64,000 bases of DNA, taken from IMG/VR virus record IMGVR_UViG_3300036760_000689, positions 32,001 to 96,000 of that record; one strand, given 5' to 3'. Below the pieces are notes generated by a model that had not been told where the DNA came from, searched no databases, and saw only the letters and a program-made list of their open reading frames with translations. Below, one piece after another: positions 1 to 64,000 of the stretch. Numbering within the stretch: the first letter of the stretch is position 1; each line of letters starts with the position of its first letter. The DNA comes from a virus. The position numbers and the translations under genes were made by a program.

Positions 1-1811
1 GGAGCTATGCCAAGAGCCTGATCATACATCTCCGAAGTTACTCCAGTTTGCTTCATGATGACGAGCTTCCTGATAAAAGGATCGTTCATGTTCAAGGGAG
101 CTGGAATCGTCTTCAAGATAACAAACGGCTTGGCTAAATCCTGGAGGCGGAAACCAGACTGAATCCCGAGCAGGGTCCGGCGAACCCTGTTCATAGCCTT
201 GGTATTGCCGGTGATACAAATCTGGCCATCCAAGCGCATGACCCAGGTTTCATAGAGGGTCGTTGGACACCAAACCGGCTCAGGACTTCCGAGGGGCGAG
301 ATTTCCAAGCCGCCGATAGCAATGTTTGGCCTTCTCCACAGGGTTTGTTCTACAACAACGCGCTCGCGTTCAGGACCCAAACCATACCCTTCCAGCGCAG
401 CTAAGATCTGAAAGGCATCGAGTACAGGGCCGCGTTTCTGCGTAAACACCCAGCAGTTCCCGTGCCGAGTCCCGTCGCCCATGAGCATTGCCTCAAGCAT
501 GGCCTTGCGCGCCGGGGCGCTAAGGGCAGTGGCAAGCCGAGGGAGGTCAGCCTTCCCTTCAATACCGGCTCTAGCAAATAGCGATCGCCAGTATGCAGCG
601 TGAAGACAGAATTGCACCCCCCGATGTGTGGCATAAGTCTTTCCCGTAGGGAAAGTCCTTAAGTTGGCCCCAGAAACAGACTCGCTATAGCTCCCGAGAG
701 GTAGGAGGCTGCGGATGGCATCGGCATTCGGTCCTTCTACCTGCGTAATGTGAGCACGCATAAATGGTTCGTACGGGCCGTAGCGCATGCCATTGTGAAC
801 AGAATGGGTCATCGTCTCTCGCACGCATCCCTCTGTCACAATCCATCCCAGGATCGCAGCATCGACTGGGGAAAGCGGATGATCCCCAGTCGGACCAGGA
901 GCTGCTGTCACTATGCGCTTTAGGGCACGCGAGGCACCAAGCAAGTCTGATGCCTTGACGAGAGCAATCCGACTATTCTTATTCCTAACTCCAAACCGCG
1001 ATCGTACCACCCATGAATGGTTCGGGGTGCAGATGGTCGAGAAACCTCGTCGTTCGAGCCTTACGGTATCAACTCGTTCGAAGACACTAATATTCTCCAA
1101 TGGGGTCCACAAACAGCGATCGCTCCCGCAGTCATAGGCAAGTACGGACTCTCCGAGCGAGAGAGACGAATAACGCTTCCACCCATGCTTGGTCAATATT
1201 TCCGCTCGGATAGGCACGCATTCCGCTAGGGCTACGATATTCTGCCGCGAGCGGACGAGTTCAAGATCCTTGAGTTTCTTTGCCTGCGGAGTCCCGTCAT
1301 TGAGATCCAGTTCATAGGTCTGTTCTGAGTTGCGGATCGTGCCATCGATATCCTCAATTTCAGCACGGGCCGTCGTTTTGGCATGGAGAGGATCATAACG
1401 GGTGGTTCTGGTCTGGGGATCCATGCCCGCTGGTACCAAGCCAGATTGAATTTTCCAATTCGTCAAACCGGCCAAGGCATCAAGACGCTGAAGACCGATT
1501 TTGGTGAGCGCCAGTTTGCCGGTTTCTTTCACATCGTAGACCTCACCTTCGACGTATTCCTTGCCATCATCGGTTTTTTTGGTGGAGATTGAGGCAATCC
1601 GAAGGACAGGGATCCGGCCAGCATATGCTATCAACTGGGGGTCTAGGTTGGTCCTCGCCATGGGAGTCAAGACGTGCGCCTTGTCTCTCAACGAGACGAT
1701 CTGTTGCTGTACCTTCTGGATTTCTTGGAAAATGCTGTTGAGGTTGGTAACCTGGATGGCTACCGTCTCTGGTGGAATTAACGCTAACTGTTGGCTCTTT
1801 TGATCTTGCAT
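1..1811 (-). CDS. Intein-containing protein, 3'-truncated by the window edge; putative ssDNA-annealing/recombination protein
   Basis: Not in the ORF track because it has no stop in the window. Hand translation from ATG 1811 (SD GGAGG) is open to position 1: MQDQKSQQLALIPP...GKLALTKIGLQRLDALAGL...RQNIVALAE-[intein]-TKAMNRVRRTLLGIQSGFRLQDLAKPFVI. The spliced AETKAMNR motif resembles phage annealing-type proteins. The ORF is solid; the function is inference. Confidence 0.75.
   Translation of the reverse strand, partial: MQDQKSQQLALIPPETVAIQVTNLNSIFQEIQKVQQQIVSLRDKAHVLTPMARTNLDPQLIAYAGRIPVLRIASISTKKTDDGKEYVEGEVYDVKETGKLALTKIGLQRLDALAGLTNWKIQSGLVPAGMDPQTRTTRYDPLHAKTTARAEIEDIDGTIRNSEQTYELDLNDGTPQAKKLKDLELVRSRQNIVALAECVPIRAEILTKHGWKRYSSLSLGESVLAYDCGSDRCLWTPLENISVFERVDTVRLERRGFSTICTPNHSWVVRSRFGVRNKNSRIALVKASDLLGASRALKRIVTAAPGPTGDHPLSPVDAAILGWIVTEGCVRETMTHSVHNGMRYGPYEPFMRAHITQVEGPNADAIRSLLPLGSYSESVSGANLRTFPTGKTYATHRGVQFCLHAAYWRSLFARAGIEGKADLPRLATALSAPARKAMLEAMLMGDGTRHGNCWVFTQKRGPVLDAFQILAALEGYGLGPERERVVVEQTLWRRPNIAIGGLEISPLGSPEPVWCPTTLYETWVMRLDGQICITGNTKAMNRVRRTLLGIQSGFRLQDLAKPFVILKTIPAPLNMNDPFIRKLVIMKQTGVTSEMYDQALGIA
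204..1220 (-). mobile_element. Intein (339 aa) with LAGLIDADG homing endonuclease
   Basis: Block A CVPIRAEILT, block B ICTPNHSW, endonuclease motifs ILGWIVTEG and MLEAMLMGDG, block F VWCPTT, C-terminus CITGN followed by Thr+1. Confidence 0.92.
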
Positions 1812-1874
1812 ATGCCCTCCTAAGGCATCAAGGTTGACCTATTCGTAGTCGGCGGAGGGCCGAAACGATGTTGT

Positions 1875-1904
1875 TTTATAGCATGTGGAAATTCTTTTTG
1901 TCAA
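1875..1904 (-). promoter_or_regulatory. Sigma70-like promoter for the intein-containing gene
   Basis: TTGACA-N18-TATAAA with extended -10 (TGcTATAAA), immediately downstream of a terminator. Confidence 0.7.
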
Positions 1905-1920
1905 CAACCAAATCGGCCGA

Positions 1921-1955
1921 ACAACAAAAGGGCTGGAGCGGGGTGCTCCAGCCCT
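1921..1955 (-). terminator. Intrinsic terminator
   Basis: Perfect 11-bp stem AGGGCTGGAGC/GCTCCAGCCCT with a 5-nt loop, running into TTTTGTTGT. Confidence 0.85.
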
Positions 1956-2015
1956 CCTGACAAGTTGAATGCCCTCTGAAAATCATAGGCCGATCAGGTC
2001 AGCAACGGCCAAGCC

Positions 2016-2044
2016 GTTTCAATCCACGCCCGCGCGCGGGCGAC
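2016..2044 (-). CRISPR. Solitary type I-C-like CRISPR repeat unit (single copy, not an array)
   Basis: GTCGCCCGCGCGCGGGCGTGGATTGAAAC has a GTCGC 5' end, a CGCCCG/CGGGCG hairpin and the canonical I-C 3' tail GTGGATTGAAAC. No second copy and no cas genes were seen. Confidence 0.65.
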
Positions 2045-2129
2045 TACTTACGGGTTGTCCCAGAAGAATCATCGTGGAAGCGAATAGAGCCAGCAGAATC
2101 ATCAAAACCGTCACTGCGATTCTGAGCAT
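2019..2129 (-). CDS. 36-aa hydrophobic peptide
   Basis: Strong SD AAAGGAG; MLRIAVTVLMILLALFASTMILLGQPVSSRPRAGVD*. Its stop codon lies inside the CRISPR-like repeat. Confidence 0.55.
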   Translation of the reverse strand: MLRIAVTVLMILLALFASTMILLGQPVSSRPRAGVD

Positions 2130-2197
2130 GCACGTACTCCTTTCGCTTGTTGCGTTTATTTCAATTTACATTGGTATGCAACAGACTGAGATCAATG

Positions 2198-2299
2198 TCA
2201 ACCGCTTTTTTTCAGCAAGATAACGCCCTGGGCGACAAGAAATATTCCGACGACCAAACCGCCGATAAAAGCCAACAGCGCACATAGAACGTATCCCAT
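2198..2299 (-). CDS. 33-aa single-TM peptide downstream of the holin
   Basis: SD GAGGTG; MGYVLCALLAFIGGLVVGIFLVAQGVILLKKSG*. Confidence 0.55.
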   Translation of the reverse strand: MGYVLCALLAFIGGLVVGIFLVAQGVILLKKSG

Positions 2300-2322
2300 G
2301 ATTCACCTCACGAAAAGAGGAA

Positions 2323-2796
2323 CTACTTTTTATTCCATTGGAATCCACTTTTGTCCAGTGACCTGAATCCGGCATATCCTAAATAGCCGCTACCAAAAAG
2401 CCAATATGCCTCTGAAGGAATATTCAAGGGGACCAGAGTGGTTGCCCCGCGAATCATCTCGATCACTGGAAGGATGATGAAATTGAAGGTGATCACGGCA
2501 TACATGATGTAAAGAAATGTAGGGCGAGAGCGGGAAACAAACTTGTCGCCGCTTTTTGCTTCTGCCTGAATATTAGCGGAAGCTGCTTCCGTTTCTTTTG
2601 CTTGGAGGTCAGCAAGATGCTGCTCCATTTCGAGTTGCATTTTCTGCAACTCGAAGGCGTTTTGATCCAATGCTTCCTGGATCTTTGCCTTCTCTGTGGG
2701 ACTCACCTTGATACGATCGAGGATCCCAAGGACAAGATCTTTAATCCCGCCTCCGCCGCCAGTGATGGCAGAGATAATACCTCCGAATGCTCCCAT
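2323..2796 (-). CDS. Holin (GTA-type 3TM holin-like)
   Basis: Coiled coil, then SRSRPTFLY and hydrophobic segments ending GYLGYAGFRSLDK; adjacent to the endolysin. Confidence 0.8.
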   Translation of the reverse strand: MGAFGGIISAITGGGGGIKDLVLGILDRIKVSPTEKAKIQEALDQNAFELQKMQLEMEQHLADLQAKETEAASANIQAEAKSGDKFVSRSRPTFLYIMYAVITFNFIILPVIEMIRGATTLVPLNIPSEAYWLFGSGYLGYAGFRSLDKSGFQWNKK

Positions 2797-2817
2797 GCCG
2801 TTCTCCTTCGCTTGGCT

Positions 2818-3249
2818 CTATCTTACACCCGTTTTCATTTCCTCCGCAAGTCTTGTCGCCCGGACTCCGACCTGCGTTGCCCAGGTGGAATTTAGCATCT
2901 CTATTGCCGCTATGCTATATTCCTTATTCTGGATCGCCCTTAGCGTGCGTTCGAATTTTAATAGGCCATAAATCCCCAAGTTGAAGCACATGTTGGCCAA
3001 TACCGATTGGCGTACAAGGTCGAGATCATTAAACCAAGGAAGAGCTTGGGTAAGCTGGCCAATGACCTCGGCCACATCGTTGGATAACCGCAGTTCTGCC
3101 TCGGCCAAACGTATAGGGCAAATCTGAATTGCCCAACCGTAACCGATGGTCAGATTCCCTGTAGAATCCATGTAGGTTTTACCCCGAAACCCCTCGTCAA
3201 CTTTCAATGCTTCTTTGGTCAATTGTATAAGGGCAACTATATCCATCAT
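2818..3249 (-). CDS. Endolysin, T4/GH24-type lysozyme
   Basis: DEGFRGKTYMDSTGNLTIGYG (E-x8-D-x5-T), NMCFNLG, MLNSTWATQVGVRATRL. Confidence 0.92.
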   Translation of the reverse strand: MMDIVALIQLTKEALKVDEGFRGKTYMDSTGNLTIGYGWAIQICPIRLAEAELRLSNDVAEVIGQLTQALPWFNDLDLVRQSVLANMCFNLGIYGLLKFERTLRAIQNKEYSIAAIEMLNSTWATQVGVRATRLAEEMKTGVR

Positions 3250-3256
3250 TTGCCTC

Positions 3257-3640
3257 CTATGGTTTTCCTCGCCAGAGTTTTATCAAATCGCTCAAATGCT
3301 CAAGCAGGAGCAAAGCTATAGCACCGGCAACGACCATAATGTAAGGTTTTATTTCCGTCCACCATTTTGTCGAGGTTTGCTTTATGGCATCTGAGGTTGC
3401 AGCCGCCAGTCGGACATCAATCTCCAACTCATTGATTTTAGACTTCGCTGGACAATCGGTTGCATGACTGACCAGCGCTAATTCCGAAGCCCTCAATCCT
3501 TCGAAAAGTTCACCGATATGACCGTTCGCCTTGTCAAAACGTTTGTTAAGTCCTTCGACAGATTCGACAATGCTTTCAACCTTGGTTTCCAACCGGGTCA
3601 CCCCGCCCAACATCGTATCGTGAAATTGCTGAGTGTCCAT
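3257..3640 (-). CDS. Coiled-coil protein with C-terminal TM (lysis module)
   Basis: Heptad-like N-terminus, hydrophobic C-terminal helix, position before the endolysin. Confidence 0.6.
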   Translation of the reverse strand: MDTQQFHDTMLGGVTRLETKVESIVESVEGLNKRFDKANGHIGELFEGLRASELALVSHATDCPAKSKINELEIDVRLAAATSDAIKQTSTKWWTEIKPYIMVVAGAIALLLLEHLSDLIKLWRGKP

Positions 3641-3676
3641 CTTTTCTCCTCTTCGGTATCCCCTGAGTGCCGTCGT

Positions 3677-6600
3677 TTACTCGGGCGGTTCGGGCAATCG
3701 TAATGGCGACTCCCCAGTCGGGGGAGGCATCATCCTTCTAACCTTTGTCGCTTTATATTCCTGAAGCGTCTTTTTGGCAATCGCATTCATCTGAGCCTGT
3801 TTGGTTCTGATGAAGGTGTCGATTTGCGTCTTGGTGTATTTCGGATTCTTTTGCATCGCATCGATCTGTTTCTGGTAGGCCGTCAATATCCTTGCACAGC
3901 CGGCAAACTTAGGTGCAAAAAAAGCATTGGGATAGAGTTGGGAAGCTTCCGCATAGGACATGCCCTTTTTCATCTGGTAATCGCGGACCCGTTTATCTCG
4001 CGTAACTTCCGCGTTGGCAATAAAGAAATCCGCCACCTCAGCTCCCGCACCCCTCTTTGCTTCACGACTTTGGGCTTGTTCTTTGAGTTGCAAACGCTCA
4101 GGTCTTCGTTCCTCCTCTGTATGGCCATATCCAGTACTCTCGTTGATGACCCTTCCGGCCAACCGTCCAACCGTTGGATCTATTTGCGTTAATATTTGGT
4201 AAAAGCTCTTATTGCTTATATCGTAGGTTTGGAAATTGCCAAGACCCAACTGGTTCAACGAGAACAGTACGAGTTTGCCCGCCATGGCCGGTTTGTCTCC
4301 CGCTTCATATACATCGCGCGGAAAAATGGGCATACCGCGATAGGTATCTGGCGGGTTCTGGCCTGCCAACGCTCGACCCACGGTGATCGGAATCTGGATC
4401 CAGGGAGTGGGCGATGGCAATTGCGACACAACATGATTATATATGTTTGTCAGCATTTCCGGATCGTCTTTGGCATATCCATCCATCAGTTCGTTTATGA
4501 TCCCCCAAAGCATCCTGCATCCTTCGTCCAAGGGTACTTGAAAGCTGATCGCTTCCCCTAACCTGTTCAGGCCGAACAGAACGTTGAGATACATCCGCTT
4601 TTTATAACCCGTGATGCCGTCCCAGGCCCACTTGATCTTTTTGCCCCAATAGGGACCAAAGATCTTGACGGCGTAATATCCGAAAATCAAGTTCGCCGCT
4701 ATCAGCACGCTCAGGACTTTCATCGTTCTGTGGAAGAATCCCGATCTGGTTACGGGATCAGCGATAAGATTAATCTCGCTGTGCCATCCCTGGATGAACA
4801 TAGTCGGAAACGCGAGGAGCCGGTTGAATGTCTGTCCCCAACTTCCCTTGCGATACCATGCCGGGGTCCCTGTGTTGCGCCGCATGTTCATGCCAAGTCT
4901 TGGCCCGGTTTCCCCTGCGGCCACCCGGACTTGATGGCCACTAACCTTACCCAAGGTTTCCGCGAACTCTGCGACGTAGGCAAGTCCGCCCAAAACATTC
5001 TTGGCCCCACGGTACATCCTTATCGTAGCGCGCTTATCCAACGTCCCGTTTGGCCTGTAGATTCCTGCGCGCTTCATTGTTAGATTGAAGGCGTCATGCT
5101 CATATTCGGTCTCGGGGGCTTCCAACGTCGGAGCTGATATTTCGTCGTTTCTGATCATCTCACGCAAGAGTGGATCCCCGTGATTCTTCATGTGCCGATA
5201 TACATGAATGAAGGAGCGCCTGTAGGCATCGAGGAGATAAGTAAAATCTCCAGCCCCCCATTCACGCCAGAGCTTCTGAAGCATATTCCCGGGAAGAAGC
5301 TCAAAAGGCAACGCCCTGAAATTTTTCACAAAGTCCCTGACTGGATTGCCAAACGCACCGAAGGACAAGTTGTAAAGAATAATGACCTTCCACCAGAGTT
5401 TGTGAACCAGATTCATCCACTGCGCCCAATCCTGTAGGGCCTCAGCGTTCGGATGATTGATCCCATCGGCCAGGTACTTATCCACCCAATATCCCTGTCG
5501 CCTGCCATCCTCCATCATCTCAACGATGTCAAATCCCTCAACGGCCTTACCATTGGCATCCACGGGGCGTTCCCAAGTTACTGCGATGTCGGTAGGATGC
5601 TGTCGTTTGGCCTTATAGATTTCATCTGGCCAGAATTGTTTCCAATTTTCGATAAATGACCGGCGCGCACCATAGACGACTATCATTTTGATAAGGGCAA
5701 ACCGCATTTTGAGATCAGATAGAATCGGGTTTTCAAAGGCCCCCGTATAGCCGATCTGGGCCTTTACTGTCGGGCTGACGTATTGATCGATATATTTTTC
5801 GGCCACGAATTTGACGTAGTTGTACTTGTCCTCCTCGAACTTTTTACGCGCTCGCTCTGGATAAATCTGGAGATCGAATCCTTTTTCCACGAGTTCCCAG
5901 GTAATGTCCTCATAGGCATGAGCAGCTTGTTCCAGAGCTGCGAATTTTTCGGGACCAATCCGCTCCTGGAATCGGTCCAATGTTTCTGCCGCAAATTCTC
6001 CACCAACAATTTTGGGATTGGCCACATCCGCGCGCCCGGTCGCAGTTCTGTGGAGATACATGTAGAGACCCAAGACGATGTGTGGCCCATAATGCTCCGC
6101 CGTCAGATCCTGGTAGATCGTGCCAGCAATACTGGGCAAGTCCGACGCCTTGAAACCCAAATCCTCGATCGTGATTCCGGCCTTCTCGATGATTTCCTGC
6201 ATTATCTCGCGGTTGACCCTATCGGCGAATTCCCATGTTCTGTTGGCAATGTTGAACGGGAGCGCATCGTATTTGATCTCGGGATTGTCTTTGTCGTCGA
6301 TGGCAGTGGGTTTATACTTCAGCAACCCCTCAATGTGTTTGTCGAGCATCCATAAGCGATAGACGAGTTTGCCCTTGACGCTTCCTATGAATCCCTGGCC
6401 CTTTAGTGGTTCTTTCAACTCCACAGCCGCAGATGATCTTTCCGCATCTACCAACATACCGAGCGTTCTGACCAGCCGATCGTCCAACTTTTCTTCCGTA
6501 GCTCCCGCCATCATTGCCCGGAGCTTGAGGTACTCCGTTTTCACATCTGGCTTGGTATCCATGTGGGCATGGAACTCCCGATAAAACTTTGGCGCATACT

Positions 6601-9600
6601 TGCGCGCCGTGCCTGGGGAATTCAGCAGGGCGGACACAAAATCCGCATATAATTCCTGGGATTGTCGCCGCAACCTTATGTATCCAGGTCTAGCCTTCGT
6701 AAGGTCGTAAGGATGCCAGTATTCGCTGAGGAAGATGAGTTCCTTCCTGAGTTCCTTGGCTTTGGCCATCACCCCCGGCATAGTATTTTTCAGATAGGTG
6801 CTGAGAGTCGTGAGCCGACCTAGGAGATTACCACGCTTGAGCGTTGCGGTCGGCACCCAATCAACAAGGTGACCGATTTCATGAGCGAGTACGCGCGCTA
6901 AAACCTCTCTATTTCCCGGTTCGAATAATTCAGGGCGCAACTCGATATGTTCCTTCATCCGCTCGCCTACGAAGCGGCCGTAGCTTGTTCTCAGTCTCGT
7001 GCTTAATTTGATTGCTTCCTTTACTCCGTGTTGTGATGCGATCTGGATCAGATCATCGGCAAGATTCATCAGTTCCGGAGCTTGGATCCTGCCCCAAGCT
7101 TCAATCTCAAAGATATCGACGCTCCTATTGTCGTATGGAAGGATCCGAAACCGCCTCGTTCCATCGTTAATGATCCAACCTAATGTCCCCTTTGTGATCT
7201 TCGCCGCCGAGGAGAGATCAATATCGCTATTGGCTTTCATGTCATCAGTAATCGAGGTGGGAATGGTCCCGGAGGACATTGCCGTTTTGTCGGCTTGCGT
7301 CACAGCGCTTGTGAAGAGATAGGACGGTCCCAGTTCTTCCTCACGCGTCCATATCGGCATTTCCCTTTTTTTATACTCCGCAATTTCCGGGGGTTCTGGA
7401 AGTGGCGTATAAAGCGGATCCGCCAAGGGGCCGCTGACCAATTGGGGATCGGGATGCCCTTCAAATGCAGGCATATCGGCGACCTCGGGTTGTGCCGCGC
7501 CAGCATCCACAACCTCCTGTGCGACAGGAGTTCTCTTCTTCTTTCTTCTTCTGCCGACATTGATAATGTACGACGAGGCCAAGAAGGATCTCTTGCCTCC
7601 TGCACCATATCTGTTCGCAATTTCTGGACGTGTAGCTTCTAGGTCTTCAACAAGTCGTCCTGCGAGTTTTGCTTCTTCGTAAATGCCGATATAGAGGGTG
7701 GCCTTTTCCCGTTCTGCATGAAGGAGATCCCTGCGTGCGGCGATTGCCTTGCGTTTGTCCTCGGCCTCAGGGTTATAGTCTGGATGTTCCTTCATGAGCT
7801 GGGCAAGGTGCTCCTGGTGGGATTGCATCCTTCTGCGATCCCAATCCGACCCATAACCCTTGGCAATGTCATCCTCGAGTTCCTTGATGCGTTCCTGCCT
7901 ATTTTTGATGTCGTCTTCCATCACCTTCAGGTGGTGGAGAACTCTTTCCTCGACCTGATCTATTGCCTCAAGTTCGCCATCGACCGAATGAACGGCATGT
8001 TTGGCCCGATAGTAATCCAAGGTTGCCTGCGGGATGGCTGCGGCATCGGCCAATTGCCGGAAGTTTCTGCCATCCTCGTCGAAGTCAAGCATTTCATCCG
8101 CGTTCCCTCGATATACCTCTTTGATCCATACATCCTTGCCAGCAATGGTATCGTAGAGCTTGGCATCCGACGTTCCCCTTACCAAATAACGATGGATGCG
8201 AATGCTTTCGTTCCTATTCCCTTGCCGTAAGCCGCGCCCGTCCGCTTGTTCAAGTGCAGAACCTGTCCACGGGACATCGAAATGATGGACCTGAGTAGTA
8301 TCAGTTTGAAGGTTCATGCCCTCACCCATGGATTGCCTCGAACCGATCAGGAATCGGATTTTTCCCTCCGCGTTGGCCTGCTGAATTTTGAACTTGGCAT
8401 TGGCTCCGCTGTTAATCTGCCCATTGACGATGGCAATCTGACTTTCGGGAACACCAGAATCCATCAACTTCTGTTTGAAATGTTTGTGGATATTGACCAA
8501 CTCCACAAAATGCTTGGAATTCTGTTCCTTTTGCACACTATCTTCGTCGTCACCCTCTTCAATCTTTCCCTCTTCGGTATCTACCGGCTCCTCCAGATAA
8601 CCGCCACGATAAAGATCACAGAAGATAAGTTGAGTGTTCTCTCCGGTATCACCAGCGAGCACTTCTTTAACCACAGCCTCTAACTTCGAACCGGGACCCC
8701 CAAAGGAAGCAGCATACTTCCTGGGATCGAAGATCGCGGGATCTGCCGCTAGTTTTCGCGCGAGAGTCAGGACAGAGAGGTGATTGATACCTTCGGCAGC
8801 CGCCTGCTGCAGGTGATCGTTGACGTATTCTTGCAACCATGCGATGTAGCCAGCGCACTCCGTCACTGCGTCAGTTGGATCCAAAACATGGTCAATATAG
8901 ATTCCTTCGGGACGGGGGATCTTGAGATCTTCAATCGTTCGGAAATCAACATAGCGCCGGAAGATGGCTCTCAACTCGGTCAGATTCTTATATCCTGCCC
9001 AGACCGTCTTAGCCTTAGGCACTCCGGTTGCGGTCTGGACCTCACGCGTTTCAATCCGCCCGAATTGCCCCATGAAATCGCCAGCGTTCAGGATTCCCCG
9101 ACTCGTCCACTCTTCCGGTGCCACATAACCCATCATGGCGTAGATCTCAGAAGGATGATTCGGGGTCGGTGTGGCAGTGAGCATCCAAACATTCTGACCT
9201 TTTCGACCGCCCCTGCGCTCATGGATGTAGCGGGTCTTATATTGCATGTCAGCGGCACGTTGCGACCACTTTCCTGCACGCACGTAATCCGACATGTCAC
9301 CGTAATCCTTTGGAGTATTTTTGAATCGATGAGCCTCATCCACGATGATGGCGTCGGAACCAAGATCCTCGAAAAAGATTGTGTTAGTTCTTTTCATCTG
9401 CTGCAATTTCGCGAGTTTCTCTTCGTATTTCAGGATTTGATTCTGAATTTGGGTCTCGGTACGCTTATCCTTTTTTACCTGGACGGCCCGGAGACGATCT
9501 TCGAGTTTGCGGATATCTTCTTGAATGTATTCCTCAGACTTGCGTAGCGGGATCTCCTTCATACCTTCATGAGTTATCAAGATGAAATCGGCATCGGTTA

Positions 9601-12600
9601 CCGCTGCCCGTTGCAGCATCTTGTAGCGATTGGTGGCGTCCAAGCCAGAGAGGTCAATAATGGTGGCGTCTGGTAGCGCCTGATTGATTTCATATGCCCA
9701 ATTTTTCACCACCGCAGCCGGGACAGTAAGAATTGGCTTGCGCACCTTGTTGCGTTGTTTCAGGTGTTCTACCAGTAGGATGGCGGTCAAGGTTTTCCCG
9801 CCTCCTACACCATATGCAACGATTCCGCTACCGATGTGTGCTGCGCGCCCCACGCCTTGCCACTGATGCGCTTGAATCTTCAAGGGACTTCCCTTGAACA
9901 TCGTGCTCAGACCGTTAATGTCGAGTTGTTTATCGGAATAAAACCGTTCTCGAAAGGAACGATAACCTCGGTTATATTTCGGGATCACCCTATCAAACAG
10001 GCTGATATGCTGAAGACTCCAATCACGGAACATTTGAGCAAGAACGGCGTATGCCTTCTCGCCGTCTTCGTCGTAGATGGTTTTGGTTATTATCTCGCCC
10101 TTCGGATTTACCTCCCCGGTCGGCACTTCCTTCCTCACCCGGATATGCCGCATATAATTTTCGATTTGCTGGAAGTCTAGCCTGAAATCTTTTTCAATCG
10201 GCCTCGTTTTTTCCAGGCCAATCTCATCCTGATATTTTTCCGTTGACGGGATTCGTATATTCAGTTTCGCAGATGCTCTATCCGCCTCTAATGCCCAAAC
10301 CATCCTTCCGCGATCGCCATCCCAGACCTTTTCGGCACGGATGCGCCCGGGAGTGAGTTCCGCAAGCCAGTGCTGAATGACCCGATCCTCGATATATGCG
10401 GAGAAAGGATCGCTTCGGCGGATTATTTCATCGGCCTGCGCCTGTTCTGGAAGCACCGCCTTGAGCCTTATGAGCTGATCCGAAAGCGCGGTGAGGACGT
10501 TTGCCGCGCGGTTCCTTACTTCTGGCGTTTTTTGTCCCTCTGGTATCTGGTCGAGGCGGTTCTGAATATCGCCTGCCATCTGGGCAGTCTGATCGATCTT
10601 AGGCCAAATGGAACCATACAAATACTCCTCGTTGACCTCCATGATCGGCTTACCATCCTGATCCAGAGCGGCAATGCTGAAGTCTGGATGGCCCACGAGA
10701 TCTTCGGGCTTCATGGTTCCCTGATATCTCTGGGCAACCTCAGACCAGTTCATCTCTCCGGTGGTTTCGTAGACAAATTTTGCTGTGTCAACGAGATCTT
10801 CCTTGTTGTAATCCCGCACCTCTGGGGGTGGAACGTAGATGGAATTATTGGTAAAGATATCGCCGGGACTGCCATCAACATTGGTCAACGCTGCTAGTTT
10901 CCATATCCTGGGATCGGCAAACGGGAAAGGAGCACTCTGCGGTCCTCCACCGAGATATCTCCATAGGGTTTTATCTTTGGTTGGATCGCCGCTGGGATTG
11001 TCCTTTGGGGTGGCGTAAGTTCTTTTGTAGGCATCCAAGAGTGGTCTTACTTGCGCGCGGAGTTTGTCCGCCCCAGCGATATCATTGTCTCTGAGAGCGG
11101 TGAAAAGGTCATCCGCGAATTCGACTAGCCTCAATCCTTTGCGGACTCTCTCATGGGTTTTGCCCTCACGAGGCATTTCCGTGGCATGGAGGATAAAGCC
11201 GTCCTTGCTGGCATATCCGAACTTCTCTTTCTCTTCATCCCAGACAACCGTTCCGATTTTCATCCCCTGTGGGCGGTTGCCGAGGATTTCCCGATCTGCG
11301 GCCTCTTCCGTTGCGATCTTGGCGGCCTGCGTCTCCTTTGGGATATAGCGAATATCATCAGTCAGAGCATGCGCAATAGCTTGCAGGTATCTATCCTGAT
11401 CGGGAATCTTTTTCCCCCCTGGTCCTTCCTTCTGGAAAGGCCGCACACCCATCATCGTTGGATGCTGGACATTGTATCCAGCCTCGAGTGTCCCCCATAC
11501 CTTTTCGGGATGCTTCATATAGTAGGTCGAGACTTTCGCTCCAATGCCGCTTTCCTCTGGATCCAGAGCGTAGATGAACTCGTCCTGATACATGTTGTCC
11601 GTCCACGATTCCATTTCCTCTGGAGTTCTTTTCCTGAGAAAAATGATGTCGGTCGAACCTTCGTACTGGGTATTTTTGCTGAACTCACCGCCCGGAGTCC
11701 GGTAGGCACCAAGAAATTCAGCCCTCTTATTTATCTCCTTGCGAGGTTTCTCATTGCCCGTTTTGTCCATCGTCCCGATGCCGGTAATGAACATGACAAC
11801 GCCATTGGGCCGTGTCATGTCGAGAGATTTCACAAAGAAAAAATCGTGCATTTGGTGGATATCTTCGTATTCTTTTGCTTCATCTCTATAGCGGCAAGCG
11901 CCACGCGCCGCATTGAAGGGAACATTCGAAGAGAAGACATCAATATCCTTCCTTGGCGGATATTCCTCGAAATGAAGGTCCGAGATTTTTACATCGGGGA
12001 ACAAGAGCCGAGATACCTGGACGGCAAGCGGATCGATTTCCGTAGCAAAGATCTTGGAGTCCGCAGGGGCGAACCCCGAACTGCAATTACCAATACCATG
12101 GGCTGGATCCATGATGGTAAGATTGTCCATGGGGAAACCCATAGCACGGAGTTTATCCCACAAGAACACGGCCATCCGATACGAGGTGTAATGCTCGTAC
12201 AAGGTACCCCGTTCTTTGACCATGGCCGACAGGCCCCCGCTCCCAGTGTATTGACGCAGAAGGTTCTTCTCTTCATCTGTGAGTGGATCCCCTGGTTGCT
12301 TCGACTCCACGAGTTGGCGAACCTTCTCGTTAATCTCTATGCGCTGTCCGCGCGTAAGAACTACAGGAGGTCTCCCTCTGAATGTATATCGGGCGTCGCG
12401 TTGCGCTGACTCAAGATCTGCTGCCGGAGTTGTTCCTTTAACTCCTGGCTCGGTGGAAAGTTCAGCAGTAGGTCGTGGCTCAGGTCGCTCAGCAGGTTCG
12501 CCACCCCGCACCGCTCTACCACCTCCTTCGGCAAGCGGTCGATAATCTCCCGCGCCGCCTCGTCCGCCGCGTAAATCCTCGACATCTCCGTAACGTGCTC

Positions 12601-15600
12601 CATAAATGCCTCCGACCCCGCCTTCATAATCCTTGTTGCCTGTGACCGCCTCCCAGACATCTGGGAATAACGGTTCGAGATCTTCGCCCAGACCCTCGGC
12701 GATATCCTCCATATCGCGGTACAAGGTCGCATGCCATACGGCCTTATCAGCGACTCCGGTATTGTAATAGTCATCGCCTAGAGCTGTCATGGCGTCGAAG
12801 ATATCCGGGTCTGTCCGCAATTGCTCTCTTGTCGGCCCCTTGATCTCGATGCCCTCGACAGCCATCTCGGCGACCTCCGCCGCCCGCTTGCTGATTTTCT
12901 TGCGAATGATATCCCGCGCGCGCTTTGCCTTTTCGGATTGACTCTGAGGCACTGCCTCTGGTTCTGGAGGAAGTAATGGTCCGCCGCTGAGATTTGAGAG
13001 GGGATGCTCCGCCCCGAAGGTCGGCGGAGGCGCTTCGGGAGGAATCAGTTCCGTCTTATAACCTGCCCTCGTCGGGATAATCCTCGCCTTCGTCCATTGG
13101 ACTTCTGGAGGACCTTCGAGCGGAGGAGGCTCGAAAGTCACTTTTCCACCTAATGGTGTGATGTCCTTCAGACTGTATCCAGTCGCTTCTGCCAGCTCGT
13201 TTGCGATTTCCCACGCCTGTATGCCCTTTCTCATCTGACCCACGGAGGAAAGATATTTGGATGCATCGGAATAAAAGCGTGCAAGATCCAGGGCCTCATC
13301 CGGGTTGACGCTGAGAATCCCAACGGTCTGACTATTATCGACAGTGGCGGTTTTGAATTTGCCGGGATTTCTTCTCAGAAGATCTTCTCCGGTGTCCTTT
13401 TGACCTGTCGTTCGCAGTTTGATGCGGATCTGGGGCGCTTCTGGTTCAATCTCGGGAGGCGGTGACGGCAAAACCTCGCCACTGGCTGCACGTTTGAGAT
13501 CCCGCGCGTTATCGGCAAACTTCGCCAAAGAAGGGCTGCCGCTTTCGGGAATACCTTTCAGGTCTCTGATTTGAATGATCCTAATCCTGATCTGGGCAAT
13601 GCTCCAGTCCGCCTTACCGCCCAGGGTTTGCTTGATCTCATCGGCCAACCGTGGAAGCGATTTGCCATCGAGCAAGCCTTCGATGATAGGTTCCGCAATG
13701 TCGAGATTGATGGCCTGCTGGAGAAAGGATTCGGCCATTCTCTGTTTCGCAGGTGTAAGGACCGTATTGGGCAGATCGGCTGCATAACTGAAGAGTTGGA
13801 TGGGAGCTTTGCCTTCGGGCGCAAGCGGTGGTTCCAACGTTGGACTTATTTCCTCGCCCTCACGCGGACGGGCTAAGCCAATATATAGGTTGCCATTTTC
13901 ATCTTCTACAAACTTCGATAAATCCTCTCCGGGCAACGGTCGGGGACCATCATAACCGCCAAGAACCAAGTGTCCTGCACGTGCCAGTCGAAACACAGCA
14001 GCATCGAACACCCCTCGTGTCATGGTCGGAAACTGCTTTCGGACTTCATCTACCGCGACAAAGTTCCCCAGTCTTGTCTCTGTCTCCCATTCCGCATCCG
14101 CCATGCCCTTAAGGAAAGCATTTTCCTCTCCGGGGACAGGTTCCAGAGGCGGAATCTCTGCCTCGGCAGCCGCAGGCAACACTTCCTCAGGCGGTTCTGC
14201 CAACGTCATAGATACCAGTCTTCGTTCCAGCTTCCTGTCGGGGAGTCGCGGTGGGCGACCCGACTCGGAAATTCGCATGACATCCTTGGCCCAGCGTCCC
14301 ACAGATCTGCCATCGGGCATCCTTATCGTGAGACGTTGCCTACCCTGGAAATCAGCGATATTGGTGATCCTACCGATACCAAGATCGACATCGGCATCTG
14401 TGAAGATGTCACTCTCAGTGAAGATATTGTTTTTAGGTTCATTCTTGGCCAGAATGCTCTGTGCTTGTTCTGGTCGAAGGCGGCCGATGATATTGTCGCT
14501 ATAATCCAATCCGCGCAACTTATCTTCCTGGTCTCGAGTGATCACAAATGCCGCCAAAGGTTGCGGCGTAGGTTCTTGAGCTTTCTCGATTTCTTCGGCT
14601 GCAACAGCAAATTTGGCGCGGGTGTCCTTCAACTCATCGGCGATCTTTTCTCCCGGCTTGACCGCGAACGTCGATCCAGTTTGCGTGTCAGTATAAAGGA
14701 AGAATACGGTATTGCCTTGTAGATCTTGCTGTGGGCCGTTATAGACGACGCCTTCTGGAAGTTCTTCCATCTCATGAGGCGCTGCCACCTTGCCGATATC
14801 CTCGGGTCTAGGCAATGGTTCTGGCTGAGGAGCCACTGGAATCGGCGGTTTAATTGGTAACTCCGTTGGCGGAATTTCGGTCACTGTCGGAAGCATCCCT
14901 AGCGGTGCCTCGGGCGCTGCCGCCGCGACCTCGGGTTCAACTGTTTTGCCGGAAAATTCATTGGCCCTGCGCGCGGCATCTGTCAGATCTTCTGGGGTAA
15001 TCCCAGCGACAATCTGTTTGCGTTCTTGACCGCTCATATCGGCAAAACCTACGGTCATTTCGGAAGGTGTCATGGCGCGCCCATATTTGGCCTGAAACGC
15101 GCGCGCGATTGACGGAATGTGGAATCCGGCGATCTGGAGAAATGTTATGAAACCATCTTCACCAGCAGCAGAAAGTCGTGTTGCGAGATTTCCGGGGGTC
15201 TCCACCGCTGTAATGCCAGCCGCCGCCAGACCATAGGATACCGCGCTCTGGAGAGCCGTTCCGATTGAGGTGCGATGCGTTTCGTTCGCGTAATCCTCGA
15301 TAAACTTCTTGAACTGTTCATATTCTGGATAACGCGCGCGGGCCATATCACGAATGGTGTCCACAACCGAAAAGCGAAAGGCATTGGGATCCACCATGCC
15401 CCTATTAACGGCATCGCCGACCCACGCACGCGCTACCGCCTGCGCCGCGAGCAAATCCTCTTTTGTGGCCGTAGTAGGATCAAGGAGCGTGCCAGACCAT
15501 CCCGCCCTGGATGCCGCCAACAACTCCGCTTGTATCTTGATGGTTTCGGCTTCCTCTTTGTTAGCGACCGTCGCCATCCCGCGAAGTAATTGCGATATCT

Positions 15601-17266
15601 TTGGATCCGTGATATCCATTTTGAAGGTTTGGGCAAGATTCCTGATTCCCGGTGCATATTTCAGAACTTCGCCACCGACGCCGAAGGCAACTGCCCTTGC
15701 GATAGCATTGGGGACACTTTCCCCTCTTCCGAGCGCCGTAATAGTTCCGGCTGTAGCCAAAGCCAAACTATTCTCTGCCCCGGCGATTCCTCGAACGGCC
15801 CAGGATAATTTGTTGGGATTTTCCAGTCCCCATAGGAGTGTCTTTTCGAAGTTGGGATTTTTTAGGGCCTGTTGGGCCAAAACCTTGACGGCTAACTTTG
15901 CCGATGTCTGATCAACTTCCTTAATGGCTTTCACGGCTTCGATGGCTTTCTTGGCCGCTGGCAATACACGGAGCCGTTCAAGCCAATTGGCCACAACAGG
16001 AATCTGCCCGATCTTGCCGGATATCCCGATCATTTCGGCCATGGTACCGCCGCCAAGAAATGCCATACTGCCAAGGAATCCTGGAACGCCAGCAACCATT
16101 CGTACCAGTTCCTCGCCCTTATATTCTTCGGGTTGGAATTTGCCGATGTTGTAAGCCCAAGCATTGCCAAAACTTTCGATCGCAGAGACGTAGATTTTTT
16201 CCGCCAGGGAAGGTTGGCCATAACCTTCGGGGACCTCCCCATAGCGCATCGCCGCCGCTTGCTCTGGGGGTAACGCGCTGATGAAGGGGCCTTTGGCAGT
16301 CTTCATCCGATCCATCATGGCGCGAAGGTCTTTATCTACAGGAGCGCCAGCAACTTTGATAGCGCCGATCTCTTGACCCAGGGTAATCAGATCACCCAGA
16401 GCCTTTATCTTCGGGCCGGCCTCACCAATGACCGATCTGATTTTGGTGACTCTCGAGTTATATTCGTTCACATCCTCTCTGTTGGTTGTATCAGGTCCAC
16501 CCGGCCACCTATCTTTGATTTCGGCGGAGAGAAGATCGATATCCTGTCTATGGACTCCAATTTCCCTTGAGAGTCGGTCGATATCTCCGCCGACTTCCCT
16601 TTGTTCGGGCGGTTTCCCAACCTTTGTACTCGGCACTGGCATGGGTGGCTGTTTATTCAGCCAATCCTGAAATGATTCCCGTTTCTCGAACTGAGGGACC
16701 GCAGGATATTTTAGCCGTTCGGAAATCTCAGGAGGCGGAGCAAGTGGGGCTGAAACAGCAGGTGCGACTTGGGGAGTTGGTTCAGGAGGCGGAGCGAATG
16801 TGGCTGGAATGCCTGGACCAGAAGGAACAACGGCACGCATTCTCTGAGTCGGGGAAACAAATGCTCCTGTAATCAGGTCTTCCGTCTGTCTGACTTTCTG
16901 CTTTGTCCAGTTCAACAGGTCATCTAACCACCAAGTTTCCTTCGTCTCAGGTGTGTTCTTGAAATAGTCGTTCCACGTCCCCTTATCGACATTCAGTTCA
17001 TTATCCTGGCCTTCTTTGGGGGCATTGGCGAACTCTGGCGACACCTTGTTCAGAATATATCTGCGGGTTTCCATGTCTAACTGATGGAACCAATCCTGAG
17101 TTAGCACATCCTTGGGTTTGATCGAGGCCCAATCTGGTTGAGACACCTTGGCCTTTGGAGGCGCGACTGGCGTCTTCGGAGGGACAGGTGGTTTCGGTTC
17201 TTGATCCTGCGATCCTTCATTATCAGGAGGAAGAGGCAGAGGTTGGTCGAACAGATTTGCGGCCAT
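3677..17266 (-). CDS. Giant DarB-like polyvalent virion protein: N6-adenine MTase + SNF2 helicase + zincin metallopeptidase + large C-terminal domain
   Basis: 4529 aa. MTase motifs MDPAHGIGN and SNVPF; helicase GVGGGKT, IVDEAH, LTATP, QADGRGLRQGN; peptidase LAHEIGH...ELYADF. Last gene of the ejection cluster. Confidence 0.88.
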   Translation of the reverse strand: MAANLFDQPLPLPPDNEGSQDQEPKPPVPPKTPVAPPKAKVSQPDWASIKPKDVLTQDWFHQLDMETRRYILNKVSPEFANAPKEGQDNELNVDKGTWNDYFKNTPETKETWWLDDLLNWTKQKVRQTEDLITGAFVSPTQRMRAVVPSGPGIPATFAPPPEPTPQVAPAVSAPLAPPPEISERLKYPAVPQFEKRESFQDWLNKQPPMPVPSTKVGKPPEQREVGGDIDRLSREIGVHRQDIDLLSAEIKDRWPGGPDTTNREDVNEYNSRVTKIRSVIGEAGPKIKALGDLITLGQEIGAIKVAGAPVDKDLRAMMDRMKTAKGPFISALPPEQAAAMRYGEVPEGYGQPSLAEKIYVSAIESFGNAWAYNIGKFQPEEYKGEELVRMVAGVPGFLGSMAFLGGGTMAEMIGISGKIGQIPVVANWLERLRVLPAAKKAIEAVKAIKEVDQTSAKLAVKVLAQQALKNPNFEKTLLWGLENPNKLSWAVRGIAGAENSLALATAGTITALGRGESVPNAIARAVAFGVGGEVLKYAPGIRNLAQTFKMDITDPKISQLLRGMATVANKEEAETIKIQAELLAASRAGWSGTLLDPTTATKEDLLAAQAVARAWVGDAVNRGMVDPNAFRFSVVDTIRDMARARYPEYEQFKKFIEDYANETHRTSIGTALQSAVSYGLAAAGITAVETPGNLATRLSAAGEDGFITFLQIAGFHIPSIARAFQAKYGRAMTPSEMTVGFADMSGQERKQIVAGITPEDLTDAARRANEFSGKTVEPEVAAAAPEAPLGMLPTVTEIPPTELPIKPPIPVAPQPEPLPRPEDIGKVAAPHEMEELPEGVVYNGPQQDLQGNTVFFLYTDTQTGSTFAVKPGEKIADELKDTRAKFAVAAEEIEKAQEPTPQPLAAFVITRDQEDKLRGLDYSDNIIGRLRPEQAQSILAKNEPKNNIFTESDIFTDADVDLGIGRITNIADFQGRQRLTIRMPDGRSVGRWAKDVMRISESGRPPRLPDRKLERRLVSMTLAEPPEEVLPAAAEAEIPPLEPVPGEENAFLKGMADAEWETETRLGNFVAVDEVRKQFPTMTRGVFDAAVFRLARAGHLVLGGYDGPRPLPGEDLSKFVEDENGNLYIGLARPREGEEISPTLEPPLAPEGKAPIQLFSYAADLPNTVLTPAKQRMAESFLQQAINLDIAEPIIEGLLDGKSLPRLADEIKQTLGGKADWSIAQIRIRIIQIRDLKGIPESGSPSLAKFADNARDLKRAASGEVLPSPPPEIEPEAPQIRIKLRTTGQKDTGEDLLRRNPGKFKTATVDNSQTVGILSVNPDEALDLARFYSDASKYLSSVGQMRKGIQAWEIANELAEATGYSLKDITPLGGKVTFEPPPLEGPPEVQWTKARIIPTRAGYKTELIPPEAPPPTFGAEHPLSNLSGGPLLPPEPEAVPQSQSEKAKRARDIIRKKISKRAAEVAEMAVEGIEIKGPTREQLRTDPDIFDAMTALGDDYYNTGVADKAVWHATLYRDMEDIAEGLGEDLEPLFPDVWEAVTGNKDYEGGVGGIYGARYGDVEDLRGGRGGAGDYRPLAEGGGRAVRGGEPAERPEPRPTAELSTEPGVKGTTPAADLESAQRDARYTFRGRPPVVLTRGQRIEINEKVRQLVESKQPGDPLTDEEKNLLRQYTGSGGLSAMVKERGTLYEHYTSYRMAVFLWDKLRAMGFPMDNLTIMDPAHGIGNCSSGFAPADSKIFATEIDPLAVQVSRLLFPDVKISDLHFEEYPPRKDIDVFSSNVPFNAARGACRYRDEAKEYEDIHQMHDFFFVKSLDMTRPNGVVMFITGIGTMDKTGNEKPRKEINKRAEFLGAYRTPGGEFSKNTQYEGSTDIIFLRKRTPEEMESWTDNMYQDEFIYALDPEESGIGAKVSTYYMKHPEKVWGTLEAGYNVQHPTMMGVRPFQKEGPGGKKIPDQDRYLQAIAHALTDDIRYIPKETQAAKIATEEAADREILGNRPQGMKIGTVVWDEEKEKFGYASKDGFILHATEMPREGKTHERVRKGLRLVEFADDLFTALRDNDIAGADKLRAQVRPLLDAYKRTYATPKDNPSGDPTKDKTLWRYLGGGPQSAPFPFADPRIWKLAALTNVDGSPGDIFTNNSIYVPPPEVRDYNKEDLVDTAKFVYETTGEMNWSEVAQRYQGTMKPEDLVGHPDFSIAALDQDGKPIMEVNEEYLYGSIWPKIDQTAQMAGDIQNRLDQIPEGQKTPEVRNRAANVLTALSDQLIRLKAVLPEQAQADEIIRRSDPFSAYIEDRVIQHWLAELTPGRIRAEKVWDGDRGRMVWALEADRASAKLNIRIPSTEKYQDEIGLEKTRPIEKDFRLDFQQIENYMRHIRVRKEVPTGEVNPKGEIITKTIYDEDGEKAYAVLAQMFRDWSLQHISLFDRVIPKYNRGYRSFRERFYSDKQLDINGLSTMFKGSPLKIQAHQWQGVGRAAHIGSGIVAYGVGGGKTLTAILLVEHLKQRNKVRKPILTVPAAVVKNWAYEINQALPDATIIDLSGLDATNRYKMLQRAAVTDADFILITHEGMKEIPLRKSEEYIQEDIRKLEDRLRAVQVKKDKRTETQIQNQILKYEEKLAKLQQMKRTNTIFFEDLGSDAIIVDEAHRFKNTPKDYGDMSDYVRAGKWSQRAADMQYKTRYIHERRGGRKGQNVWMLTATPTPNHPSEIYAMMGYVAPEEWTSRGILNAGDFMGQFGRIETREVQTATGVPKAKTVWAGYKNLTELRAIFRRYVDFRTIEDLKIPRPEGIYIDHVLDPTDAVTECAGYIAWLQEYVNDHLQQAAAEGINHLSVLTLARKLAADPAIFDPRKYAASFGGPGSKLEAVVKEVLAGDTGENTQLIFCDLYRGGYLEEPVDTEEGKIEEGDDEDSVQKEQNSKHFVELVNIHKHFKQKLMDSGVPESQIAIVNGQINSGANAKFKIQQANAEGKIRFLIGSRQSMGEGMNLQTDTTQVHHFDVPWTGSALEQADGRGLRQGNRNESIRIHRYLVRGTSDAKLYDTIAGKDVWIKEVYRGNADEMLDFDEDGRNFRQLADAAAIPQATLDYYRAKHAVHSVDGELEAIDQVEERVLHHLKVMEDDIKNRQERIKELEDDIAKGYGSDWDRRRMQSHQEHLAQLMKEHPDYNPEAEDKRKAIAARRDLLHAEREKATLYIGIYEEAKLAGRLVEDLEATRPEIANRYGAGGKRSFLASSYIINVGRRRKKKRTPVAQEVVDAGAAQPEVADMPAFEGHPDPQLVSGPLADPLYTPLPEPPEIAEYKKREMPIWTREEELGPSYLFTSAVTQADKTAMSSGTIPTSITDDMKANSDIDLSSAAKITKGTLGWIINDGTRRFRILPYDNRSVDIFEIEAWGRIQAPELMNLADDLIQIASQHGVKEAIKLSTRLRTSYGRFVGERMKEHIELRPELFEPGNREVLARVLAHEIGHLVDWVPTATLKRGNLLGRLTTLSTYLKNTMPGVMAKAKELRKELIFLSEYWHPYDLTKARPGYIRLRRQSQELYADFVSALLNSPGTARKYAPKFYREFHAHMDTKPDVKTEYLKLRAMMAGATEEKLDDRLVRTLGMLVDAERSSAAVELKEPLKGQGFIGSVKGKLVYRLWMLDKHIEGLLKYKPTAIDDKDNPEIKYDALPFNIANRTWEFADRVNREIMQEIIEKAGITIEDLGFKASDLPSIAGTIYQDLTAEHYGPHIVLGLYMYLHRTATGRADVANPKIVGGEFAAETLDRFQERIGPEKFAALEQAAHAYEDITWELVEKGFDLQIYPERARKKFEEDKYNYVKFVAEKYIDQYVSPTVKAQIGYTGAFENPILSDLKMRFALIKMIVVYGARRSFIENWKQFWPDEIYKAKRQHPTDIAVTWERPVDANGKAVEGFDIVEMMEDGRRQGYWVDKYLADGINHPNAEALQDWAQWMNLVHKLWWKVIILYNLSFGAFGNPVRDFVKNFRALPFELLPGNMLQKLWREWGAGDFTYLLDAYRRSFIHVYRHMKNHGDPLLREMIRNDEISAPTLEAPETEYEHDAFNLTMKRAGIYRPNGTLDKRATIRMYRGAKNVLGGLAYVAEFAETLGKVSGHQVRVAAGETGPRLGMNMRRNTGTPAWYRKGSWGQTFNRLLAFPTMFIQGWHSEINLIADPVTRSGFFHRTMKVLSVLIAANLIFGYYAVKIFGPYWGKKIKWAWDGITGYKKRMYLNVLFGLNRLGEAISFQVPLDEGCRMLWGIINELMDGYAKDDPEMLTNIYNHVVSQLPSPTPWIQIPITVGRALAGQNPPDTYRGMPIFPRDVYEAGDKPAMAGKLVLFSLNQLGLGNFQTYDISNKSFYQILTQIDPTVGRLAGRVINESTGYGHTEEERRPERLQLKEQAQSREAKRGAGAEVADFFIANAEVTRDKRVRDYQMKKGMSYAEASQLYPNAFFAPKFAGCARILTAYQKQIDAMQKNPKYTKTQIDTFIRTKQAQMNAIAKKTLQEYKATKVRRMMPPPTGESPLRLPEPPE

Positions 17267-17273
17267 TGATTCC

Positions 17274-18872
17274 TCAACGTTTAATATACTGCGGCTCAGG
17301 ACCGGGTGCCGGTATCCCTCCTCGTCCTGCCGCCTGGGGCAGATTGGTTTTAATAGCGTCGATCGCTTTTTCCTCAGAAGTTATCTCTGGGGATCCAGCC
17401 CTACGGATCGCCTGAACAGTTTCCCATGAAACTCCTACGTAATCCTCAACATAGCGCATCATCCATGAGTTGACTTCTCTCGCATTCCTAGTCTTGGTTA
17501 TACCATCTTGATCAAGTTGCACCGGAACCATCTGCATCGCAAAGGTCTGCGCCGCCTGCATGATTTTGGCCGCATCCTGTTTTGTCAGTTTTCCGCTTTG
17601 GGCCGCAGTCTTCAAATCCATGGCCTGCTGCCTCGATTCGGAGAGCAATCGAGCATTCGTAACTTCTTGCTGCCTGAGCATCCTGCTGGCCGTCAGATCA
17701 TCGACATAACTCTTATCGGCGACAACTCGGGCTTGGTCATAATTCTCGATCTTTTTACCATTGATTGTCTGACCGATAAGCGCGATCGCCTGTTGCTCAT
17801 AGGTAGTCGGTTCGATCTCATCCCTCGTTCCAATCTCGGCACCCGTTTCGGTATCATAAGCCGCTTTATAGCGTAATCCAGTCCTTGGATCTCGGCCAGT
17901 AATGTTGATGAGTTTGCCAGGTCTGTCCTGAATCGGTTTCCCATAGCGAAGGAACGAATAGATTTCGTTGTAATAGTTCCTGTCCTTAGTTTTAGTTTCC
18001 TGGGCATCTGGAGTCGCAGCCCAATCTTCGGCCCGCTTCTTGTACCACTCCTCATTAGCGGTCTGATCCGCTTGTTTTTGCGCGGATTCGGCCTTGATTC
18101 TCGCCTCCTGAATTTGGATTGTGCTCCCAGTCTGCTTGGCAGTATCGTAATCGGTCATGGCGCGATGCAAAGCAAACTGTGCTCGTTGGTTGGGACTCAG
18201 ACCTGTCAGATCAGGTTGGGCCTGAGGAGCAACGCCAGGGATTCCAACAGGTGCCGCAGCAGCAGCACGGAACTGAAAACGAGATACAGGAAATGCCCCC
18301 GGAGCTTGGGGTTGCGCCTGTGGAGTCATAAACTGCCCCCCCTGAACCGTCGTTGGGCTAATCGGGATCGTTGGCGGCGGAGGTTGAGCAGGAGGCGGGG
18401 TCACGAATCTTCCACCCTCCACAGTTGTCGGAGGTAAGGCCGCTGCAGGATATGTACCGGCGATTCCCATCAGGGAACCTTGAGGCGCAGTCTGAATTGC
18501 TCCAGTTGGGGGAGCGGCCATCCCCTCTTGAGGTCTTTGACCTGGGGTCCCTGTCGCAACAGCCATGTCCGCCGCCTGCGTCATTGATTTATCCTGCGTC
18601 CCTTTTCCGCCCGGACTGATCAGTTTGCTCACAAGGTTCCATAGGCCAGTCTTCTGCGTTCGAATCTTTTCGGCCTGATTCATCAAATCGACCGCGCGTT
18701 CATGAAACATTTGCTGAAAGTGGGGATCCGTCTCATTGCCGGCCTGAGTGGAAAATTTGATCGACATGTCCTGCAATTGGCGCACTTGTTCGATCTTCTG
18801 TTGATGGGCTTGATTCGATGCCTGGACATAGCCCTTGAGAAATTCCCCAAAGATTCCTGCCGCCTGATACAT
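17274..18872 (-). CDS. Putative internal virion/DNA ejection protein
   Basis: 532 aa, Ala/Gln/Pro-rich and helical; position between nozzle/GNAT and the giant protein. Confidence 0.6.
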   Translation of the reverse strand: MYQAAGIFGEFLKGYVQASNQAHQQKIEQVRQLQDMSIKFSTQAGNETDPHFQQMFHERAVDLMNQAEKIRTQKTGLWNLVSKLISPGGKGTQDKSMTQAADMAVATGTPGQRPQEGMAAPPTGAIQTAPQGSLMGIAGTYPAAALPPTTVEGGRFVTPPPAQPPPPTIPISPTTVQGGQFMTPQAQPQAPGAFPVSRFQFRAAAAAPVGIPGVAPQAQPDLTGLSPNQRAQFALHRAMTDYDTAKQTGSTIQIQEARIKAESAQKQADQTANEEWYKKRAEDWAATPDAQETKTKDRNYYNEIYSFLRYGKPIQDRPGKLINITGRDPRTGLRYKAAYDTETGAEIGTRDEIEPTTYEQQAIALIGQTINGKKIENYDQARVVADKSYVDDLTASRMLRQQEVTNARLLSESRQQAMDLKTAAQSGKLTKQDAAKIMQAAQTFAMQMVPVQLDQDGITKTRNAREVNSWMMRYVEDYVGVSWETVQAIRRAGSPEITSEEKAIDAIKTNLPQAAGRGGIPAPGPEPQYIKR

Positions 18873-18888
18873 GATTCCTCCTAACGAT

Positions 18889-19500
18889 CTAGTCGATGCG
18901 TTTGGGGTGTTCCTTCATCTCGAATCGTTTAATCCAATTGCAGTTGGCACAAAGCAATTGATATTTGTTCGGTACACCGCTGAGAACATCCCGGCATATC
19001 GGCCAAACGCCCCATCCGAGTTTCTTTTTCTCGGCTACACCGCCGCCGTTTATGTGATCTATTTGCAGTACCCGCTTATCCTCTATTCCGCACTTGGCGC
19101 ACCGATTACCCAAAAACTTCAGGGCGGCATCCCTTAGTTGATCTGACACCCTTCTGTGGTTAGCACGTTTCCGAGATTTAAACTCTTCACTGTAATAGGA
19201 ATTATTGCATTTCTTGCATGCTGGACTTAATCCATCGCTCGCGGACCTCCTACCAAAAAATTCATGTTTTGGCTTACATTCATGGCATCGACAGCAGGTT
19301 TTGCTTCCGGTCCTGTCAATGATCGAGTTCCGAATCGTATTCTCCTCTAATATCTTGGAGGTCCTATATTTGCGGCATTCCGTGCAAACATTTCTCAACT
19401 TCCCAGTATCGCTTCTAGTCGCAAATTCGTCGCTGGATTTATCTTGTTTACACTTTTTGCAAACCATCACATCACCTGTTTCGCATGCGCCTGCTTCCAT
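18889..19500 (-). CDS. HNH-type homing endonuclease with N-terminal Zn-finger repeats
   Basis: Two CxxC...CxxC repeats, then CAKCG...LQIDHINGGG...LLCANCN. True start is probably ~19470 (MVCKKC). Confidence 0.8.
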   Translation of the reverse strand: MEAGACETGDVMVCKKCKQDKSSDEFATRSDTGKLRNVCTECRKYRTSKILEENTIRNSIIDRTGSKTCCRCHECKPKHEFFGRRSASDGLSPACKKCNNSYYSEEFKSRKRANHRRVSDQLRDAALKFLGNRCAKCGIEDKRVLQIDHINGGGVAEKKKLGWGVWPICRDVLSGVPNKYQLLCANCNWIKRFEMKEHPKRID

Positions 19501-19837
19501 TCCGTGAGGACTTCCTGACTTTATCCAATTTGCGGAGTATCTCTGCCGGAATTATTATTTCGTTTTTATGCAGCATATAGATCCCAGTCTTCTTGATCCT
19601 TCCGCCCTTACGAAAGCTGGCAAAAGCGCCGAATTCGCCAGCGTTGGGAACTCCGCCGACATTTTCCGTGTCAGTCGATGGGCCACCACGATTTGCGAGT
19701 CTTTGCGTTTCGGCCTTCTGAGTGACCTGCCGAATGGATTCCTTGAGTGTCCTCTGTTTTTGCGCCTGTTTCGCCGGGAAATATATCGAAGAAAATCCCT
19801 TCATCAGATTCCCAAACGCGTTAGTCGTTGCCATCAT
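19472..19837 (-). CDS. Small basic putative internal virion protein
   Basis: FRKGGRIKKTGIYMLHKNE motif and Arg-rich tail; overlaps the stop of the upstream gene. Confidence 0.6.
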   Translation of the reverse strand: MMATTNAFGNLMKGFSSIYFPAKQAQKQRTLKESIRQVTQKAETQRLANRGGPSTDTENVGGVPNAGEFGAFASFRKGGRIKKTGIYMLHKNEIIIPAEILRKLDKVRKSSRNGSRRMRNR

Positions 19838-20367
19838 TTACCCTTCATCGCCATGAATCCACCAGCCATGGATCCGAGACCGCCTGCCAAACTACCCCAT
19901 GCCCCAGCTTGCGATGCCGATAACTGAGCATATGCCTGACCCGCTTGCCCATATCCGCCTTGCGCCTGTCCATAGGCTCCGATGCCGGCCTGCGTGCCGC
20001 CGCTTCCCATTGCAGCAAGACGCGCCAAAGCTTCGGATACTCCCCCAGAATAGATACCAGTCTTCGTTCCAGCTTCCTGAAGGTTGATATCCCTCATGGT
20101 CACATCCCTCAACCCACCAGGTGCCATCTCCTGAGCTTGTTTCCGCTGGAGATAGTACTGTTGAGTTGCGGCGTTGATGGAAGGAGCCATGGAACGTTGG
20201 AGATCCGCACCTTTGCCCGTTGCCATGGCCATATAAGCATCCTGGGCTGTTTGGCGAGCTGGGGCAGCTTCCTGTTCCAAACCTTTACCAAGAGTAAAGG
20301 TCTGCTGAGCGATATCCATCATCTGTTTAGTGGCGACATCGGCCTGTTTTGCGGCTCCCTTGCCCAT
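19834..20367 (-). CDS. Putative ejection (pilot-like) protein
   Basis: Ala/Gly/Gln-rich with a glycine-rich hydrophobic C-terminus, typical of podovirus ejection proteins. Confidence 0.65.
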   Translation of the reverse strand: MGKGAAKQADVATKQMMDIAQQTFTLGKGLEQEAAPARQTAQDAYMAMATGKGADLQRSMAPSINAATQQYYLQRKQAQEMAPGGLRDVTMRDINLQEAGTKTGIYSGGVSEALARLAAMGSGGTQAGIGAYGQAQGGYGQAGQAYAQLSASQAGAWGSLAGGLGSMAGGFMAMKGK

Positions 20368-20383
20368 CGTAACTCCTTTGCCG

Positions 20384-21007
20384 TCAATAGTTTACGGCCA
20401 CTCCTCGATAGTCAGTTGCAGATTGATGTTTCCTGGCGTTACACGATTGACACAATGGCTGGATGTTGGAAATATCACTTAATCCGCCCCGGATAACGGG
20501 AATTATATGATCGATCACAAGTTTGATTTCAGGTTCGCATCGTTTACAGCATAAGCACATATGTTGATATTTGCTTTTCAATGCTTCCCACTCTTCTAAG
20601 GTGAAGGATCCGCGTGCCGTTGTCTTGCACGCCCTACGATTCGCCTCATACACGGCAAGTTTGCTCTTATTGTTTTGCTTCCATACCTTGATTGAGGCAT
20701 ACGCTTTGTCCAGATTTTCGCGCTGCCATTTTGCGTTGGCTTCCCTTTTCTGTTCTCGGTGTCTTTCCCTATATTTTCTTTTCTGCTCCCTGTACTTTTG
20801 GGGATTGTCCTTCCGCCATTGCCTTGCCAATTCGTTCAAGTGCGCTCTGTGTTCCTTGCTGTATTTCTTGACCTTAGCTGATAACTCCGCGATGTGATTC
20901 AGACGATAGTTTTTGAATTCCGCCCCACCGCAAGTTCTGCATGTATTCCTGTACCTTCTAAACTGATCATCCGGTAGAGTCTGCAGGCATCCGTGGCATT
21001 GCTTCAT
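20384..21007 (-). CDS. HNH homing endonuclease
   Basis: CLCC...[30 protein letters not shown]. Confidence 0.9.
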
Positions 21008-21013
21008 CGCAAT

Positions 21014-21631
21014 CTATTGTCCTCTGAGTTGGCGGTGTTCCTCTTTCGTCATCATCACGATCGTCGAATTGCTGACGATCCCATGGATTGTGGTGTATTT
21101 GGGAATCGTCGCAACATGCGTGAATCCAATCCTTTTGACGAATAACTTGGCCGCGATATTTTCTTCTGGGGTTTCCCCGATTATCAGATCAACATTGAGC
21201 CGATTAAACCAATAATCCAAGACGATCTCGGAGAACTGATCGGTATAAGATGGTTTCTGATAATCTTTGAAAAATACAAAAGATCCGAGCGCCCGTGTCC
21301 AATCGCCTTTGCAAGTCGTAATATCGGCAAGCCAAGCCATACCAGCGATTTCCACGATTTCATCACCATTGACGATCGAAAAGATAGCCAGTAGAGTCTT
21401 ACCGGAATTGAAAAAGACGAGGTAATCAAACAAGCTCATATCAGGATTTTCATGGAATACCGTGTCCCATAAGTCCTCTGAATGGAGCTTTTTATAAAGC
21501 ATGATGAGCGTTTCGACCGTGAACACACCTGTCCTTGGATCGTAAGGCAACGCTGCCAAGTTTCCTCTGACAAACTCAAAATCCTTAACGGCTGTAGTTT
21601 CCATAGAATCCTTCCATCCCGACTTTATCAC
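21014..21631 (-). CDS. GNAT-fold acetyltransferase-like protein
   Basis: GETPEENIAAKLFVKRIGF C-terminal GNAT motif; usual podovirus position before the ejection genes. Confidence 0.75.
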   Translation of the reverse strand: MIKSGWKDSMETTAVKDFEFVRGNLAALPYDPRTGVFTVETLIMLYKKLHSEDLWDTVFHENPDMSLFDYLVFFNSGKTLLAIFSIVNGDEIVEIAGMAWLADITTCKGDWTRALGSFVFFKDYQKPSYTDQFSEIVLDYWFNRLNVDLIIGETPEENIAAKLFVKRIGFTHVATIPKYTTIHGIVSNSTIVMMTKEEHRQLRGQ

Positions 21632-21646
21632 AGCTTCGTCAATCCC

Positions 21647-22024
21647 CTATCCGATATAAGCCCCCATATCACCAGCAAAGACTGGTATCCGAGCATTCGT
21701 GAATTTATCAATCGTATAAAAAACCACCATGGTATTTGCGCCGCCTTCCCAAAACTGAAGAACGGTATCGGGGGCGGATGGCAGATTGACCTCCATCAGA
21801 ACTCGGGGAGTATCCTCCCGATGATAGAAAATCGGTTTTGGAATCGCTGTCTGGGGATGTATCGCCTGAGATTCATAGTATTGAAAATCGGCAGTATTTG
21901 CCAGCGACCAGCAATCCGATAACACAGTATCTGGGGTAGACGGAAGATTGACATTTGCCTGCCATAGATGCAGGCCAAGATTTATCTGCTGAAGAAACCA
22001 TTGAATGCTACGAACAACCATCAT
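21647..22024 (-). CDS. Hypothetical tail-region protein with an internal repeat
   Basis: VNLPS(T/A)PDTVL occurs twice; coupled to the upstream gene. Confidence 0.5.
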   Translation of the reverse strand: MMVVRSIQWFLQQINLGLHLWQANVNLPSTPDTVLSDCWSLANTADFQYYESQAIHPQTAIPKPIFYHREDTPRVLMEVNLPSAPDTVLQFWEGGANTMVVFYTIDKFTNARIPVFAGDMGAYIG

Positions 22025-22902
22025 CCCACCCTATAAGCAATCTTATGGTATAGGTAGCCTCCCGCTACTGGACAAGCAACCTGGAAGATTCCAGTCGTGC
22101 CTAAGTCGATGGGGATTGTCACTCGGGATCGGTTGGGAAATATCTGTCCATAATAATTAGGATAGGGTGCATAGATATGCTGATATCCTCGACCGGCCCA
22201 AGTTCTGGTGTTTGCGCCTGTCGCGGTACACCAATATTCAACTGGCACAAAACGGCAATAGCCACCCGGGGTGGATTGACCGTCGCATGAAGAACCTAAA
22301 CCCTGAGGTCCACCACATCGTGAGGTGTTTACAGGCGTGACATTATCTATCATCCAAGCGGAGGCGGAATCATTGTATGACAAAGAATCCGCAGTGGTTC
22401 TTGACCCTTGGCCATAAACATAATGCGTGTTTTGCGTCTGGGCTTCGGGAGTAAAATCGGTGATGCCCGCCTTGAAGAATTCGGGCAACTGAGTACCAAA
22501 GTAGAACTCGATGCAAAAATGATACTGGCCAGAAAATACCCAGACATCCCAAGCCGCGCCTGCTGGCGCATTTACTCTTACATTCCAAGCGGGGGTGGTT
22601 CCTGTCACGGGACTCGCGTTTTGATCTGTGAGCGCCATCGACATTTTGAGGTCGCTCGATCCAGCAATATCCGTGAACACCATTTTAAAAAATCGTCCAT
22701 CCGCATCGTGCGGCGATTCAGCCGTAACCGTGGGAGGAGTGCCATCTCTATTATCCGTCAGAGTCCAGGCAGGAGTCTGACCGCTCAAGGCATTATAGAT
22801 GACGGACAGCCCATGCGTGTCGCCAGCCGTGCCAAGCATATCAACTACGGCGGCGGCGTGATAGACATGATAACTAGAATTCAAAAACATCGGTACAGCC
22901 AT
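22021..22902 (-). CDS. Putative tail/virion protein, paralog of 22905..23735
   Basis: Starts MAVPMFL (start moved to 22902); shares C-terminal T(I/V)PIDxGxTGxFxV. Confidence 0.65.
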   Translation of the reverse strand: MAVPMFLNSSYHVYHAAAVVDMLGTAGDTHGLSVIYNALSGQTPAWTLTDNRDGTPPTVTAESPHDADGRFFKMVFTDIAGSSDLKMSMALTDQNASPVTGTTPAWNVRVNAPAGAAWDVWVFSGQYHFCIEFYFGTQLPEFFKAGITDFTPEAQTQNTHYVYGQGSRTTADSLSYNDSASAWMIDNVTPVNTSRCGGPQGLGSSCDGQSTPGGYCRFVPVEYWCTATGANTRTWAGRGYQHIYAPYPNYYGQIFPNRSRVTIPIDLGTTGIFQVACPVAGGYLYHKIAYRVG

Positions 22903-22904
22903 GA

Positions 22905-23735
22905 CTAACTCTTTCTCCAACACATTTTTCTAATATCCTGGAGGGGTGGGCCAGTTACTCTAAACACTCCAGTTACGCCGGTGTCAATCGGGACGGTAAG
23001 TTCGGCATTAAACGCTTGGAGGCTATCCACCCATAAGACGTTTGGCAACTTGCCAAACACGAGATCATAATTCTGAAACGTGATCGGAATGAACAACAAC
23101 GCACCGCTCTGGGTTGTTAAAGAGCTAGGGGTTGTAAAGGGATATCCTACGCAATACCAAGCGTACGAAGGAGTTATATTGTAAGCAAGGCTGCCATATA
23201 CTTTATTCATCCAATGGGCTTCATTACTATAATCATATGATGAATGAACATTGGCATTGGTATATGGACCTCCAGCGCATAACCAGACTGGGGGATTGGT
23301 AATTTCTGGGTAGGGATCCACCTCACAGCACCACCATGTTTGCGGAACCGCCTGTTGGGCATTGATACACACATAGGGTCTGTTTTTGCCGCAATAAGTG
23401 CTTACGTCGGAGCCGCCACCTGCAACGTTGAGGTTTTGGCTGGTTTCATTGTTGATCTGAAGACCATATCCATCCTTGGCGACGATATTTAATTGAGTGG
23501 CGGCGGCCCTAGTGAATTGGACTGTGAAATAATGCGTTGCCCCGTAATCCCCAACTGGAGACTTGTAGGTCGTGGGCGTCTGCGTCTTACCCCCCACAGT
23601 GCAGGTCCAACCGAGGGTTGTCACAAGATCATCATATAGATCGTCAATGATATCTTGGACGTCGGTTATGCCGGCATGGAGCCTATAGGTGTAATCGATG
23701 TTGAGCGTTCCAGCCAGAAAACTTGGGATGGCCAT
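22905..23735 (-). CDS. Putative tail/virion protein, paralog of 22021..22902
   Basis: Starts MAIPSFL; ends LTVPIDTGVTGVFRV. Confidence 0.65.
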   Translation of the reverse strand: MAIPSFLAGTLNIDYTYRLHAGITDVQDIIDDLYDDLVTTLGWTCTVGGKTQTPTTYKSPVGDYGATHYFTVQFTRAAATQLNIVAKDGYGLQINNETSQNLNVAGGGSDVSTYCGKNRPYVCINAQQAVPQTWWCCEVDPYPEITNPPVWLCAGGPYTNANVHSSYDYSNEAHWMNKVYGSLAYNITPSYAWYCVGYPFTTPSSLTTQSGALLFIPITFQNYDLVFGKLPNVLWVDSLQAFNAELTVPIDTGVTGVFRVTGPPLQDIRKMCWRKS

Positions 23736-23857
23736 TATAAGACCGTTGCCTTTCTGCGTTTCCAGAGTAAAGAGTGGGTTTCGCTCATTTTTCTAATCGT
23801 CTCTTCCGAATGATGGCGGCCAATCCAATTTCTATTGCCGATTGGGGTATTAGGCAT
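23735..23857 (-). CDS. 40-aa stand-alone NUMOD3 peptide (homing endonuclease remnant)
   Basis: MPNTPIGNRNWIGRHHSEETIRKMSETHSLLWKRRKATVL*; overlaps both neighbours (TAATG junction). Confidence 0.6.
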   Translation of the reverse strand: MPNTPIGNRNWIGRHHSEETIRKMSETHSLLWKRRKATVL

Positions 23858-25037
23858 ATTCTTTCATAAAACCCGTTATGACGAACCGGTCAAGAACGGC
23901 GTTATAGATCGCTCCCAGCATATCCGTTTTCCCAGGTCCAGTACTCAGGGTGATGTCGGGCATGTTTTGTGGAACGCTGAATTTGGTATCCAAAGTTAGC
24001 GTCCGATTTCCTGTAGCATCCTGGGTAAACTCCCAAATGATACGCTGACCATCTACTCCATTGGTTGGATTCCCAAGAATGCGGTTGGCCCCCAATGTTA
24101 CTCTGAAATGATTTCCTGCGGATCCATCGGTGGCCAATGGAGAAGCATCACTCATGGCAACGACCGTAGGAAGAATTGAACCTGTCGTGGCCTTTACTTG
24201 TCCCTGGACCTCCAGGGTATAAGTTGGCGCTCCCGTCGTTGCGATACCGATCTTGTTTGAGGACTCTTTGATAACTGAATCGCCGATCGTGCCGGCGGCA
24301 GTGAACTTTGGTATGTTACCTGCTGTGCCGCTGCCACCAACCTTACCGTTGAATGTTGACCAATCGCCAGATGACAGGTAACCGCTTTGACCGGCACCAC
24401 CCTGTTTAACCTGAATGCTTGTGCCGCCCCCGACCACCGCGCCAGTGCCCCCTGAGACGGTCAGAACAGAGGACGTGGCCTCAGTCAGGTTGCCAAAACC
24501 GAGGGCATTCTGCTTGCCATTGAATGTGGCCCAATCAGTGGAAGACAGGTATCCATCCACTGCGGCAGTGGCCTTGGTGATCGAGAGTGTCAGATCACTG
24601 CCGAGGTTTCCTCCACCTGACAATGGCGAATTGCTGGAGACTTGTCTGATAGCGGGAACAAAACCAGTATGTAATGCTTGGGCATAGTCCAAATGCGACA
24701 ACAACGCATGATCGGTTACCCCGCCACCTCCATTGGTTGGGATAGGCAATGGCGTTTTTCCTTTTGATTTTAGGAGATCAAGATAGATGTTTCCCGCCTC
24801 AACTGAGGACAGATAACTTTTTGTAACATAATCCGTCGCAGTCAAGTTTTTTTGCAACGGCCCCCCAGTGATCGCATGCGCGGTCATCTGGATCGGACTG
24901 TAGAACTTTACCGGACCTTCCTCACCATGGATGTTTTTAATGATGTTGAAGATCTGTCTGAGGACGAAATTCAACTTTTCCCATTGCTGGGCCTCGGGTG
25001 ATTTCCGATTGTAATCGACCTGATAAAACTCTGACAT
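23850..25037 (-). CDS. Tail fibre-like protein
   Basis: GYLSSxDWxTFNGK repeats, KFTxxxxIGDSVIxES, C-terminal QDATGNRTLT domain. Confidence 0.75.
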   Translation of the reverse strand: MSEFYQVDYNRKSPEAQQWEKLNFVLRQIFNIIKNIHGEEGPVKFYSPIQMTAHAITGGPLQKNLTATDYVTKSYLSSVEAGNIYLDLLKSKGKTPLPIPTNGGGGVTDHALLSHLDYAQALHTGFVPAIRQVSSNSPLSGGGNLGSDLTLSITKATAAVDGYLSSTDWATFNGKQNALGFGNLTEATSSVLTVSGGTGAVVGGGTSIQVKQGGAGQSGYLSSGDWSTFNGKVGGSGTAGNIPKFTAAGTIGDSVIKESSNKIGIATTGAPTYTLEVQGQVKATTGSILPTVVAMSDASPLATDGSAGNHFRVTLGANRILGNPTNGVDGQRIIWEFTQDATGNRTLTLDTKFSVPQNMPDITLSTGPGKTDMLGAIYNAVLDRFVITGFMKEYA

Positions 25038-25045
25038 TTCGTCTC

Positions 25046-28000
25046 TCAGTATGTCTGCGGTGGTGCCATCTTCTCCCTGCGATAACCATCTTCCATATTC
25101 AGATCTTTCAACTCAATCTCGCTCTTATCCCAGAAAATGCCGAAGGCGCTAGTGGAACTGAAGATGAGGCGGAACAGTTTGCCTTTTTTCGCGCTGGTCA
25201 GATCAATTTTTCTCTTCGAGAAGGATGGATCTGGACTGGGATTGGCTAGGATATTACCAGAATGCCTCAAAATGTTGTCGATCCAGATCTCGAAATTCAC
25301 ATCAGCGTTGGGATTGGTCATCGACAACCATAGTCGTCTAAGAATCTTGTAGCGATCATAATTGAAGATCTGAGTCCAAGTATCAGCCAATGTCACATCT
25401 GGTGGAAGTTTATCAATCACATAGTTGACGGAATAATTCCTCATAATTTTTGCGCTGAAGGTAACCCTGGCGAGTTTCCCGATGGTATCTTTGGCCAAAC
25501 TGAAAGTGGACAGCAAACGGCCAGCATGCGAGAAAGTAAATGTTTGGGCCGTCACAACACCATCAAGCCAGAAGGTCAAAGTAGCTGGCTGACCACCTGT
25601 ATCGGCTTGGACGACGACCTCTTTCCAGAGTTTTTTGTAGGGCCACTCTTCAATCACCCATGGCATCTCGATGATCGTTTCCTCGATGCTATCCTCAAAA
25701 TATTTGAACTCGTGTTCGTAAATTGTGAACGGAAAGCCTGAGGTAGCGGTAATCCGCATGATTTTCCCGATCGTGTCGATCGGCAAGGAGAACACCACGC
25801 GCGAACGAGCGGACGTGGCCAGGGTAAAAGTATCTGGTAGACTATAACCATCAACCCAGACTGTTATGGTGACGTTATGTCCCCCGGTGTCGCCTTCCAG
25901 GATCACATCCCTCAGACGTTTTTGGTTCGAAATGCCTTGATCTGTCCATGGAGATTCATGCCGATATTCCTGAAAAGGTTCTGGAATGGCTTCCACCCAT
26001 GCTTTCCAAAACCGCATCTGAGATCCAGTCTCTGATCTCAAGATGACCCGCCAGAGGATACCAACCGTATCTGGTTCAAAACTGAAGGAATATTGGTCGC
26101 GCCCCAGATCCGAAATATATGTGGGAATCGTCGTGACTGAACGGTTATCCACCTGAGTGTCAATTATGATCCCACCTGGGCCGAGGTTGTTTACCTCCAC
26201 AAGAAGTTTTCGGAATCGTTTTCTTTGGTTGGGCGCGCCCTCGTTGCTCCACGGAGTTTCGATGACCGTATTCTCAATCGAATCATCAAAATGGGCGAAG
26301 TCACTTCCATAGATCGTAAATCTCTGATTGGCTACTGCCGTAATTCTTGTGATTTTGCCAATCAGATCCACGGGCAAGGAGTAAACAACTCTTTCCCTAT
26401 AAGGTGTGTTGAGGATAAAGGTATCAGGTAGCGCAGCGCCGTCAACCCACGCCGTGACTATGACATCGTCGCCCGTCGTATCCGCCTCGATAATCAGATC
26501 TCTGAGACGTTTCTCCTGGTCGGTGCCATTATTCGCCCATGGGGATTCATACCGCCATTCGTGGAAAGGTTCTGGAATGGCTTCCACCCATGCCCTCCAG
26601 AATCTCATTTGGGATCCTGGTTCTGATCTCAAAATCACTCTCCACAGAATTCCCACGGTGTCGGGGTCAAAACTAAAGACATATTCGCTCCGGCCCAGAG
26701 CGGTGATGGTATCTGGGGTCGTCAATACCGTTGCATTATCAATCTGGGCTTCAACGGTCACCGCTCCCGGCCCGAGATTGTTGACCTCCACCATGAGTTT
26801 TCTAAAACGCTTTTTCTGGTTAGGCGCGCCCTCATCACTCCAGGGCATCTCGATGATCGTGTTTTCGATGGCGTCGGCGAAATGCGCGAACTCATGGACG
26901 TAGATCGTAAACCAATATCCCGATGTTGCCGTTATTCGTGTGATCTTTCCGATCAAATCCACGGGCAACGAGAAAACCACTTTCTGCCTGTCTGGGGTAT
27001 TCAGAAGAAATGTGTCTGGAAGGGCGCTACCATCGACCCAGACTGTTATGGTGACGTTGTGACTCCGTGTGTCCGCCTCAATTACCAAATCTCTGAGACG
27101 CTTCTCATTGTCCGTTCCATTGTTGGTCCACGGGGATTCAAATCGTCTTTGTTCGAAAGGTTCTGGGATCGCTTCAACCCAAGCGCGCCAAAAACGCATA
27201 ACGGATCCAGAATCAGAGGTAAGAATCACCCTCCAGAGGATACCTACGCTGTCAGGTTCAAAACTAAAAGTATACTCAGATCTGCCCAGTGCGGTAATTC
27301 GTGTGGGGGTCGTTGTCATCGAGGCATTGTCAATCTGAGCATTGACGGTGATGCCACCTGGACCGAGATTGTTCACTTCCACGATTAAATTTCGGAATCT
27401 CTTTTTTTGATTGGGCGCACCCTGATCGTTCCATGGCGTCTCGATAATCGTATCCTGAATCGAGTCATCGAAATGGATAATATCGTGACCATAGATGGTG
27501 AATCTGTGGTCGCCTATCGCGGTAATCCTTGTGATTTTCCCTATAGTATCCACAGGCAGGGAAAAACACACTCGCGATCTTACCTTTGTATTTACGGTAT
27601 AGGCGTCAGGCAGAGCCGCACCATCCACCCATGGAGTAACAACAACATCGTCCCCAACAGTATCCGCCTCAATTACCAGATCTCTGAGACGTTTCTCCTG
27701 GTCGGTGCCATTGTTCGCCCATGGGGATTCATACCGCCATTCCTGAAGAGGTTCGGGAAGAGCCTCTACCCAGGCACGATAGAATCTGAATGTTGACCCA
27801 GGATCATTGACCGTAATCAACGCACGCCACAAAATTCCGACGGTATCTGGCTCGAAACTGAAGACATATTCCGTCCTGCCATGCTCGGAAACATTGATTC
27901 CCGTCGAAGTGATGCTAACCGATGCGTTGTCCACCTGGGCATCGACGGTCAAACCGCTAGGACCAACATTGTCGGCTTCCACGATCATCTTACGATAACG

Positions 28001-31000
28001 CTTCCTTTGATTTGGTGCGCCTTCATCGCTCCAGGAGGTTTGGATGTTTTCGATTTCAGGTGGTTCGGGAATGACCTTGAAATCGTGACTCCATATCTTT
28101 ACGAGGGCATCACCAGAGGGGATAAACTTGAGGCGTATCAGTCTGCCACGGAGATCAGGATCCATCGCCCGGAATATCTGGTGGCGACCATTGGCGACGA
28201 TATCCGTGAATGTTTGCGCTATTTGGCCATCCACCTGAACTTCGAGGGACGCCAGCGTTTTTCCGAATGTGTCCAACTCCAACCATAATTCGCGAAGGAA
28301 TTTGGAACCAGGATTGCCGTAGTCACTCCAGTCTGTGACGAAAGTTCTGTGGGCTTGAGGCTCAAGTAGGATCCGATGGGCGATCTTATAAAGTCGAGTC
28401 GCTGCTATCGAGGAAGCAGATGTGGTTGCAATGATTCGGATCTGGCAACGAACAGCCAGTTTGCTTTCGCCTTCTCCGCGCAGGACTGGCAGAATGACTC
28501 GCTCGCGACCTGCCGTTTGCACCACGCCAATGGGATCATACATGGCATCATCAAATGCGGCTTCAAACAAAACAGGAACGCCTTGCGTATCAACATCGAG
28601 AACAAAATCGATGAATCGCTTTTCCTGATCCGGGGCACCAAGGTCATAGTCCTTGGTATCCACAGCCCAGTAGATCCCCAGATAACCTTCCTGGCAGTGA
28701 TCGGCATAACCCATCTCTAATTGCATTGGCCATGCGCCACTGTAACGATAATCGGTTGGATCTTCGCTTGGTTCGATCGCATCATCCGATGAGACTATCG
28801 TGCCTCCAATCAGGATGTTGTTCTCAGGTTCGGTGAAGTAGCAGTACGCTCCATATAGATAGTAATGCCACCGTTCATAGATCGTGTCCCAGACGAGTAT
28901 ACGATTATTCTTGATCTCGATGTTCTGGTTGGCAGGATAGGAGAAGTAGACCTTTGAATCCCAGAAACCCATGCAACATTCTGTTTCCCTGCCGATCGAT
29001 ATCGGATCAATGTCATTCAATCGTTGGCCAAAAAATACTTGATTGATCGGTTCGGAGATTTTTCGCCCAGATGGAAATTCATAAACCCCATCGTAGGCAT
29101 GCATATAAAGAGATCGCAGGCCGCGAATGATCCCGAATTTGCTCTTCAGACCCTGGTTTACCGGGGTCGTAACCGCACGATAAGCGCCTCCGCTCCCAAT
29201 GACCCGATAAACCCTTGTAAGAGTAAAGACGAAGAGTTCGGCGTCATTTTCCATAACGCGTTGGATCTGTTCGGAGCCGGTACCTACATAGATATAGTTC
29301 CCAGCCGGAAAATGTTCAACTCGCACGGCTTTGGAAAATCGCAAGCGATTAGGTGGCTCAGGGATCAGCAGTCCGTCGTCACTGGTATAATAACCGCCCC
29401 AGGTCCACAAACGATCATCGTATAGCTCAATGCCCGATACCGCATTCATCGGTAGTTGATTATCTACTTCCAATGGTTGGCCAAGAAGTGCATCTGCTTG
29501 ATCGTCCGTAACGACAGGAGATGTTCCTGCCACATAGGGAATCTCGATATCTACCAACTGAAATTGGGTGACCGTTCCCCCCATGCGATAAAGACGGACG
29601 AAATCTGGATTGGCCTTGGGAGGTGTGGTTGATGGTAACGTCGGAATCGTGAGTGTATAGGAATCATACTGCGCACCAGGTGCGGGAACCGCGACCGCTG
29701 GGGAATAATCACTCTCCGTATTTGTTTTGGAATTATAGAAGGTATAGGCCCACTGATAATCCCAACCGAATAATTGTCCCGTGGTCAGCAGAACACAGTT
29801 GTCAAATTCCAGATTCAGGGTCTTGCCTCCCTTGGCGACGGCGATCATAGAACAATCAATTCGGATTGCGGTTACAGTCGTCCAGTTTAGATCAGGGGCT
29901 GTGAGGGCATCCCTGCCGACCCTCTTGAATTCCTCTTGATTTATCCGTTGCCTTATCCAGACACCGGCACTGGGTGGCAAAACCGTCGGTTCTCCAGTGT
30001 TATCTCTCGGATCACCGAATGTCGGATTTTCTGGATCCCACACCAACCCATATTTGTTGGCAAGCAATCCGCGAATATAGATTGGGTCCAACGTTGGAAG
30101 ATCAGAAGGATAAGCATCTAAGAATCCGTTGTTTCTTAGATATGTCAGCAGTTCGGCCCCCTGGTCACGGTCATATAGGACCTTGCCGAAAATGATATCC
30201 AAAACGCTTTCTGGCGTCGAACCAGTATATGTGATCGTTCTGCCACCCGATCCTCCGATGGTAGCAGCTTGAAATGATGAAGGCACGAAAGCCCGTTCAT
30301 AACGGGTTTGGAAGGTTATATCGCCAGCAATGTGGGACAATCCAAATGAGATTACAAATTGCGAAAGATTCAGAGACGCTTCCTCGTCAGTGAACTTAAC
30401 CCACAATTCAATGGTTTTGTCTGCAGTAATGCCGAGATTGGCCACTACAGGATATCCGCCAACAGTGATGGCTTTCTTTATGCTCCCCGTAGCCCCGTCC
30501 CCAGTTGTGATCACCTTGAGGGCATTTGTGGAAATTATCTCTGTTGGCGGGGTGGAAGCGGCAACTGTGGCATTATCCAGAGTCCATGATCCTGCGGTTT
30601 CGAAATCTTCGATATTTTGGGTGACCTCGCCAGTGTTTGCGCTGACAGTCATTTCGTGCGTGGGTCTTGGAATGCCAATCCTTGTCGCCGAAGTTGCGCC
30701 GCCCGAATGTTTGATGAACGCGGTACCATCCGTCATGAAACTATATGGTTTAATTTCTCTCCCGATCAACGTATAAGATGCAAACAAAGCACGAGGATCG
30801 GGTTCCGCTGAAAGATTGCTGCCTCCGATAACGGCCTGAAAGTGAGTGTGCTGATTGAGGGGCCAGATCAAATCGCTCTCTGGATCTTCCACGGGGGCCA
30901 CGTAAAGTTTTCCGCCAGCGATGCAATATCTCCACTGGTATCCATTCATGTCCTTGAGATAGAAAATTGAATAGGGGGCTGACGGCAAACCATCATTCAA

Positions 31001-31162
31001 TCGATCGAATCCCTTCCTGACTGAGATTGAATTTTCTCGGTCTGTAATGACATTGATCAGGGCCTTATAGCCAGTGATTGGCAGTTCATCTGGGACAGTC
31101 CTCAATACTATTCCGGTATTAGCGAACGTGATGGCCACACTACGAATGTCTTGTGTGCTCAT
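25046..31162 (-). CDS. Tail nozzle (P22 gp10/T7 gp12-like) with tandemly amplified C-terminal domains
   Basis: 2038 aa; beta-propeller-like N-half (RKGFDRL, NRLRFS, ILVWDTIYERW) followed by ~12 related ~98-aa units; located after the adaptor genes. Confidence 0.7.
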   Translation of the reverse strand: MSTQDIRSVAITFANTGIVLRTVPDELPITGYKALINVITDRENSISVRKGFDRLNDGLPSAPYSIFYLKDMNGYQWRYCIAGGKLYVAPVEDPESDLIWPLNQHTHFQAVIGGSNLSAEPDPRALFASYTLIGREIKPYSFMTDGTAFIKHSGGATSATRIGIPRPTHEMTVSANTGEVTQNIEDFETAGSWTLDNATVAASTPPTEIISTNALKVITTGDGATGSIKKAITVGGYPVVANLGITADKTIELWVKFTDEEASLNLSQFVISFGLSHIAGDITFQTRYERAFVPSSFQAATIGGSGGRTITYTGSTPESVLDIIFGKVLYDRDQGAELLTYLRNNGFLDAYPSDLPTLDPIYIRGLLANKYGLVWDPENPTFGDPRDNTGEPTVLPPSAGVWIRQRINQEEFKRVGRDALTAPDLNWTTVTAIRIDCSMIAVAKGGKTLNLEFDNCVLLTTGQLFGWDYQWAYTFYNSKTNTESDYSPAVAVPAPGAQYDSYTLTIPTLPSTTPPKANPDFVRLYRMGGTVTQFQLVDIEIPYVAGTSPVVTDDQADALLGQPLEVDNQLPMNAVSGIELYDDRLWTWGGYYTSDDGLLIPEPPNRLRFSKAVRVEHFPAGNYIYVGTGSEQIQRVMENDAELFVFTLTRVYRVIGSGGAYRAVTTPVNQGLKSKFGIIRGLRSLYMHAYDGVYEFPSGRKISEPINQVFFGQRLNDIDPISIGRETECCMGFWDSKVYFSYPANQNIEIKNNRILVWDTIYERWHYYLYGAYCYFTEPENNILIGGTIVSSDDAIEPSEDPTDYRYSGAWPMQLEMGYADHCQEGYLGIYWAVDTKDYDLGAPDQEKRFIDFVLDVDTQGVPVLFEAAFDDAMYDPIGVVQTAGRERVILPVLRGEGESKLAVRCQIRIIATTSASSIAATRLYKIAHRILLEPQAHRTFVTDWSDYGNPGSKFLRELWLELDTFGKTLASLEVQVDGQIAQTFTDIVANGRHQIFRAMDPDLRGRLIRLKFIPSGDALVKIWSHDFKVIPEPPEIENIQTSWSDEGAPNQRKRYRKMIVEADNVGPSGLTVDAQVDNASVSITSTGINVSEHGRTEYVFSFEPDTVGILWRALITVNDPGSTFRFYRAWVEALPEPLQEWRYESPWANNGTDQEKRLRDLVIEADTVGDDVVVTPWVDGAALPDAYTVNTKVRSRVCFSLPVDTIGKITRITAIGDHRFTIYGHDIIHFDDSIQDTIIETPWNDQGAPNQKKRFRNLIVEVNNLGPGGITVNAQIDNASMTTTPTRITALGRSEYTFSFEPDSVGILWRVILTSDSGSVMRFWRAWVEAIPEPFEQRRFESPWTNNGTDNEKRLRDLVIEADTRSHNVTITVWVDGSALPDTFLLNTPDRQKVVFSLPVDLIGKITRITATSGYWFTIYVHEFAHFADAIENTIIEMPWSDEGAPNQKKRFRKLMVEVNNLGPGAVTVEAQIDNATVLTTPDTITALGRSEYVFSFDPDTVGILWRVILRSEPGSQMRFWRAWVEAIPEPFHEWRYESPWANNGTDQEKRLRDLIIEADTTGDDVIVTAWVDGAALPDTFILNTPYRERVVYSLPVDLIGKITRITAVANQRFTIYGSDFAHFDDSIENTVIETPWSNEGAPNQRKRFRKLLVEVNNLGPGGIIIDTQVDNRSVTTIPTYISDLGRDQYSFSFEPDTVGILWRVILRSETGSQMRFWKAWVEAIPEPFQEYRHESPWTDQGISNQKRLRDVILEGDTGGHNVTITVWVDGYSLPDTFTLATSARSRVVFSLPIDTIGKIMRITATSGFPFTIYEHEFKYFEDSIEETIIEMPWVIEEWPYKKLWKEVVVQADTGGQPATLTFWLDGVVTAQTFTFSHAGRLLSTFSLAKDTIGKLARVTFSAKIMRNYSVNYVIDKLPPDVTLADTWTQIFNYDRYKILRRLWLSMTNPNADVNFEIWIDNILRHSGNILANPSPDPSFSKRKIDLTSAKKGKLFRLIFSSTSAFGIFWDKSEIELKDLNMEDGYRREKMAPPQTY
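25690..28060 (-). repeat. Four in-frame tandem copies of a 591-nt (197-aa) unit in the nozzle gene (boundaries approximate)
   Basis: The GATTCA anchor of the ESPW motif lies at 25953, 26544, 27135 and 27726, exactly 591 nt apart. Confidence 0.92.
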
Positions 31163-31740
31163 ATGTTAGTCTCTTTGGGCCGCCGCCATCGTTCGGCGAT
31201 CATCTGGCGACAGTGTTCAATGTTTTCCGGCCTTTTGGATCGTATTGACTGTTCTCGCTTCCAGTCCTCGGTGTGTTTTGGATGTGATTTCCCAAGATTG
31301 GACATCCGTATCTCTTCGATTACTTTCGATGAATGCTTATATCCTTTCCTCATTCTCGCTGCTTTCGATGCGATGCTACTTCTCAGATCTGGAGACATAC
31401 GACATTTTGCCGCTCGTAATTTGGCGCGATGATCATCGCTGAATCGATGTCCAGTCGTCCCCTCGCCTCCGTTGGTTGCGTTTACGAGATTGACCCCAGA
31501 TTGTCTGAAGCCCAGGATCCATGCCTGTTCGGAATCGATGCGGCACCTATCGGCAATGACATCAAGAATTTCAATGAGCGGTTTCAGACCCCGCCGATAC
31601 ACCGATTGGATCCAGTTACACCGATGATTGTCTCTCTTGTCATTCCGATGTTCCCTCAGACGTTTGGCAACCGATCCGGTCACACCGACATAGCGCGCCT
31701 CTCTTGTAATAGGATCACGAAGAAGATAGACCGTTTGCAT
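31159..31740 (-). CDS. GIY-YIG homing endonuclease with NUMOD3 repeats
   Basis: VYLL...RYVGVT...RLREH, E..WI, LVNATNGGEG, followed by GHRFSDDHRAKL and GYKHSSKVIEEI. Confidence 0.88.
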   Translation of the reverse strand: MQTVYLLRDPITREARYVGVTGSVAKRLREHRNDKRDNHRCNWIQSVYRRGLKPLIEILDVIADRCRIDSEQAWILGFRQSGVNLVNATNGGEGTTGHRFSDDHRAKLRAAKCRMSPDLRSSIASKAARMRKGYKHSSKVIEEIRMSNLGKSHPKHTEDWKREQSIRSKRPENIEHCRQMIAERWRRPKETNI

Positions 31741-31741
31741 T

Positions 31742-32518
31742 TTATCTTCCAGGCACCACGTTAGTTTCTGTCCCCATTGTCAGTCGTTTGGCCAAGGAAA
31801 CTCCCATCAAATATCTCTGGTGGGCATAATTACTCCGCGCGACATCTTGGTTGTCCCCATCCTTGCCCAAAGCCAGAGAAAGCACCTCCCATCGAATAAA
31901 TGGTTCCCAGACAACATCCACCGATGTCGTCGTCTCATGTGATTCCGAAACAAAGAATGGCAATGGCGCAACCCTGTCGGTATCGCCATAACGCATAGGA
32001 TCAATCGGAAATATGCGCGCGGGATTCGGCAAAGGAAGCGACCGACCTGCGGTTACCACAGTAATCACGGTCGTTGAGGTATGGGGCGGCGGCAAGAGAT
32101 CACCGATGATCCGATAACTTCCACCCTGGAGAGGAACCCGATCAAATTCAAACTGCAAAACTGATGTAAGATGGTCCTCGTGATAGTAACGCGCCTTGCC
32201 GTTTGGATTTGCACGCCATTTCGGATCCTCGCGTTGCAAATCCCATGAAGTTACGCGACGCAGACGTTTTTTATTAAAGGAGATGCGATCAATATCCATC
32301 ATGTTCGAGGGTTTGGTGAAGATAAGTTGAACACCTGATATCACTGCGACCGTTGCATCCACTTTGACGATTCCAGTCTGGCGATAGAAATCTCTTTCCG
32401 CATGTTCGATATATCCTATCATCTCATCGACGGTCCACAGGCCAGAGGGAAATGTATTATCTTCCTCATGAAGATCCCGTGCGATTGCCGTCAGGAAGTT
32501 ATCAATCGAATTCGTCAT
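31742..32518 (-). CDS. Head-tail adaptor-like protein
   Basis: WTVDEMIGYIEHAERD N-terminal helix pattern; directly upstream of the nozzle. Confidence 0.65.
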   Translation of the reverse strand: MTNSIDNFLTAIARDLHEEDNTFPSGLWTVDEMIGYIEHAERDFYRQTGIVKVDATVAVISGVQLIFTKPSNMMDIDRISFNKKRLRRVTSWDLQREDPKWRANPNGKARYYHEDHLTSVLQFEFDRVPLQGGSYRIIGDLLPPPHTSTTVITVVTAGRSLPLPNPARIFPIDPMRYGDTDRVAPLPFFVSESHETTTSVDVVWEPFIRWEVLSLALGKDGDNQDVARSNYAHQRYLMGVSLAKRLTMGTETNVVPGR

Positions 32519-33210
32519 TACATTCCCTTCGCAACTTTGGGTTGTGGCGCGCCTTCCCTCAAAGAGGTCTCAGACAACTTGCCCTCTCTAATATCCCAAG
32601 AGGGCAGACTTCTGATTACGTTCCTGCCAGACAACTCTTGTACGGCATCGATGAAACGAGAATAATAAACAAGCGCCTGCTGAAATTCAGCGCCGCCCTC
32701 TTTAAACATCCCCCTGCAAACAATGAAATCTTCAATTGCCCTCTCATATTCCGGACGAATGGGCAGATTCAGATCCACATCCTCAATCGGGTCATGGAAT
32801 GCTAAGATCTCCACATAGATGATTGTGCCGATCAACGGACGTGGATAAATCAGGATCTTCGTCAAACCTATCGGTGCCCAGGAATTGATGCGGAGACGCA
32901 CTGCCTTGTCAGATTCCCAGTCAGCCTCGTTGTCAATGTCATTTACCTGCTGGCGTAGGAGATATCCATCTACTGTTCTGACGGACAATGCAGCGATCGT
33001 TCCGGGGGGAAGATCGTAGACGTTATGGGCGCTGTCGGCGGTGATTGTGATGGTGCCTTGGTTGTCGGCGGCGATCAGATTCAGTTCGAAGAGGGCATCA
33101 TTCAGAAAGACGAGCAACTCTGGACGGGTCCATCGGATTGGGGCCGCTGTGTTGTTCATTTCGTTCAGGCGTCTGATTGCCTGATCTATAAGTTCGCGTG
33201 CAGTTGCCAT
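32518..33210 (-). CDS. Head-tail adaptor-like protein
   Basis: RWTRPELLVFLNDA, YDLP, ILIYPRP, YERAIEDFIV. Confidence 0.7.
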   Translation of the reverse strand: MATARELIDQAIRRLNEMNNTAAPIRWTRPELLVFLNDALFELNLIAADNQGTITITADSAHNVYDLPPGTIAALSVRTVDGYLLRQQVNDIDNEADWESDKAVRLRINSWAPIGLTKILIYPRPLIGTIIYVEILAFHDPIEDVDLNLPIRPEYERAIEDFIVCRGMFKEGGAEFQQALVYYSRFIDAVQELSGRNVIRSLPSWDIREGKLSETSLREGAPQPKVAKGM

Positions 33211-33242
33211 CTTCGCCCCTCAACCAGATTGCCATAGCTTTC

Positions 33243-33596
33243 TCATGTTGACTGGGTCACATCTGGCAGAACCACCAAGTTCCCTGAGGCCACCGTGTAA
33301 ATCATGTCATCCGCGTCCTTCAGTTGCACGTCCCAAAGCAACAGAGTTTTGACCGCTGGCAGACCATGAGTGTCGGATGGAATCAAAGCCAGAGCTGCCC
33401 TTCCGCCGAGGGCGTTGGTCACAGTGATACCATCGCCGATCGTTTTCTGAAACACGGCTGCCAAGTCTGAATCCTTGTAGGCATATTTCCCCGTGAACCA
33501 GATTTCACACCCAGTCAAGGGGAAGGCTACCGCCGATTTGGTAACCAGCATGTTGAATACCACTGTGTCACCACGATACATCTGCAAGTCCGCCAC
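33243..33596 (-). CDS. BppU-like baseplate/tail protein
   Basis: MYRGDTVVF...WDVQL...TVASGNLVVLPDVT pattern. Confidence 0.6.
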   Translation of the reverse strand: MADLQMYRGDTVVFNMLVTKSAVAFPLTGCEIWFTGKYAYKDSDLAAVFQKTIGDGITVTNALGGRAALALIPSDTHGLPAVKTLLLWDVQLKDADDMIYTVASGNLVVLPDVTQST

Positions 33597-33609
33597 AACC
33601 TACCCCCTT

Positions 33610-33912
33610 CTATATCGCCTCACAAGTTATCCTCGCAATCGGTCCCGGATCCAATGTGAGAAGAGCCACTGGAGGACAGATGTTGCCGCCACTCCCCCCA
33701 ACTATGATCACGCAAGGTTCATCTGGATTCGTCGCATTGATCATGCTCTGTAATATCTGTTTGATCGTGAAAAGAGATTCGATAACAACGCTCTGAACGG
33801 CTCCAATCTGAAACGGCAACGGGGCAATCCTATCGGTATCCCCATACTCCAACGGTTCCATCGGGAATATGCGATCTGGATTAGGGATTGGAAGAGTTCG
33901 CCCTCGTGCCAT
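33610..33912 (-). CDS. Hypothetical virion protein
   Basis: Coupled ORF; its N-terminal 31 aa are shared with 31742..32518. Confidence 0.55.
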   Translation of the reverse strand: MARGRTLPIPNPDRIFPMEPLEYGDTDRIAPLPFQIGAVQSVVIESLFTIKQILQSMINATNPDEPCVIIVGGSGGNICPPVALLTLDPGPIARITCEAI

Positions 33913-36161
33913 CAGTACCTCGTGCAGATCCCTTTAATGACCTCAAACTGGGTCAAAGTCGCGTATGATCCCACCCCTGAGGCAGACTGATAATATATTG
34001 GAAATGGTCTGATTCCAAACATATGAACTCCAGCACATCTCCTGACAATTGCCGTTTGGGTGATAGTATTCCAACCGCCGCCGCCGAGTTGATATTCCGC
34101 CACACTGAAGATAGCTTGCTTATCGGTAGGATCCTTTTTGATCCACAATCTCAATTCCACATCGCACGGCATCGTAGGTATGCTTGCATTAGGGATGGTT
34201 ACCTTGGCACTGGTGCTGATAGCGGATGGAGTTGCACTTGAATCAAGCGGCGTGTTAATACCCAGTCCAATTTCAAAATCGACAAGATGACTTCCTCCAT
34301 TTTCTTTATGGCGAAGAACCAATCCAGGCAGCATAGTGTCATAGCCATAATACATCATTCCGTGCGCAGGAAGTTGGAACAATATTCCAACACCGCCAGC
34401 ATTGGGACATCCACCGCTACCGTTGGTAAAGAGGACTGACCATTTTGCGCGGAGCTGAATCTCTCCCTCCGCTCTCGACGGAAATATTCTGAATCGTGCG
34501 GCTGGTCCGACGTAACCGTATTGGTTGCCCGATGCGCTTCCAGCCGATCCTTTTACAGTCGCATCCGCGAGCATAGTCAAGGTTACGTCTCCACCTTGAA
34601 TCGTAGGAATCCACCAATTTGGATCGTTGAATTGAGTCCAGGTATGATCTCCCTCGACATAATCCGATGTGATGCCCATAAAACTGGTACTGTGAATCAA
34701 CCCGCCATCCGACCTCGAGTACCAGTTTTCAAACCAGACGCGGACTTCCACGTTGGTAACGGTGTCTGGAACTTGTACAGGCCCCGTTTGAAAAGATCGG
34801 GCCGAGTAGTTCCCATAGATCCAATTGCTGCCGGGCGAATTTTCATTCCATATCCCATGGTTCGCCTCCGCGCCAAGGTAACCTTCGGTATTCCACAACC
34901 AAGGGGGTTTTACAATCTTGATGCGAACCTGGTCAAAGATATCACCCGTTTTATGGGCTGTTGCCTGAAAACGATCCGATCCATCCGTGCCAATGGTGGT
35001 GCTCAGAGTGTCAAGTGTCGCCCAAGTACAATGATCGGCATCAAACGTACCGTTGCCTCTTACGTCAACGAGAATAAGATCGCCGATGCTGGCCGTTCCC
35101 CAACCAGCTCCCCCGTTGCTAAATTCTCCAGTCGCTGGATCGTAATTGTGATTTACACCTGACCCGTCATAATAAGTAACGGCAACCCCAGCATTTGCAT
35201 CCAAAGCCCTCCAAGATCCCGTATCAGCATCCTTAAATTGCGCCCAGAAAAAGAGGATGCAGTTCCCATTGGTTCTTGGCCTTGATGCTGATGCTACGTA
35301 GGTATTCGGCACGGATCCGGGGCATAAGGTTACTTCCCAATCGGCTGGGGGACCCGCGTCGGAAGCGGTCATTGTATCGGCATATTGATAAACCAAGGCA
35401 GGAGTGGGATTTCCGTCCGTCCAATTCGACCATCCATAAGTGTCTTTCAATCGCCAAGCGAAATACCACCTGCCTTGAGCAAAAGATCTGAAGAGATAGG
35501 AACATCCCCTATAAGTCGCACGAAGGCCCGTAATGATGAGTTGAGTGACGCCATCGTGAACAAACGATCCACCTTCGGCTGGAGTTCTCATGTCCACATA
35601 GGCGGGCAATACCGTGCTCGGGTCCACATACATCGCCCTGAACTCGCCTTCAATAACGGTGGAATTATTATAGGCAGCGATACACGATGAATGCCCCATA
35701 AGGCCATCGAACTGCAACGCCGCTGCCAGTCCATCGGGTTTGTTGGCGGCAACGATCGCATAAATGGTCACCGCATAGGTGATTGCGATGGCATAGGTAT
35801 GAGCGCCACTGTCGTTATTCTTGATCCTCAGATGCATATGAAGCGAGACATCCAGATCCTCATAATGACAGACGAAGGATTCGTTCCTGCCGAAATAGTT
35901 GGCACCGCGCTCTTCTACAGGATCATAGAAAGGAACAGTATGACTCTGCGTCCAGGGAGCCGTTGCATAGATCAGATCTGCATCAGCACGGGCCGATGTT
36001 TTATGGATGAAAAATTCCGCTGTTCCGCCAGCACTATTTGGGGTGATCTTGATTCGGAAGATGTCGATGCCATTATCAGGCATGATGCGGTCGATATCCA
36101 ACGTTGCGCCGGCACCTACTGAAGCTGTAGTGAAACTATCCTGAGTAAATCTTGATGTCAT
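33912..36161 (-). CDS. Large tail protein, paralog 3 of 3
   Basis: MTSRFTQDSFT; GRWYFAWRL...WTDGNPTP; SRPRTNG. Confidence 0.7.
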   Translation of the reverse strand: MTSRFTQDSFTTASVGAGATLDIDRIMPDNGIDIFRIKITPNSAGGTAEFFIHKTSARADADLIYATAPWTQSHTVPFYDPVEERGANYFGRNESFVCHYEDLDVSLHMHLRIKNNDSGAHTYAIAITYAVTIYAIVAANKPDGLAAALQFDGLMGHSSCIAAYNNSTVIEGEFRAMYVDPSTVLPAYVDMRTPAEGGSFVHDGVTQLIITGLRATYRGCSYLFRSFAQGRWYFAWRLKDTYGWSNWTDGNPTPALVYQYADTMTASDAGPPADWEVTLCPGSVPNTYVASASRPRTNGNCILFFWAQFKDADTGSWRALDANAGVAVTYYDGSGVNHNYDPATGEFSNGGAGWGTASIGDLILVDVRGNGTFDADHCTWATLDTLSTTIGTDGSDRFQATAHKTGDIFDQVRIKIVKPPWLWNTEGYLGAEANHGIWNENSPGSNWIYGNYSARSFQTGPVQVPDTVTNVEVRVWFENWYSRSDGGLIHSTSFMGITSDYVEGDHTWTQFNDPNWWIPTIQGGDVTLTMLADATVKGSAGSASGNQYGYVGPAARFRIFPSRAEGEIQLRAKWSVLFTNGSGGCPNAGGVGILFQLPAHGMMYYGYDTMLPGLVLRHKENGGSHLVDFEIGLGINTPLDSSATPSAISTSAKVTIPNASIPTMPCDVELRLWIKKDPTDKQAIFSVAEYQLGGGGWNTITQTAIVRRCAGVHMFGIRPFPIYYQSASGVGSYATLTQFEVIKGICTRY

Positions 36162-36165
36162 GGCG

Positions 36166-38487
36166 CTAATAGACCTCAGCTAAACCATTGATAATTTCCA
36201 CTTTGGTAAGCCACGCCAATGTATATTGTTGAACGCAAGTTGCGACGATCCCCACGAACAGTTCCAGACCGCCTACCTGTGCCGAAAAACCATCCCGTGC
36301 CCAGACTGGAAATACAGGCATGGTTTTGCCCGGCGTTCCAAATACCACTCCTTGAACATCCACTTCAGACATGGCGAATGAAGGCATCGAACTCACAGCA
36401 TTGTGGAAATACCACGAAGCCTTGACAGTGATGTTCTCTCCAAAATCTGGAGCAATTACGTTGTTGTAACCTATTGCGTTTGGATACTGGATGATCGCAA
36501 ATCCAGCCTCGTTTGCGCGATGTTGAAGCCAGACGCCGTTGACACACATCCATGGTGGAACGTGGCTATCGCCACCAATGGCCGTGAGGGCAGCTCCCAT
36601 GACTGGATAATTCCATCCAGCACTCGGACCAGAAAAGAAGAGACCGATCGCCAATCGATCACCAGTTGAAAGCGGATATATCGTCACATTCTCAAACGTA
36701 ACTCTGACGGTTAAAAGACCAGTCGCATCAGGGTAGAGTCTGAATCTGGCCTTCACACCCATGGCAGAGTTGTATCCCTGTTGATAGGTTCCCACCGCCT
36801 CCATCACGCACATACGGCTTGTAAGACCGCCGTGCAACGGGAAGGTTATTTGCCCCCAGTCGGATTGTGGATGGACAGGAATCCAATATTTGGTATCCCC
36901 CATGTTTGTGAAGGTTCTCGGTGCCTGGATTATCCCGACGCCTCCAGTTTTACCTGTACTATGAGTCGCATTATTGTCGGACCGCGAATAGGTATTTTCG
37001 AAGAAAACCCTAGCCTCAGGGTTTGTGATCGAAACAGGAACGGCGATCGGATCGGAGAGGAATTCCAAAGTCGATTTGTCATAGATCTGGGGACTGTTAA
37101 AAACTCCGCCACCCGGATACCAGACGTTATGCCGGTTGTTTTCGCCTACGTTCCACCATCCACGATTGGCATAAGCCGATCCTCCCAGATATCCATTCGT
37201 TGTCCAAGTCCATGGGGGCCTGACGATCTTGATCCTCAAATCAGTGAATTGTTGTGGGCGGACGGAACTGGACGGCAAAACAAACGGTTGACCGTTTACC
37301 GTAAATACATTGCCCATCCAAAAGGGTTGCAAGGTCAGGGTCGTTCCGGACACCGCCTTGACAAGCGCCCACTGGCAATGTGCGATGGCAAAATCTCCGC
37401 CACGCACATCGATCAATACCAGATCATCTGTTTGCGCGACGCCATAAGTTCCTGAAACTTTACCAACGGTTACGCCATCGGCCGAGATCGTGTGGGCAAT
37501 TGCAGATCCATCATAGGTAACGGTTCCAGGTGCCGATGCAGTATCCACGGCGACCCAAGATCCTGTACTGGCATCCTTGATCTGCACAGACCAATAGAGA
37601 ATGGTTCCGCCGTTGGTTCTTGGCCGGGTAGCGCGCACCATTACGGTGCCGATCGAAGGACCATCCTCCAATGTTACTTCCCAATCGGCTGGCGGACCTA
37701 TATCTGCTGTTGCGCTGGATTCTGTATCGACATATTGAAGGACATGATTCGGAACAAGGTTGCCATCGGTCCATCGCGACCAACCAACTGGATTATGCAA
37801 ACGCCATGCAAAATACCATCGGCCTGGTCCAGCAGAAAGAAAGGTATAGTTGGCCCCACCTGAATCGGCCGTGATGTTCTCGATTTGAAGGTTGGTCACG
37901 CCGTCTGGGATAAAAGTGCCACCTTCGGAAACCAAGGAGAGATCGGCATATGCCGTGGCACCAGAAGCATAATATTTTGCTCTGAACTCACCAAGATCGA
38001 TTGTCGCATTGTATCTGGAGGCCGTGACAATATTGAGAAGTCTCAAGCCATTCGCAACTGCTCGGCCAACCAAACCCTCAGGAGATCCAGGGACGGCAGC
38101 CACATCGGTTGGCATGACCTCATATTTGATCGTAACGGTGTAGGTCTTGGCAGCACTGTGATTGTTCTTGAAGGTAAAGTGCAAACATTTGGTATTATCC
38201 TCATCGTAATAGGGAATGATCCATCCTTCATTGATCTCGGCCCCAGTAGAATCTACAGGATCGATCGATGATGCTCCCGTGAATGCCTTGGTTGACCAGA
38301 TGATGTCGGATGAACCGCGAGCGGCCTTTTTATAGATTATGACCTGATCTGTTCCAGCATGAATCGAAGGGATGATTTTAATCAGTCCGATGTCGATCGT
38401 ATCAAGAAGGATCGTCAAATCGTAATTCAGGGAGCCTCCCGGTGAGACAGATGAAGTGGTGAAAACTACTGTTGTGAATCGGGCCAT
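36166..38487 (-). CDS. Large tail protein, paralog 2 of 3
   Basis: MARFTTVVFT; GRWYFAWRL...WTDGNLVP; TRPRTNG. Confidence 0.7.
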   Translation of the reverse strand: MARFTTVVFTTSSVSPGGSLNYDLTILLDTIDIGLIKIIPSIHAGTDQVIIYKKAARGSSDIIWSTKAFTGASSIDPVDSTGAEINEGWIIPYYDEDNTKCLHFTFKNNHSAAKTYTVTIKYEVMPTDVAAVPGSPEGLVGRAVANGLRLLNIVTASRYNATIDLGEFRAKYYASGATAYADLSLVSEGGTFIPDGVTNLQIENITADSGGANYTFLSAGPGRWYFAWRLHNPVGWSRWTDGNLVPNHVLQYVDTESSATADIGPPADWEVTLEDGPSIGTVMVRATRPRTNGGTILYWSVQIKDASTGSWVAVDTASAPGTVTYDGSAIAHTISADGVTVGKVSGTYGVAQTDDLVLIDVRGGDFAIAHCQWALVKAVSGTTLTLQPFWMGNVFTVNGQPFVLPSSSVRPQQFTDLRIKIVRPPWTWTTNGYLGGSAYANRGWWNVGENNRHNVWYPGGGVFNSPQIYDKSTLEFLSDPIAVPVSITNPEARVFFENTYSRSDNNATHSTGKTGGVGIIQAPRTFTNMGDTKYWIPVHPQSDWGQITFPLHGGLTSRMCVMEAVGTYQQGYNSAMGVKARFRLYPDATGLLTVRVTFENVTIYPLSTGDRLAIGLFFSGPSAGWNYPVMGAALTAIGGDSHVPPWMCVNGVWLQHRANEAGFAIIQYPNAIGYNNVIAPDFGENITVKASWYFHNAVSSMPSFAMSEVDVQGVVFGTPGKTMPVFPVWARDGFSAQVGGLELFVGIVATCVQQYTLAWLTKVEIINGLAEVY

Positions 38488-38493
38488 AATCCC

Positions 38494-40776
38494 TTACCTC
38501 ACGAGCCGATGCTGCACGACGATTCCCTTAATTATTTCGCATTCCTTGAGCGTAGCGTAGATCCCAGTCGCACTGGGTGCTGCCGTAGCATATGACAGAC
38601 GGGCGCGGATGATACCAAACATGGGAGTGAATCCTCGCAAACCGGCCATCTGGTTCCCATATGTGATTAGATGCCACGCAAGTCCCATATTATTATCAAT
38701 CCAGGTTGCTCCGTTATCTAAACTGTAGGCCATTTCAATGGGCGTGAAATCCGTACCATCACGATCCCCATATTTCACCTTGATTTCGAGGTTGTATCCG
38801 GCGGCGGGTCTGCTCGCTGTAATGTAATTTGCGGTCGGTGGTATTCCATAGTGGCTCCAGGGATAGATCGTCCCCTCAGTGGCATTCAGGTAACCGTCCG
38901 TCGCCATGAAATCAATATCGGCATTGTTTCTGTAGTTACCCCACAAAATCATTCCCTCAGGAAAGATGTGAACTCCACTGGAATTCGCGTCACAGATGAT
39001 GAGTGAAGATCTGTCCTCTTGTGCGCCGATTGTCCACTGATCCAACTGAACGTCTTCAAAACGGACTCGGAGTTCAATCAAACTCTGATCATCGGGATAG
39101 ATCTCAAAACGGCCCCTGACTCCCCAGAAATCTCCTGGAGTCGTAATTACGTTGTCACCGCCACCATACTTCTGAATCACCTTGCGAATATATTTGCCGC
39201 CGCAACGTACAGACCCATTGGAGGCATCGAAGATCACCGATCCTGTTTGTGGGGACGAATAAATCGGAATCCAGTATCTCCGATCGCTGAAATTATTGAA
39301 GAGGCGAGATGATGCGTAGCCGCGTTTACCTGAAGAATGAACTAAAGTGTTGTCATTTCGACAATAACCATTTTCAAACCAGATTCTCGCTTCCGTACTA
39401 GTCAGGGATACGGGAACCTCGAGGGCAGTAGTTATGAATTCGTCCGTTGACCAATCATCCCAATAGATCAATTGGTCTTCAAGACGTATCGGCCACCATC
39501 CGTGATTGGCTTCGCCGCCTAGATATCCACCATCCTGCCAGCTCATCGGATGTTTGATAACGATCAGGCGCAGATCGGTCATTGTCTGAGGATAAAAGAA
39601 GCCAGTGCAAACCAATGTCGTAGCACTGACAGAACGAACAAGCGCCCACTGGCAATATTGCTCATCCCAAGTCACCCCACCGCCACGCACATCTAAGAGG
39701 ACAAGATCTCCCTCTATTGCCGTGCCGAACCCCGAGGCAGTGCCGTCCGTGAGCGTTTTATAATCATCGTCCAAATTGTAGGAAATCGCGCGACCATCCT
39801 TTTTCATATGATCTACATCGATTCCCTGAAGCAACGTTTTCCAGGTCGCTCCTACTCCATCCTTTAGTTGTACAATGTAGTCGGTGATGACCAATGAATT
39901 GGAACGTGGTCTTTGGGCATTCACAAGGACCGTATTAGTAACAGGTCCATCCTGCAGATATACATCCCATCCACTAGGTTTGTCATCATCCGCCTGCATG
40001 TCGGTATCGACGAATTTGGTTACCTTCGAGGGGGTAACATTCCCATCTGTCCAAACCGAAGGACCTGAAGCATTGACCAATTTCCAGGCATAATACCACC
40101 GGCCTATGGATCCTGACGTAAAGACATACTGAGATCCAGTTTCGTCGGCTATCAATGAGGTGGCGATGATGGCTGTTGTTCCGTCGTGGACGAGTGTTCC
40201 TCCCTCAGAAGGTGTCCGCAAATCATATTGGGCCTGAACAGGTGATCCGCTTGACACGAGTTTGGCTCGGAACTCGGCTGAATAAATCCCATCAGTATTT
40301 TTGAAAGCTTTTACTCGAGACATCGTCTCGGATCCGCGCCTAATCGCCCGTTGGAGCAGCCAGTCTGGAGTATTTAATATAACAGTCGTCCCGCCGACAG
40401 TGATCACTTCATAGGTGACCGTTCCTGTGTATGTGACGGTGACGGCATGATTATTTTCAATGCGGATGTAGAGTTTGCTGGTCGATGAAAGATCCTCATA
40501 AGGGAAGAGAAAGCCCTGGTTCCGCTCCGAGATGATGACCCCACTCTCTTCGCACGGGTCAATTAAACTTCCTGAATATTCCTTGGTCGCATAAATCAGA
40601 TCGGCATCCGCATAGGTGCCGTTTTTGTACATAAACACCTTGGTCGGAGCGTTGAAGATCGAGGGAACGATCTTGATTTTCACGACATTGATGGAATTCG
40701 ACACCGCAACGTTGAAGTTCAGATAGGACCCTGCGGCGATCGTTTTGGTGAAACTGACAGTCTGGAATCTAGCCAT
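38494..40776 (-). CDS. Large tail protein, paralog 1 of 3
   Basis: MARFQTVSFT; GRWYYAWKL...WTDGNVTP; QRPRSNS. Confidence 0.7.
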   Translation of the reverse strand: MARFQTVSFTKTIAAGSYLNFNVAVSNSINVVKIKIVPSIFNAPTKVFMYKNGTYADADLIYATKEYSGSLIDPCEESGVIISERNQGFLFPYEDLSSTSKLYIRIENNHAVTVTYTGTVTYEVITVGGTTVILNTPDWLLQRAIRRGSETMSRVKAFKNTDGIYSAEFRAKLVSSGSPVQAQYDLRTPSEGGTLVHDGTTAIIATSLIADETGSQYVFTSGSIGRWYYAWKLVNASGPSVWTDGNVTPSKVTKFVDTDMQADDDKPSGWDVYLQDGPVTNTVLVNAQRPRSNSLVITDYIVQLKDGVGATWKTLLQGIDVDHMKKDGRAISYNLDDDYKTLTDGTASGFGTAIEGDLVLLDVRGGGVTWDEQYCQWALVRSVSATTLVCTGFFYPQTMTDLRLIVIKHPMSWQDGGYLGGEANHGWWPIRLEDQLIYWDDWSTDEFITTALEVPVSLTSTEARIWFENGYCRNDNTLVHSSGKRGYASSRLFNNFSDRRYWIPIYSSPQTGSVIFDASNGSVRCGGKYIRKVIQKYGGGDNVITTPGDFWGVRGRFEIYPDDQSLIELRVRFEDVQLDQWTIGAQEDRSSLIICDANSSGVHIFPEGMILWGNYRNNADIDFMATDGYLNATEGTIYPWSHYGIPPTANYITASRPAAGYNLEIKVKYGDRDGTDFTPIEMAYSLDNGATWIDNNMGLAWHLITYGNQMAGLRGFTPMFGIIRARLSYATAAPSATGIYATLKECEIIKGIVVQHRLVR

Positions 40777-40782
40777 GGTTGC

Positions 40783-41169
40783 CTAGCACCGGGCCATTTG
40801 GATTTTGAAGGTAAAGTTGATAATCCCGCCAATTGCCAACGTGGTTCCGGGAGCCTTAACCTCCCTGAGTAACATGTTTCCACCGGATCCAGCGTCAAAA
40901 AGACCCCATTCCGTAATCGTCAATACGGCATTCGCCGTAAGCGACCCACTCACCTGATAAGTATCGCCGACCTGGGTGATCGTGATGATGGAGGATACGG
41001 CGGTCGCACGTGTATATCCGCCCGTTGTATCTTCGGTGGCTAAATGGATATCGGCATTGGTCGGGCCAGTCGTACCAATTCCCCAACCGATATAAAGAGG
41101 CTCATCGCCGACACCCTTGATGCGATTGGCGAGAATGTTAAGCCCCTTATTTGTGATCACTTTGGCCAT
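40783..41169 (-). CDS. Tail collar/fibre-base-like protein
   Basis: ITNKG...YIGWGIGT...ITEWGLFDAGSGGNML pattern common in phage tail proteins. Confidence 0.65.
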   Translation of the reverse strand: MAKVITNKGLNILANRIKGVGDEPLYIGWGIGTTGPTNADIHLATEDTTGGYTRATAVSSIITITQVGDTYQVSGSLTANAVLTITEWGLFDAGSGGNMLLREVKAPGTTLAIGGIINFTFKIQMARC

Positions 41170-41178
41170 TGTTCCCCC

Positions 41179-41568
41179 TTAAGGTTCGTGTGTCTGACCT
41201 TTAACCTCTTCCAAATACCAGAGAAGCGCATATCTCCATTGAACCCAACCCACCGCGATGGCTATTGATTGATCCTTGAGCAGATCCACAAGCCAGTCCA
41301 ATTGACCCATTGTAATCGTGATCTCATTGCTATTTGGCTGCTCGCTTTCTACCAATGTTTCTTGCCAGACCGCCCATATCTTGCCCTCAAGAGGATTCAT
41401 TCCTTTTGGGAATTTGGCTTGAACCAGACTGCAGATCACCATTCTGCTGCCATCCCCGATATCGGCGAGGTGATCCCTGTCGGCCTTCAATAAGGCTATC
41501 TTGGGTTTGGTCAAATCGATCACAACCTCTTTCGCCGATTCATTCAATCTTTGACCGACAATTCCCAT
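41179..41568 (-). CDS. Putative fibre assembly chaperone, paralog of 53584..54003
   Basis: PxGM...W...QE, TxGxxxWL, VQWxxALLxYL shared with the paralog; follows a fibre gene. Confidence 0.55.
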   Translation of the reverse strand: MGIVGQRLNESAKEVVIDLTKPKIALLKADRDHLADIGDGSRMVICSLVQAKFPKGMNPLEGKIWAVWQETLVESEQPNSNEITITMGQLDWLVDLLKDQSIAIAVGWVQWRYALLWYLEEVKGQTHEP

Positions 41569-41580
41569 GATTTATCCTCG

Positions 41581-42348
41581 CTAGTTCCAAACAGGAATCC
41601 ATGCCCTGCCATCATCGGATAGGGTGATCGGCAACCAACCACTCTGGGCGGCACTCTGGGGACCCTCTTCGGTCTCATATCCGATAACGACATGAGCGCC
41701 TGAACCAGCATCGGCAATTACGGGTATGCCGAACTTAACCGTTGAGTCTGCGGCAATAAGAGTGAGCGGAGATCCTAATTGTCCTGAGGTATGGTTGTAA
41801 AACGACAAATCAGTTGAGTTACCAAGCAGACCCACTGACCACCCATATGTAGTATCTACACCCCGCATAAATCTTATTAGGGCTTCAAACGAAACATAGT
41901 AACTGCGGATGGTCATACGAGTATTGTCCGAACTTGTGAGATCTAAGGTGGCACCCATCGCGGCATGAAAGAATGCATGGGTACTAGAAAAATTCGCCGT
42001 AGAACCTATTCCCATAGCGCCATCTGCCAGGACTGCGAAACAGGGATCTTGACCGTGAATTAGCACGGCCATAAGAATTGATTGGCTGTCGTAGGCGGTC
42101 TCGGTAACGTCGATCTGAAATCCGGTAAACTTAACGGCGGCATTGTTCCAGGTGACATTATATGAGAAAGGAGCGTTCGCCGTTATCGTGCCGTGATTGA
42201 TGGTTACTTGGCCGGTGAATGTCGGAGATACGGATGGGGCAAAACCAGTGTGACCTGACGCCGCGAAGGTCAAATTAGTTAAAGCCGCGTGATCCGTAAC
42301 ACCAGGAGACCCACCGCCTCCAGCCATTCCAAGATAACTGACGCCCAT
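41581..42348 (-). CDS. Short fibre-like protein
   Basis: N-terminal DHAALTNLTFAASGHTGFAP shared with two other fibres; beta-rich body. Confidence 0.6.
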   Translation of the reverse strand: MGVSYLGMAGGGGSPGVTDHAALTNLTFAASGHTGFAPSVSPTFTGQVTINHGTITANAPFSYNVTWNNAAVKFTGFQIDVTETAYDSQSILMAVLIHGQDPCFAVLADGAMGIGSTANFSSTHAFFHAAMGATLDLTSSDNTRMTIRSYYVSFEALIRFMRGVDTTYGWSVGLLGNSTDLSFYNHTSGQLGSPLTLIAADSTVKFGIPVIADAGSGAHVVIGYETEEGPQSAAQSGWLPITLSDDGRAWIPVWN

Positions 42349-42360
42349 GGTTTTGGCTCC

Positions 42361-42660
42361 TTAGAAGACTTCATAAAAAAAGTTGACGCCGTCTCCCATT
42401 TCACCGATGAGGTAGATCTCGGAGAGATTAACGCAGTTCTGTCCAGTTCCACCAAGGGTCAAGACTGGAATTTGACCAGTAGTGGGCGGGACGGCGATTT
42501 CGATGCCTCGGATGGCGGCTACGGTGTGGTCACCAAGCATAAATGCTGCGTTATTGCCACGGATTGCTTGGATCAGAACCTGATTGCAGATTACCGTTGT
42601 TGCCGACAGAGGTTCAGCGCTCGTGGTCGAAAGCACCTTTTGGGATAGAATCCAACTCAT
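42361..42660 (-). CDS. Small virion protein, probable paralog of 52885..53211
   Basis: Similar pattern ending (L/M)Sx(I/V)Y(L/I)...GDGV. Confidence 0.55.
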   Translation of the reverse strand: MSWILSQKVLSTTSAEPLSATTVICNQVLIQAIRGNNAAFMLGDHTVAAIRGIEIAVPPTTGQIPVLTLGGTGQNCVNLSEIYLIGEMGDGVNFFYEVF

Positions 42661-42669
42661 GATGCCCTC

Positions 42670-42912
42670 CTACGGGATCTGTCTGCCCTTATCCGTCCCA
42701 TTTGGAAGATCTTCGTCATCCAAGACGAACGGTGTTATGAATTGACCCCCTGCCTTGGTACCGCAATCTGGAATGGCGAAGTTCATGCTGGGATCATCTG
42801 GGGATCGGCCCTCCGGGATCTTGTGACCCGTTGGGGCCTGGTTGTAAGTCCGTTGTGATCTCTCGGGTGGATTTGGTATTTCTTTTCTTGCCATAATTCC
42901 TCCAAACATCAT
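42670..42912 (-). CDS. Hypothetical protein
   Basis: ORF fills the gap; probable start MARKE after GGAGG. Confidence 0.45.
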   Translation of the reverse strand: MMFGGIMARKEIPNPPERSQRTYNQAPTGHKIPEGRSPDDPSMNFAIPDCGTKAGGQFITPFVLDDEDLPNGTDKGRQIP

Positions 42913-42913
42913 C

Positions 42914-43567
42914 TTACAATTGTTCTGTCAATCCCCAAGTGGCTTTTGAGTAATCCTCTTCCCCGATCGGAGTCTGACAAGCCATTTGCCGTACCAGGAT
43001 CCTACTGTCGCACCAGCACTTGAATCCCAGAAGCATGGCACGTCTGCAAAAGTCAATATCCTCTCCGATTGTCAGATCCAACGTTGGACGGAAATAAGGT
43101 GACTCCATGGCCTTGAAGACTTCCATCTTAACCAGCATGACTCCAGTTCCCACACCTCCAGAACATTCAAATAATGCCTTTTTGGGATAATCCCAGATGG
43201 GAACTGGTCGGCCATTGGTTCCAGATTCGAAACATAAGGGTTTTATTGGAGGGCCAGCCGTGAAAAACAATGGGACAACAATATCCACATCATCTGCCAG
43301 AAGATGATCAATCAGTTTCTGGGGACAAACCATGTCATCGTCAATCTGGAGAAGATGTGAGCAACCCTTTTGCTGGGCTATGCGAACCGCTCCTTCACGA
43401 ACAGGAATGATCTTGACCTTTGGACCTCCTACCATCCAACAAACCGCGTAACGTCCTTCCAGTTCGGCCCTGCCGGTTTCCTGCGACAGGATAAGGAAAT
43501 GTATGAAAGGATATGGCTCCACGGCATGATAATTCGGTACTGAAACGAGAATTCTAGGAATCGACAT
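42914..43567 (-). CDS. Glycosyltransferase family 2-like protein
   Basis: HLLQIDDDM (DxD), GVGTGVMLVKMEVF, GEDIDFCRRA. Confidence 0.85.
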   Translation of the reverse strand: MSIPRILVSVPNYHAVEPYPFIHFLILSQETGRAELEGRYAVCWMVGGPKVKIIPVREGAVRIAQQKGCSHLLQIDDDMVCPQKLIDHLLADDVDIVVPLFFTAGPPIKPLCFESGTNGRPVPIWDYPKKALFECSGGVGTGVMLVKMEVFKAMESPYFRPTLDLTIGEDIDFCRRAMLLGFKCWCDSRILVRQMACQTPIGEEDYSKATWGLTEQL

Positions 43568-43596
43568 ATTGCTTATCCTGTGATACAGTCTGCGAC

Positions 43597-44151
43597 ATGA
43601 TGAACACCGAACTTAGACCAGATGAGTCCAGGCGCAAGGAATATGTCGTCAAAACCTGTCCATGTTGTGGAAAAGAGTTTCCTCTCGTTCCTTGGCAAGC
43701 GCGAGGGAAGAGGCAGAGACGGTTTTGTAGTAAACCATGCTCTTCCAGGTTCAATGAGACCGGCAAGATCAAAAGCCCGAGGCAGAAGATGGAATGTCCA
43801 ATCTGCGGAACCACCTACACCAGAACAAAGGGGGAGGCATTGGCTAGACGCAGAGAGACATGCTCCCGAGAATGCGGTTTTAAGAGCATGGCAATCAGAA
43901 AGACCAAAACGGAATTTGGGAGCGCCCCCAACGTTCACAGAGATAATCTCAGGAAAATAAGACCGATGGAACGATGTGAACTCTGCGGATGGAACGCCGA
44001 GCCAAGAATTCTTCAAATGCATCACATGGACGGCAATGATAAGAATGGCAATCCAGAGAATCTCAAATGGTTGTGTCCAAACTGTCATTCCCTTGAACAT
44101 TTGCGCTCCAAGACTGGGTGGTATGCATCCATTCGAAAACGAGCCTCATAA
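43597..44151 (+). CDS. HNH homing endonuclease, antisense to the operon
   Basis: CPCCGKEF...FCSKPC repeats; CELCG...MHHMDG...NPENLKWLCPNCHSLEH. Confidence 0.9.
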   Translation: MMNTELRPDESRRKEYVVKTCPCCGKEFPLVPWQARGKRQRRFCSKPCSSRFNETGKIKSPRQKMECPICGTTYTRTKGEALARRRETCSRECGFKSMAIRKTKTEFGSAPNVHRDNLRKIRPMERCELCGWNAEPRILQMHHMDGNDKNGNPENLKWLCPNCHSLEHLRSKTGWYASIRKRAS

Positions 44152-44162
44152 TCCCCATAACC

Positions 44163-45344
44163 CTATACGCTGCCGAGAGTTGAGTCAATGTCATGGCTCT
44201 GCCAATAGTTGGCACCATGCTGGGTAAAGGGGTACCTCGAATACGCCCACTGAAGGTTCTGCATGTAGACGGAATCATCGGCAAAGACAGCCCATTCAAG
44301 ATCAGACAGGAATTGTTGCAAAAAACCTGCCGCAACATTGGGATCATAATAGGCGCTCTTCCGATTGTGGATCATGACATCGGCAAGTGCGCCGTGAACC
44401 AAGAGATGTGACGGAATGCATGGCGGGGGAGTATCCTCATCTTCCGCTAGGTTCGGAATTGTCCGATAGGCAAGATAGGGGAATCCTTGTTCCATGCTCG
44501 GTGTCGGGTAGAGTTCATACTGCATGCGTCCGATCTCATCCGGGATGTAATCAACCATCATGTAGACCCATCCAGTGGTCTGCCGCCAAGCATCATAGGT
44601 ATTCAGGACTTCCTGGGGCATGTTAAGTCTGAGCCGCCAACCCTGGGCCGTATTCAGGACAGACCAGACCATTCTCAGGTTCTGCTCCAGGGTCACGTAA
44701 GCTTGGCAGATCTGGTAGGCAGACAGAGATTGGGAGTTGTGGCCCCAAGGAAGATCGAGCGTTAGGTGCTGATCCGCTGATACCCCGATGATATTGTAGA
44801 ACGGCCTAGTGGTTCCAAGACGGAACTGCCGCCTCGACAGGATCGACTTATAGATTGTGGAATGCGCTGCATGCGCAACGGTGGGTTTGGCCTGGAAAGA
44901 TGAGGAGGTCACGGAAAGGACTAGAAGATACTCCTGATCTGCCGCCCCGTCACTGATGTTGAGCCAGTCCCCCGCGTTGATCCCAGTCATCGAGTCTGGG
45001 GTGATATCCTGATATTCGCCCGGATAGAGAATCGCGTTTGTAAGATGAGTAGCAATATCCTGGTAGGACCAAGAGGTACCCGTGCCTGTGACGAGCTTTG
45101 ACCCACGGGTCACGGTTATTGTGCCAGTCGTGTAAGCTGCTGGAATCGACAGTTCCCCACGCACAAGCAGACCGCCCCACATTCGGCGGTCTTGCACTTG
45201 GCGTAGGCGAGTATTGATACGCCTCTTCGCTAACTGCGGCGGACAGTCAGGATTGTAACTCAAAACGTGGTCGATCATTTGTCGGAAATTTTCCTGTACC
45301 GCTCCGCCCCCTGCCATTGGTTGCGTCGGGCCTGTTATTGGCAT
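44163..45344 (-). CDS. Head-tail adaptor/head-completion protein with inserted beta domain
   Basis: YTTGTITVT insert, YELYPTP, HLLVHGALAD; first intact gene after the capsid decoration genes. Confidence 0.65.
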   Translation of the reverse strand: MPITGPTQPMAGGGAVQENFRQMIDHVLSYNPDCPPQLAKRRINTRLRQVQDRRMWGGLLVRGELSIPAAYTTGTITVTRGSKLVTGTGTSWSYQDIATHLTNAILYPGEYQDITPDSMTGINAGDWLNISDGAADQEYLLVLSVTSSSFQAKPTVAHAAHSTIYKSILSRRQFRLGTTRPFYNIIGVSADQHLTLDLPWGHNSQSLSAYQICQAYVTLEQNLRMVWSVLNTAQGWRLRLNMPQEVLNTYDAWRQTTGWVYMMVDYIPDEIGRMQYELYPTPSMEQGFPYLAYRTIPNLAEDEDTPPPCIPSHLLVHGALADVMIHNRKSAYYDPNVAAGFLQQFLSDLEWAVFADDSVYMQNLQWAYSRYPFTQHGANYWQSHDIDSTLGSV

Positions 45345-45391
45345 ATGGCCCCCGCTGGACTTCCTTCGTATGATGATCTACAATCCACGAT

Positions 45392-45621
45392 ATGGAGAAA
45401 ACCTGCACAAAATGCCTTAACTCCTTCCCCATTGAGCACTTTCACCTTAAAGGAAATCTTGACAGGATAAAGAAGGCAGGCCAACAATATCGCAAAACCC
45501 ACGCCGAGGAAGTTCGCACGTCGTCCCGCTGTCCCTTGGCGGCGGCAATGGCATTGACAATATCCAGCCCCTCTGTGGAACCTGCAATAGCTCCAAGCAG
45601 GCCAAGGCCGTCCGCCACTAG
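45392..45621 (+). pseudogene. Internally deleted, frameshifted HNH endonuclease
   Basis: The first frame gives MEKTCTKCLNSFPIEHF...; the -1 frame from 45517 gives HVVPLSLGGGNGIDNIQPLCGTCNSSK...*, similar to the C-terminus of 20384..21007. Confidence 0.8.
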
Positions 45622-45630
45622 GCATGATTC

Positions 45631-45680
45631 CCTCGTGCAAATGCCGGGGCCGCTACAGACCCCGGCCATATTGCGCAGGC
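45631..45680 (-). terminator. Hairpin/putative terminator after the decoration genes
   Basis: GCCGGGGTC-loop-GGCCCCGGC with an extendable stem; weak U-tract (ATTTG). Confidence 0.5.
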
Positions 45681-45683
45681 TTC

Positions 45684-45932
45684 TTATTTGAAGCCGATAG
45701 CCAGAATGCTGGTCGCGCCGTATGAACCACTGAGAATGAACGTGATGGTTCCCCCACTTACCGTATATCCACCTGTCTGTCCACTGGTTGCGTTGGTGAA
45801 ACTAACGTGGTCGATGGCTGACAGTCCGGTAGGGAAGGTATCACCATTGTCGATCGAAGCGGTCTTAGCAACAACCCCATCCCGGCTACCGAGGGACAGA
45901 TTCTCTTTTAGCGTAGTTGTGATAACAGGCAT
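45684..45932 (-). CDS. Small capsid decoration protein (type B, copy 2)
   Basis: NLSLGSRDGVVAK...GDT...TVSGGTITF...GFK. Confidence 0.65.
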   Translation of the reverse strand: MPVITTTLKENLSLGSRDGVVAKTASIDNGDTFPTGLSAIDHVSFTNATSGQTGGYTVSGGTITFILSGSYGATSILAIGFK

Positions 45933-45941
45933 TGTCCCCCC

Positions 45942-46496
45942 TTAAAAGGTCATCATGTTGTGCAACAGAACAGCCGCCACGCCGGCAAGATCCTCTTCGA
46001 GGGCTACTCCGAATGGGATCGCCGTCGAGTTGGCATCCGCAGCGTCTCGCCCGAAGGTTAGATCGGTCGTACTATAGATCATAAGATCGCCAACATCGGT
46101 GGCACGATCAACCAGACAGTCGGCTACACCGCCAACCTGAATCCAGGTATAATGGCCATGCGTAACCGCGCAGCCCAGAATGCCAGCGATCAGATTCCAA
46201 CCGTTTGTGGCTCCCATCCGCAACGCATATGCCGTGCAAACCTCGAATTTGCCCTCATCGGATAAATCGAGTTCATGCCAGTAGACCACACCATTTGCCG
46301 CTGCCGCGACAGAAACTGCGTCTACCTTGACATAACGATAGACTTGACCCTTGAAACGCAATAACGTTCCGAGAGGTGCCTTCTGAACTGCATCGTTGGT
46401 GTTGGCAATGCCTCCACCAACGCTCAGATCTGGAGGAACCTCAACGATCTCGTTCGACCCGAAGGTGAACAATCCATCTTTCAATTGAATAGTCAT
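45942..46496 (-). CDS. Capsid decoration/cement protein (type A, copy 3)
   Basis: KAPLGTL.R..G..YRYVK and WIQVGG motifs. Confidence 0.7.
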   Translation of the reverse strand: MTIQLKDGLFTFGSNEIVEVPPDLSVGGGIANTNDAVQKAPLGTLLRFKGQVYRYVKVDAVSVAAAANGVVYWHELDLSDEGKFEVCTAYALRMGATNGWNLIAGILGCAVTHGHYTWIQVGGVADCLVDRATDVGDLMIYSTTDLTFGRDAADANSTAIPFGVALEEDLAGVAAVLLHNMMTF

Positions 46497-46508
46497 TGTG
46501 ATTCCTCC

Positions 46509-47078
46509 TTAGAAACTCGCCAAAACACCTGGCAGAATCAGTACATAAGACTTGTTGCTGCTCACGGAACTGAGGGCAATGGCGAAAACGACGGACGTAA
46601 TCTCCGCAGTTGCGCCTGCGATCCGGTTGAAATACATGGTATCATCAGCCGTACCGATCATCTTGTCTCCAGCCACGGTTGAAGCAGCTACAAACGCATA
46701 ACCATATCCACCAACCTGAATCCAGGTGCAGTAACCATCGGTTACTGTGCAGAGTAGCACACCCGCGATGGCATTAAGACCAGCCAAAGCATAGGTGTAG
46801 TCTCCAGTTACCGAAAACTTTCCCGCCCCTGGATCAAATTGAGTGGTATGCCAAAACATGACAGATCCTAATACCGCTGTGTTCGAGTTCGTCTGTTTTA
46901 CGAACTTGACGTAGCGATATAGTTTGCCCTTATACCGATACAAGGTTCCCAAAGGAACCTTAGCCGTCGCATCATTGGTGTTTGCAATTCCACCGAAGGG
47001 GGAAGCGACTAGATCGGGAGGAATTTCCACCGTCTGAGCATTCCCGAAGGCGGACAAGCCATCACCATAAACAGACAT
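46509..47078 (-). CDS. Capsid decoration/cement protein (type A, copy 2)
   Basis: KVPLGTLYRYKGKLYRYVK and WIQVGG. Confidence 0.7.
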   Translation of the reverse strand: MSVYGDGLSAFGNAQTVEIPPDLVASPFGGIANTNDATAKVPLGTLYRYKGKLYRYVKFVKQTNSNTAVLGSVMFWHTTQFDPGAGKFSVTGDYTYALAGLNAIAGVLLCTVTDGYCTWIQVGGYGYAFVAASTVAGDKMIGTADDTMYFNRIAGATAEITSVVFAIALSSVSSNKSYVLILPGVLASF

Positions 47079-47093
47079 AAAGCCTCCTTTAGG

Positions 47094-47348
47094 TCACTTG
47101 AAACCGAGAACGAAAACGGTGGTGACGCCCAACGTAGCATCGCCACCACCAACCTTGAAGGTGATGATACCGCCTGATACGGTACATCCCACTGTGTGCA
47201 ATCCGCTGGCATCCACGATCTCCACGTGTTCGATGACGCTCATGGGACTTTCCCAGGTGTCGCCTTCGGCAACAGTGGTGAACTTCGCAACGACGCCATC
47301 GCGGTTTCCGAGTGATAGATTTGCGAGTTGAGTAGGAGTAATTGCCAT
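47094..47348 (-). CDS. Small capsid decoration protein (type B, copy 1)
   Basis: NLSLGNRDGVVAK...GDT...TVSGGIITF...GFK; start moved to the ATG after GGAGG. Confidence 0.65.
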   Translation of the reverse strand: MAITPTQLANLSLGNRDGVVAKFTTVAEGDTWESPMSVIEHVEIVDASGLHTVGCTVSGGIITFKVGGGDATLGVTTVFVLGFK

Positions 47349-47356
47349 GAGTCCTC

Positions 47357-47896
47357 CTACCAATCAAGGTTCTGAAGGAGGACCTTGCCATAGGAATCCG
47401 TAACGGACCCCAACTCGATCATCACGCCGAAGACCATCGCATCTGCGCCAGTAGTGGGAGCTACGGCAGCGAACTTCTTATCCGTCGCGCTGTACTTCAT
47501 CTTGATGCCCGGAACGGCTCCCGCCACATAATCCCCAGGCAAGACTGTGAAATCGATGAGAGCACTGGCTACACCGCCAACCTGAATCCAGGTATAGTAT
47601 CCGTCCGTCACCACGCAACCGAGGACGCCCGCGACAAGGTTTTTGCCGATGCCATCACTCATGTCAGTAGTAACTGTGAAGACGCCGTTGGCTGGATCGA
47701 GGGCATACCAGTGCACGACCCCTATGGCAACGGCAGCTACGCCCTGGGCATCAAATTTCACATAGCGCCAGATCTTACCGTTTTCACGATACAAGGCCCC
47801 CAAAGGGGCCTTGGCCGTAGCATGGTTGGCCGTTCCGGGGGAGGACGGAACTTCCGCCGTCTGATCACTGCCAAACAGAAACAATCCGTCAGTCAT
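47357..47896 (-). CDS. Capsid decoration/cement protein (type A, copy 1)
   Basis: Directly after the MCP; KAPLGALYRENGKIWRYVK and WIQVGG. Confidence 0.7.
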   Translation of the reverse strand: MTDGLFLFGSDQTAEVPSSPGTANHATAKAPLGALYRENGKIWRYVKFDAQGVAAVAIGVVHWYALDPANGVFTVTTDMSDGIGKNLVAGVLGCVVTDGYYTWIQVGGVASALIDFTVLPGDYVAGAVPGIKMKYSATDKKFAAVAPTTGADAMVFGVMIELGSVTDSYGKVLLQNLDW

Positions 47897-47907
47897 GGAT
47901 GCCCCCC

Positions 47908-48632
47908 TTATGAGGTGATGGCACTGAACATGAAGAATAAGCGCGGTGCCGGGAATAACAGGTTTCCTGCGAACAGATACTGCCCCGCCACGTCATCCGT
48001 GTTCTGCGCCTCTTTGAAACCCGTGAACCCGAACTGATATTTGGGAAGGGTCGAGATCCAGAACTGGATGTACTTCGTGTTGAGGCCGAAGATAAAATTT
48101 GCTGGGCAATACTGATCGACGCAGACGGACGCGCCATTCCAACGCAAACTCTGGAATCCGATCTTCGCCACATCGGTTGATTCTTCCATGTATCTCTGTT
48201 GCGGCAGAATCTTGTTCCAGATGATGTTCCAGAGCGTTTGAGTGGTGACGATCAGGTCGACATGTTCGTTGCCGAACCAAGCAGCACCATAGGCGGTCTG
48301 AAATGCGGCCATCGTAAAGACTGTAGTCGAGGCATTGGAATAACCGTTGATGCCGGCATTGTTGGTGCCGTTAGCTACGCCGAGGTCAGTACGAGTAATA
48401 CCGCCATATGAGGTAAACCCTAAGGCGGTGCCATTATCCAACGCCTGCTGCATCCCATCGAGATTGATGGTTCCAGAGGTAACGCCAGTACCATCAAGGA
48501 AGATGTCGGTTCCCAGCAGTTTTGCCATCTTACCGCTGGCATTCACCATCTTGGATTCGACGTAATTCATCGCAGCCTCGGGGCCACGAGCCAGCACGTT
48601 GTCGGTACCGAAGAGGGTGACGTTCACGTAGT
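47908..48632 (-). CDS. Major capsid protein, exon 2
   Basis: IFLDGTG, YGGITR, DLIVTT, LPQQRY, GFQSLRWNG, GLNTKYI, GNLLFPAPR. Joins exon 1 in frame (..PKY YVNV..) to give 325 aa. Confidence 0.9.
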
Positions 48633-48675
48633 CAGTTATGTTATCGAGCGGTTCTTTATCCGCTCTTCAGCGCGG

Positions 48676-49311
48676 TTACTGGATGCTGCGGGAAATCGCG
48701 CTGCTCAGACTATCTCTTCCCTTTCGGGCCGGGGTCTCTTGGAGAGGATTATCGTTGGGACTCACCTCTCTAGTCGTTACACCTTCCGCAGAACCTTTGC
48801 CCTCTGCGGCTTGGCTCGGCATTGTCTCTCCCGTTGAGAGTTCCACCGATTTCACCCGGTTTGTTCTAAACGCTTGGGCATCCTTATGGTTTAGGAATTG
48901 AGTCTTCTGGCAGAGAGTTATCCGTTGTGCGAATACTTCATCGCTAACAGGCTCGTGGCCACCCTTCTCATACCTCTTGCCGATCTTCTTGCTTGATCGG
49001 TTCAACTTTTCTAATTCCAATACCGTGAACCCCTGTTCCTGTTTGATCCTCAGATAAGGAGATAGCATCTTTGCTGCGGCAATGGATGATCGTGGGGAAA
49101 GTTGCAAAGTGTGAACCATGGATGTATTGGGCGGAGTGATCGCCCCGCCAACGATATCTCGAATTTCGTACAGTACCCCAAGATTCTGCGAATAGAAGTT
49201 GATCTTCGCATAATATTCATCTCGGGTCCTGTTGGGACGCCGGGAGTGAACTATCGAGATGCTTCCGTCGCAATCCAGAAATGCTGCAACGTATTCGAGC
49301 GCCAAACGCAT
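48676..49311 (-). CDS. Intron-encoded single-motif LAGLIDADG homing endonuclease
   Basis: YVAAFLDCDGSISI, LSPYLRIKQEQ. Confidence 0.9.
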   Translation of the reverse strand: MRLALEYVAAFLDCDGSISIVHSRRPNRTRDEYYAKINFYSQNLGVLYEIRDIVGGAITPPNTSMVHTLQLSPRSSIAAAKMLSPYLRIKQEQGFTVLELEKLNRSSKKIGKRYEKGGHEPVSDEVFAQRITLCQKTQFLNHKDAQAFRTNRVKSVELSTGETMPSQAAEGKGSAEGVTTREVSPNDNPLQETPARKGRDSLSSAISRSIQ

Positions 49312-49337
49312 AGAGTACCTTCTAAGCAGCTACCGGC

Positions 49338-49346
49338 ATTATACCA
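49338..49346 (-). promoter_or_regulatory. Extended -10 promoter inside the intron for the endonuclease ORF
   Basis: TGGTATAAT 26 nt upstream of the ATG at 49311. Confidence 0.5.
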
Positions 49347-49374
49347 CAATCCAGACCGAATAGCCGCACTAAGT

Positions 49375-49627
49375 ACTTCGGCACGACCTCAAGAGCCGTG
49401 TCCGTCTGTACGTAGGTAATATTGAACGTCCCCCCACGCTGGAAAGCCCCGCCGTTCAGCTCGGCAAATGCGATGGGGTGCCGGATGGAAGTTCCACCCT
49501 CAAACCGCTCCGCGTTGCGAGTCCGAAGACGAGTGAAGACGGGAGAGCTTTTATACACATTATCCACAAGTCTCGGGATTATGTGTTTATTGACCTTTCC
49601 CGTTATGTCATCCCAAGTGAGAGCCAT
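49375..49627 (-). CDS. Major capsid protein, exon 1
   Basis: SD GGAGG; MALTWDDIT...LVDNVYKSSPVFTRL...GGTSIRHPI; follows the scaffold gene. Confidence 0.9.
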
Positions 49628-49656
49628 AACTAATTTAACCTCCTGAGTTTACTGGT

Positions 49657-49743
49657 AAGTTGAAGATAGAAACAAACATTGCAAATGCTCCATTGGCTCT
49701 TACCCAATTGGCACTCACCTCTGCTTGTCTCACCTTCCAACTT
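49657..49743 (-). promoter_or_regulatory. Long imperfect RNA hairpin in the leader of the capsid gene
   Basis: AAGTTGGAAGGTGAGACAAGCA pairs with TGTTTGTTTCTATCTTCAACTT, and inner GTGAGTGC pairs with GCATTTGC, with many G-U pairs. Confidence 0.65.
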
Positions 49744-49847
49744 TCGGTTCTGCCTTTGCGGGGCTTCCGATCGCCGGCTCGGGTAACGCTTCTGGTTTGT
49801 GCTACAGGAACGGGGCCGGAATGAGCCAAGACCGATCCCGTCCGTTA

Positions 49848-50699
49848 TCAGGACTTACCTTCCGCGCGAAATTCCTGCGCAATGAGGCCAGCTAATCTGC
49901 CTGAACCATCGGCCTGAACATCATCAGGAATGCCCGAATCCTTCTTTTGAAGTCGTTGCTGCAAGGGGCCAAGCACTGGTTCCCCCCCGCCTGCTGCGTA
50001 TGGAGTGTTATCGTTTTTGTGTTTTTCATCCCATCGCTTTTGCACGTCGGCTTCGATTGTTTCTCTGAGTTTCTTTTCTCGCGACTCCTTGGTCAAAAAT
50101 TCGTAGGCGGCAGACAAATCCCCGCCGCGCTTTTGTGCCTCATCGAGGAGTGCTTGCCTCGGGAGTTCAATGCCGAAATCGGCTCGATGTCTTGACTGGA
50201 GATCGATGATGTCAAGAACGGCTGCGCCCAGTGCATCTCCACGCCGATTTACATCATCGGCAGTGAGAAGTTTGCCATCCTTGAGCATTGTTTGAAATTC
50301 GGTGACGGTGGTCGCGACCGCCTCGAGTTGCAACTTCGTGGCTGCAACTTCCTCGCGCGCTACACGAAGTTGCCGTTGAAGTGCGGCTTGATCATCTGGG
50401 GATTCAAGATCATTAGGGTGATCTTCCCTGGTTTCGAGGGCTGCAAGCCGCTCTTTTGCCTCACGAGCCTCTTTCTGCATAGCCTCATATTGCGGTTTGG
50501 CCGTGTCGAACCATTCCCGATTTTTCCGGTGGATAACCTCGGCCTCCTTATTCCTCTTGTCGAGGTCATTCATCTTGCGCGAGAATTCATCTTGCCGCAA
50601 ACTACCCTCTTGGAGGGCACTTAATTCTTTCCTTCTCGCTTCTCGTTCGGCCTCTGGTACATATCCCAGGAGCTTTTCGAGTTCCGCTGAGAGTGGCAT
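49848..50699 (-). CDS. Capsid scaffolding protein
   Basis: Charged coiled coil, LRQDEFSRKM motif, LSAAYE; immediately upstream of the MCP. Confidence 0.8.
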   Translation of the reverse strand: MPLSAELEKLLGYVPEAEREARRKELSALQEGSLRQDEFSRKMNDLDKRNKEAEVIHRKNREWFDTAKPQYEAMQKEAREAKERLAALETREDHPNDLESPDDQAALQRQLRVAREEVAATKLQLEAVATTVTEFQTMLKDGKLLTADDVNRRGDALGAAVLDIIDLQSRHRADFGIELPRQALLDEAQKRGGDLSAAYEFLTKESREKKLRETIEADVQKRWDEKHKNDNTPYAAGGGEPVLGPLQQRLQKKDSGIPDDVQADGSGRLAGLIAQEFRAEGKS

Positions 50700-50775
50700 G
50701 TTATTTCAACATTTCTCTCACCCCAAAGTAATAGCAACTCCGATGTCCATCAGCATCCAACGGTTGGATTGACGG

Positions 50776-51180
50776 CTACCCCAAAGGTGGCATTCCCCCT
50801 CCGCCAGGTGCTGGGGTCGATCCGGGAGGCATCCCTCCCGCTGGCCCTGCTTCCATGGCTTCAGGTCTTCCTACCTGTGGGGCAGTGCTGACGGCTGACA
50901 CTCCAGTATCAAGATTACTGATCGCTTTCTGAGCAAACGGGGCAAAGACTGGCTCCGCGCCAGCTATCTGTTGGAGAACCCGTTTTACAGCTTCTACCTG
51001 AGCCAGCAGAAATCCATGCGGATTGGGAATCCCCACACCGCCCGCCGGCCCTTGGGCCGCGTTTCTCTGAACGATCGCTGAGAGACCACCGCCCGGAGGC
51101 GGGGTTTGCTGGGGCATCCCCATTTGCGATTGGATATCTGGAGATGGCAAAGGTGGTCTGTCCATTCCAGGTATCGGCAT
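50776..51180 (-). CDS. Pro/Gly-rich head-associated hypothetical protein
   Basis: Low-complexity ends around a helical hairpin; upstream of the scaffold. Confidence 0.6.
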   Translation of the reverse strand: MPIPGMDRPPLPSPDIQSQMGMPQQTPPPGGGLSAIVQRNAAQGPAGGVGIPNPHGFLLAQVEAVKRVLQQIAGAEPVFAPFAQKAISNLDTGVSAVSTAPQVGRPEAMEAGPAGGMPPGSTPAPGGGGMPPLG

Positions 51181-51354
51181 CTAGGACTCCTTCCCCTTCT
51201 TCCCAGACTCGGTTTTCTGGTTCACGCTCTTCGGCTCCTGACTTAGGGGCGCGAAGGTTGCGGGACTCTGGATTCCAGCAGGCTGGGTGTTATCACCGTG
51301 GCCCTCATAAATTTGTCCGGGTACGATTTCGTTTCCTTCATCCTTCTTGGCCAT
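51181..51354 (-). CDS. 57-aa hypothetical protein (below ORF-track cutoff)
   Basis: SD AAAGGAG; MAKKDEGNEIVPGQIYEG...GKKGKES*; abuts the next gene. Confidence 0.6.
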   Translation of the reverse strand: MAKKDEGNEIVPGQIYEGHGDNTQPAGIQSPATFAPLSQEPKSVNQKTESGKKGKES

Positions 51355-51395
51355 ACCATTCTCCTTTGAAAATACTCAGTTGCAGCTCCCGACTC

Positions 51396-51575
51396 TTAGC
51401 GGCGTCCCGATGCTCTGGGGGCCTTGCGATCCTTCTTGGCACGATACTTCGAAAGCTCCCCGGCCTGATCCTTGGCCTCGGCTTTCAGTGCGCGTTTACC
51501 TCCTGACCTCAGGACTTTCACTAATTTTTCATGTTCCTGCACCGCATCCTTCTTGGTCATGCAGATATTAGGCAT
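51396..51575 (-). CDS. 59-aa basic protein (below ORF-track cutoff)
   Basis: MPNICMTKKDAVQEHEKLVKVLRSG...KDRKAPRASGRR*. Confidence 0.65.
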   Translation of the reverse strand: MPNICMTKKDAVQEHEKLVKVLRSGGKRALKAEAKDQAGELSKYRAKKDRKAPRASGRR

Positions 51576-51578
51576 TGC

Positions 51579-51800
51579 CTACCTTCTACTGGATCCCCTG
51601 GTGGCCTTGCGTCCAGATCGTTTCGTCTTTCTCGATGCTCCCGCTTCCGAGAGTGCGATCGCTATTGCCTGTTTTCGGTTCTCTACGGTGGGGCCTGTCT
51701 TGCTGCCGGAATGAAGCGCACCATGTTTGAACTTTGACATTTCCTCGTGGATGCGTTCCTGTTTAGCTCCCTTGCTGGCATTTCTCGCAAGTTTAGGCAC
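51579..51800 (-). CDS. Small basic protein (DUF6496-like)
   Basis: MSKFKHGALHSGSKTGPTVENRKQAIAIALSEA. Confidence 0.75.
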   Translation of the reverse strand: MPKLARNASKGAKQERIHEEMSKFKHGALHSGSKTGPTVENRKQAIAIALSEAGASRKTKRSGRKATRGSSRR

Positions 51801-52104
51801 GGCCTATATTCCTTGCAGCCGTTCTTCGTCCCTGACGGGCCTTGCCGCGCGGCTGCGGTTTGCGGCCTTCGTTGTTGCCCTCCAGCTGGTCAAGCATGCT
51901 GGATTTCCAACGCAGATGATCGATGGCTTTCGAATGTCTTCCTGAGTCCTTCCGAAGTTCGGCGTAATCCTCGATCCGACGCGCATCATCCTTGACCTGG
52001 TATTCCTCTTCGCGCTTCTGGGCTGCGGCCGTATCCATCGACGGCCCAATCGGTACCGCCATCGACATCCTGGGGGCTTTCATCTTCGATTTTCTCTTCG
52101 CCAT
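51793..52104 (-). CDS. Small basic protein
   Basis: SD AGGAG; YQVKDDARRI..Y.E...D..R helix; Arg-rich tail. Confidence 0.65.
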   Translation of the reverse strand: MAKRKSKMKAPRMSMAVPIGPSMDTAAAQKREEEYQVKDDARRIEDYAELRKDSGRHSKAIDHLRWKSSMLDQLEGNNEGRKPQPRGKARQGRRTAARNIGRA

Positions 52105-52186
52105 AAGCTCTCCTGGGCAACGCGGTCAGTCCAGCGGGTGAGTGCTCAACTTCCCGCGTTGCCACATCGGGAGTTTGCCGTCACTC

Positions 52187-52210
52187 ACAGCCTAGCATTA
52201 CCTTGTCAAG
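52187..52210 (-). promoter_or_regulatory. Conserved intergenic motif CTTGACAA-N5-TGyTAGkCTGT (copy 2), putative late promoter
   Basis: 17/24 identical to 58519..58542; preceded by a G10 tract. Confidence 0.55.
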
Positions 52211-52219
52211 CCCCCCCCC

Positions 52220-52603
52220 CTAACTTCGACGACCTGAACGGGATGATTTTCTGGGCTTTTTCCTGGCCACGGCTTCTCCTTTATGGAGTTCGGCCTGTCC
52301 GGTCTTTCTGACTAGACCGCCCCTTTTATACTGGGGTACGTTTCCAGGTACTTTGCTCGTGCCGGCTGTCATCGCCCTCGTTTCCCTTCGCAACAGTTCC
52401 ATGCCCATCTTTCGGGCACTTAATTCGTTCTGGGAAAGCAACTTCGAGTAATCATCACCCAGAGGCATTGGATGCTTGATCTGGCCGATAATATTACGCT
52501 CAGAGTGATAGTTCCTGAATTCCTGGAGTTTCCTGTCGGCATATTGGAGCCAGTCCTTGGATTTTCCAGTCTTAGGAAGGGTTTCGCCTTCAGGCATGGT
52601 CAC
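52220..52603 (-). CDS. Small basic protein
   Basis: YKRGGLVRKTGQAELHKGE motif; tail RKSSRSGRRS. Confidence 0.65.
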   Translation of the reverse strand: MTMPEGETLPKTGKSKDWLQYADRKLQEFRNYHSERNIIGQIKHPMPLGDDYSKLLSQNELSARKMGMELLRRETRAMTAGTSKVPGNVPQYKRGGLVRKTGQAELHKGEAVARKKPRKSSRSGRRS

Positions 52604-52800
52604 CTCCGCGATCCACCACGAGCCTTCTTGCGGCCCAATTTACGCAAAGTCATGGCCAATCTGGCCCGACGCCCCACCTTACCCCCTGCGCCTTTCTTTT
52701 CCTGGGCATATTCCGCCACAGATTTCCCCGCCGCTTTGGCGGAAGCAGTGAAACTGCCGGGTTTCTTAATGGCCGAAGCTATCCAACGTTTTTCAGACAT
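52600..52800 (-). CDS. Small basic protein
   Basis: SD GGAGG; WIASAIKKPG...GRRARLAMTL. Confidence 0.7.
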   Translation of the reverse strand: MSEKRWIASAIKKPGSFTASAKAAGKSVAEYAQEKKGAGGKVGRRARLAMTLRKLGRKKARGGSRR

Positions 52801-52884
52801 TCTATTGCCTCCTGTCTCTTGGGACCCCTTATATTAAGATCTCTCAGTTTGAATGCTAATTCCTCTGCCTGCCATTTTCTCCTC

Positions 52885-53211
52885 CTAACTGATTAAAATA
52901 GCTCCCGTAACACCATCTCCGCCGTTGTCGGCATCGATGTAAACACAAGACATATCCGTGCCGTTGAGTTCGATCCCAATACCTGCAGAGAACGAAGGTT
53001 GCGATGCTGAGAGAATGCACAGGATCTTGGTCAAGTTGATACGATCATCTATTGGAGATAGAGATACATACACGTCTCCGACGTTGCTCTTTAACCTCTG
53101 GAGAGCATAACCATGCACATAAAACGGAGCCGTGGGATCGGCACGGTTTTTTGTTGCCCTCTGGGGTTGGCCCGGAATGGCTACTACGATTTTCCCGAGC
53201 GAATCTTGCAT
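52885..53211 (-). CDS. Small virion protein, probable paralog of 42361..42660
   Basis: NVGDVYV...DMSCVYIDADNGGDGV. Confidence 0.6.
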   Translation of the reverse strand: MQDSLGKIVVAIPGQPQRATKNRADPTAPFYVHGYALQRLKSNVGDVYVSLSPIDDRINLTKILCILSASQPSFSAGIGIELNGTDMSCVYIDADNGGDGVTGAILIS

Positions 53212-53364
53212 ATTACAGTCCTTATCGCTGCGGACAAAAGCCGGTACATTTTACGATTCCAAGTTTTCAACCTGCGCCAGATCGACGGATGGCCGACGAA
53301 GGGGATGTGGTAGATCGCACCTCCCTGTTGCCTGGTGGACATGTCCTCTCCGCCAAGATGAGGG

Positions 53365-53544
53365 TCAAATTTCATATATGCTACCCTCGAGTCGCGTCCA
53401 CCGTTCATCCGCGCCCCGGTGAATCTCGTGGCACATTTCTTTTGCGACATATTTCCCGTTCCGAATTTTGTTCACAAGACCACCCGCGCCGAATACCACA
53501 ACCGCCGCGCCTACGAGCATGAGCCAAATTTCCGCTGGAGTCAT
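53365..53544 (-). CDS. 59-aa protein with N-terminal TM
   Basis: MTPAEIWLMLVGAAVVVFGAGGLVNKIRNGKYVAKEMCHEIH...*. Confidence 0.5.
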   Translation of the reverse strand: MTPAEIWLMLVGAAVVVFGAGGLVNKIRNGKYVAKEMCHEIHRGADERWTRLEGSIYEI

Positions 53545-53583
53545 GGAAGCCTCTATAATATGTCTATTGTTTGAGTGCCGTTT

Positions 53584-54003
53584 TTATCCAGCCGTGATCT
53601 GCCCCTGAGCTTCGGCGGCCATCTTGAGCTGCTTCAGATACCGAAGTAGGGCACAAACCCATTGCACAAGGGCGGTATCGATTTTCAGGCCATCCTTTTC
53701 GATAGTCCTTCGGAGCCACTCGACTTCTCCGAGCGTCAGTCCCGCTGAAACGATCGTGACATCCGAATTGACAAATTCCTGCAGCAGCTCCCAGTGCTCA
53801 GATTCAGCGATCGCCATCCCCTGTGGATAGGCGGCAGAGATAACGTGCCGAATTGCCAACTTCGCCGCCTGGCTGACATGATCTTCCGGCGACGTGATCG
53901 AAAAGTTTCGGTGATCGCCGGCGCTGATCGCCATCTTGGGCGCAGTGAAATCAAACGCCACTTCTTTTGATTCAAACACCTTCCTTATTACCGCCTCTCC
54001 CAT
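53584..54003 (-). CDS. Putative fibre assembly chaperone, paralog of 41179..41568
   Basis: YPQGM, LTLGEVEWL, VQWVCALLRYL. Confidence 0.55.
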   Translation of the reverse strand: MGEAVIRKVFESKEVAFDFTAPKMAISAGDHRNFSITSPEDHVSQAAKLAIRHVISAAYPQGMAIAESEHWELLQEFVNSDVTIVSAGLTLGEVEWLRRTIEKDGLKIDTALVQWVCALLRYLKQLKMAAEAQGQITAG

Positions 54004-54024
54004 GATTCCTCCGCGGGTTAAACA

Positions 54025-54219
54025 TTACCGAATAACTTCTATCCCGTAAACCGGTTTGACGGTCGGGATACCGGTTTTAGGCCCCTCGTTAAACAAAACT
54101 TCGTCAAACATATGCCCATTGAAGCGCGCGTCTACGACAAAGACTGAAGATTCAATCGGCCCATCATTGAACAGCACTTCGTTGAATAAATTCTCGTTAA
54201 ATAAACCACTGGTGGGCAT
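54025..54219 (-). CDS. 64-aa protein with duplicated FxEVLFN(D/E)GP motif
   Basis: Abuts the stop of the fibre gene; internal repeat. Confidence 0.55.
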   Translation of the reverse strand: MPTSGLFNENLFNEVLFNDGPIESSVFVVDARFNGHMFDEVLFNEGPKTGIPTVKPVYGIEVIR

Positions 54220-54220
54220 T

Positions 54221-55783
54221 TTAGAAACCTGCCTTTGTCATTCTCTGATCCAATTCCTTAATTGCGTTCAACAAAATAAATGGAAGAGCGTGACCTTGAT
54301 AGCCCAGTAATTCTGTATCTTCCGAATCATTGGGATTAAGCCGCATTTTAAGTTTTTCGATCATGTATGGAGCGATGGACATGATTTCCTGCGCGATCAC
54401 TCCGATGTGTTCCCCATCGTCCTTAAATCCACCCAGGCCATTATATCTATACCATACAGGACCAATCTCCCTGATAATATTCAGGCCATCGTGGAATCGG
54501 CCGGTTATGGTTTTGATTCTCCGGTCGGAAACTATGCCCCATGTACTTGAGGTAGGCTTATAGGCATCATCAGTGCCAATCTCCAGAGCGTGTCCAGGAC
54601 TCGCCGTCCCGATGCCGACGTTGCCAGTTCTTAATACTGTAAACACATCTGTCCCGCCAGCCAATCCTTGATCATTTACAGCAAAGACAGCACCGGTAGC
54701 ATTCTGAGACAATCCTATGACCACGGAACCTGGTCTTGTGGAATGAGCGTGACTAAATAAATTGATAGCTCCGCCATATCCAGCAGAACCAACACCAGCT
54801 TGGATACGAAGAGATGCGCTTCCGGTTTGGACAGCATCCGTTATGATATATCTATCAGTCGCCGCTCCTTGAATTTCAACATTTCCAGCAACACTTAATT
54901 TTTGTCCCGGACCCGTCGTCCCGATGCCGACGTAGCCGCCGCTTGGTTGCAGTAACAAGTTATAGACAGCGGTGTTTGCATCATTCCGCTGGACTTGCAT
55001 CAAAACATCCCCGGTGCCAGACACCGCAGTATAGAGGCCGTACAACTTGGCTTCGTTCAATATCCCAAAACTTCCTTTTGCTGTGCCGGGTGTCATCCCA
55101 GTAGCGGATTGCCCCGCAACTTCTAACCTCACGTTCGGCCCCGTCGTCCCGATGCCGACCTTACCATTCGATTCAGTGATAACTGAATCACCTATGGCAG
55201 AGGCGCTAGTGAACTTTGCGATCTGCCCACTTGTTCCACTTAGAGCGTTCGCTTTCGCGTTGAATGTGTCCCAATCAGAATGGTCTAAATATCCGTCCAC
55301 CGACGATGTGGCCTTGGGAATCGAAACCTGAGTCGCACCTCCGGATACTTGGCGGGTGGCATCGAATGCCAGAGGAGAAACTGCCGTAAGATTCCCCAGG
55401 GTCAAAGCACTCTGTTTCCCATTGAAGGTAGCAAAATCGGTGTGATCTAAATATCCATCCACGGAGGCGGTAGCCTTGGCAACGGCCAGCGTCCGATCAG
55501 CACTCAAGTCCCCGCCACCTGTAAGGGGTGCTGTGGTGCTGATGGTACGAGTTGTTGGTACCTTACCAGCGAGATCTGTAACAAGACTAGTAACATCACT
55601 TTCGGCGTGCGTATGAGAAGTAGGAGCAAAACCTGAATGCCCTGCATCCGCATAGGCTAGGTGAGCCAGTTGATCGTGGTCTGCTCCAGGACCTGGGGGT
55701 CCTTGATCCCCATCTGGCCCTTTATCGCCTATCGGACCTTTATCACCAGATGCACTTATTTTGAGATCAGCGCCAAGTTCCAT
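54221..55783 (-). CDS. Fibre protein with collagen-like segment, VGIGT repeats and C-terminal intramolecular chaperone (peptidase S74-like)
   Basis: GDKGPIGDKGPDGDQGPP; three VGIGT; SDRRIK...IGVIAQEI...LLNAIKEL. Confidence 0.85.
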   Translation of the reverse strand: MELGADLKISASGDKGPIGDKGPDGDQGPPGPGADHDQLAHLAYADAGHSGFAPTSHTHAESDVTSLVTDLAGKVPTTRTISTTAPLTGGGDLSADRTLAVAKATASVDGYLDHTDFATFNGKQSALTLGNLTAVSPLAFDATRQVSGGATQVSIPKATSSVDGYLDHSDWDTFNAKANALSGTSGQIAKFTSASAIGDSVITESNGKVGIGTTGPNVRLEVAGQSATGMTPGTAKGSFGILNEAKLYGLYTAVSGTGDVLMQVQRNDANTAVYNLLLQPSGGYVGIGTTGPGQKLSVAGNVEIQGAATDRYIITDAVQTGSASLRIQAGVGSAGYGGAINLFSHAHSTRPGSVVIGLSQNATGAVFAVNDQGLAGGTDVFTVLRTGNVGIGTASPGHALEIGTDDAYKPTSSTWGIVSDRRIKTITGRFHDGLNIIREIGPVWYRYNGLGGFKDDGEHIGVIAQEIMSIAPYMIEKLKMRLNPNDSEDTELLGYQGHALPFILLNAIKELDQRMTKAGF

Positions 55784-55792
55784 AAACCCTCG

Positions 55793-56233
55793 TCAGAGTG
55801 GTCTTCCATCAGGTCCCAGCAAATCCATCGGGCTTCTGGCGGGCGATCTTGGATCAATTATAATTGATGTAGATCGAGGAGGTGCCAATTCGATCTCCCG
55901 ATAACACTTGTTGCATTTGACCGATACCGACTGTCCAGCGGATCCCATGATCCTGTATGCCGACGCTTTATTCCGCATATCACAACCTGGACAATTGAAA
56001 ACAATGTAATCCGTTCCCTTTGTCTTGGGGCCAAACTGCGTTTGACGACGTCCGCCGCCGAGGTTTATGGTCTTGCACTTCCTGCCACCGCCCCGATTGA
56101 TGATTTTCAGAGCTTTTCCCTGAAGAATGACCTTTGGCGTGGTCCCTCCACCAAAAGGAATCGCATCCGGTGCCCACACATCTCTTTTCCGATCTTTATA
56201 GAGGGCATCTTTGGCTTCCTTAGACCAAATCAT
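55793..56233 (-). CDS. Zn-ribbon hypothetical protein
   Basis: CPGC...CNKC; SD GGGGGA. Confidence 0.6.
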   Translation of the reverse strand: MIWSKEAKDALYKDRKRDVWAPDAIPFGGGTTPKVILQGKALKIINRGGGRKCKTINLGGGRRQTQFGPKTKGTDYIVFNCPGCDMRNKASAYRIMGSAGQSVSVKCNKCYREIELAPPRSTSIIIDPRSPARSPMDLLGPDGRPL

Positions 56234-56241
56234 GTCCCCCC

Positions 56242-56631
56242 CTATCTCCTCGGTTTATTTCCCCTTAAGGTGGGATTTGCGGCGATCGCTTGCCGTACAA
56301 GAGTCTCAACATTGGCCGCGCAATCGTGCGCTTTATCGTAATCCTTCTTCAGATACCTCATGAGGGTATATTCATAGATCTCGTGCATCATGTTGATGCC
56401 CTGATCGATCTCATTGCGCATATCCTCGACCCAGATTTCATCTTTAGGGATCCAGGAATAGACGTAACCGTGGCCACCTTCGACATAATCGACAAAATAT
56501 TTCTCTCGAACATGGGGGCCATCGACAATGAAGATCTGTGTCCCATCCCAGAGTTTTCCCCAAAGTTTCTTCCAGTTCTTACTTTTTCCTTCGTAGAATC
56601 TGATGACAGGCCCCATGGATGCCATTTCCAT
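56242..56631 (-). CDS. Hypothetical protein with HExxE...H metal-binding-like motif
   Basis: MMHEIYEYTLM...YDKAH. Confidence 0.6.
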   Translation of the reverse strand: MEMASMGPVIRFYEGKSKNWKKLWGKLWDGTQIFIVDGPHVREKYFVDYVEGGHGYVYSWIPKDEIWVEDMRNEIDQGINMMHEIYEYTLMRYLKKDYDKAHDCAANVETLVRQAIAANPTLRGNKPRR

Positions 56632-56634
56632 CTC

Positions 56635-58503
56635 CTACGATACTAGTTGAGAGCTTGCTGGTGTCATAGGAGCCGTGGCAGGCATCCCTATTCCGCCACC
56701 GCCCTGTGCGGCCATTTTCTGTTTGACGATGTTGATGAGAATCTCTCTTCCTTCCTGCTCCAGATTCTTGCGAACACTATCCTTCATGCTACCCAGATCT
56801 AGGGCTTCGAGCGTATTGTCTCGGTCAAAATCACCGCGACCGCGAAGACCCAAAATGAGTTGCTGTTGTTGCAACCGACTGGATTTGAGAAGCGAACCTG
56901 GCTGAACCATGAATTGGAATGAGCGCCAGTGCTCTTCAGGTGGTGTTCCTGCTGGGACCATCGTACCAGGATTCCAGTCAAAATCCTCCCACGTCATGCC
57001 ATCGGATCCCAGCATAATGATTCGACGTTGAAGACTATAAAACTGAAAAACATCCGCCATCATCTGTTGGCCTATTTCCTTCAGGAATCCTTCGATATAT
57101 CTCACCTTGAGGCGAACTAGGGTTTGCTGTCCTTCTTTCATCTGCTCCAGGGTATCGGCGGCGGGGATAATCCCTTTGCGACTGACCGCGCCGAGATCCA
57201 CGAATCCAGCTTGAGAATCCATTTCCTGCTGGACATAAAGCATAACCTGAAACACAAAGCCGGGAAGTTGAGGGGCTGGAGCATATTGTGGGGGCGCAAT
57301 CGATGCCGGGGAATAGAATACTTTGGCTCCGGGCATGTTCGGATCCAGGTTTTTTCTAGCGGCAGGACCAAGTGCATTGTCGGGCATGATAATGGGTGGA
57401 TTGACGGCTTTTTTGACTGCATCCAGGATCCCGGCAAGAATATTATTCATCGTATCCTGGAGCGGGATCTGGTTACGAAACTCGCTGACTCCGGGCCATT
57501 GCCATGGCACTCGATTTAGTCTCAGGGCGGCGAATGGGAAACAACCATGATAGAATGGGTTGGGGCCATCATACAGAACGATTGGGCCACCCATGCAGAT
57601 GAGTCGCCCTCTCGGATACAACTTTTTCCCCGGTGCGACCACATATCCATGTTCTGTAACGACATCGCCCACAAAGACATCGGCATTTGAAGTGTTTTTT
57701 TGGTTATCCCTTAGCCAGAATTCTCGGTACAGGGACATCGGAATCACTGAATCCCGAAATTGCGAGGCCGACTGCCCAAAAAGTCGTTTCATTTGCGGGG
57801 AAAGAATTTGCCAAGCCCTCCCAAACATGCCCTGCCCAGCATTGCTTGCGGATGACTGAAATTGGGAATATTCCCTATCCGCTGGTACGGCAAATCCTTT
57901 GGTAGGATATTTTTCCTGAAACCATGCCAATGGTTTGGGTGAACGATAAATCACGCCGAGGGATCGTTGGAGAGTATGGCTTGGCCGGATCGGAATCACA
58001 TCCATAGCCCCACAGGATGTAAATTCGATCTCTCCCTCCCCATTTTTCAGATCTGGATTCCAGACGAGTCTGCCATATCCGATCGTAAGGGCAGCGTGGA
58101 TAATGATCATGGCTAAGGTCATATCCACGTCCTCATTAAAAAACCATGCCCGAATCACCTTGTTCAGGACCTTGGCATGATCGTCGAAATTTTTGTTGGT
58201 GGCTTTGACTTCGAACGATTGTCTGATATCGGTTAGATAGGACACCAACTGAATCAGATTGGTCCAGATCCTGTTGGAAACGGGCGCAGCCTTGTAGCTG
58301 GGACGCCTCTCTGTCCATTGTCGGCCCATCAGGTAGTTGATATATCGATCCAATTGAACAATATCTTCATACCGCTCCAGTTCATCCTTGGCTTCTTCAA
58401 AGACAGCCTGACACCATGATGAGACCTGCTTGTCGTGGTCGGATTGTTGCATGGAACGATCCATGCCACCAGAATCGTAACTATACCAACCTGGGAGGTT
58501 CAT
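56635..58503 (-). CDS. Portal protein (P22-like)
   Basis: YLMGRQW, SNRI, YPRGRLI, NPFYHGCFPF, PLQDTMN; lies between terminase and scaffold. Confidence 0.9.
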   Translation of the reverse strand: MNLPGWYSYDSGGMDRSMQQSDHDKQVSSWCQAVFEEAKDELERYEDIVQLDRYINYLMGRQWTERRPSYKAAPVSNRIWTNLIQLVSYLTDIRQSFEVKATNKNFDDHAKVLNKVIRAWFFNEDVDMTLAMIIIHAALTIGYGRLVWNPDLKNGEGEIEFTSCGAMDVIPIRPSHTLQRSLGVIYRSPKPLAWFQEKYPTKGFAVPADREYSQFQSSASNAGQGMFGRAWQILSPQMKRLFGQSASQFRDSVIPMSLYREFWLRDNQKNTSNADVFVGDVVTEHGYVVAPGKKLYPRGRLICMGGPIVLYDGPNPFYHGCFPFAALRLNRVPWQWPGVSEFRNQIPLQDTMNNILAGILDAVKKAVNPPIIMPDNALGPAARKNLDPNMPGAKVFYSPASIAPPQYAPAPQLPGFVFQVMLYVQQEMDSQAGFVDLGAVSRKGIIPAADTLEQMKEGQQTLVRLKVRYIEGFLKEIGQQMMADVFQFYSLQRRIIMLGSDGMTWEDFDWNPGTMVPAGTPPEEHWRSFQFMVQPGSLLKSSRLQQQQLILGLRGRGDFDRDNTLEALDLGSMKDSVRKNLEQEGREILINIVKQKMAAQGGGGIGMPATAPMTPASSQLVS

Positions 58504-58518
58504 AGGAGTTCCTCAGGA

Positions 58519-58542
58519 ACAGACTAACACGAGGTTGTCAAG
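58519..58542 (-). promoter_or_regulatory. Conserved intergenic motif CTTGACAA-N5-TGyTAGkCTGT (copy 1) upstream of the portal
   Basis: CTTGACAACCTCGTGTTAGTCTGT, ending 15 nt before the portal ATG. Confidence 0.55.
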
Positions 58543-58552
58543 TACCCCGGTC

Positions 58553-58840
58553 CTAAAAGGTCGTTTGAGGCGGTCGGAAGTCGGCATCCACCATCTTGAC
58601 CTTGTGTTCGGCTTCAAGTTGCCGAAGCTGACTTGAACTTTTGACTGTGACAGGTTCTCCCCCCGGAAGGATATTTCTGGTGCTAAAGACCGGAAACATT
58701 TTTAGGGCGCTCAGAGAATAGATGCGATCGCCCAACTCCCCATCCTGGGGACATTCTTCGGTCACGATTTCGTTGGGTCGGGAGCAATAGACCTCAAAAA
58801 TGCCCTTGCACTTCCGGCACTGGTATTCATAAATTGGCAT
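58553..58840 (-). CDS. FmdB-like zinc-ribbon protein
   Basis: MPIYEYQCRKCKGIFE...CP. Confidence 0.8.
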   Translation of the reverse strand: MPIYEYQCRKCKGIFEVYCSRPNEIVTEECPQDGELGDRIYSLSALKMFPVFSTRNILPGGEPVTVKSSSQLRQLEAEHKVKMVDADFRPPQTTF

Positions 58841-58862
58841 ATTTCCTCCGGGATCGGGGAAA

Positions 58863-59108
58863 CTAGAACTTCATTCTGGTCATTGGAAAACGTTGCCCAG
58901 TTCTGACCGCCCTCTTGATGAATTTGCGTTCGTGATAATTCGGCGTTCCCGCTGTGAGCACAATGGTTTGGATGCGGGTTCGCCCCTTGCGCTTCCCTTG
59001 AAAGGTGGCCTTAACGGTCTCAAGGGGATTGATATATTTGACAGCATGTTTTGCCCCACGCATAACCACCTCAATAACGTCGGTAACTGCTTTCATAGAA
59101 ATTGCCAT
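58863..59108 (-). CDS. Hypothetical basic protein
   Basis: SD AAGGAG; intact ORF. Confidence 0.55.
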   Translation of the reverse strand: MAISMKAVTDVIEVVMRGAKHAVKYINPLETVKATFQGKRKGRTRIQTIVLTAGTPNYHERKFIKRAVRTGQRFPMTRMKF

Positions 59109-59251
59109 TGGCCATCTCCTTCAGTAATAATTTCTGTTGGATTGCCCTTTGTGATAGCACAAAGGAAGCATTTGCCAGATTGCGAGGACGGACTTTTGTC
59201 CATTCCGACTCCGGCATTGCATAAACCTATAACCATGCAAGAGATTGCGCG

Positions 59252-59974
59252 TTAGTAGAACCACATATCATCCAAACCTTGTTCAATACGTGAATTGAGA
59301 TATCGGATCATATCCAGACCGTTGGATTCGGCGAGGTCCTGTATCGGTCCAACGTGTCGCTCGGGGATGATGACCTGTACCAAGACATCTCCGCCGATTT
59401 TTCTTATTCCAGTCGCCAGAGTTTTTGCCGTTTCTGCACGTGTGCGCAGTTCCCGTTCATCCGCGAGTTGCATGTTTAAAGAACATACGGCCCCGAATAG
59501 TGTTGCAGAATCGGTGAAATGACCGAGAATGGAAGTAAGTCGGGCGAAATCGACAGGACCAATAACGATATTCTTTGTCCCTACTGGGATAGGAACTGTC
59601 AGATCGAGGACAGGTGGGGGAGATTCCAGAGGATGGATCTCAGTCTGCTGTGTTGTGGCTTCGACAACTGTGAGATCATGATCTGGAACATCTGATGCTT
59701 TTTCTGCAAGTTGAACCGGCTGCGCGACAGTCTTTGACCCGAGAAGTGATCCAGGTTGAATCTTGAACGGAAACTGCATTCCCGACTCTCGTCTTTTGGC
59801 GGATACTTCCACCATTAAATTTGAGAGTTGTTCGCGGTCGGCAAATTCATGACCCCGATTGCAGAAATGTGAAAACTTGCCCGTTTGATATTGCAACGAT
59901 TCATTTACGTTATCATTCAGAAAACACAAGGGACACAGGTCGGCTGGACGTTCTTTTTTCGATAAATTTGGCAT
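59252..59974 (-). CDS. Hypothetical protein with N-terminal Zn ribbon
   Basis: CPLC...CNRGH; SD GGGAG. Confidence 0.6.
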   Translation of the reverse strand: MPNLSKKERPADLCPLCFLNDNVNESLQYQTGKFSHFCNRGHEFADREQLSNLMVEVSAKRRESGMQFPFKIQPGSLLGSKTVAQPVQLAEKASDVPDHDLTVVEATTQQTEIHPLESPPPVLDLTVPIPVGTKNIVIGPVDFARLTSILGHFTDSATLFGAVCSLNMQLADERELRTRAETAKTLATGIRKIGGDVLVQVIIPERHVGPIQDLAESNGLDMIRYLNSRIEQGLDDMWFY

Positions 59975-59983
59975 GGCATCTCC

Positions 59984-61873
59984 CTAAAGTTGATCGAAAG
60001 GGATATCTCCTTCTCTGTTTTGCATGAGATCATCCCTATCATAAATCATTGAATATTCAGTGTTTTGGAAATCGTGGTCTTTAGGGGGTTCCTCTTCTTT
60101 GAGTTCTCCAACCGATCTCGGACGTAATTGGGTCGCGCAGTAATAGCAGATCATATGCGCCATCACAGCATCATCATGTTCCGCACCGCTATACCGTTCA
60201 GTTCCTTCCTCTTCCTCAACAAAATCGAACATCTCATCGATATCGTCTTCGCATCTGATGATAACTGTCCATTCGTCAAGGGCTTCCCGGAAACGTCCTA
60301 TCAGTTCGTTTTTGTTTCTGAAAGTAGTCTGCCAACCGATCCAATTTGAATAAGCATTTCTGGCTTTGTCCTCGCGCATCCACCGATACCACCTCGGATA
60401 CATGAGAACCTTGACCAAATCGGAAGCAACCGTAGTGATCGTATTGCATTCCGGGGCGATCTCAGCCGTGTTGTAATGGAAACCGAGAGCCGCCAGAATG
60501 CGTGCGAACTGGGTCGGCGGTGAATATCCATGCCATCGCGCTACCTGCCTAAGTGGTTGATTGATGTCCTCGGGAATCAGGTAGACTTGGGCGCAACATG
60601 GGTCGCCGTTTTCGATGCCCATAGAGGGATCGCCGGATATGTAATATTTCAGTTTCTGCCGTGGAGATTCCCAAATCCTCAACTTGCCGCCCTCCTGTCG
60701 CGTCAATTTGGGAGTGAGATTATTTTCCTCTAGACGGATCTCGCCAGTCCACTTCGGCGGTCGGCAGAAGTAGTTGATCATCTCGTTCAGACGGCGTTTG
60801 CTGAAGGCACATCGGCCAGAGGCAACGAAGGCCTCTGCCGGCGTAAAGGGAAATTCCTGGGAAAATTTCTCCGCATCACCATCCGTCGCCTCAAATTCTG
60901 CCATCTTTTCCCGTCGCCATGCCATTTGTCCATCGGTGAGATTGATCTTGAGTTGTTCTTCTGCCTTCCGAATGATGGCATCTTCCTCGTTGGTCTTTGA
61001 AAAGTTGGCAGGCACCGCAATGGAATATCCCGGTTCGCGGAACCATTCAACGAAAACGAACTTCCAACCTAACGTTCCTTTTTCAGCCGCGCGACAGAGG
61101 CGAAACCATGTGCTACGACGGCCACGGGCCGTTGACTCCATGATTCCAATGGAATGCTTGTAATTGACGAGCGATCCGAAAATTCCCTCAGTGATTGCGT
61201 TGGAGTTGCCATATCGAGCGACTTCTGCGAGATGTGCGCCATAGAGGGATTTGGAATAGGCGGCACCACCTGGCTGTTTGGCCGACTCAAAATAGATGAC
61301 GGATTGCATGCCGAGACTATAATCCCGGTCGATTTCTTTGGCTCGGTCGAATCCAAGAACAGCACTGCGGACATCATATCGTTTCTCGGGTTGCATCCAC
61401 CAACAGAGGTTCTCATAGGCAATCCGAGCCATAGCGAAATTCACATCCACACGAGTGTCCTCGTCCGACATCGAAAGAACATGCATGTAGGGATGGAGAA
61501 ATGCCAACCAACACATCAGGGCCACCGAGATTGTGGTCAATCCGAGCTGTCGCGCCTTGAGAACAATGAGACGGATGGGTTCATTGGCATTAAATTGGGC
61601 CATAAAGTTGGCGAGAAAGATCTCCTGACTATCCCAGAATGGATAGAAAGGTTGCGGCATAGCCTTTTTGGCGCGGATGAAGAAATAATTCTCGAGGAAA
61701 TAACGAGGATTCTTCAGACAGCGGTTGACCTCTCGAGCCACAAACTGCAGTTCAAAGTCGGTAAGCGAGGCCCAAGTTCTGACCGCATCACCGCCGCATT
61801 CAACGTATTTTGCGTTGAGTTGGGCGATCGGTTCGATGATGTCCTTGTTCTTGCGCGGAAGCGATATTAGCAA
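59984..61873 (-). CDS. terL: Terminase large subunit
   Basis: Walker A LKARQLGLTT, Walker B HLAEVA, ESTARG coupling motif, nuclease motifs SGDPSMG and HDDAVMA. Confidence 0.93.
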   Translation of the reverse strand: MLISLPRKNKDIIEPIAQLNAKYVECGGDAVRTWASLTDFELQFVAREVNRCLKNPRYFLENYFFIRAKKAMPQPFYPFWDSQEIFLANFMAQFNANEPIRLIVLKARQLGLTTISVALMCWLAFLHPYMHVLSMSDEDTRVDVNFAMARIAYENLCWWMQPEKRYDVRSAVLGFDRAKEIDRDYSLGMQSVIYFESAKQPGGAAYSKSLYGAHLAEVARYGNSNAITEGIFGSLVNYKHSIGIMESTARGRRSTWFRLCRAAEKGTLGWKFVFVEWFREPGYSIAVPANFSKTNEEDAIIRKAEEQLKINLTDGQMAWRREKMAEFEATDGDAEKFSQEFPFTPAEAFVASGRCAFSKRRLNEMINYFCRPPKWTGEIRLEENNLTPKLTRQEGGKLRIWESPRQKLKYYISGDPSMGIENGDPCCAQVYLIPEDINQPLRQVARWHGYSPPTQFARILAALGFHYNTAEIAPECNTITTVASDLVKVLMYPRWYRWMREDKARNAYSNWIGWQTTFRNKNELIGRFREALDEWTVIIRCEDDIDEMFDFVEEEEGTERYSGAEHDDAVMAHMICYYCATQLRPRSVGELKEEEPPKDHDFQNTEYSMIYDRDDLMQNREGDIPFDQL

Positions 61874-61892
61874 CTATCGAATCGCATATTCC

Positions 61893-62390
61893 TCACCCAA
61901 GGTTAGCAATATTTCCCGATGGTTTTTCCTTGGCCAGTTCAGTCCTTATGAAAGCATCAAGTTCTTTTTCGGTCATTGAGGAATCGTCGAACATACCCTG
62001 ACGGCGTAGGGTTTCGACCTGTTCTTGAATGAACATCTCCTCATCCGAATAGGGTTGGAAATCTCCCTCTGTCGGAGCCATTCTCTTGGCAATGAAGTCC
62101 CGTAATCTTTCGCCGAGAACTGGACCTGCGCTCTGTGCGACCTGTGCTGTCAGTTTGGTGTGCTGTTCCGCCAGTTTGGCGGACTCTCCCACGAGATTGC
62201 CCTGGGCCTGCAATTCGCGTAATATCGAGATGTCCAACGTTAGAATCGTGGAGAGGAACTTGAAGGAGACATAGATTATGGATGAGAGGCCAAGCAGAAA
62301 CAATCCGCCTGCAGCAAGTAGTGCTGTAACCATCCAAGGCGTTATATCCACCATTGGCAACGAGGGAAAAGCCTCAACCCAGCGTGTCAT
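61893..62390 (-). CDS. Hypothetical membrane protein
   Basis: N-terminal TM; TATAAT 6 nt before the ATG (possibly leaderless). Confidence 0.55.
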   Translation of the reverse strand: MTRWVEAFPSLPMVDITPWMVTALLAAGGLFLLGLSSIIYVSFKFLSTILTLDISILRELQAQGNLVGESAKLAEQHTKLTAQVAQSAGPVLGERLRDFIAKRMAPTEGDFQPYSDEEMFIQEQVETLRRQGMFDDSSMTEKELDAFIRTELAKEKPSGNIANLG

Positions 62391-62414
62391 GGCGGTATTA
62401 TACTCGGAAATCGC

Positions 62415-62705
62415 CTATTGCAATGGATTTTTTGGTTGTAGGTAATCGATGGGTTTCAGATCGGTCTGCCAGGGATCTCCTGCCACGATTTCGATTTGAG
62501 CCAGATATCCTGCAGATCCGTAGTACAAATTGATCCAACCTCCTTCCAAAACAAGACTCCCTTCATGTTTTTTCAGAGGTCCAGGATTTGGAACAAATCG
62601 GAGAAAAAGACTGTTTTCCACCGTAATCTTCCCAGTTTCTGCCTCAGTGACAGTGGGATTCTCTGGCGGTCCCTTCTTTGTTATTCTATCGAAACTTATG
62701 ATCAT
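62415..62705 (-). CDS. Hypothetical protein
   Basis: SD GGAG; intact ORF. Confidence 0.5.
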   Translation of the reverse strand: MIISFDRITKKGPPENPTVTEAETGKITVENSLFLRFVPNPGPLKKHEGSLVLEGGWINLYYGSAGYLAQIEIVAGDPWQTDLKPIDYLQPKNPLQ

Positions 62706-62720
62706 GGATTCTCCACAAAC

Positions 62721-62752
62721 GGATCGGTCCGATCCGAAGATCGGACCAATCC
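62721..62752 (-). terminator. 14-bp hairpin with cUUCGg tetraloop (terminator or processing site)
   Basis: GGATTGGTCCGATC-TTCG-GATCGGACCGATCC followed by GTTTGT. Confidence 0.7.
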
Positions 62753-62789
62753 GCGCAGAAAACTGCTTCCTGCGGATTTCCCCTCTGAG

Positions 62790-63098
62790 TCACTCAGGCT
62801 CAAGTTGCTTTTCCAGTTCCTTGATCTTGGCCTCGATCTCCTTGCGCCTCTCGGTCGCGGGTTTCAAGGACTCAAGATGGGCCTTGTGTTCCCGGAGTTC
62901 CTTCTCGATCCGATCCTGCTGGCGAGTATGAATTTCCCTACGCAGTTCCCGCAATCTGGGAGCCAGCCATTCAGGCTCCTCGGCGTTCAGTTTATCGCAT
63001 TCGGACTGAACGGACCTTCCAAGGGCAGATAGGGCGACCATCTCCGCATAATCGGCTCGATCCTTGTCAAAGTTCTTCAGGATATCAATCAACGGCAT
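62790..63098 (-). CDS. Coiled-coil hypothetical protein coupled to the vWA gene
   Basis: SD AGGAGGT; start moved to MPLIDILK. Confidence 0.65.
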   Translation of the reverse strand: MPLIDILKNFDKDRADYAEMVALSALGRSVQSECDKLNAEEPEWLAPRLRELRREIHTRQQDRIEKELREHKAHLESLKPATERRKEIEAKIKELEKQLEPE

Positions 63099-64000
63099 TG
63101 ACCACCTCCTTTCCCACAAACGTATCCTTCAGGGTAAGCAACGGCGTTGCGAAGATTTCATCGATCAGACTATATCGATTTGCGCGCATAGTCGTCACCA
63201 AGTTAGGCAGACTGTAGTAATCCACGCCCTTCGTTAGGTCAAACACCTGAATGTCAAGGTTCTCTTCCTTCATCTGTCCCGGCAGGAACCTGTCAGCATG
63301 TCCCACCATACTCGCATGGCAATGGTAGAAATAGACTGGAATCTGTTTTCCTGTCGCGCTCACGAGTGCCTTATATTGATCTATAAACAAAGGCGGAGTG
63401 TTCTCTAGGCCATCAGACACAATGGCAATCCCGTCGATTTCCACCTTGCGTTCGACCGCAGCCAACAACCCGCATCCGACCGAAGTCGCCCCGTTAGCAT
63501 TGACACTCTTGGTTATCCCTAGAAGTTCCTCATAGGTTTTCCCCGTCGCATCAATGAATCGCGGCGTGGCATCGAAGAACACCAGGGCCACGGTTCCCGT
63601 GACGTACTTTGCCAAGGTCGCAGCGACATTCCGCGAGATCTCGATCGCGTTCTCCATGGATCCAGACTTGTCTCCAAGCACAAGCCAGTTTCCTTCGATC
63701 CCTTTGGAGGCCATGATCTGCTTCTCCTGAGTGGCCGCGAGTTTGGCTTTCAGGGCCACATCAGTCTGAGCCTCTGAAGCGCGAGTGGTCTTCAAGGTCG
63801 CCTTTTTAGAACTGGCCACCTTCTCCAACGCCTGTTCATAAGCGGCACGAAGCGCTGGAACGGTCTTCACACCCAGTTTTTCAAGCATCTTGGTATTGGT
63901 CACCAGTTCCGTGGGAGTCATCTGTCCAATCAGAGCCAGGACCAAATCCGACTCCTTGGCCTTCGCTCCGAGGGCACCCATTGCGATCAGGAAAGGGATC
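63085..64000 (-). CDS. vWA-domain protein (TROVE/Ro60-like architecture), 5'-truncated by the window edge
   Basis: Frame open to the window end; helical region followed by MIDAS DKSGSM, GATS and IVSDGLEN. Confidence 0.75.
   Translation of the reverse strand, partial: IPFLIAMGALGAKAKESDLVLALIGQMTPTELVTNTKMLEKLGVKTVPALRAAYEQALEKVASSKKATLKTTRASEAQTDVALKAKLAATQEKQIMASKGIEGNWLVLGDKSGSMENAIEISRNVAATLAKYVTGTVALVFFDATPRFIDATGKTYEELLGITKSVNANGATSVGCGLLAAVERKVEIDGIAIVSDGLENTPPLFIDQYKALVSATGKQIPVYFYHCHASMVGHADRFLPGQMKEENLDIQVFDLTKGVDYYSLPNLVTTMRANRYSLIDEIFATPLLTLKDTFVGKEVVNAVD

Follow-up and report, generated by a model that had tools for sequence, protein, structure and literature searches.

Introduction

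Viral solitary repeat units (SRUs) act as RNA anti-CRISPRs, termed Racrs, and 2,103 viral SRUs have been catalogued so far, with inhibition of CRISPR observed for every SRU candidate that was tested (9/9; PMC10651486). RacrIC1, a type I-C SRU, is located 11 nt downstream of a small gene and is co-transcribed with that gene (PMC10651486). The type I-C processing protein Cas5c recognises mainly its cut site and the U-G-G following it, occupies the handle end of Cascade, and cleaves such that a 21-nt hairpin part lies upstream of the cut and an 11-nt handle downstream of it (PMC8524198). Some viruses also encode crlRNAs, among them two-spacer arrays directed at I-C loci of Neisseria (bioRxiv 10.1101/2024.10.29.618823).

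Here we analysed a stretch of 64,000 nucleotides (the window), corresponding to bases 32001-96000 of the 110,116-bp IMG/VR virus record IMGVR_UViG_3300036760_000689, which has a completeness of 100% (CheckV) and a G+C content of 50.6%. Unless stated otherwise, coordinates are those of the window. A first-pass annotation had pointed to a solitary type I-C-like 29-mer at 2044-2016 on the minus strand, and had proposed either an RNA anti-CRISPR or a guide RNA. In our analysis the element is best placed within the SRU/Racr class, whereas the proposed guide RNA was not supported, as neither a second repeat nor, in the sequences searched, a protospacer was found. In the part of the supplement of PMC10651486 that was accessible, other type I-C SRUs from IMG/VR are listed and the sequence of the present phage is absent.

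Results

Genomic position of the repeat

The repeat is found on the minus strand, like all flanking phage genes, and belongs to the following set of features, given from upstream to downstream:

2818..3249, minus strand: endolysin (phage lysozyme), which opens the lysis cassette and is located upstream of the repeat (Pfam Phage_lysozyme, E = 3e-9; PHROG endolysin)
2323..2796, minus strand: holin of the GTA_holin_3TM family (Pfam PF11351, E = 7.8e-17; PHROG 3427 holin, E = 2.2e-24; Atlas neighbours all 3TM holins)
2198..2299, minus strand: 33-aa single-helix membrane ORF with no family match, its stop codon overlapping the TTGACA hexamer
2196..2201, minus strand: TTGACA, a -35-like hexamer whose best -10 matches at 3/6 positions, at 19-nt spacing
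2019..2129, minus strand: 36-aa ORF consisting of a hydrophobic helix and a repeat-encoded polar tail (no Pfam/PHROG match)
2016..2047, minus strand: solitary 32-nt type I-C CRISPR repeat, identical to array repeats adjoining I-C cas operons and unique in the phage
1960..2015, minus strand: structured segment of ~56-58 nt after the repeat, the 'spacer-like segment' (fold z = -3.9; nothing similar found)
1921..1959, minus strand: intrinsic terminator with a 10-bp G+C core (1954-1945 / 1939-1930), up to 15 bp in all, a 5-nt loop and a U-run (from the fold)
1875..1904, minus strand: strong sigma-70-like promoter (TTGACA, 18 nt, TATAAA) of the next unit, the 707-aa intein-bearing gene with its ATG at 1811

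Genes for tail proteins, a 4529-aa polyvalent protein and lysis proteins are located upstream of the repeat, while the genes downstream of the terminator encode an intein-bearing protein, an HNH endonuclease, SbcD and SbcC. The boundary between a late and a DNA-metabolism module at the repeat, described earlier as a late/early boundary, is therefore real. The 4529-aa ORF (3677-17266, minus strand), positioned directly upstream of the lysis cassette, contains SNF2/helicase and SprT-like domains and resembles a giant polyvalent protein, possibly virion-delivered. The 707-aa protein (3-1811, minus strand; full gene at genome positions 31688-33811) carries an intein with a LAGLIDADG-type endonuclease at roughly residues 196-537, and the intein alone is what its database homologues have in common with it. 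No phage relatives were found by DNA search or by searches with the 707-aa protein and the C-terminus of the 4529-aa protein, and a search with the holin gave a single 35% match, located in an unrelated high-GC contig. No acr-like or aca-like gene was recognised near the repeat in the Pfam/PHROG annotation.

Identity to native type I-C repeats

In a scan of one genome per prokaryotic species, exact matches to the 29-mer were identified in two MAGs. One of these, a Terriglobia MAG (L003), carries the sequence as the 32-nt repeat of a true array with Csd1, Cas7, Cas4 and Cas1 directly upstream. The four bases preceding the 29-mer in the phage also match this native repeat, extending the phage unit to 32 nt (2047-2016) with 32/32 identity. 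A metagenome scan located the 29-mer on 19 contigs, most of which hold arrays of 8-27 repeats separated by 33-36-nt spacers, and in locus L034 a complete operon of cas3-cas5d-csd1-cas7-cas4-cas1-cas2 is followed by an array with the exact repeat in the same orientation. The likeness to type I-C repeats that had been put forward for the 29-mer thus turned out to be stronger than described, since the phage carries the exact 32-nt repeat of native arrays that adjoin I-C cas operons in the Terriglobia MAG (L003) and in about 15 metagenome contigs (among them L034). Judged by sequence comparison, the match to real I-C repeats is far beyond chance. The orientation of the native arrays relative to their own cas operons also revealed that the phage repeat is written in the crRNA sense. 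The Rfam model CRISPR-DR9 matched the repeat with 30.5 bits (E = 1.3e-4), under its gathering score because the repeat loop is shorter than that of the model.

Two further observations were made in these genomes. The array of the Terriglobia MAG (3522-4198, minus strand) alternates between 31- and 32-nt versions of the repeat, distinguished by the length of a G-run, and the accompanying ORFs for cas1 and cas4 seem to be truncated; both features probably reflect homopolymer error in a long-read MAG and not biology. A Planctomycetota MAG (L002, 3302-3330, plus strand; the same locus as L028) contains one solitary exact copy of the I-C repeat core in otherwise ordinary chromosomal surroundings, with a DUF1844 gene whose ATG follows after 10 nt, and the assembled genome showed no array at up to 3 mismatches and no Csd1. 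This copy may represent a host-side orphan repeat or a crRNA-like regulator.

The phage repeat is composed of a 21-nt 5' part (2047-2027), including a 6-bp stem (2042-2037 / 2032-2027) with a 4-nt loop, and an 11-nt 3' part (2026-2016) corresponding to the future 5' handle. Read directly from 2047-2016, the 11-nt part begins with U-G-G and ends with AUUGAAAC, which are cut-site determinants of Cas5c according to PMC8524198, and the repeat hairpin is present in the computed fold. Being an exact native repeat, the phage unit possesses every determinant reported for Cas5c (the stem, the cut after nucleotide 21, U22-G23-G24 and the 11-nt 3' part; PMC8524198), and by analogy with that work Cas5c is predicted to cut between 2027 and 2026, after repeat nucleotide 21.

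Solitude of the repeat

No second copy of the 29-mer (2044-2016, minus strand) was found in the window at up to 3 mismatches, with 0 expected by chance, and its 12-nt 3' end occurs only once in the 110,116-bp record. Likewise, the 32-mer has no further copy elsewhere in the phage at up to 10 substitutions, and local alignment scores within 150 nt on either side remained inside the shuffle distribution, giving no indication of a degenerate or partial second repeat. No cas genes were detected in the whole phage, neither with HMMs for Cas5d and Cas7 nor by tblastn with the seven I-C Cas proteins of L034, and the initial remark that cas genes and a second repeat are lacking consequently applies to the entire phage. 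The sequence is thus a genuine solitary type I-C repeat in transcribed orientation, with a terminator behind it, in a phage without cas genes. A transposon-end remnant was considered and ruled out, the sequence being an exact CRISPR repeat without an inverted partner.

In agreement with the definition of SRUs, the phage repeat is full-length and of high identity, solitary within 100 bp, and carried by a mobile element without cas association. SRUs are in addition typically intergenic and placed just downstream of a promoter, whereas the present repeat overlaps the 36-aa ORF and has only a -35-like hexamer 150 nt upstream. Since RacrIC1 is itself operonic, this placement departs from a typical but not obligatory trait of SRUs.

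A 32-bp identity might also serve as a handle by which the phage recombines with, integrates into or disrupts host CRISPR arrays, a role that was proposed for SRUs in earlier literature (cited in PMC10651486) and that would fit with the SbcCD-like nucleases encoded just downstream. However, a 32-bp match is on the short side for homologous recombination, the repeat has no integrase next to it, and 0 array-phage junctions were present among the 19 metagenome contigs with the same repeat, leaving recombination as the least probable of the explanations we considered.

Overlap with a small open reading frame

The small ORF reported between the TTGACA hexamer and the repeat does exist (2129-2019, 36 aa), but it does not end before the repeat; it runs into it. 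Its ATG is preceded at 7 nt by a Shine-Dalgarno sequence rated as good (AAGGAG, 2142-2137), the repeat (2047-2016) supplies the last nine sense codons and the stop codon, and the stop codon itself (TGA, 2021-2019) falls within the 11-nt handle. As read from the sequence, a cut at 2027/2026 would take the stop codon (2021-2019) off the ORF.

This arrangement raises the question of whether the repeat is a cis element responding to Cas5c, where cleavage would deprive the 36-aa membrane ORF of its stop codon and of the two sense codons before it, yielding a non-stop mRNA and making the output of the peptide dependent on host I-C processing. The stop codon is indeed only 5 nt past the predicted cut, and the ORF combines its good Shine-Dalgarno sequence with a position in the lysis cassette. 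Nevertheless, this explanation is purely inferential, and other SRUs of the same subfamily do not overlap an upstream ORF. We consider it very improbable, and a regulatory meaning of the stop-codon removal is unlikely.

Transcription signals and terminator

TTGACA is present at 2201-2196 as reported, but the case for an own promoter is weak: no acceptable -10 follows at 16-19 nt spacing, the best one matching at only 3/6 positions, and the promoter scan reported nothing on the strand of the repeat. As the TTGACA lacks a usable -10, read-through from the late/lysis operon is more likely than transcription from an own promoter, and the repeat is most simply understood as the final element of a late/lysis transcription unit ending at the terminator. 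The presence of this terminator was confirmed, although its stem differs from the 11 bp first assigned, having a 10-bp G+C-rich core that can be extended to 15 bp and is followed by a U-run. In the 110-kb genome, only four TTGAC[AT] sites are followed at 16-19 nt by a -10 that matches in 5/6 or more positions, one of these being the promoter of the following unit (1904-1875), and the phage probably relies mostly on other promoter types.

The segment downstream of the repeat

The segment after the repeat had been described as spacer-like and ~60 nt long. Its length was approximately correct (~58 nt from the handle to the terminator stem), but its spacer character was not supported, as it is structured and longer than the 33-36-nt spacers in native arrays of the same repeat. 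A 6-bp hairpin (2018-2013 / 2009-2004) straddles the border between handle and body, and an imperfect hairpin comes next. Rfam gave no family at gathering score in the window; a match to the ar35 sRNA (26 bits, E = 0.013 on 1.2 kb) was rejected, as it reflects generic hairpins plus terminator and is not significant at window scale.

Such a segment could in principle make the transcript a single-guide, crRNA-like RNA, in which the repeat provides the 5' handle and the following sequence either directs host Cascade at a competitor or represses a host cas or toxin promoter by the mechanism of Cracr/crlRNAs. An authentic 5' handle would arise, Cas5c binds the handle side of the cut (PMC8524198), and viral crlRNAs against I-C loci are known (bioRxiv 10.1101/2024.10.29.618823). 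On the other hand, a Cracr has repeat-like sequence on both sides of the spacer-like segment, and no second or degenerate repeat is present here within 150 nt; similarly, a viral mini-CRISPR array is made up of at least two repeats, with a spacer that corresponds to another mobile element, neither of which was found for the phage locus. The structured body of ~58 nt is also at odds with native spacers of 33-36 nt.

Searches for a target were equally negative. The 65 nt downstream of the repeat matched the phage itself over 13 nt at best, and the segment gave only matches with E >= 2 in phage and plasmid collections and 0 matches in IMG/VR and metagenomes when type-I-aware patterns, with every sixth base left free, were used. 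No match was found between the flanks of the repeat and the spacers (n=183), leaders or cas loci of arrays with the same repeat. A TTC followed by seed matched over 6 nt at best in the ten contigs holding same-repeat arrays, several of which have adjacent I-C cas genes, and no such match of at least 7 nt was present in the phage either. In the two MAGs, TTC-plus-10-nt seed sites (7 or more) were about as frequent as in the control and none extended beyond the seed. The search for a protospacer with a 5' TTC PAM, which the earlier annotation had suggested, therefore returned neither a protospacer nor a PAM-plus-seed match anywhere searched. Guidance by the downstream segment is thus unsupported by the scans of these sequences, and we find a single-guide RNA improbable.

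Solitary copies in other viruses

Four other IMG/VR contigs (L018, L019, L020 and L021) each contain a single copy of a 20-nt core of the repeat. In L018 (1922-1953, plus strand) and L020, which carry the same element, a 32-nt variant of the I-C repeat abuts the ATG of a 724-aa ORF; a promoter-like TTGACC is found upstream of this element, with the SRU as 5' leader of the gene. In L019 (~7002-7059, plus strand), a repeat variant is inserted between the genes for the terminase large subunit and the portal protein, inside a late operon, with an identical 13-bp sequence on either side of it; this duplication keeps both the terminase stop codon and the portal ribosome-binding site. With its likeness to a target-site duplication, the 13-bp duplication hints that SRUs may be inserted by a discrete mechanism. 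In L021 (~255-286 nt from the start of the minus strand), only the 3' half of the repeat is present, with 3' stem arm and handle, and the unit is accordingly a truncated SRU. Based on these occurrences, repeats of this subfamily appear repeatedly as solitary copies in unrelated viruses, late operons included.

Whether the repeat is functional at all has to be weighed against recent neutral capture, which we regard as a serious rival although an unlikely one. The repeat would then be a host-array fragment, or would have arisen incidentally from Cas1-Cas2 activity or recombination; taken up only recently behind the lysis genes, it would do nothing but supply the tail and stop codon of a small ORF. 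Perfect identity fits with recent capture, the repeat is partly coding and has neither an own promoter nor an acr neighbour, no phage relatives were found that would speak for conservation, and the L019 SRU with its 13-bp direct duplication shows that such units arrive by discrete insertion events. However, the insert comprises exactly one whole repeat, and its flanks match 0/183 spacers and no leaders of same-repeat arrays, while sense orientation and a dedicated terminator are what a functional SRU needs. The activity of all SRUs tested (9/9; PMC10651486) and the recurrence of similar solitary copies in unrelated viruses argue in the same direction.

Link to a host

That the host possesses a type I-C system, as had been suggested, can reasonably be inferred. 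None of the 183 distinct spacers from same-repeat arrays corresponded to the phage, for which the best match of 14 nt is at chance level, and the same spacers gave matches of 14-16 nt only in the other SRU-bearing viral contigs. Depletion of TTC/GAA was not seen in the phage, the observed/expected ratio being 1.00.

Discussion

Taken together, we favour the explanation that the phage repeat is a viral SRU mimicking the host type I-C repeat and likely functions as an RNA anti-CRISPR of the Racr kind, to which we assign a probability of roughly 0.55. This reading is supported by the 32/32 identity to repeats of I-C arrays, the solitude of the unit and the absence of cas genes, by an orientation matching both native arrays and flanking genes, the strong terminator and the Cas5c determinants, and by the precedent of PMC10651486 together with near-identical I-C SRUs occurring singly in four other IMG/VR contigs.

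The repeat would be transcribed in the crRNA sense as the 3'-terminal portion of the late/lysis operon, perhaps with a contribution from a weak own promoter, and the transcript would end at 1959-1921. Host Cas5c (Cas5d) would recognise the hairpin base and the U-G-G directly after it, cut between 2027 and 2026, and be retained on the downstream nucleotides. The downstream product of ~100 nt would consist of an authentic 11-nt 5' handle, a structured non-targeting body of ~58 nt and the terminator hairpin, and is proposed to occupy Cas5c, Cas8c and Cas7 in competition with host crRNAs; the product upstream of the cut, ending in the repeat hairpin, may likewise bind Cas proteins. With Cascade subunits held in targetless complexes, interference against the replicating phage would be weakened.

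Several observations count against the Racr reading. There is no convincing own promoter, and co-transcription with late lysis genes is not an obvious time for blocking CRISPR; the unit overlaps a small ORF, and no acr- or aca-like neighbour was seen. Late expression and the absence of acr neighbours are atypical. Moreover, 0/183 spacers match the phage, the TTC PAM is undepleted, no phage relatives with a conserved copy of the element were found, and perfect identity is also expected from a very recent neutral acquisition.

A variant of the type I-C Racr with a second output may be envisaged, where the handle-bearing downstream RNA nucleates over-long or dead-end Cascade, and the same cut strips the stop codon from the 36-aa ORF, so that host I-C activity alters the lysis programme. 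In this variant, retention of Cas5c on the handle side of its cut would make the downstream handle-bearing RNA the decoy. We hold this extended version to be improbable.

If the repeat is active as a Racr, it represents an environmental example of RNA-based anti-CRISPR activity against type I-C, probably from soil, peat or groundwater, which sits in a large and otherwise unrelated phage and carries a repeat identical to arrays in Terriglobia-like genomes. The repeat also offers a clue to the host of an orphan 110-kb phage. The concept has been published before (SRUs in 2019, Racrs in 2023 and Cracrs in 2024-26), and the present finding extends known biology and does not change it.

Comparison with known systems

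Viral Cracr/crlRNAs (bioRxiv 10.1101/2024.10.29.618823) and host CreA/CreR resemble the present unit as far as a repeat-derived phage RNA using host Cas proteins is concerned, but Cracr/crlRNAs have a repeat-spacer-repeat structure and pair with a cas or toxin promoter over at least 9 PAM-proximal bases, while the phage unit has no second repeat and no such match was found in the sequences scanned. Virus-borne mini-CRISPR arrays, which take part in inter-viral conflicts (cited in PMC10651486), similarly place a CRISPR repeat on a virus without cas genes; in contrast, they have at least two repeats and spacers matching rival viruses, neither of which was found in the phage.

The closest known relative of the phage unit is RacrIC1 from a Bifidobacterium pseudocatenulatum prophage (PMC10651486). 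Both are solitary I-C repeats in phages without cas genes, both are located at the 3' end of a small upstream gene with which they are probably co-transcribed, and the phage unit would be a Cas5c substrate as well. They differ in that RacrIC1 follows an AcrIC5 homologue by 11 nt, whereas the phage unit, known from its sequence, overlaps a 36-aa membrane ORF in a lysis cassette with no recognisable acr. The host lineage of RacrIC1 also appears to differ from that of the phage.

RacrIF1 of type I-F (PMC10651486) shares with the phage unit the mimicry of a host repeat by a solitary copy and the competition with crRNAs for Cas subunits that we propose here. In type I-F, however, the hairpin is retained by Cas6f, so that it is the upstream cleavage product, which lacks a 5' handle, that is active. 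Given the behaviour of Cas5c described in PMC8524198, we infer that the downstream handle-bearing product is more likely to be the decoy in type I-C, unlike in RacrIF1. The phage unit also provides a natural test case for repeat mimicry when Cas5c stays on the 5'-handle side of the cut and not on the hairpin.

Follow-up and report, generated by a model that had tools for sequence, protein, structure and literature searches.

An uncultured phage's only major capsid gene is very probably interrupted by a mobile group I intron whose LAGLIDADG gene runs through the ribozyme core

A split gene for the shell protein

How can a phage make its shell protein when the only gene for it is interrupted by 739 nt that carry a reading frame of their own? 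The question arises in a 64,000-nt stretch of viral DNA (hereafter the window; positions 32,001 to 96,000 of IMG/VR record IMGVR_UViG_3300036760_000689). We conclude, on sequence grounds, that the insert is very probably a mobile group I intron situated between bases 1 and 2 of codon 86 and carrying an I-CreI-like LAGLIDADG gene. The locus is organised as follows.

49627..47908, minus strand: major capsid gene, host gene of the intron
49372..49627, minus strand: capsid exon 1, 256 nt, codons 1-85 and base 1 of codon 86; start ATG at 49627, last base U49372 at the 5' splice site
48633..49371, minus strand: putative group I intron, 739 nt, ending in G48633 (omega G)
49322..49324, minus strand: UAG closing the exon-1 frame in unspliced RNA, adjoining the guide sequence
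47908..48632, minus strand: capsid exon 2, 725 nt, bases 2-3 of codon 86 to the stop at 47908

Both exons match the major head protein family phrog_9953 (exon 2, E = 5e-21; exon 1, E = 6e-5), and tblastn retrieves the major capsid proteins (MCPs) of Stenotrophomonas phage BUCT555 and Myxococcus phage Mx9. Immediately upstream of the gene is an ORF that resembles a scaffold and has a coiled coil; homology to annotated head proteins is thus joined by a position within a head module. The ~110-kb genome holds one copy of the capsid gene and one of the intron. In unspliced RNA the exon-1 frame enters the insert and stops at UAG 49324-49322, as an earlier note on this DNA had observed. With a single gene copy available, capsid production must depend on removal of the insert; this too had been proposed there.

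The position of the junction follows from comparison with intron-less alleles. All 25 read PK[YFA]YYVN and have exactly one codon between the two exon matches. Joining U49372 to A48632 (CCG AAG UAC U to AC UAC GUG) gives a 326-aa product that reads PKYYYVNV. Aligned end to end with the intron-less protein P0002, this product shows 90% identity and needs one gap less than the version spliced at U49375. The latter site, joined to A48632 to give a 325-aa MCP, was the junction originally suggested and lies 3 nt off: it yields PKYYVNV, one codon short of every intron-less allele (25/25). A P1 helix with covariation forms only for U49372, and U49375 was rejected. The predicted ligated junction reads ...AAGUACU-ACUACGUG, or in longer form ...CCGAAGUACU joined to ACUACGUGAAC. 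An intein was also rejected: the nuclease ORF shares its frame with neither exon and lies between stops.

Evidence for a group I ribozyme

Two lines of evidence bear out the proposal of a group I intron in the MCP gene: covariation, and resemblance to phage introns that are already annotated. By blastn, the core is ~74% identical to the annotated group I intron 2 of the Synechococcus phage S-CBWM1 psbA gene (MG450654), with ~73% identity over P3-P7, and the core HMM matches the S-CBWM1 psbA introns with E = 3e-17 and 1.5e-8. The insert is thus homologous to introns annotated as group I. Another blastn match (86% over 44 nt) coincides with the point at which the DNA polymerase gene of E. coli phage 4HA13 is divided into two pieces, beside an HNH gene.

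Rfam covariance models, a check that the earlier note had called for, miss the intron. The whole RF00028 model aligns to 48941-48686, but with 18.2 bits (E = 0.065), under its gathering threshold of 50 bits, which is a detection cut-off and not a biological criterion. A related capsid intron in genome L009 scores 22.6 bits, and none of the introns examined reaches the threshold. Across the whole window, Rfam at gathering thresholds returned no match and a permissive scan returned no other intron. Intron 1 of L009, whose ORF likewise ends in ...SIQ, was rejected as a relative (poor DNA alignment, 24% protein identity, no core-HMM match).

The proposed secondary structure comprises these elements, with pairing given across 12 homologous introns.

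49371..49377, minus strand: P1 5' strand, exon AGUACU plus the first intron base; from the fold and the covariation table
49326..49367, minus strand: P1 extension hairpin GCGGCUA.../...UAGCUGC in the P1 loop; single-sequence fold, alone not significant; length varies among homologues
49314..49320, minus strand: internal guide sequence, P1 3' strand AGGUACU; same position in 12/12 homologues
48868..48883, minus strand: candidate P2 hairpin, weakly supported; 60% of cells paired
48729..48859, minus strand: P3, 48859-48855 with 48733-48729, enclosing P4, P5, P6/P6a, the P7 5' strand and P7.1; 100% paired, compensatory changes
48849-44/48821-16, minus strand: P4; 98.6% paired, compensatory changes
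48840-36/48830-26, minus strand: P5; 60% of cells paired
48809-03/48792-86, minus strand: P6/P6a; P6a 95% paired, compensatory changes
48775-71 and 48712-48708, minus strand: P7 5' and 3' strands; 98% paired
48770-65/48747-42, minus strand: P7.1; 100% paired, compensatory changes
48708..48728, minus strand: P8 (48728-26/48721-19, only 3 bp), J8/7 and the P7 3' strand
48703-697/48674-68, minus strand: P9; 98.7% paired, 6 double-change pairs; loop holds the nuclease stop UAA 48678-76
48665-60/48651-46, minus strand: P9.1; 98.6% paired, 4 double-change pairs (P9 and P9.1 together span 48646..48703)

Imposed on the 12 homologues, this structure pairs 90.9% of cells versus 35-43% in slid controls, the P3/P7 pseudoknot being counted with separate brackets. 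It contains 31 pairs with changes on both sides, a number matched by none of 500 shuffles; since the homologues are related to one another, shuffling exaggerates the significance, and the slid control is fairer. The core helices and the P3/P7 pseudoknot are present, with P5 and P2 paired in only 60% of cells. An indel-rich loop adjoining P5 may lower its count. Neither P2 (GGAUGC/GCGUUU) nor a longer alternative to it found support across homologues.

The intron ends have the group I signature. U49372 pairs with G49319 in P1 as a G.U wobble, U precedes the intron in every homologue, and the last intron nucleotide is G (G48633 here), as in all homologues whose 3' junction can be placed. Five exon/guide combinations occur among the homologues and all of them pair: GUACU/GGUAC, GAACU/GGUUC, GGUCU/GGACC, GCUGU/GCAGC and GCUCU/GGAGC. 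Folded as a single sequence, P1 is not better than shuffles (z = -0.62). We found no convincing P10; CUA and UAG might pair, but over 3 bp only.

In some T4-like split genes, the parts are made as separate polypeptides that assemble together. It is highly improbable that the capsid gene has been divided in this manner by a homing endonuclease cassette of the free-standing kind: the exon-1 frame does have its own stop at 49322, an exon-2 ORF can be called from GTG 48627 and gene calls in public data treat the second half as a protein of its own, 217-220 aa long, but the inserted ORF is flanked by a full group I core that covaries and by a matching guide sequence, no Shine-Dalgarno stands ahead of 48627, and the exon boundaries lie within a codon and restore the exact homologue sequence when joined.

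The insert could also be a real intron that self-splices inefficiently, either as a decaying copy or with the help of a protein such as its own LAGLIDADG product acting as a maturase. The core is compact, without P5abc and with a P8 of 3 bp, the conserved protein tail described below has no assigned role, and some LAGLIDADG proteins are maturases, for example that of the Thermotoga neapolitana 23S intron (cited in PMC3984707). We nevertheless regard inefficient splicing as improbable. None of the core helices is disrupted in the window's copy, and strong selection for splicing is to be expected since this is the sole capsid gene in the 110-kb genome. ORF-less derivatives of the same core persist in the capsid genes of relatives (L085, L074, L078), which argues that splicing of this RNA does not need an intron-encoded protein in cis. 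An intron competent for self-splicing remains our reading.

The nuclease and its expression

The insert carries one gene, which divides into two parts and is preceded by a candidate promoter.

48676..49311, minus strand: homing endonuclease ORF, 211 aa, single-motif LAGLIDADG, I-CreI type
48844..49311, minus strand: folded nuclease domain, residues 1-156, alpha-beta-beta-alpha-beta-beta-alpha plus C-terminal helices (AlphaFold)
48679..48843, minus strand: C-terminal tail, residues 157-211, coded by the ribozyme core; predicted disordered from residue 162
49338..49346, minus strand: TGGTATAAT, extended -10-like element in the P1 loop, candidate nuclease promoter

Profile matches and the predicted fold both confirm the LAGLIDADG assignment made earlier for 49311..48676 and identify the product as a single-motif enzyme of the I-CreI/I-MsoI fold. 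Its motif, YVAAFLDCDGS, aligns to that of I-CreI and I-MsoI; D15 and G16 do not vary among 43 relatives, at least 90% of which also keep D13. A profile of these relatives matches the solved LAGLIDADG enzymes I-MsoI (5e-26), I-CvuI (8e-16) and I-CreI (2e-12). The AlphaFold model has pLDDT mostly >90 for residues 1-110 and 130-150, and its residues 1-156 superimpose on I-CreI with an rmsd of 1.9 Å over 141-143 columns (TM 0.74); residues 157-161 form the junction with the last helix of the domain. Foldseek returns I-CreI, I-MsoI and I-CvuI with probability 1.00 and rmsd of 1.9-2.3 Å. The single sequence falls below the PF00961 gathering threshold (17.9 vs 23.1 bits); PF00961 is present in the precomputed annotation of 4 relatives. 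A scan of viral contigs with the single nuclease sequence gave no match and alignment-based scans gave matches.

Single-motif I-CreI-like enzymes act as homodimers. I-CreI, I-MsoI and I-CvuI share with the window's enzyme the single motif, the fold and a conserved acidic residue where the motif helix ends; their target, like the one predicted here, is nearly palindromic and has the insertion point at its centre. They differ in belonging to chloroplast rRNA introns and in their length of 152-170 aa, whereas the phage protein has ~55 extra disordered residues and is 20-23% identical to them. Intron-less alleles with an intact target site exist (L001-L029; L001-type site AAGTACTACTACGT).

How the nuclease is expressed bears on splicing. 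The GAAGG Shine-Dalgarno shares bases with the guide sequence, whose end lies 3 nt ahead of the start codon of the nuclease; this arrangement makes it plausible that nuclease translation competes with ribozyme folding. The extended -10 ascribed to the ORF is indeed present at 49346-49338 (TGGTATAAT), but such elements occur in the window at chance level (2 vs 1.33 expected), and the count lends it no significance. The pattern TGnTAnnnT recurs at the same place in the P1 loop in 6-7 of the 12 homologues; TGNTATAAT occurs at chance frequency in the window, and no sigma-70-type promoter with a -35 was found near the nuclease ORF.

A reading frame through the ribozyme core

The ORF does not end before the ribozyme begins. 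Its stop at 48676 lies past the P7 3' strand (48712-48708), as had been noticed, in the loop of P9. The overlap amounts to ~184 nt from P3 to the P9 loop, or 208 nt counting P2, and covers all core helices. The ORF runs in frame through the whole catalytic core, and its last ~55 residues would therefore be a floppy by-product of the RNA sequence.

Is this arrangement passive? An ORF that simply runs to its first stop, with a tail irrelevant to protein and regulation, is quite possible, if a little short of probable. Such "core creep" is the published default (PMC3073962), the tail is predicted to be disordered, and substitutions in the core track RNA pairing and not codon position: variability by codon position is 0.52/0.54/0.50, with no codon periodicity, and is 0.64 in paired columns vs 0.39 in unpaired ones. 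Conservation of the open frame speaks against passivity. Exactly one frame is open in each of the 12 aligned cores, and in 11/12 the difference in core length from the window's copy is divisible by three. The core-encoded tail (~55 codons) is better conserved than the nuclease domain and has been lost in none of 45 protein relatives, despite a variable linker before it. ORF-less copies of the same core have gained stops in the nuclease frame, and indeed in all frames.

Selection for translation through the whole core is possible but on balance doubtful. The RNA could be bistable, either spliced or translated, or the tail could be a built-in maturase or autoregulator that binds the intron RNA. 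If true, this would be a conserved whole-ribozyme dual-coding arrangement maintained by frame-preserving indels.

Proposed mechanism

We propose that the exon end AGUACU pairs with the guide GGUACU, so that U49372 faces G49319 in P1. With guanosine bound, the core (P3-P9, P7.1 and P9.1) would cleave after U49372, and U49372 would be ligated to A48632, following the terminal G48633, to give a continuous mRNA for the 326-aa capsid protein. The LAGLIDADG enzyme would cut intron-less capsid alleles of co-infecting relatives at the near-palindromic AAGTACT/ACTACGT, and the intron would spread via repair of the cut alleles. Each RNA molecule is probably either spliced or translated into nuclease, because P1 covers the Shine-Dalgarno and a transiting ribosome would unfold the core. 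The -10-like element in the P1 loop may yield a separate nuclease transcript without the P1 exon strand.

Comparison with known introns

Capsid-gene introns with LAGLIDADG genes and ORF-core overlap have each been published already; it is the length of the overlap that is extreme here. The earlier note's view that phage group I introns mostly target DNA-metabolism genes and usually carry HNH or GIY-YIG enzymes, LAGLIDADG being more typical of organellar and archaeal introns, was overstated, as LAGLIDADG genes occur in capsid introns of LittleE (PMC3706429) and crAss-like phages (PMC7886860).

In mycobacteriophage LittleE, the capsid gene is split by a ~0.8-kb group I-type intron with a U before the 5' splice site, a G at the 3' end and an I-CreI-like LAGLIDADG gene. 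Capsid production there depends on splicing, which was demonstrated by RT-PCR and N-terminal sequencing (Pope et al. 2013, PMC3706429); the same dependence is likely in the window's phage. However, the LittleE nuclease gene (177 aa) lies on the opposite strand, whereas ours is on the sense strand, starts right after the guide and passes through the whole core, and the capsid proteins are unrelated.

The crAss-like Delta and Zeta phages (Yutin et al. 2021, PMC7886860) are likewise uncultured and have MCP genes with one to several group I introns and LAGLIDADG-type ORFs; relatives of the window's phage have 2-5 insertions in one MCP gene (L009, L074, L078, L085). They belong to another phage lineage and capsid family, and PMC7886860 presents neither ribozyme structure nor ORF-core overlap. 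The closest annotated ribozyme core, that of S-CBWM1 psbA intron 2, differs in being part of a 227-nt, ORF-less intron with stops in all three core frames.

ORF-core overlap was correctly called a described phenomenon, published as core creep. As here, an endonuclease ORF enters ribozyme helices and a separate nuclease promoter has been proposed, and in T4 td the ribosome-binding site is sequestered by intron structure. The overlaps in Edgell, Chalamcharla and Belfort 2011 (PMC3073962) are 20 nt in T4 td/I-TevI and 56 nt in B. thuringiensis nrdF, the largest in their table being 81 nt in the Synechococcus lividus LSU LAGLIDADG intron. The overlap in the window is thus of a known kind but unusually long (~184 vs at most 81 nt) and conserved, with frame-preserving indels across 45 protein clusters.

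Implications

The shell protein of this phage could probably be produced only after RNA self-splicing, so this would be another instance of a selfish intron lodged in the late gene with the highest expression. Since gene callers break such genes up and Rfam overlooks the intron, capsid genes are systematically mis-annotated in this uncultured group of ~100-kb phages. The intron family, with at least 45 nuclease clusters, several insertion sites and forms with and without an ORF, is a natural data set for the core-creep question, in which one sequence serves as both ribozyme and protein: the RNA dictates the sequence, yet the reading frame stays open.

Interruption of the capsid gene

A minus-strand ORF beginning at ATG 49627 resembles the N-terminus of the phage major head protein family phrog_9953, departs from it after residue 85 and ends at a UAG (49324-49322). 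The frame running from 48630 to a stop at 47908 on the same strand encodes the remainder of the head protein. Hundreds of relatives of 320-325 aa, with up to 88% identity, span both parts as one protein (exon-2 query, 5.8 billion proteins). The split is real and the interrupted gene is a capsid gene: the phrog_9953 matches and uninterrupted relatives bear out the earlier note, which had been made from sequence alone and had also placed the unspliced stop correctly. A scaffold-like coiled-coil ORF precedes the gene, which is present once in the single 110,116-bp contig. Among cultured phages, the nearest relatives are the proteins annotated as capsid in Stenotrophomonas phage BUCT555 and Myxococcus phage Mx9 (27-28% identity).

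Features of the split gene
49627..49372, minus strand, capsid exon 1
49346-49338, minus strand, TGGTATAAT, within the loop of ribozyme helix P1
49320-49314, minus strand, guide sequence (P1 3' strand), 3 nt before start codon 49311
49311..48676, minus strand, nuclease ORF (211 aa)
48632..47908, minus strand, capsid exon 2

Splice junction

Twenty-nine related IMG/VR loci were fetched, and exclusion of L009, L014, L024 and L027, which have no uninterrupted junction, left 25 alleles. In all 25, a single codon (TAC) separates the exon-1 match (ending PK[YFA]) from the exon-2 match (starting YVN), giving PKYYYVNV. A U precedes both candidate 5' splice sites. Joining U49372 to A48632 yields PKYYYVNV and a 326-aa product that matches the intron-less homolog P0002 at 90% identity over the full length and needs one gap less than the 325-aa version. 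The earlier note was right about the interruption, but its join of U49375 to A48632 (325 aa) must be shifted by 3 nt; that junction is ruled out, since the resulting PKYYVNV is one codon short of the intron-less alleles and P1 backs U49372 only. The intron is 739 nt long and its last base is G48633.

Group I identity

The covariance-model search proposed in the earlier note aligned the full RF00028 model to 48941-48686, but at 18.2 bits against a threshold of 50 (permissive Rfam); at curated thresholds, Rfam did not report the intron. Weak sub-threshold Rfam matches also occur at 1922-2047 of the window (minus strand; CRISPR-DR9, 30.5 bits versus 45; sRNA ar35, 26.1 versus 45).

Blastn against 50,697 phage records gave ~74% core identity with annotated group I intron 2 in psbA of Synechococcus phage S-CBWM1. 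Further matches lie at the break in the joined DNA polymerase CDS of E. coli phage 4HA13 (86% over 44 nt) and in gaps that carry no annotation in Pseudoalteromonas phage H101 and Bacillus phage SP-15. The H101 gap (L031:1440-1700; KR534323 about 8000-8260) matches the core HMM with E 7e-12 and the SP-15 gap (KT624200 93149-93237) matches the group I core; each is probably an intron that interrupts a gene and has escaped annotation.

Homologous intron-nuclease units were found by an alignment-based search for the nuclease family, in capsid genes with 45-76% protein identity to that of the window. Twelve cores were aligned, with P2, P3, P4, P5, P6/P6a, P7, P7.1, P8, P9 and P9.1 defined from the window sequence. 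With P7 as a pseudoknot, 90.9% of cells are paired, versus 35-43% in controls that shift the 3' strands by 1-3 columns. Both sides change in 31 of 58 pairs, and none of 500 shuffles reached the observed values. Pairing is 95-100% in P3, P4, P6a, P7, P7.1, P9 and P9.1, and only 60% in P2 and P5. In every homolog, the guide sequence lies 1-3 nt upstream of the nuclease start codon and pairs with the final 5-6 exon bases, placing a U.G pair at the splice site. Compensating changes give five exon/guide sets (GUACU/GGUAC, GAACU/GGUUC, GGUCU/GGACC, GCUGU/GCAGC, GCUCU/GGAGC), and the window's own RNA fold yields the same P1 helix.

Because similarity to an annotated intron, core covariation and P1 covariation agree as three independent lines of sequence evidence, we conclude that the insert is a group I intron, as originally claimed. 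The P7.1 hairpin between P7 and P3', the presence of P9.1 and the lack of P5abc resemble subgroup IA introns, which are typical of phages, and make this a putative member.

Nuclease and its overlap with the ribozyme

Alone, the 211-aa ORF scores 17.9 bits with Pfam LAGLIDADG_1, under the cut-off of 23.1. A profile of 43 relatives matches I-MsoI (5e-26), I-CvuI (8e-16) and I-CreI (2e-12) over residues 4-112, the AlphaFold model (confident for residues 1-156) superimposes on I-CreI at 1.9 Å (TM 0.74), and no relative differs at D15 or G16 of the motif YVAAFLDCDGS. On these grounds the product is a single-motif LAGLIDADG enzyme, the family named in the earlier note, and is presumably homodimeric. 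The intron-less site AAGTACT/ACTACGT, the predicted cleavage site, is nearly palindromic around the insertion point: 10 of its 14 positions agree with the reverse complement, which suits an enzyme of this type.

The GAAGG Shine-Dalgarno of the ORF overlaps the guide sequence. The ORF traverses P3, P4, P5, P6, P7, P7.1, P8 and the P9 5' strand and stops at 48678-48676 in the P9 loop, running through the core and past P7 as first described. ORFs that run into the core and sequestered ribosome-binding sites have both been published before (PMC3073962, PMC3984707), in keeping with the earlier note's remark on overlap; the window's intron overlaps by ~184 nt (208 nt counting the doubtful P2), compared with 20-81 nt in the table of PMC3073962.

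The core-encoded tail (residues 157-211, ...PSQAAEG.GSAEGVTTR.VSPNNN..HE.PARKGRDSLSS) is more conserved in the protein alignment than the nuclease domain, even at 32-38% identity, and is predicted to be disordered (pLDDT <50, residues 162-211). Column entropy in the core lacks codon periodicity (0.52, 0.54, 0.50) and tracks RNA pairing (0.64 paired versus 0.39 unpaired); therefore, the RNA sets the core sequence. Third positions show the customary excess in the linker that comes just before the core (0.99, 1.04, 1.37). From P3 to P7, exactly one frame is stop-free in all 12 cores, the remaining frames having 3-6 stops, and in 11 of 12 the difference in core length is divisible by three. The tail is kept in 45 of 45 protein clusters, two short ones being cut N-terminally. 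Where the nuclease domain is missing, related cores contain stops in every frame (S-CBWM1 intron 2, H101, L089, L055 and the extra L078 and L074 copies); the exception, a recent ORF-less copy in the upstream intron of L085, retains an open frame across P3-P7. The overlap is the published 'core creep', unusually extensive and conserved and much longer than the tabulated examples, and the open frame bears a mark of selection, which may act either on the tail as a protein or on its being translated at all.

Expression

On unspliced capsid mRNA, the UAG of the exon-1 frame abuts the guide sequence, and a ribosome that reached it would melt P1. In turn, P1 would hide the ribosome-binding site of the nuclease. 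A transcript from TGGTATAAT would miss the P1 exon strand and so leave that site free, an arrangement like the separate transcript described for I-TevI of T4 td (PMC3073962). The extended -10 proposed earlier is present in sequence, but at chance frequency in the window (2 observed versus 1.33 expected), and no -35 was found for it. The sole other perfect copy in the window lies at 29383-29391 (plus strand). TGnTAnnnT occurs at the equivalent place in 6-7 of 12 homologs, within unconserved surrounding sequence.

Known capsid introns and distribution of the family

Capsid-gene group I introns have been published for lactococcal phage Tuc2009 and mycobacteriophage LittleE, the latter with splicing shown by RT-PCR and an I-CreI-like LAGLIDADG gene that, unlike the one here, is encoded on the strand opposite the capsid gene (PMC3706429). 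They also occur in crAss-like phages, where one MCP is in five fragments with four insertions, three bearing intron-type domains (PMC7886860). The window's intron is a real, well-supported further case of known kinds.

In the window's genome, the core HMM has a single hit. Among the related loci, L074, L075, L076, L077, L033, L078 and L085 have a member of the family at the window's capsid site; in L034 and L083 it sits 15 nt downstream (NVTL/YG), and the upstream intron of L085 (1470-1740) is at a further site (GGT ACU/UUC). The guide sequence matches each alternative position. The exon end GUACU is common to the window's site and the L085 upstream site, which would allow ectopic insertion and fits a possible spread by reverse splicing.

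Single capsid genes of L074 (1016-1223, 1946-2173, 3317-3488), L078 (1027-1244, 1943-2164) and L085 (1511-1733, about 1800-2006) carry two or three ribozyme copies, with the nuclease domain retained in one; the ORF-less copies have gained stops in the reading frame that stays uninterrupted in introns with the nuclease. A related capsid gene in L009 (280-3700; IMGVR_UViG_3300036761_003996) is in about six exon pieces with five insertions, two of which carry LAGLIDADG ORFs, one of 193 aa with a single motif and one of 331 aa with two motifs. The core HMM gives no match to these introns, placing them outside the window's family, and one reaches only 22.6 bits with Rfam.

The same intron-nuclease family occurs in L036 (1300-2200; IMGVR_UViG_3300018070_000064), in a host gene without detectable similarity to this capsid family (flanks ...KFENDDDF / ...GDAKFKAFMRFSAGF...), which we take to be a putative other capsid-like gene. 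If this reading is true, the intron family is not limited to one host gene.
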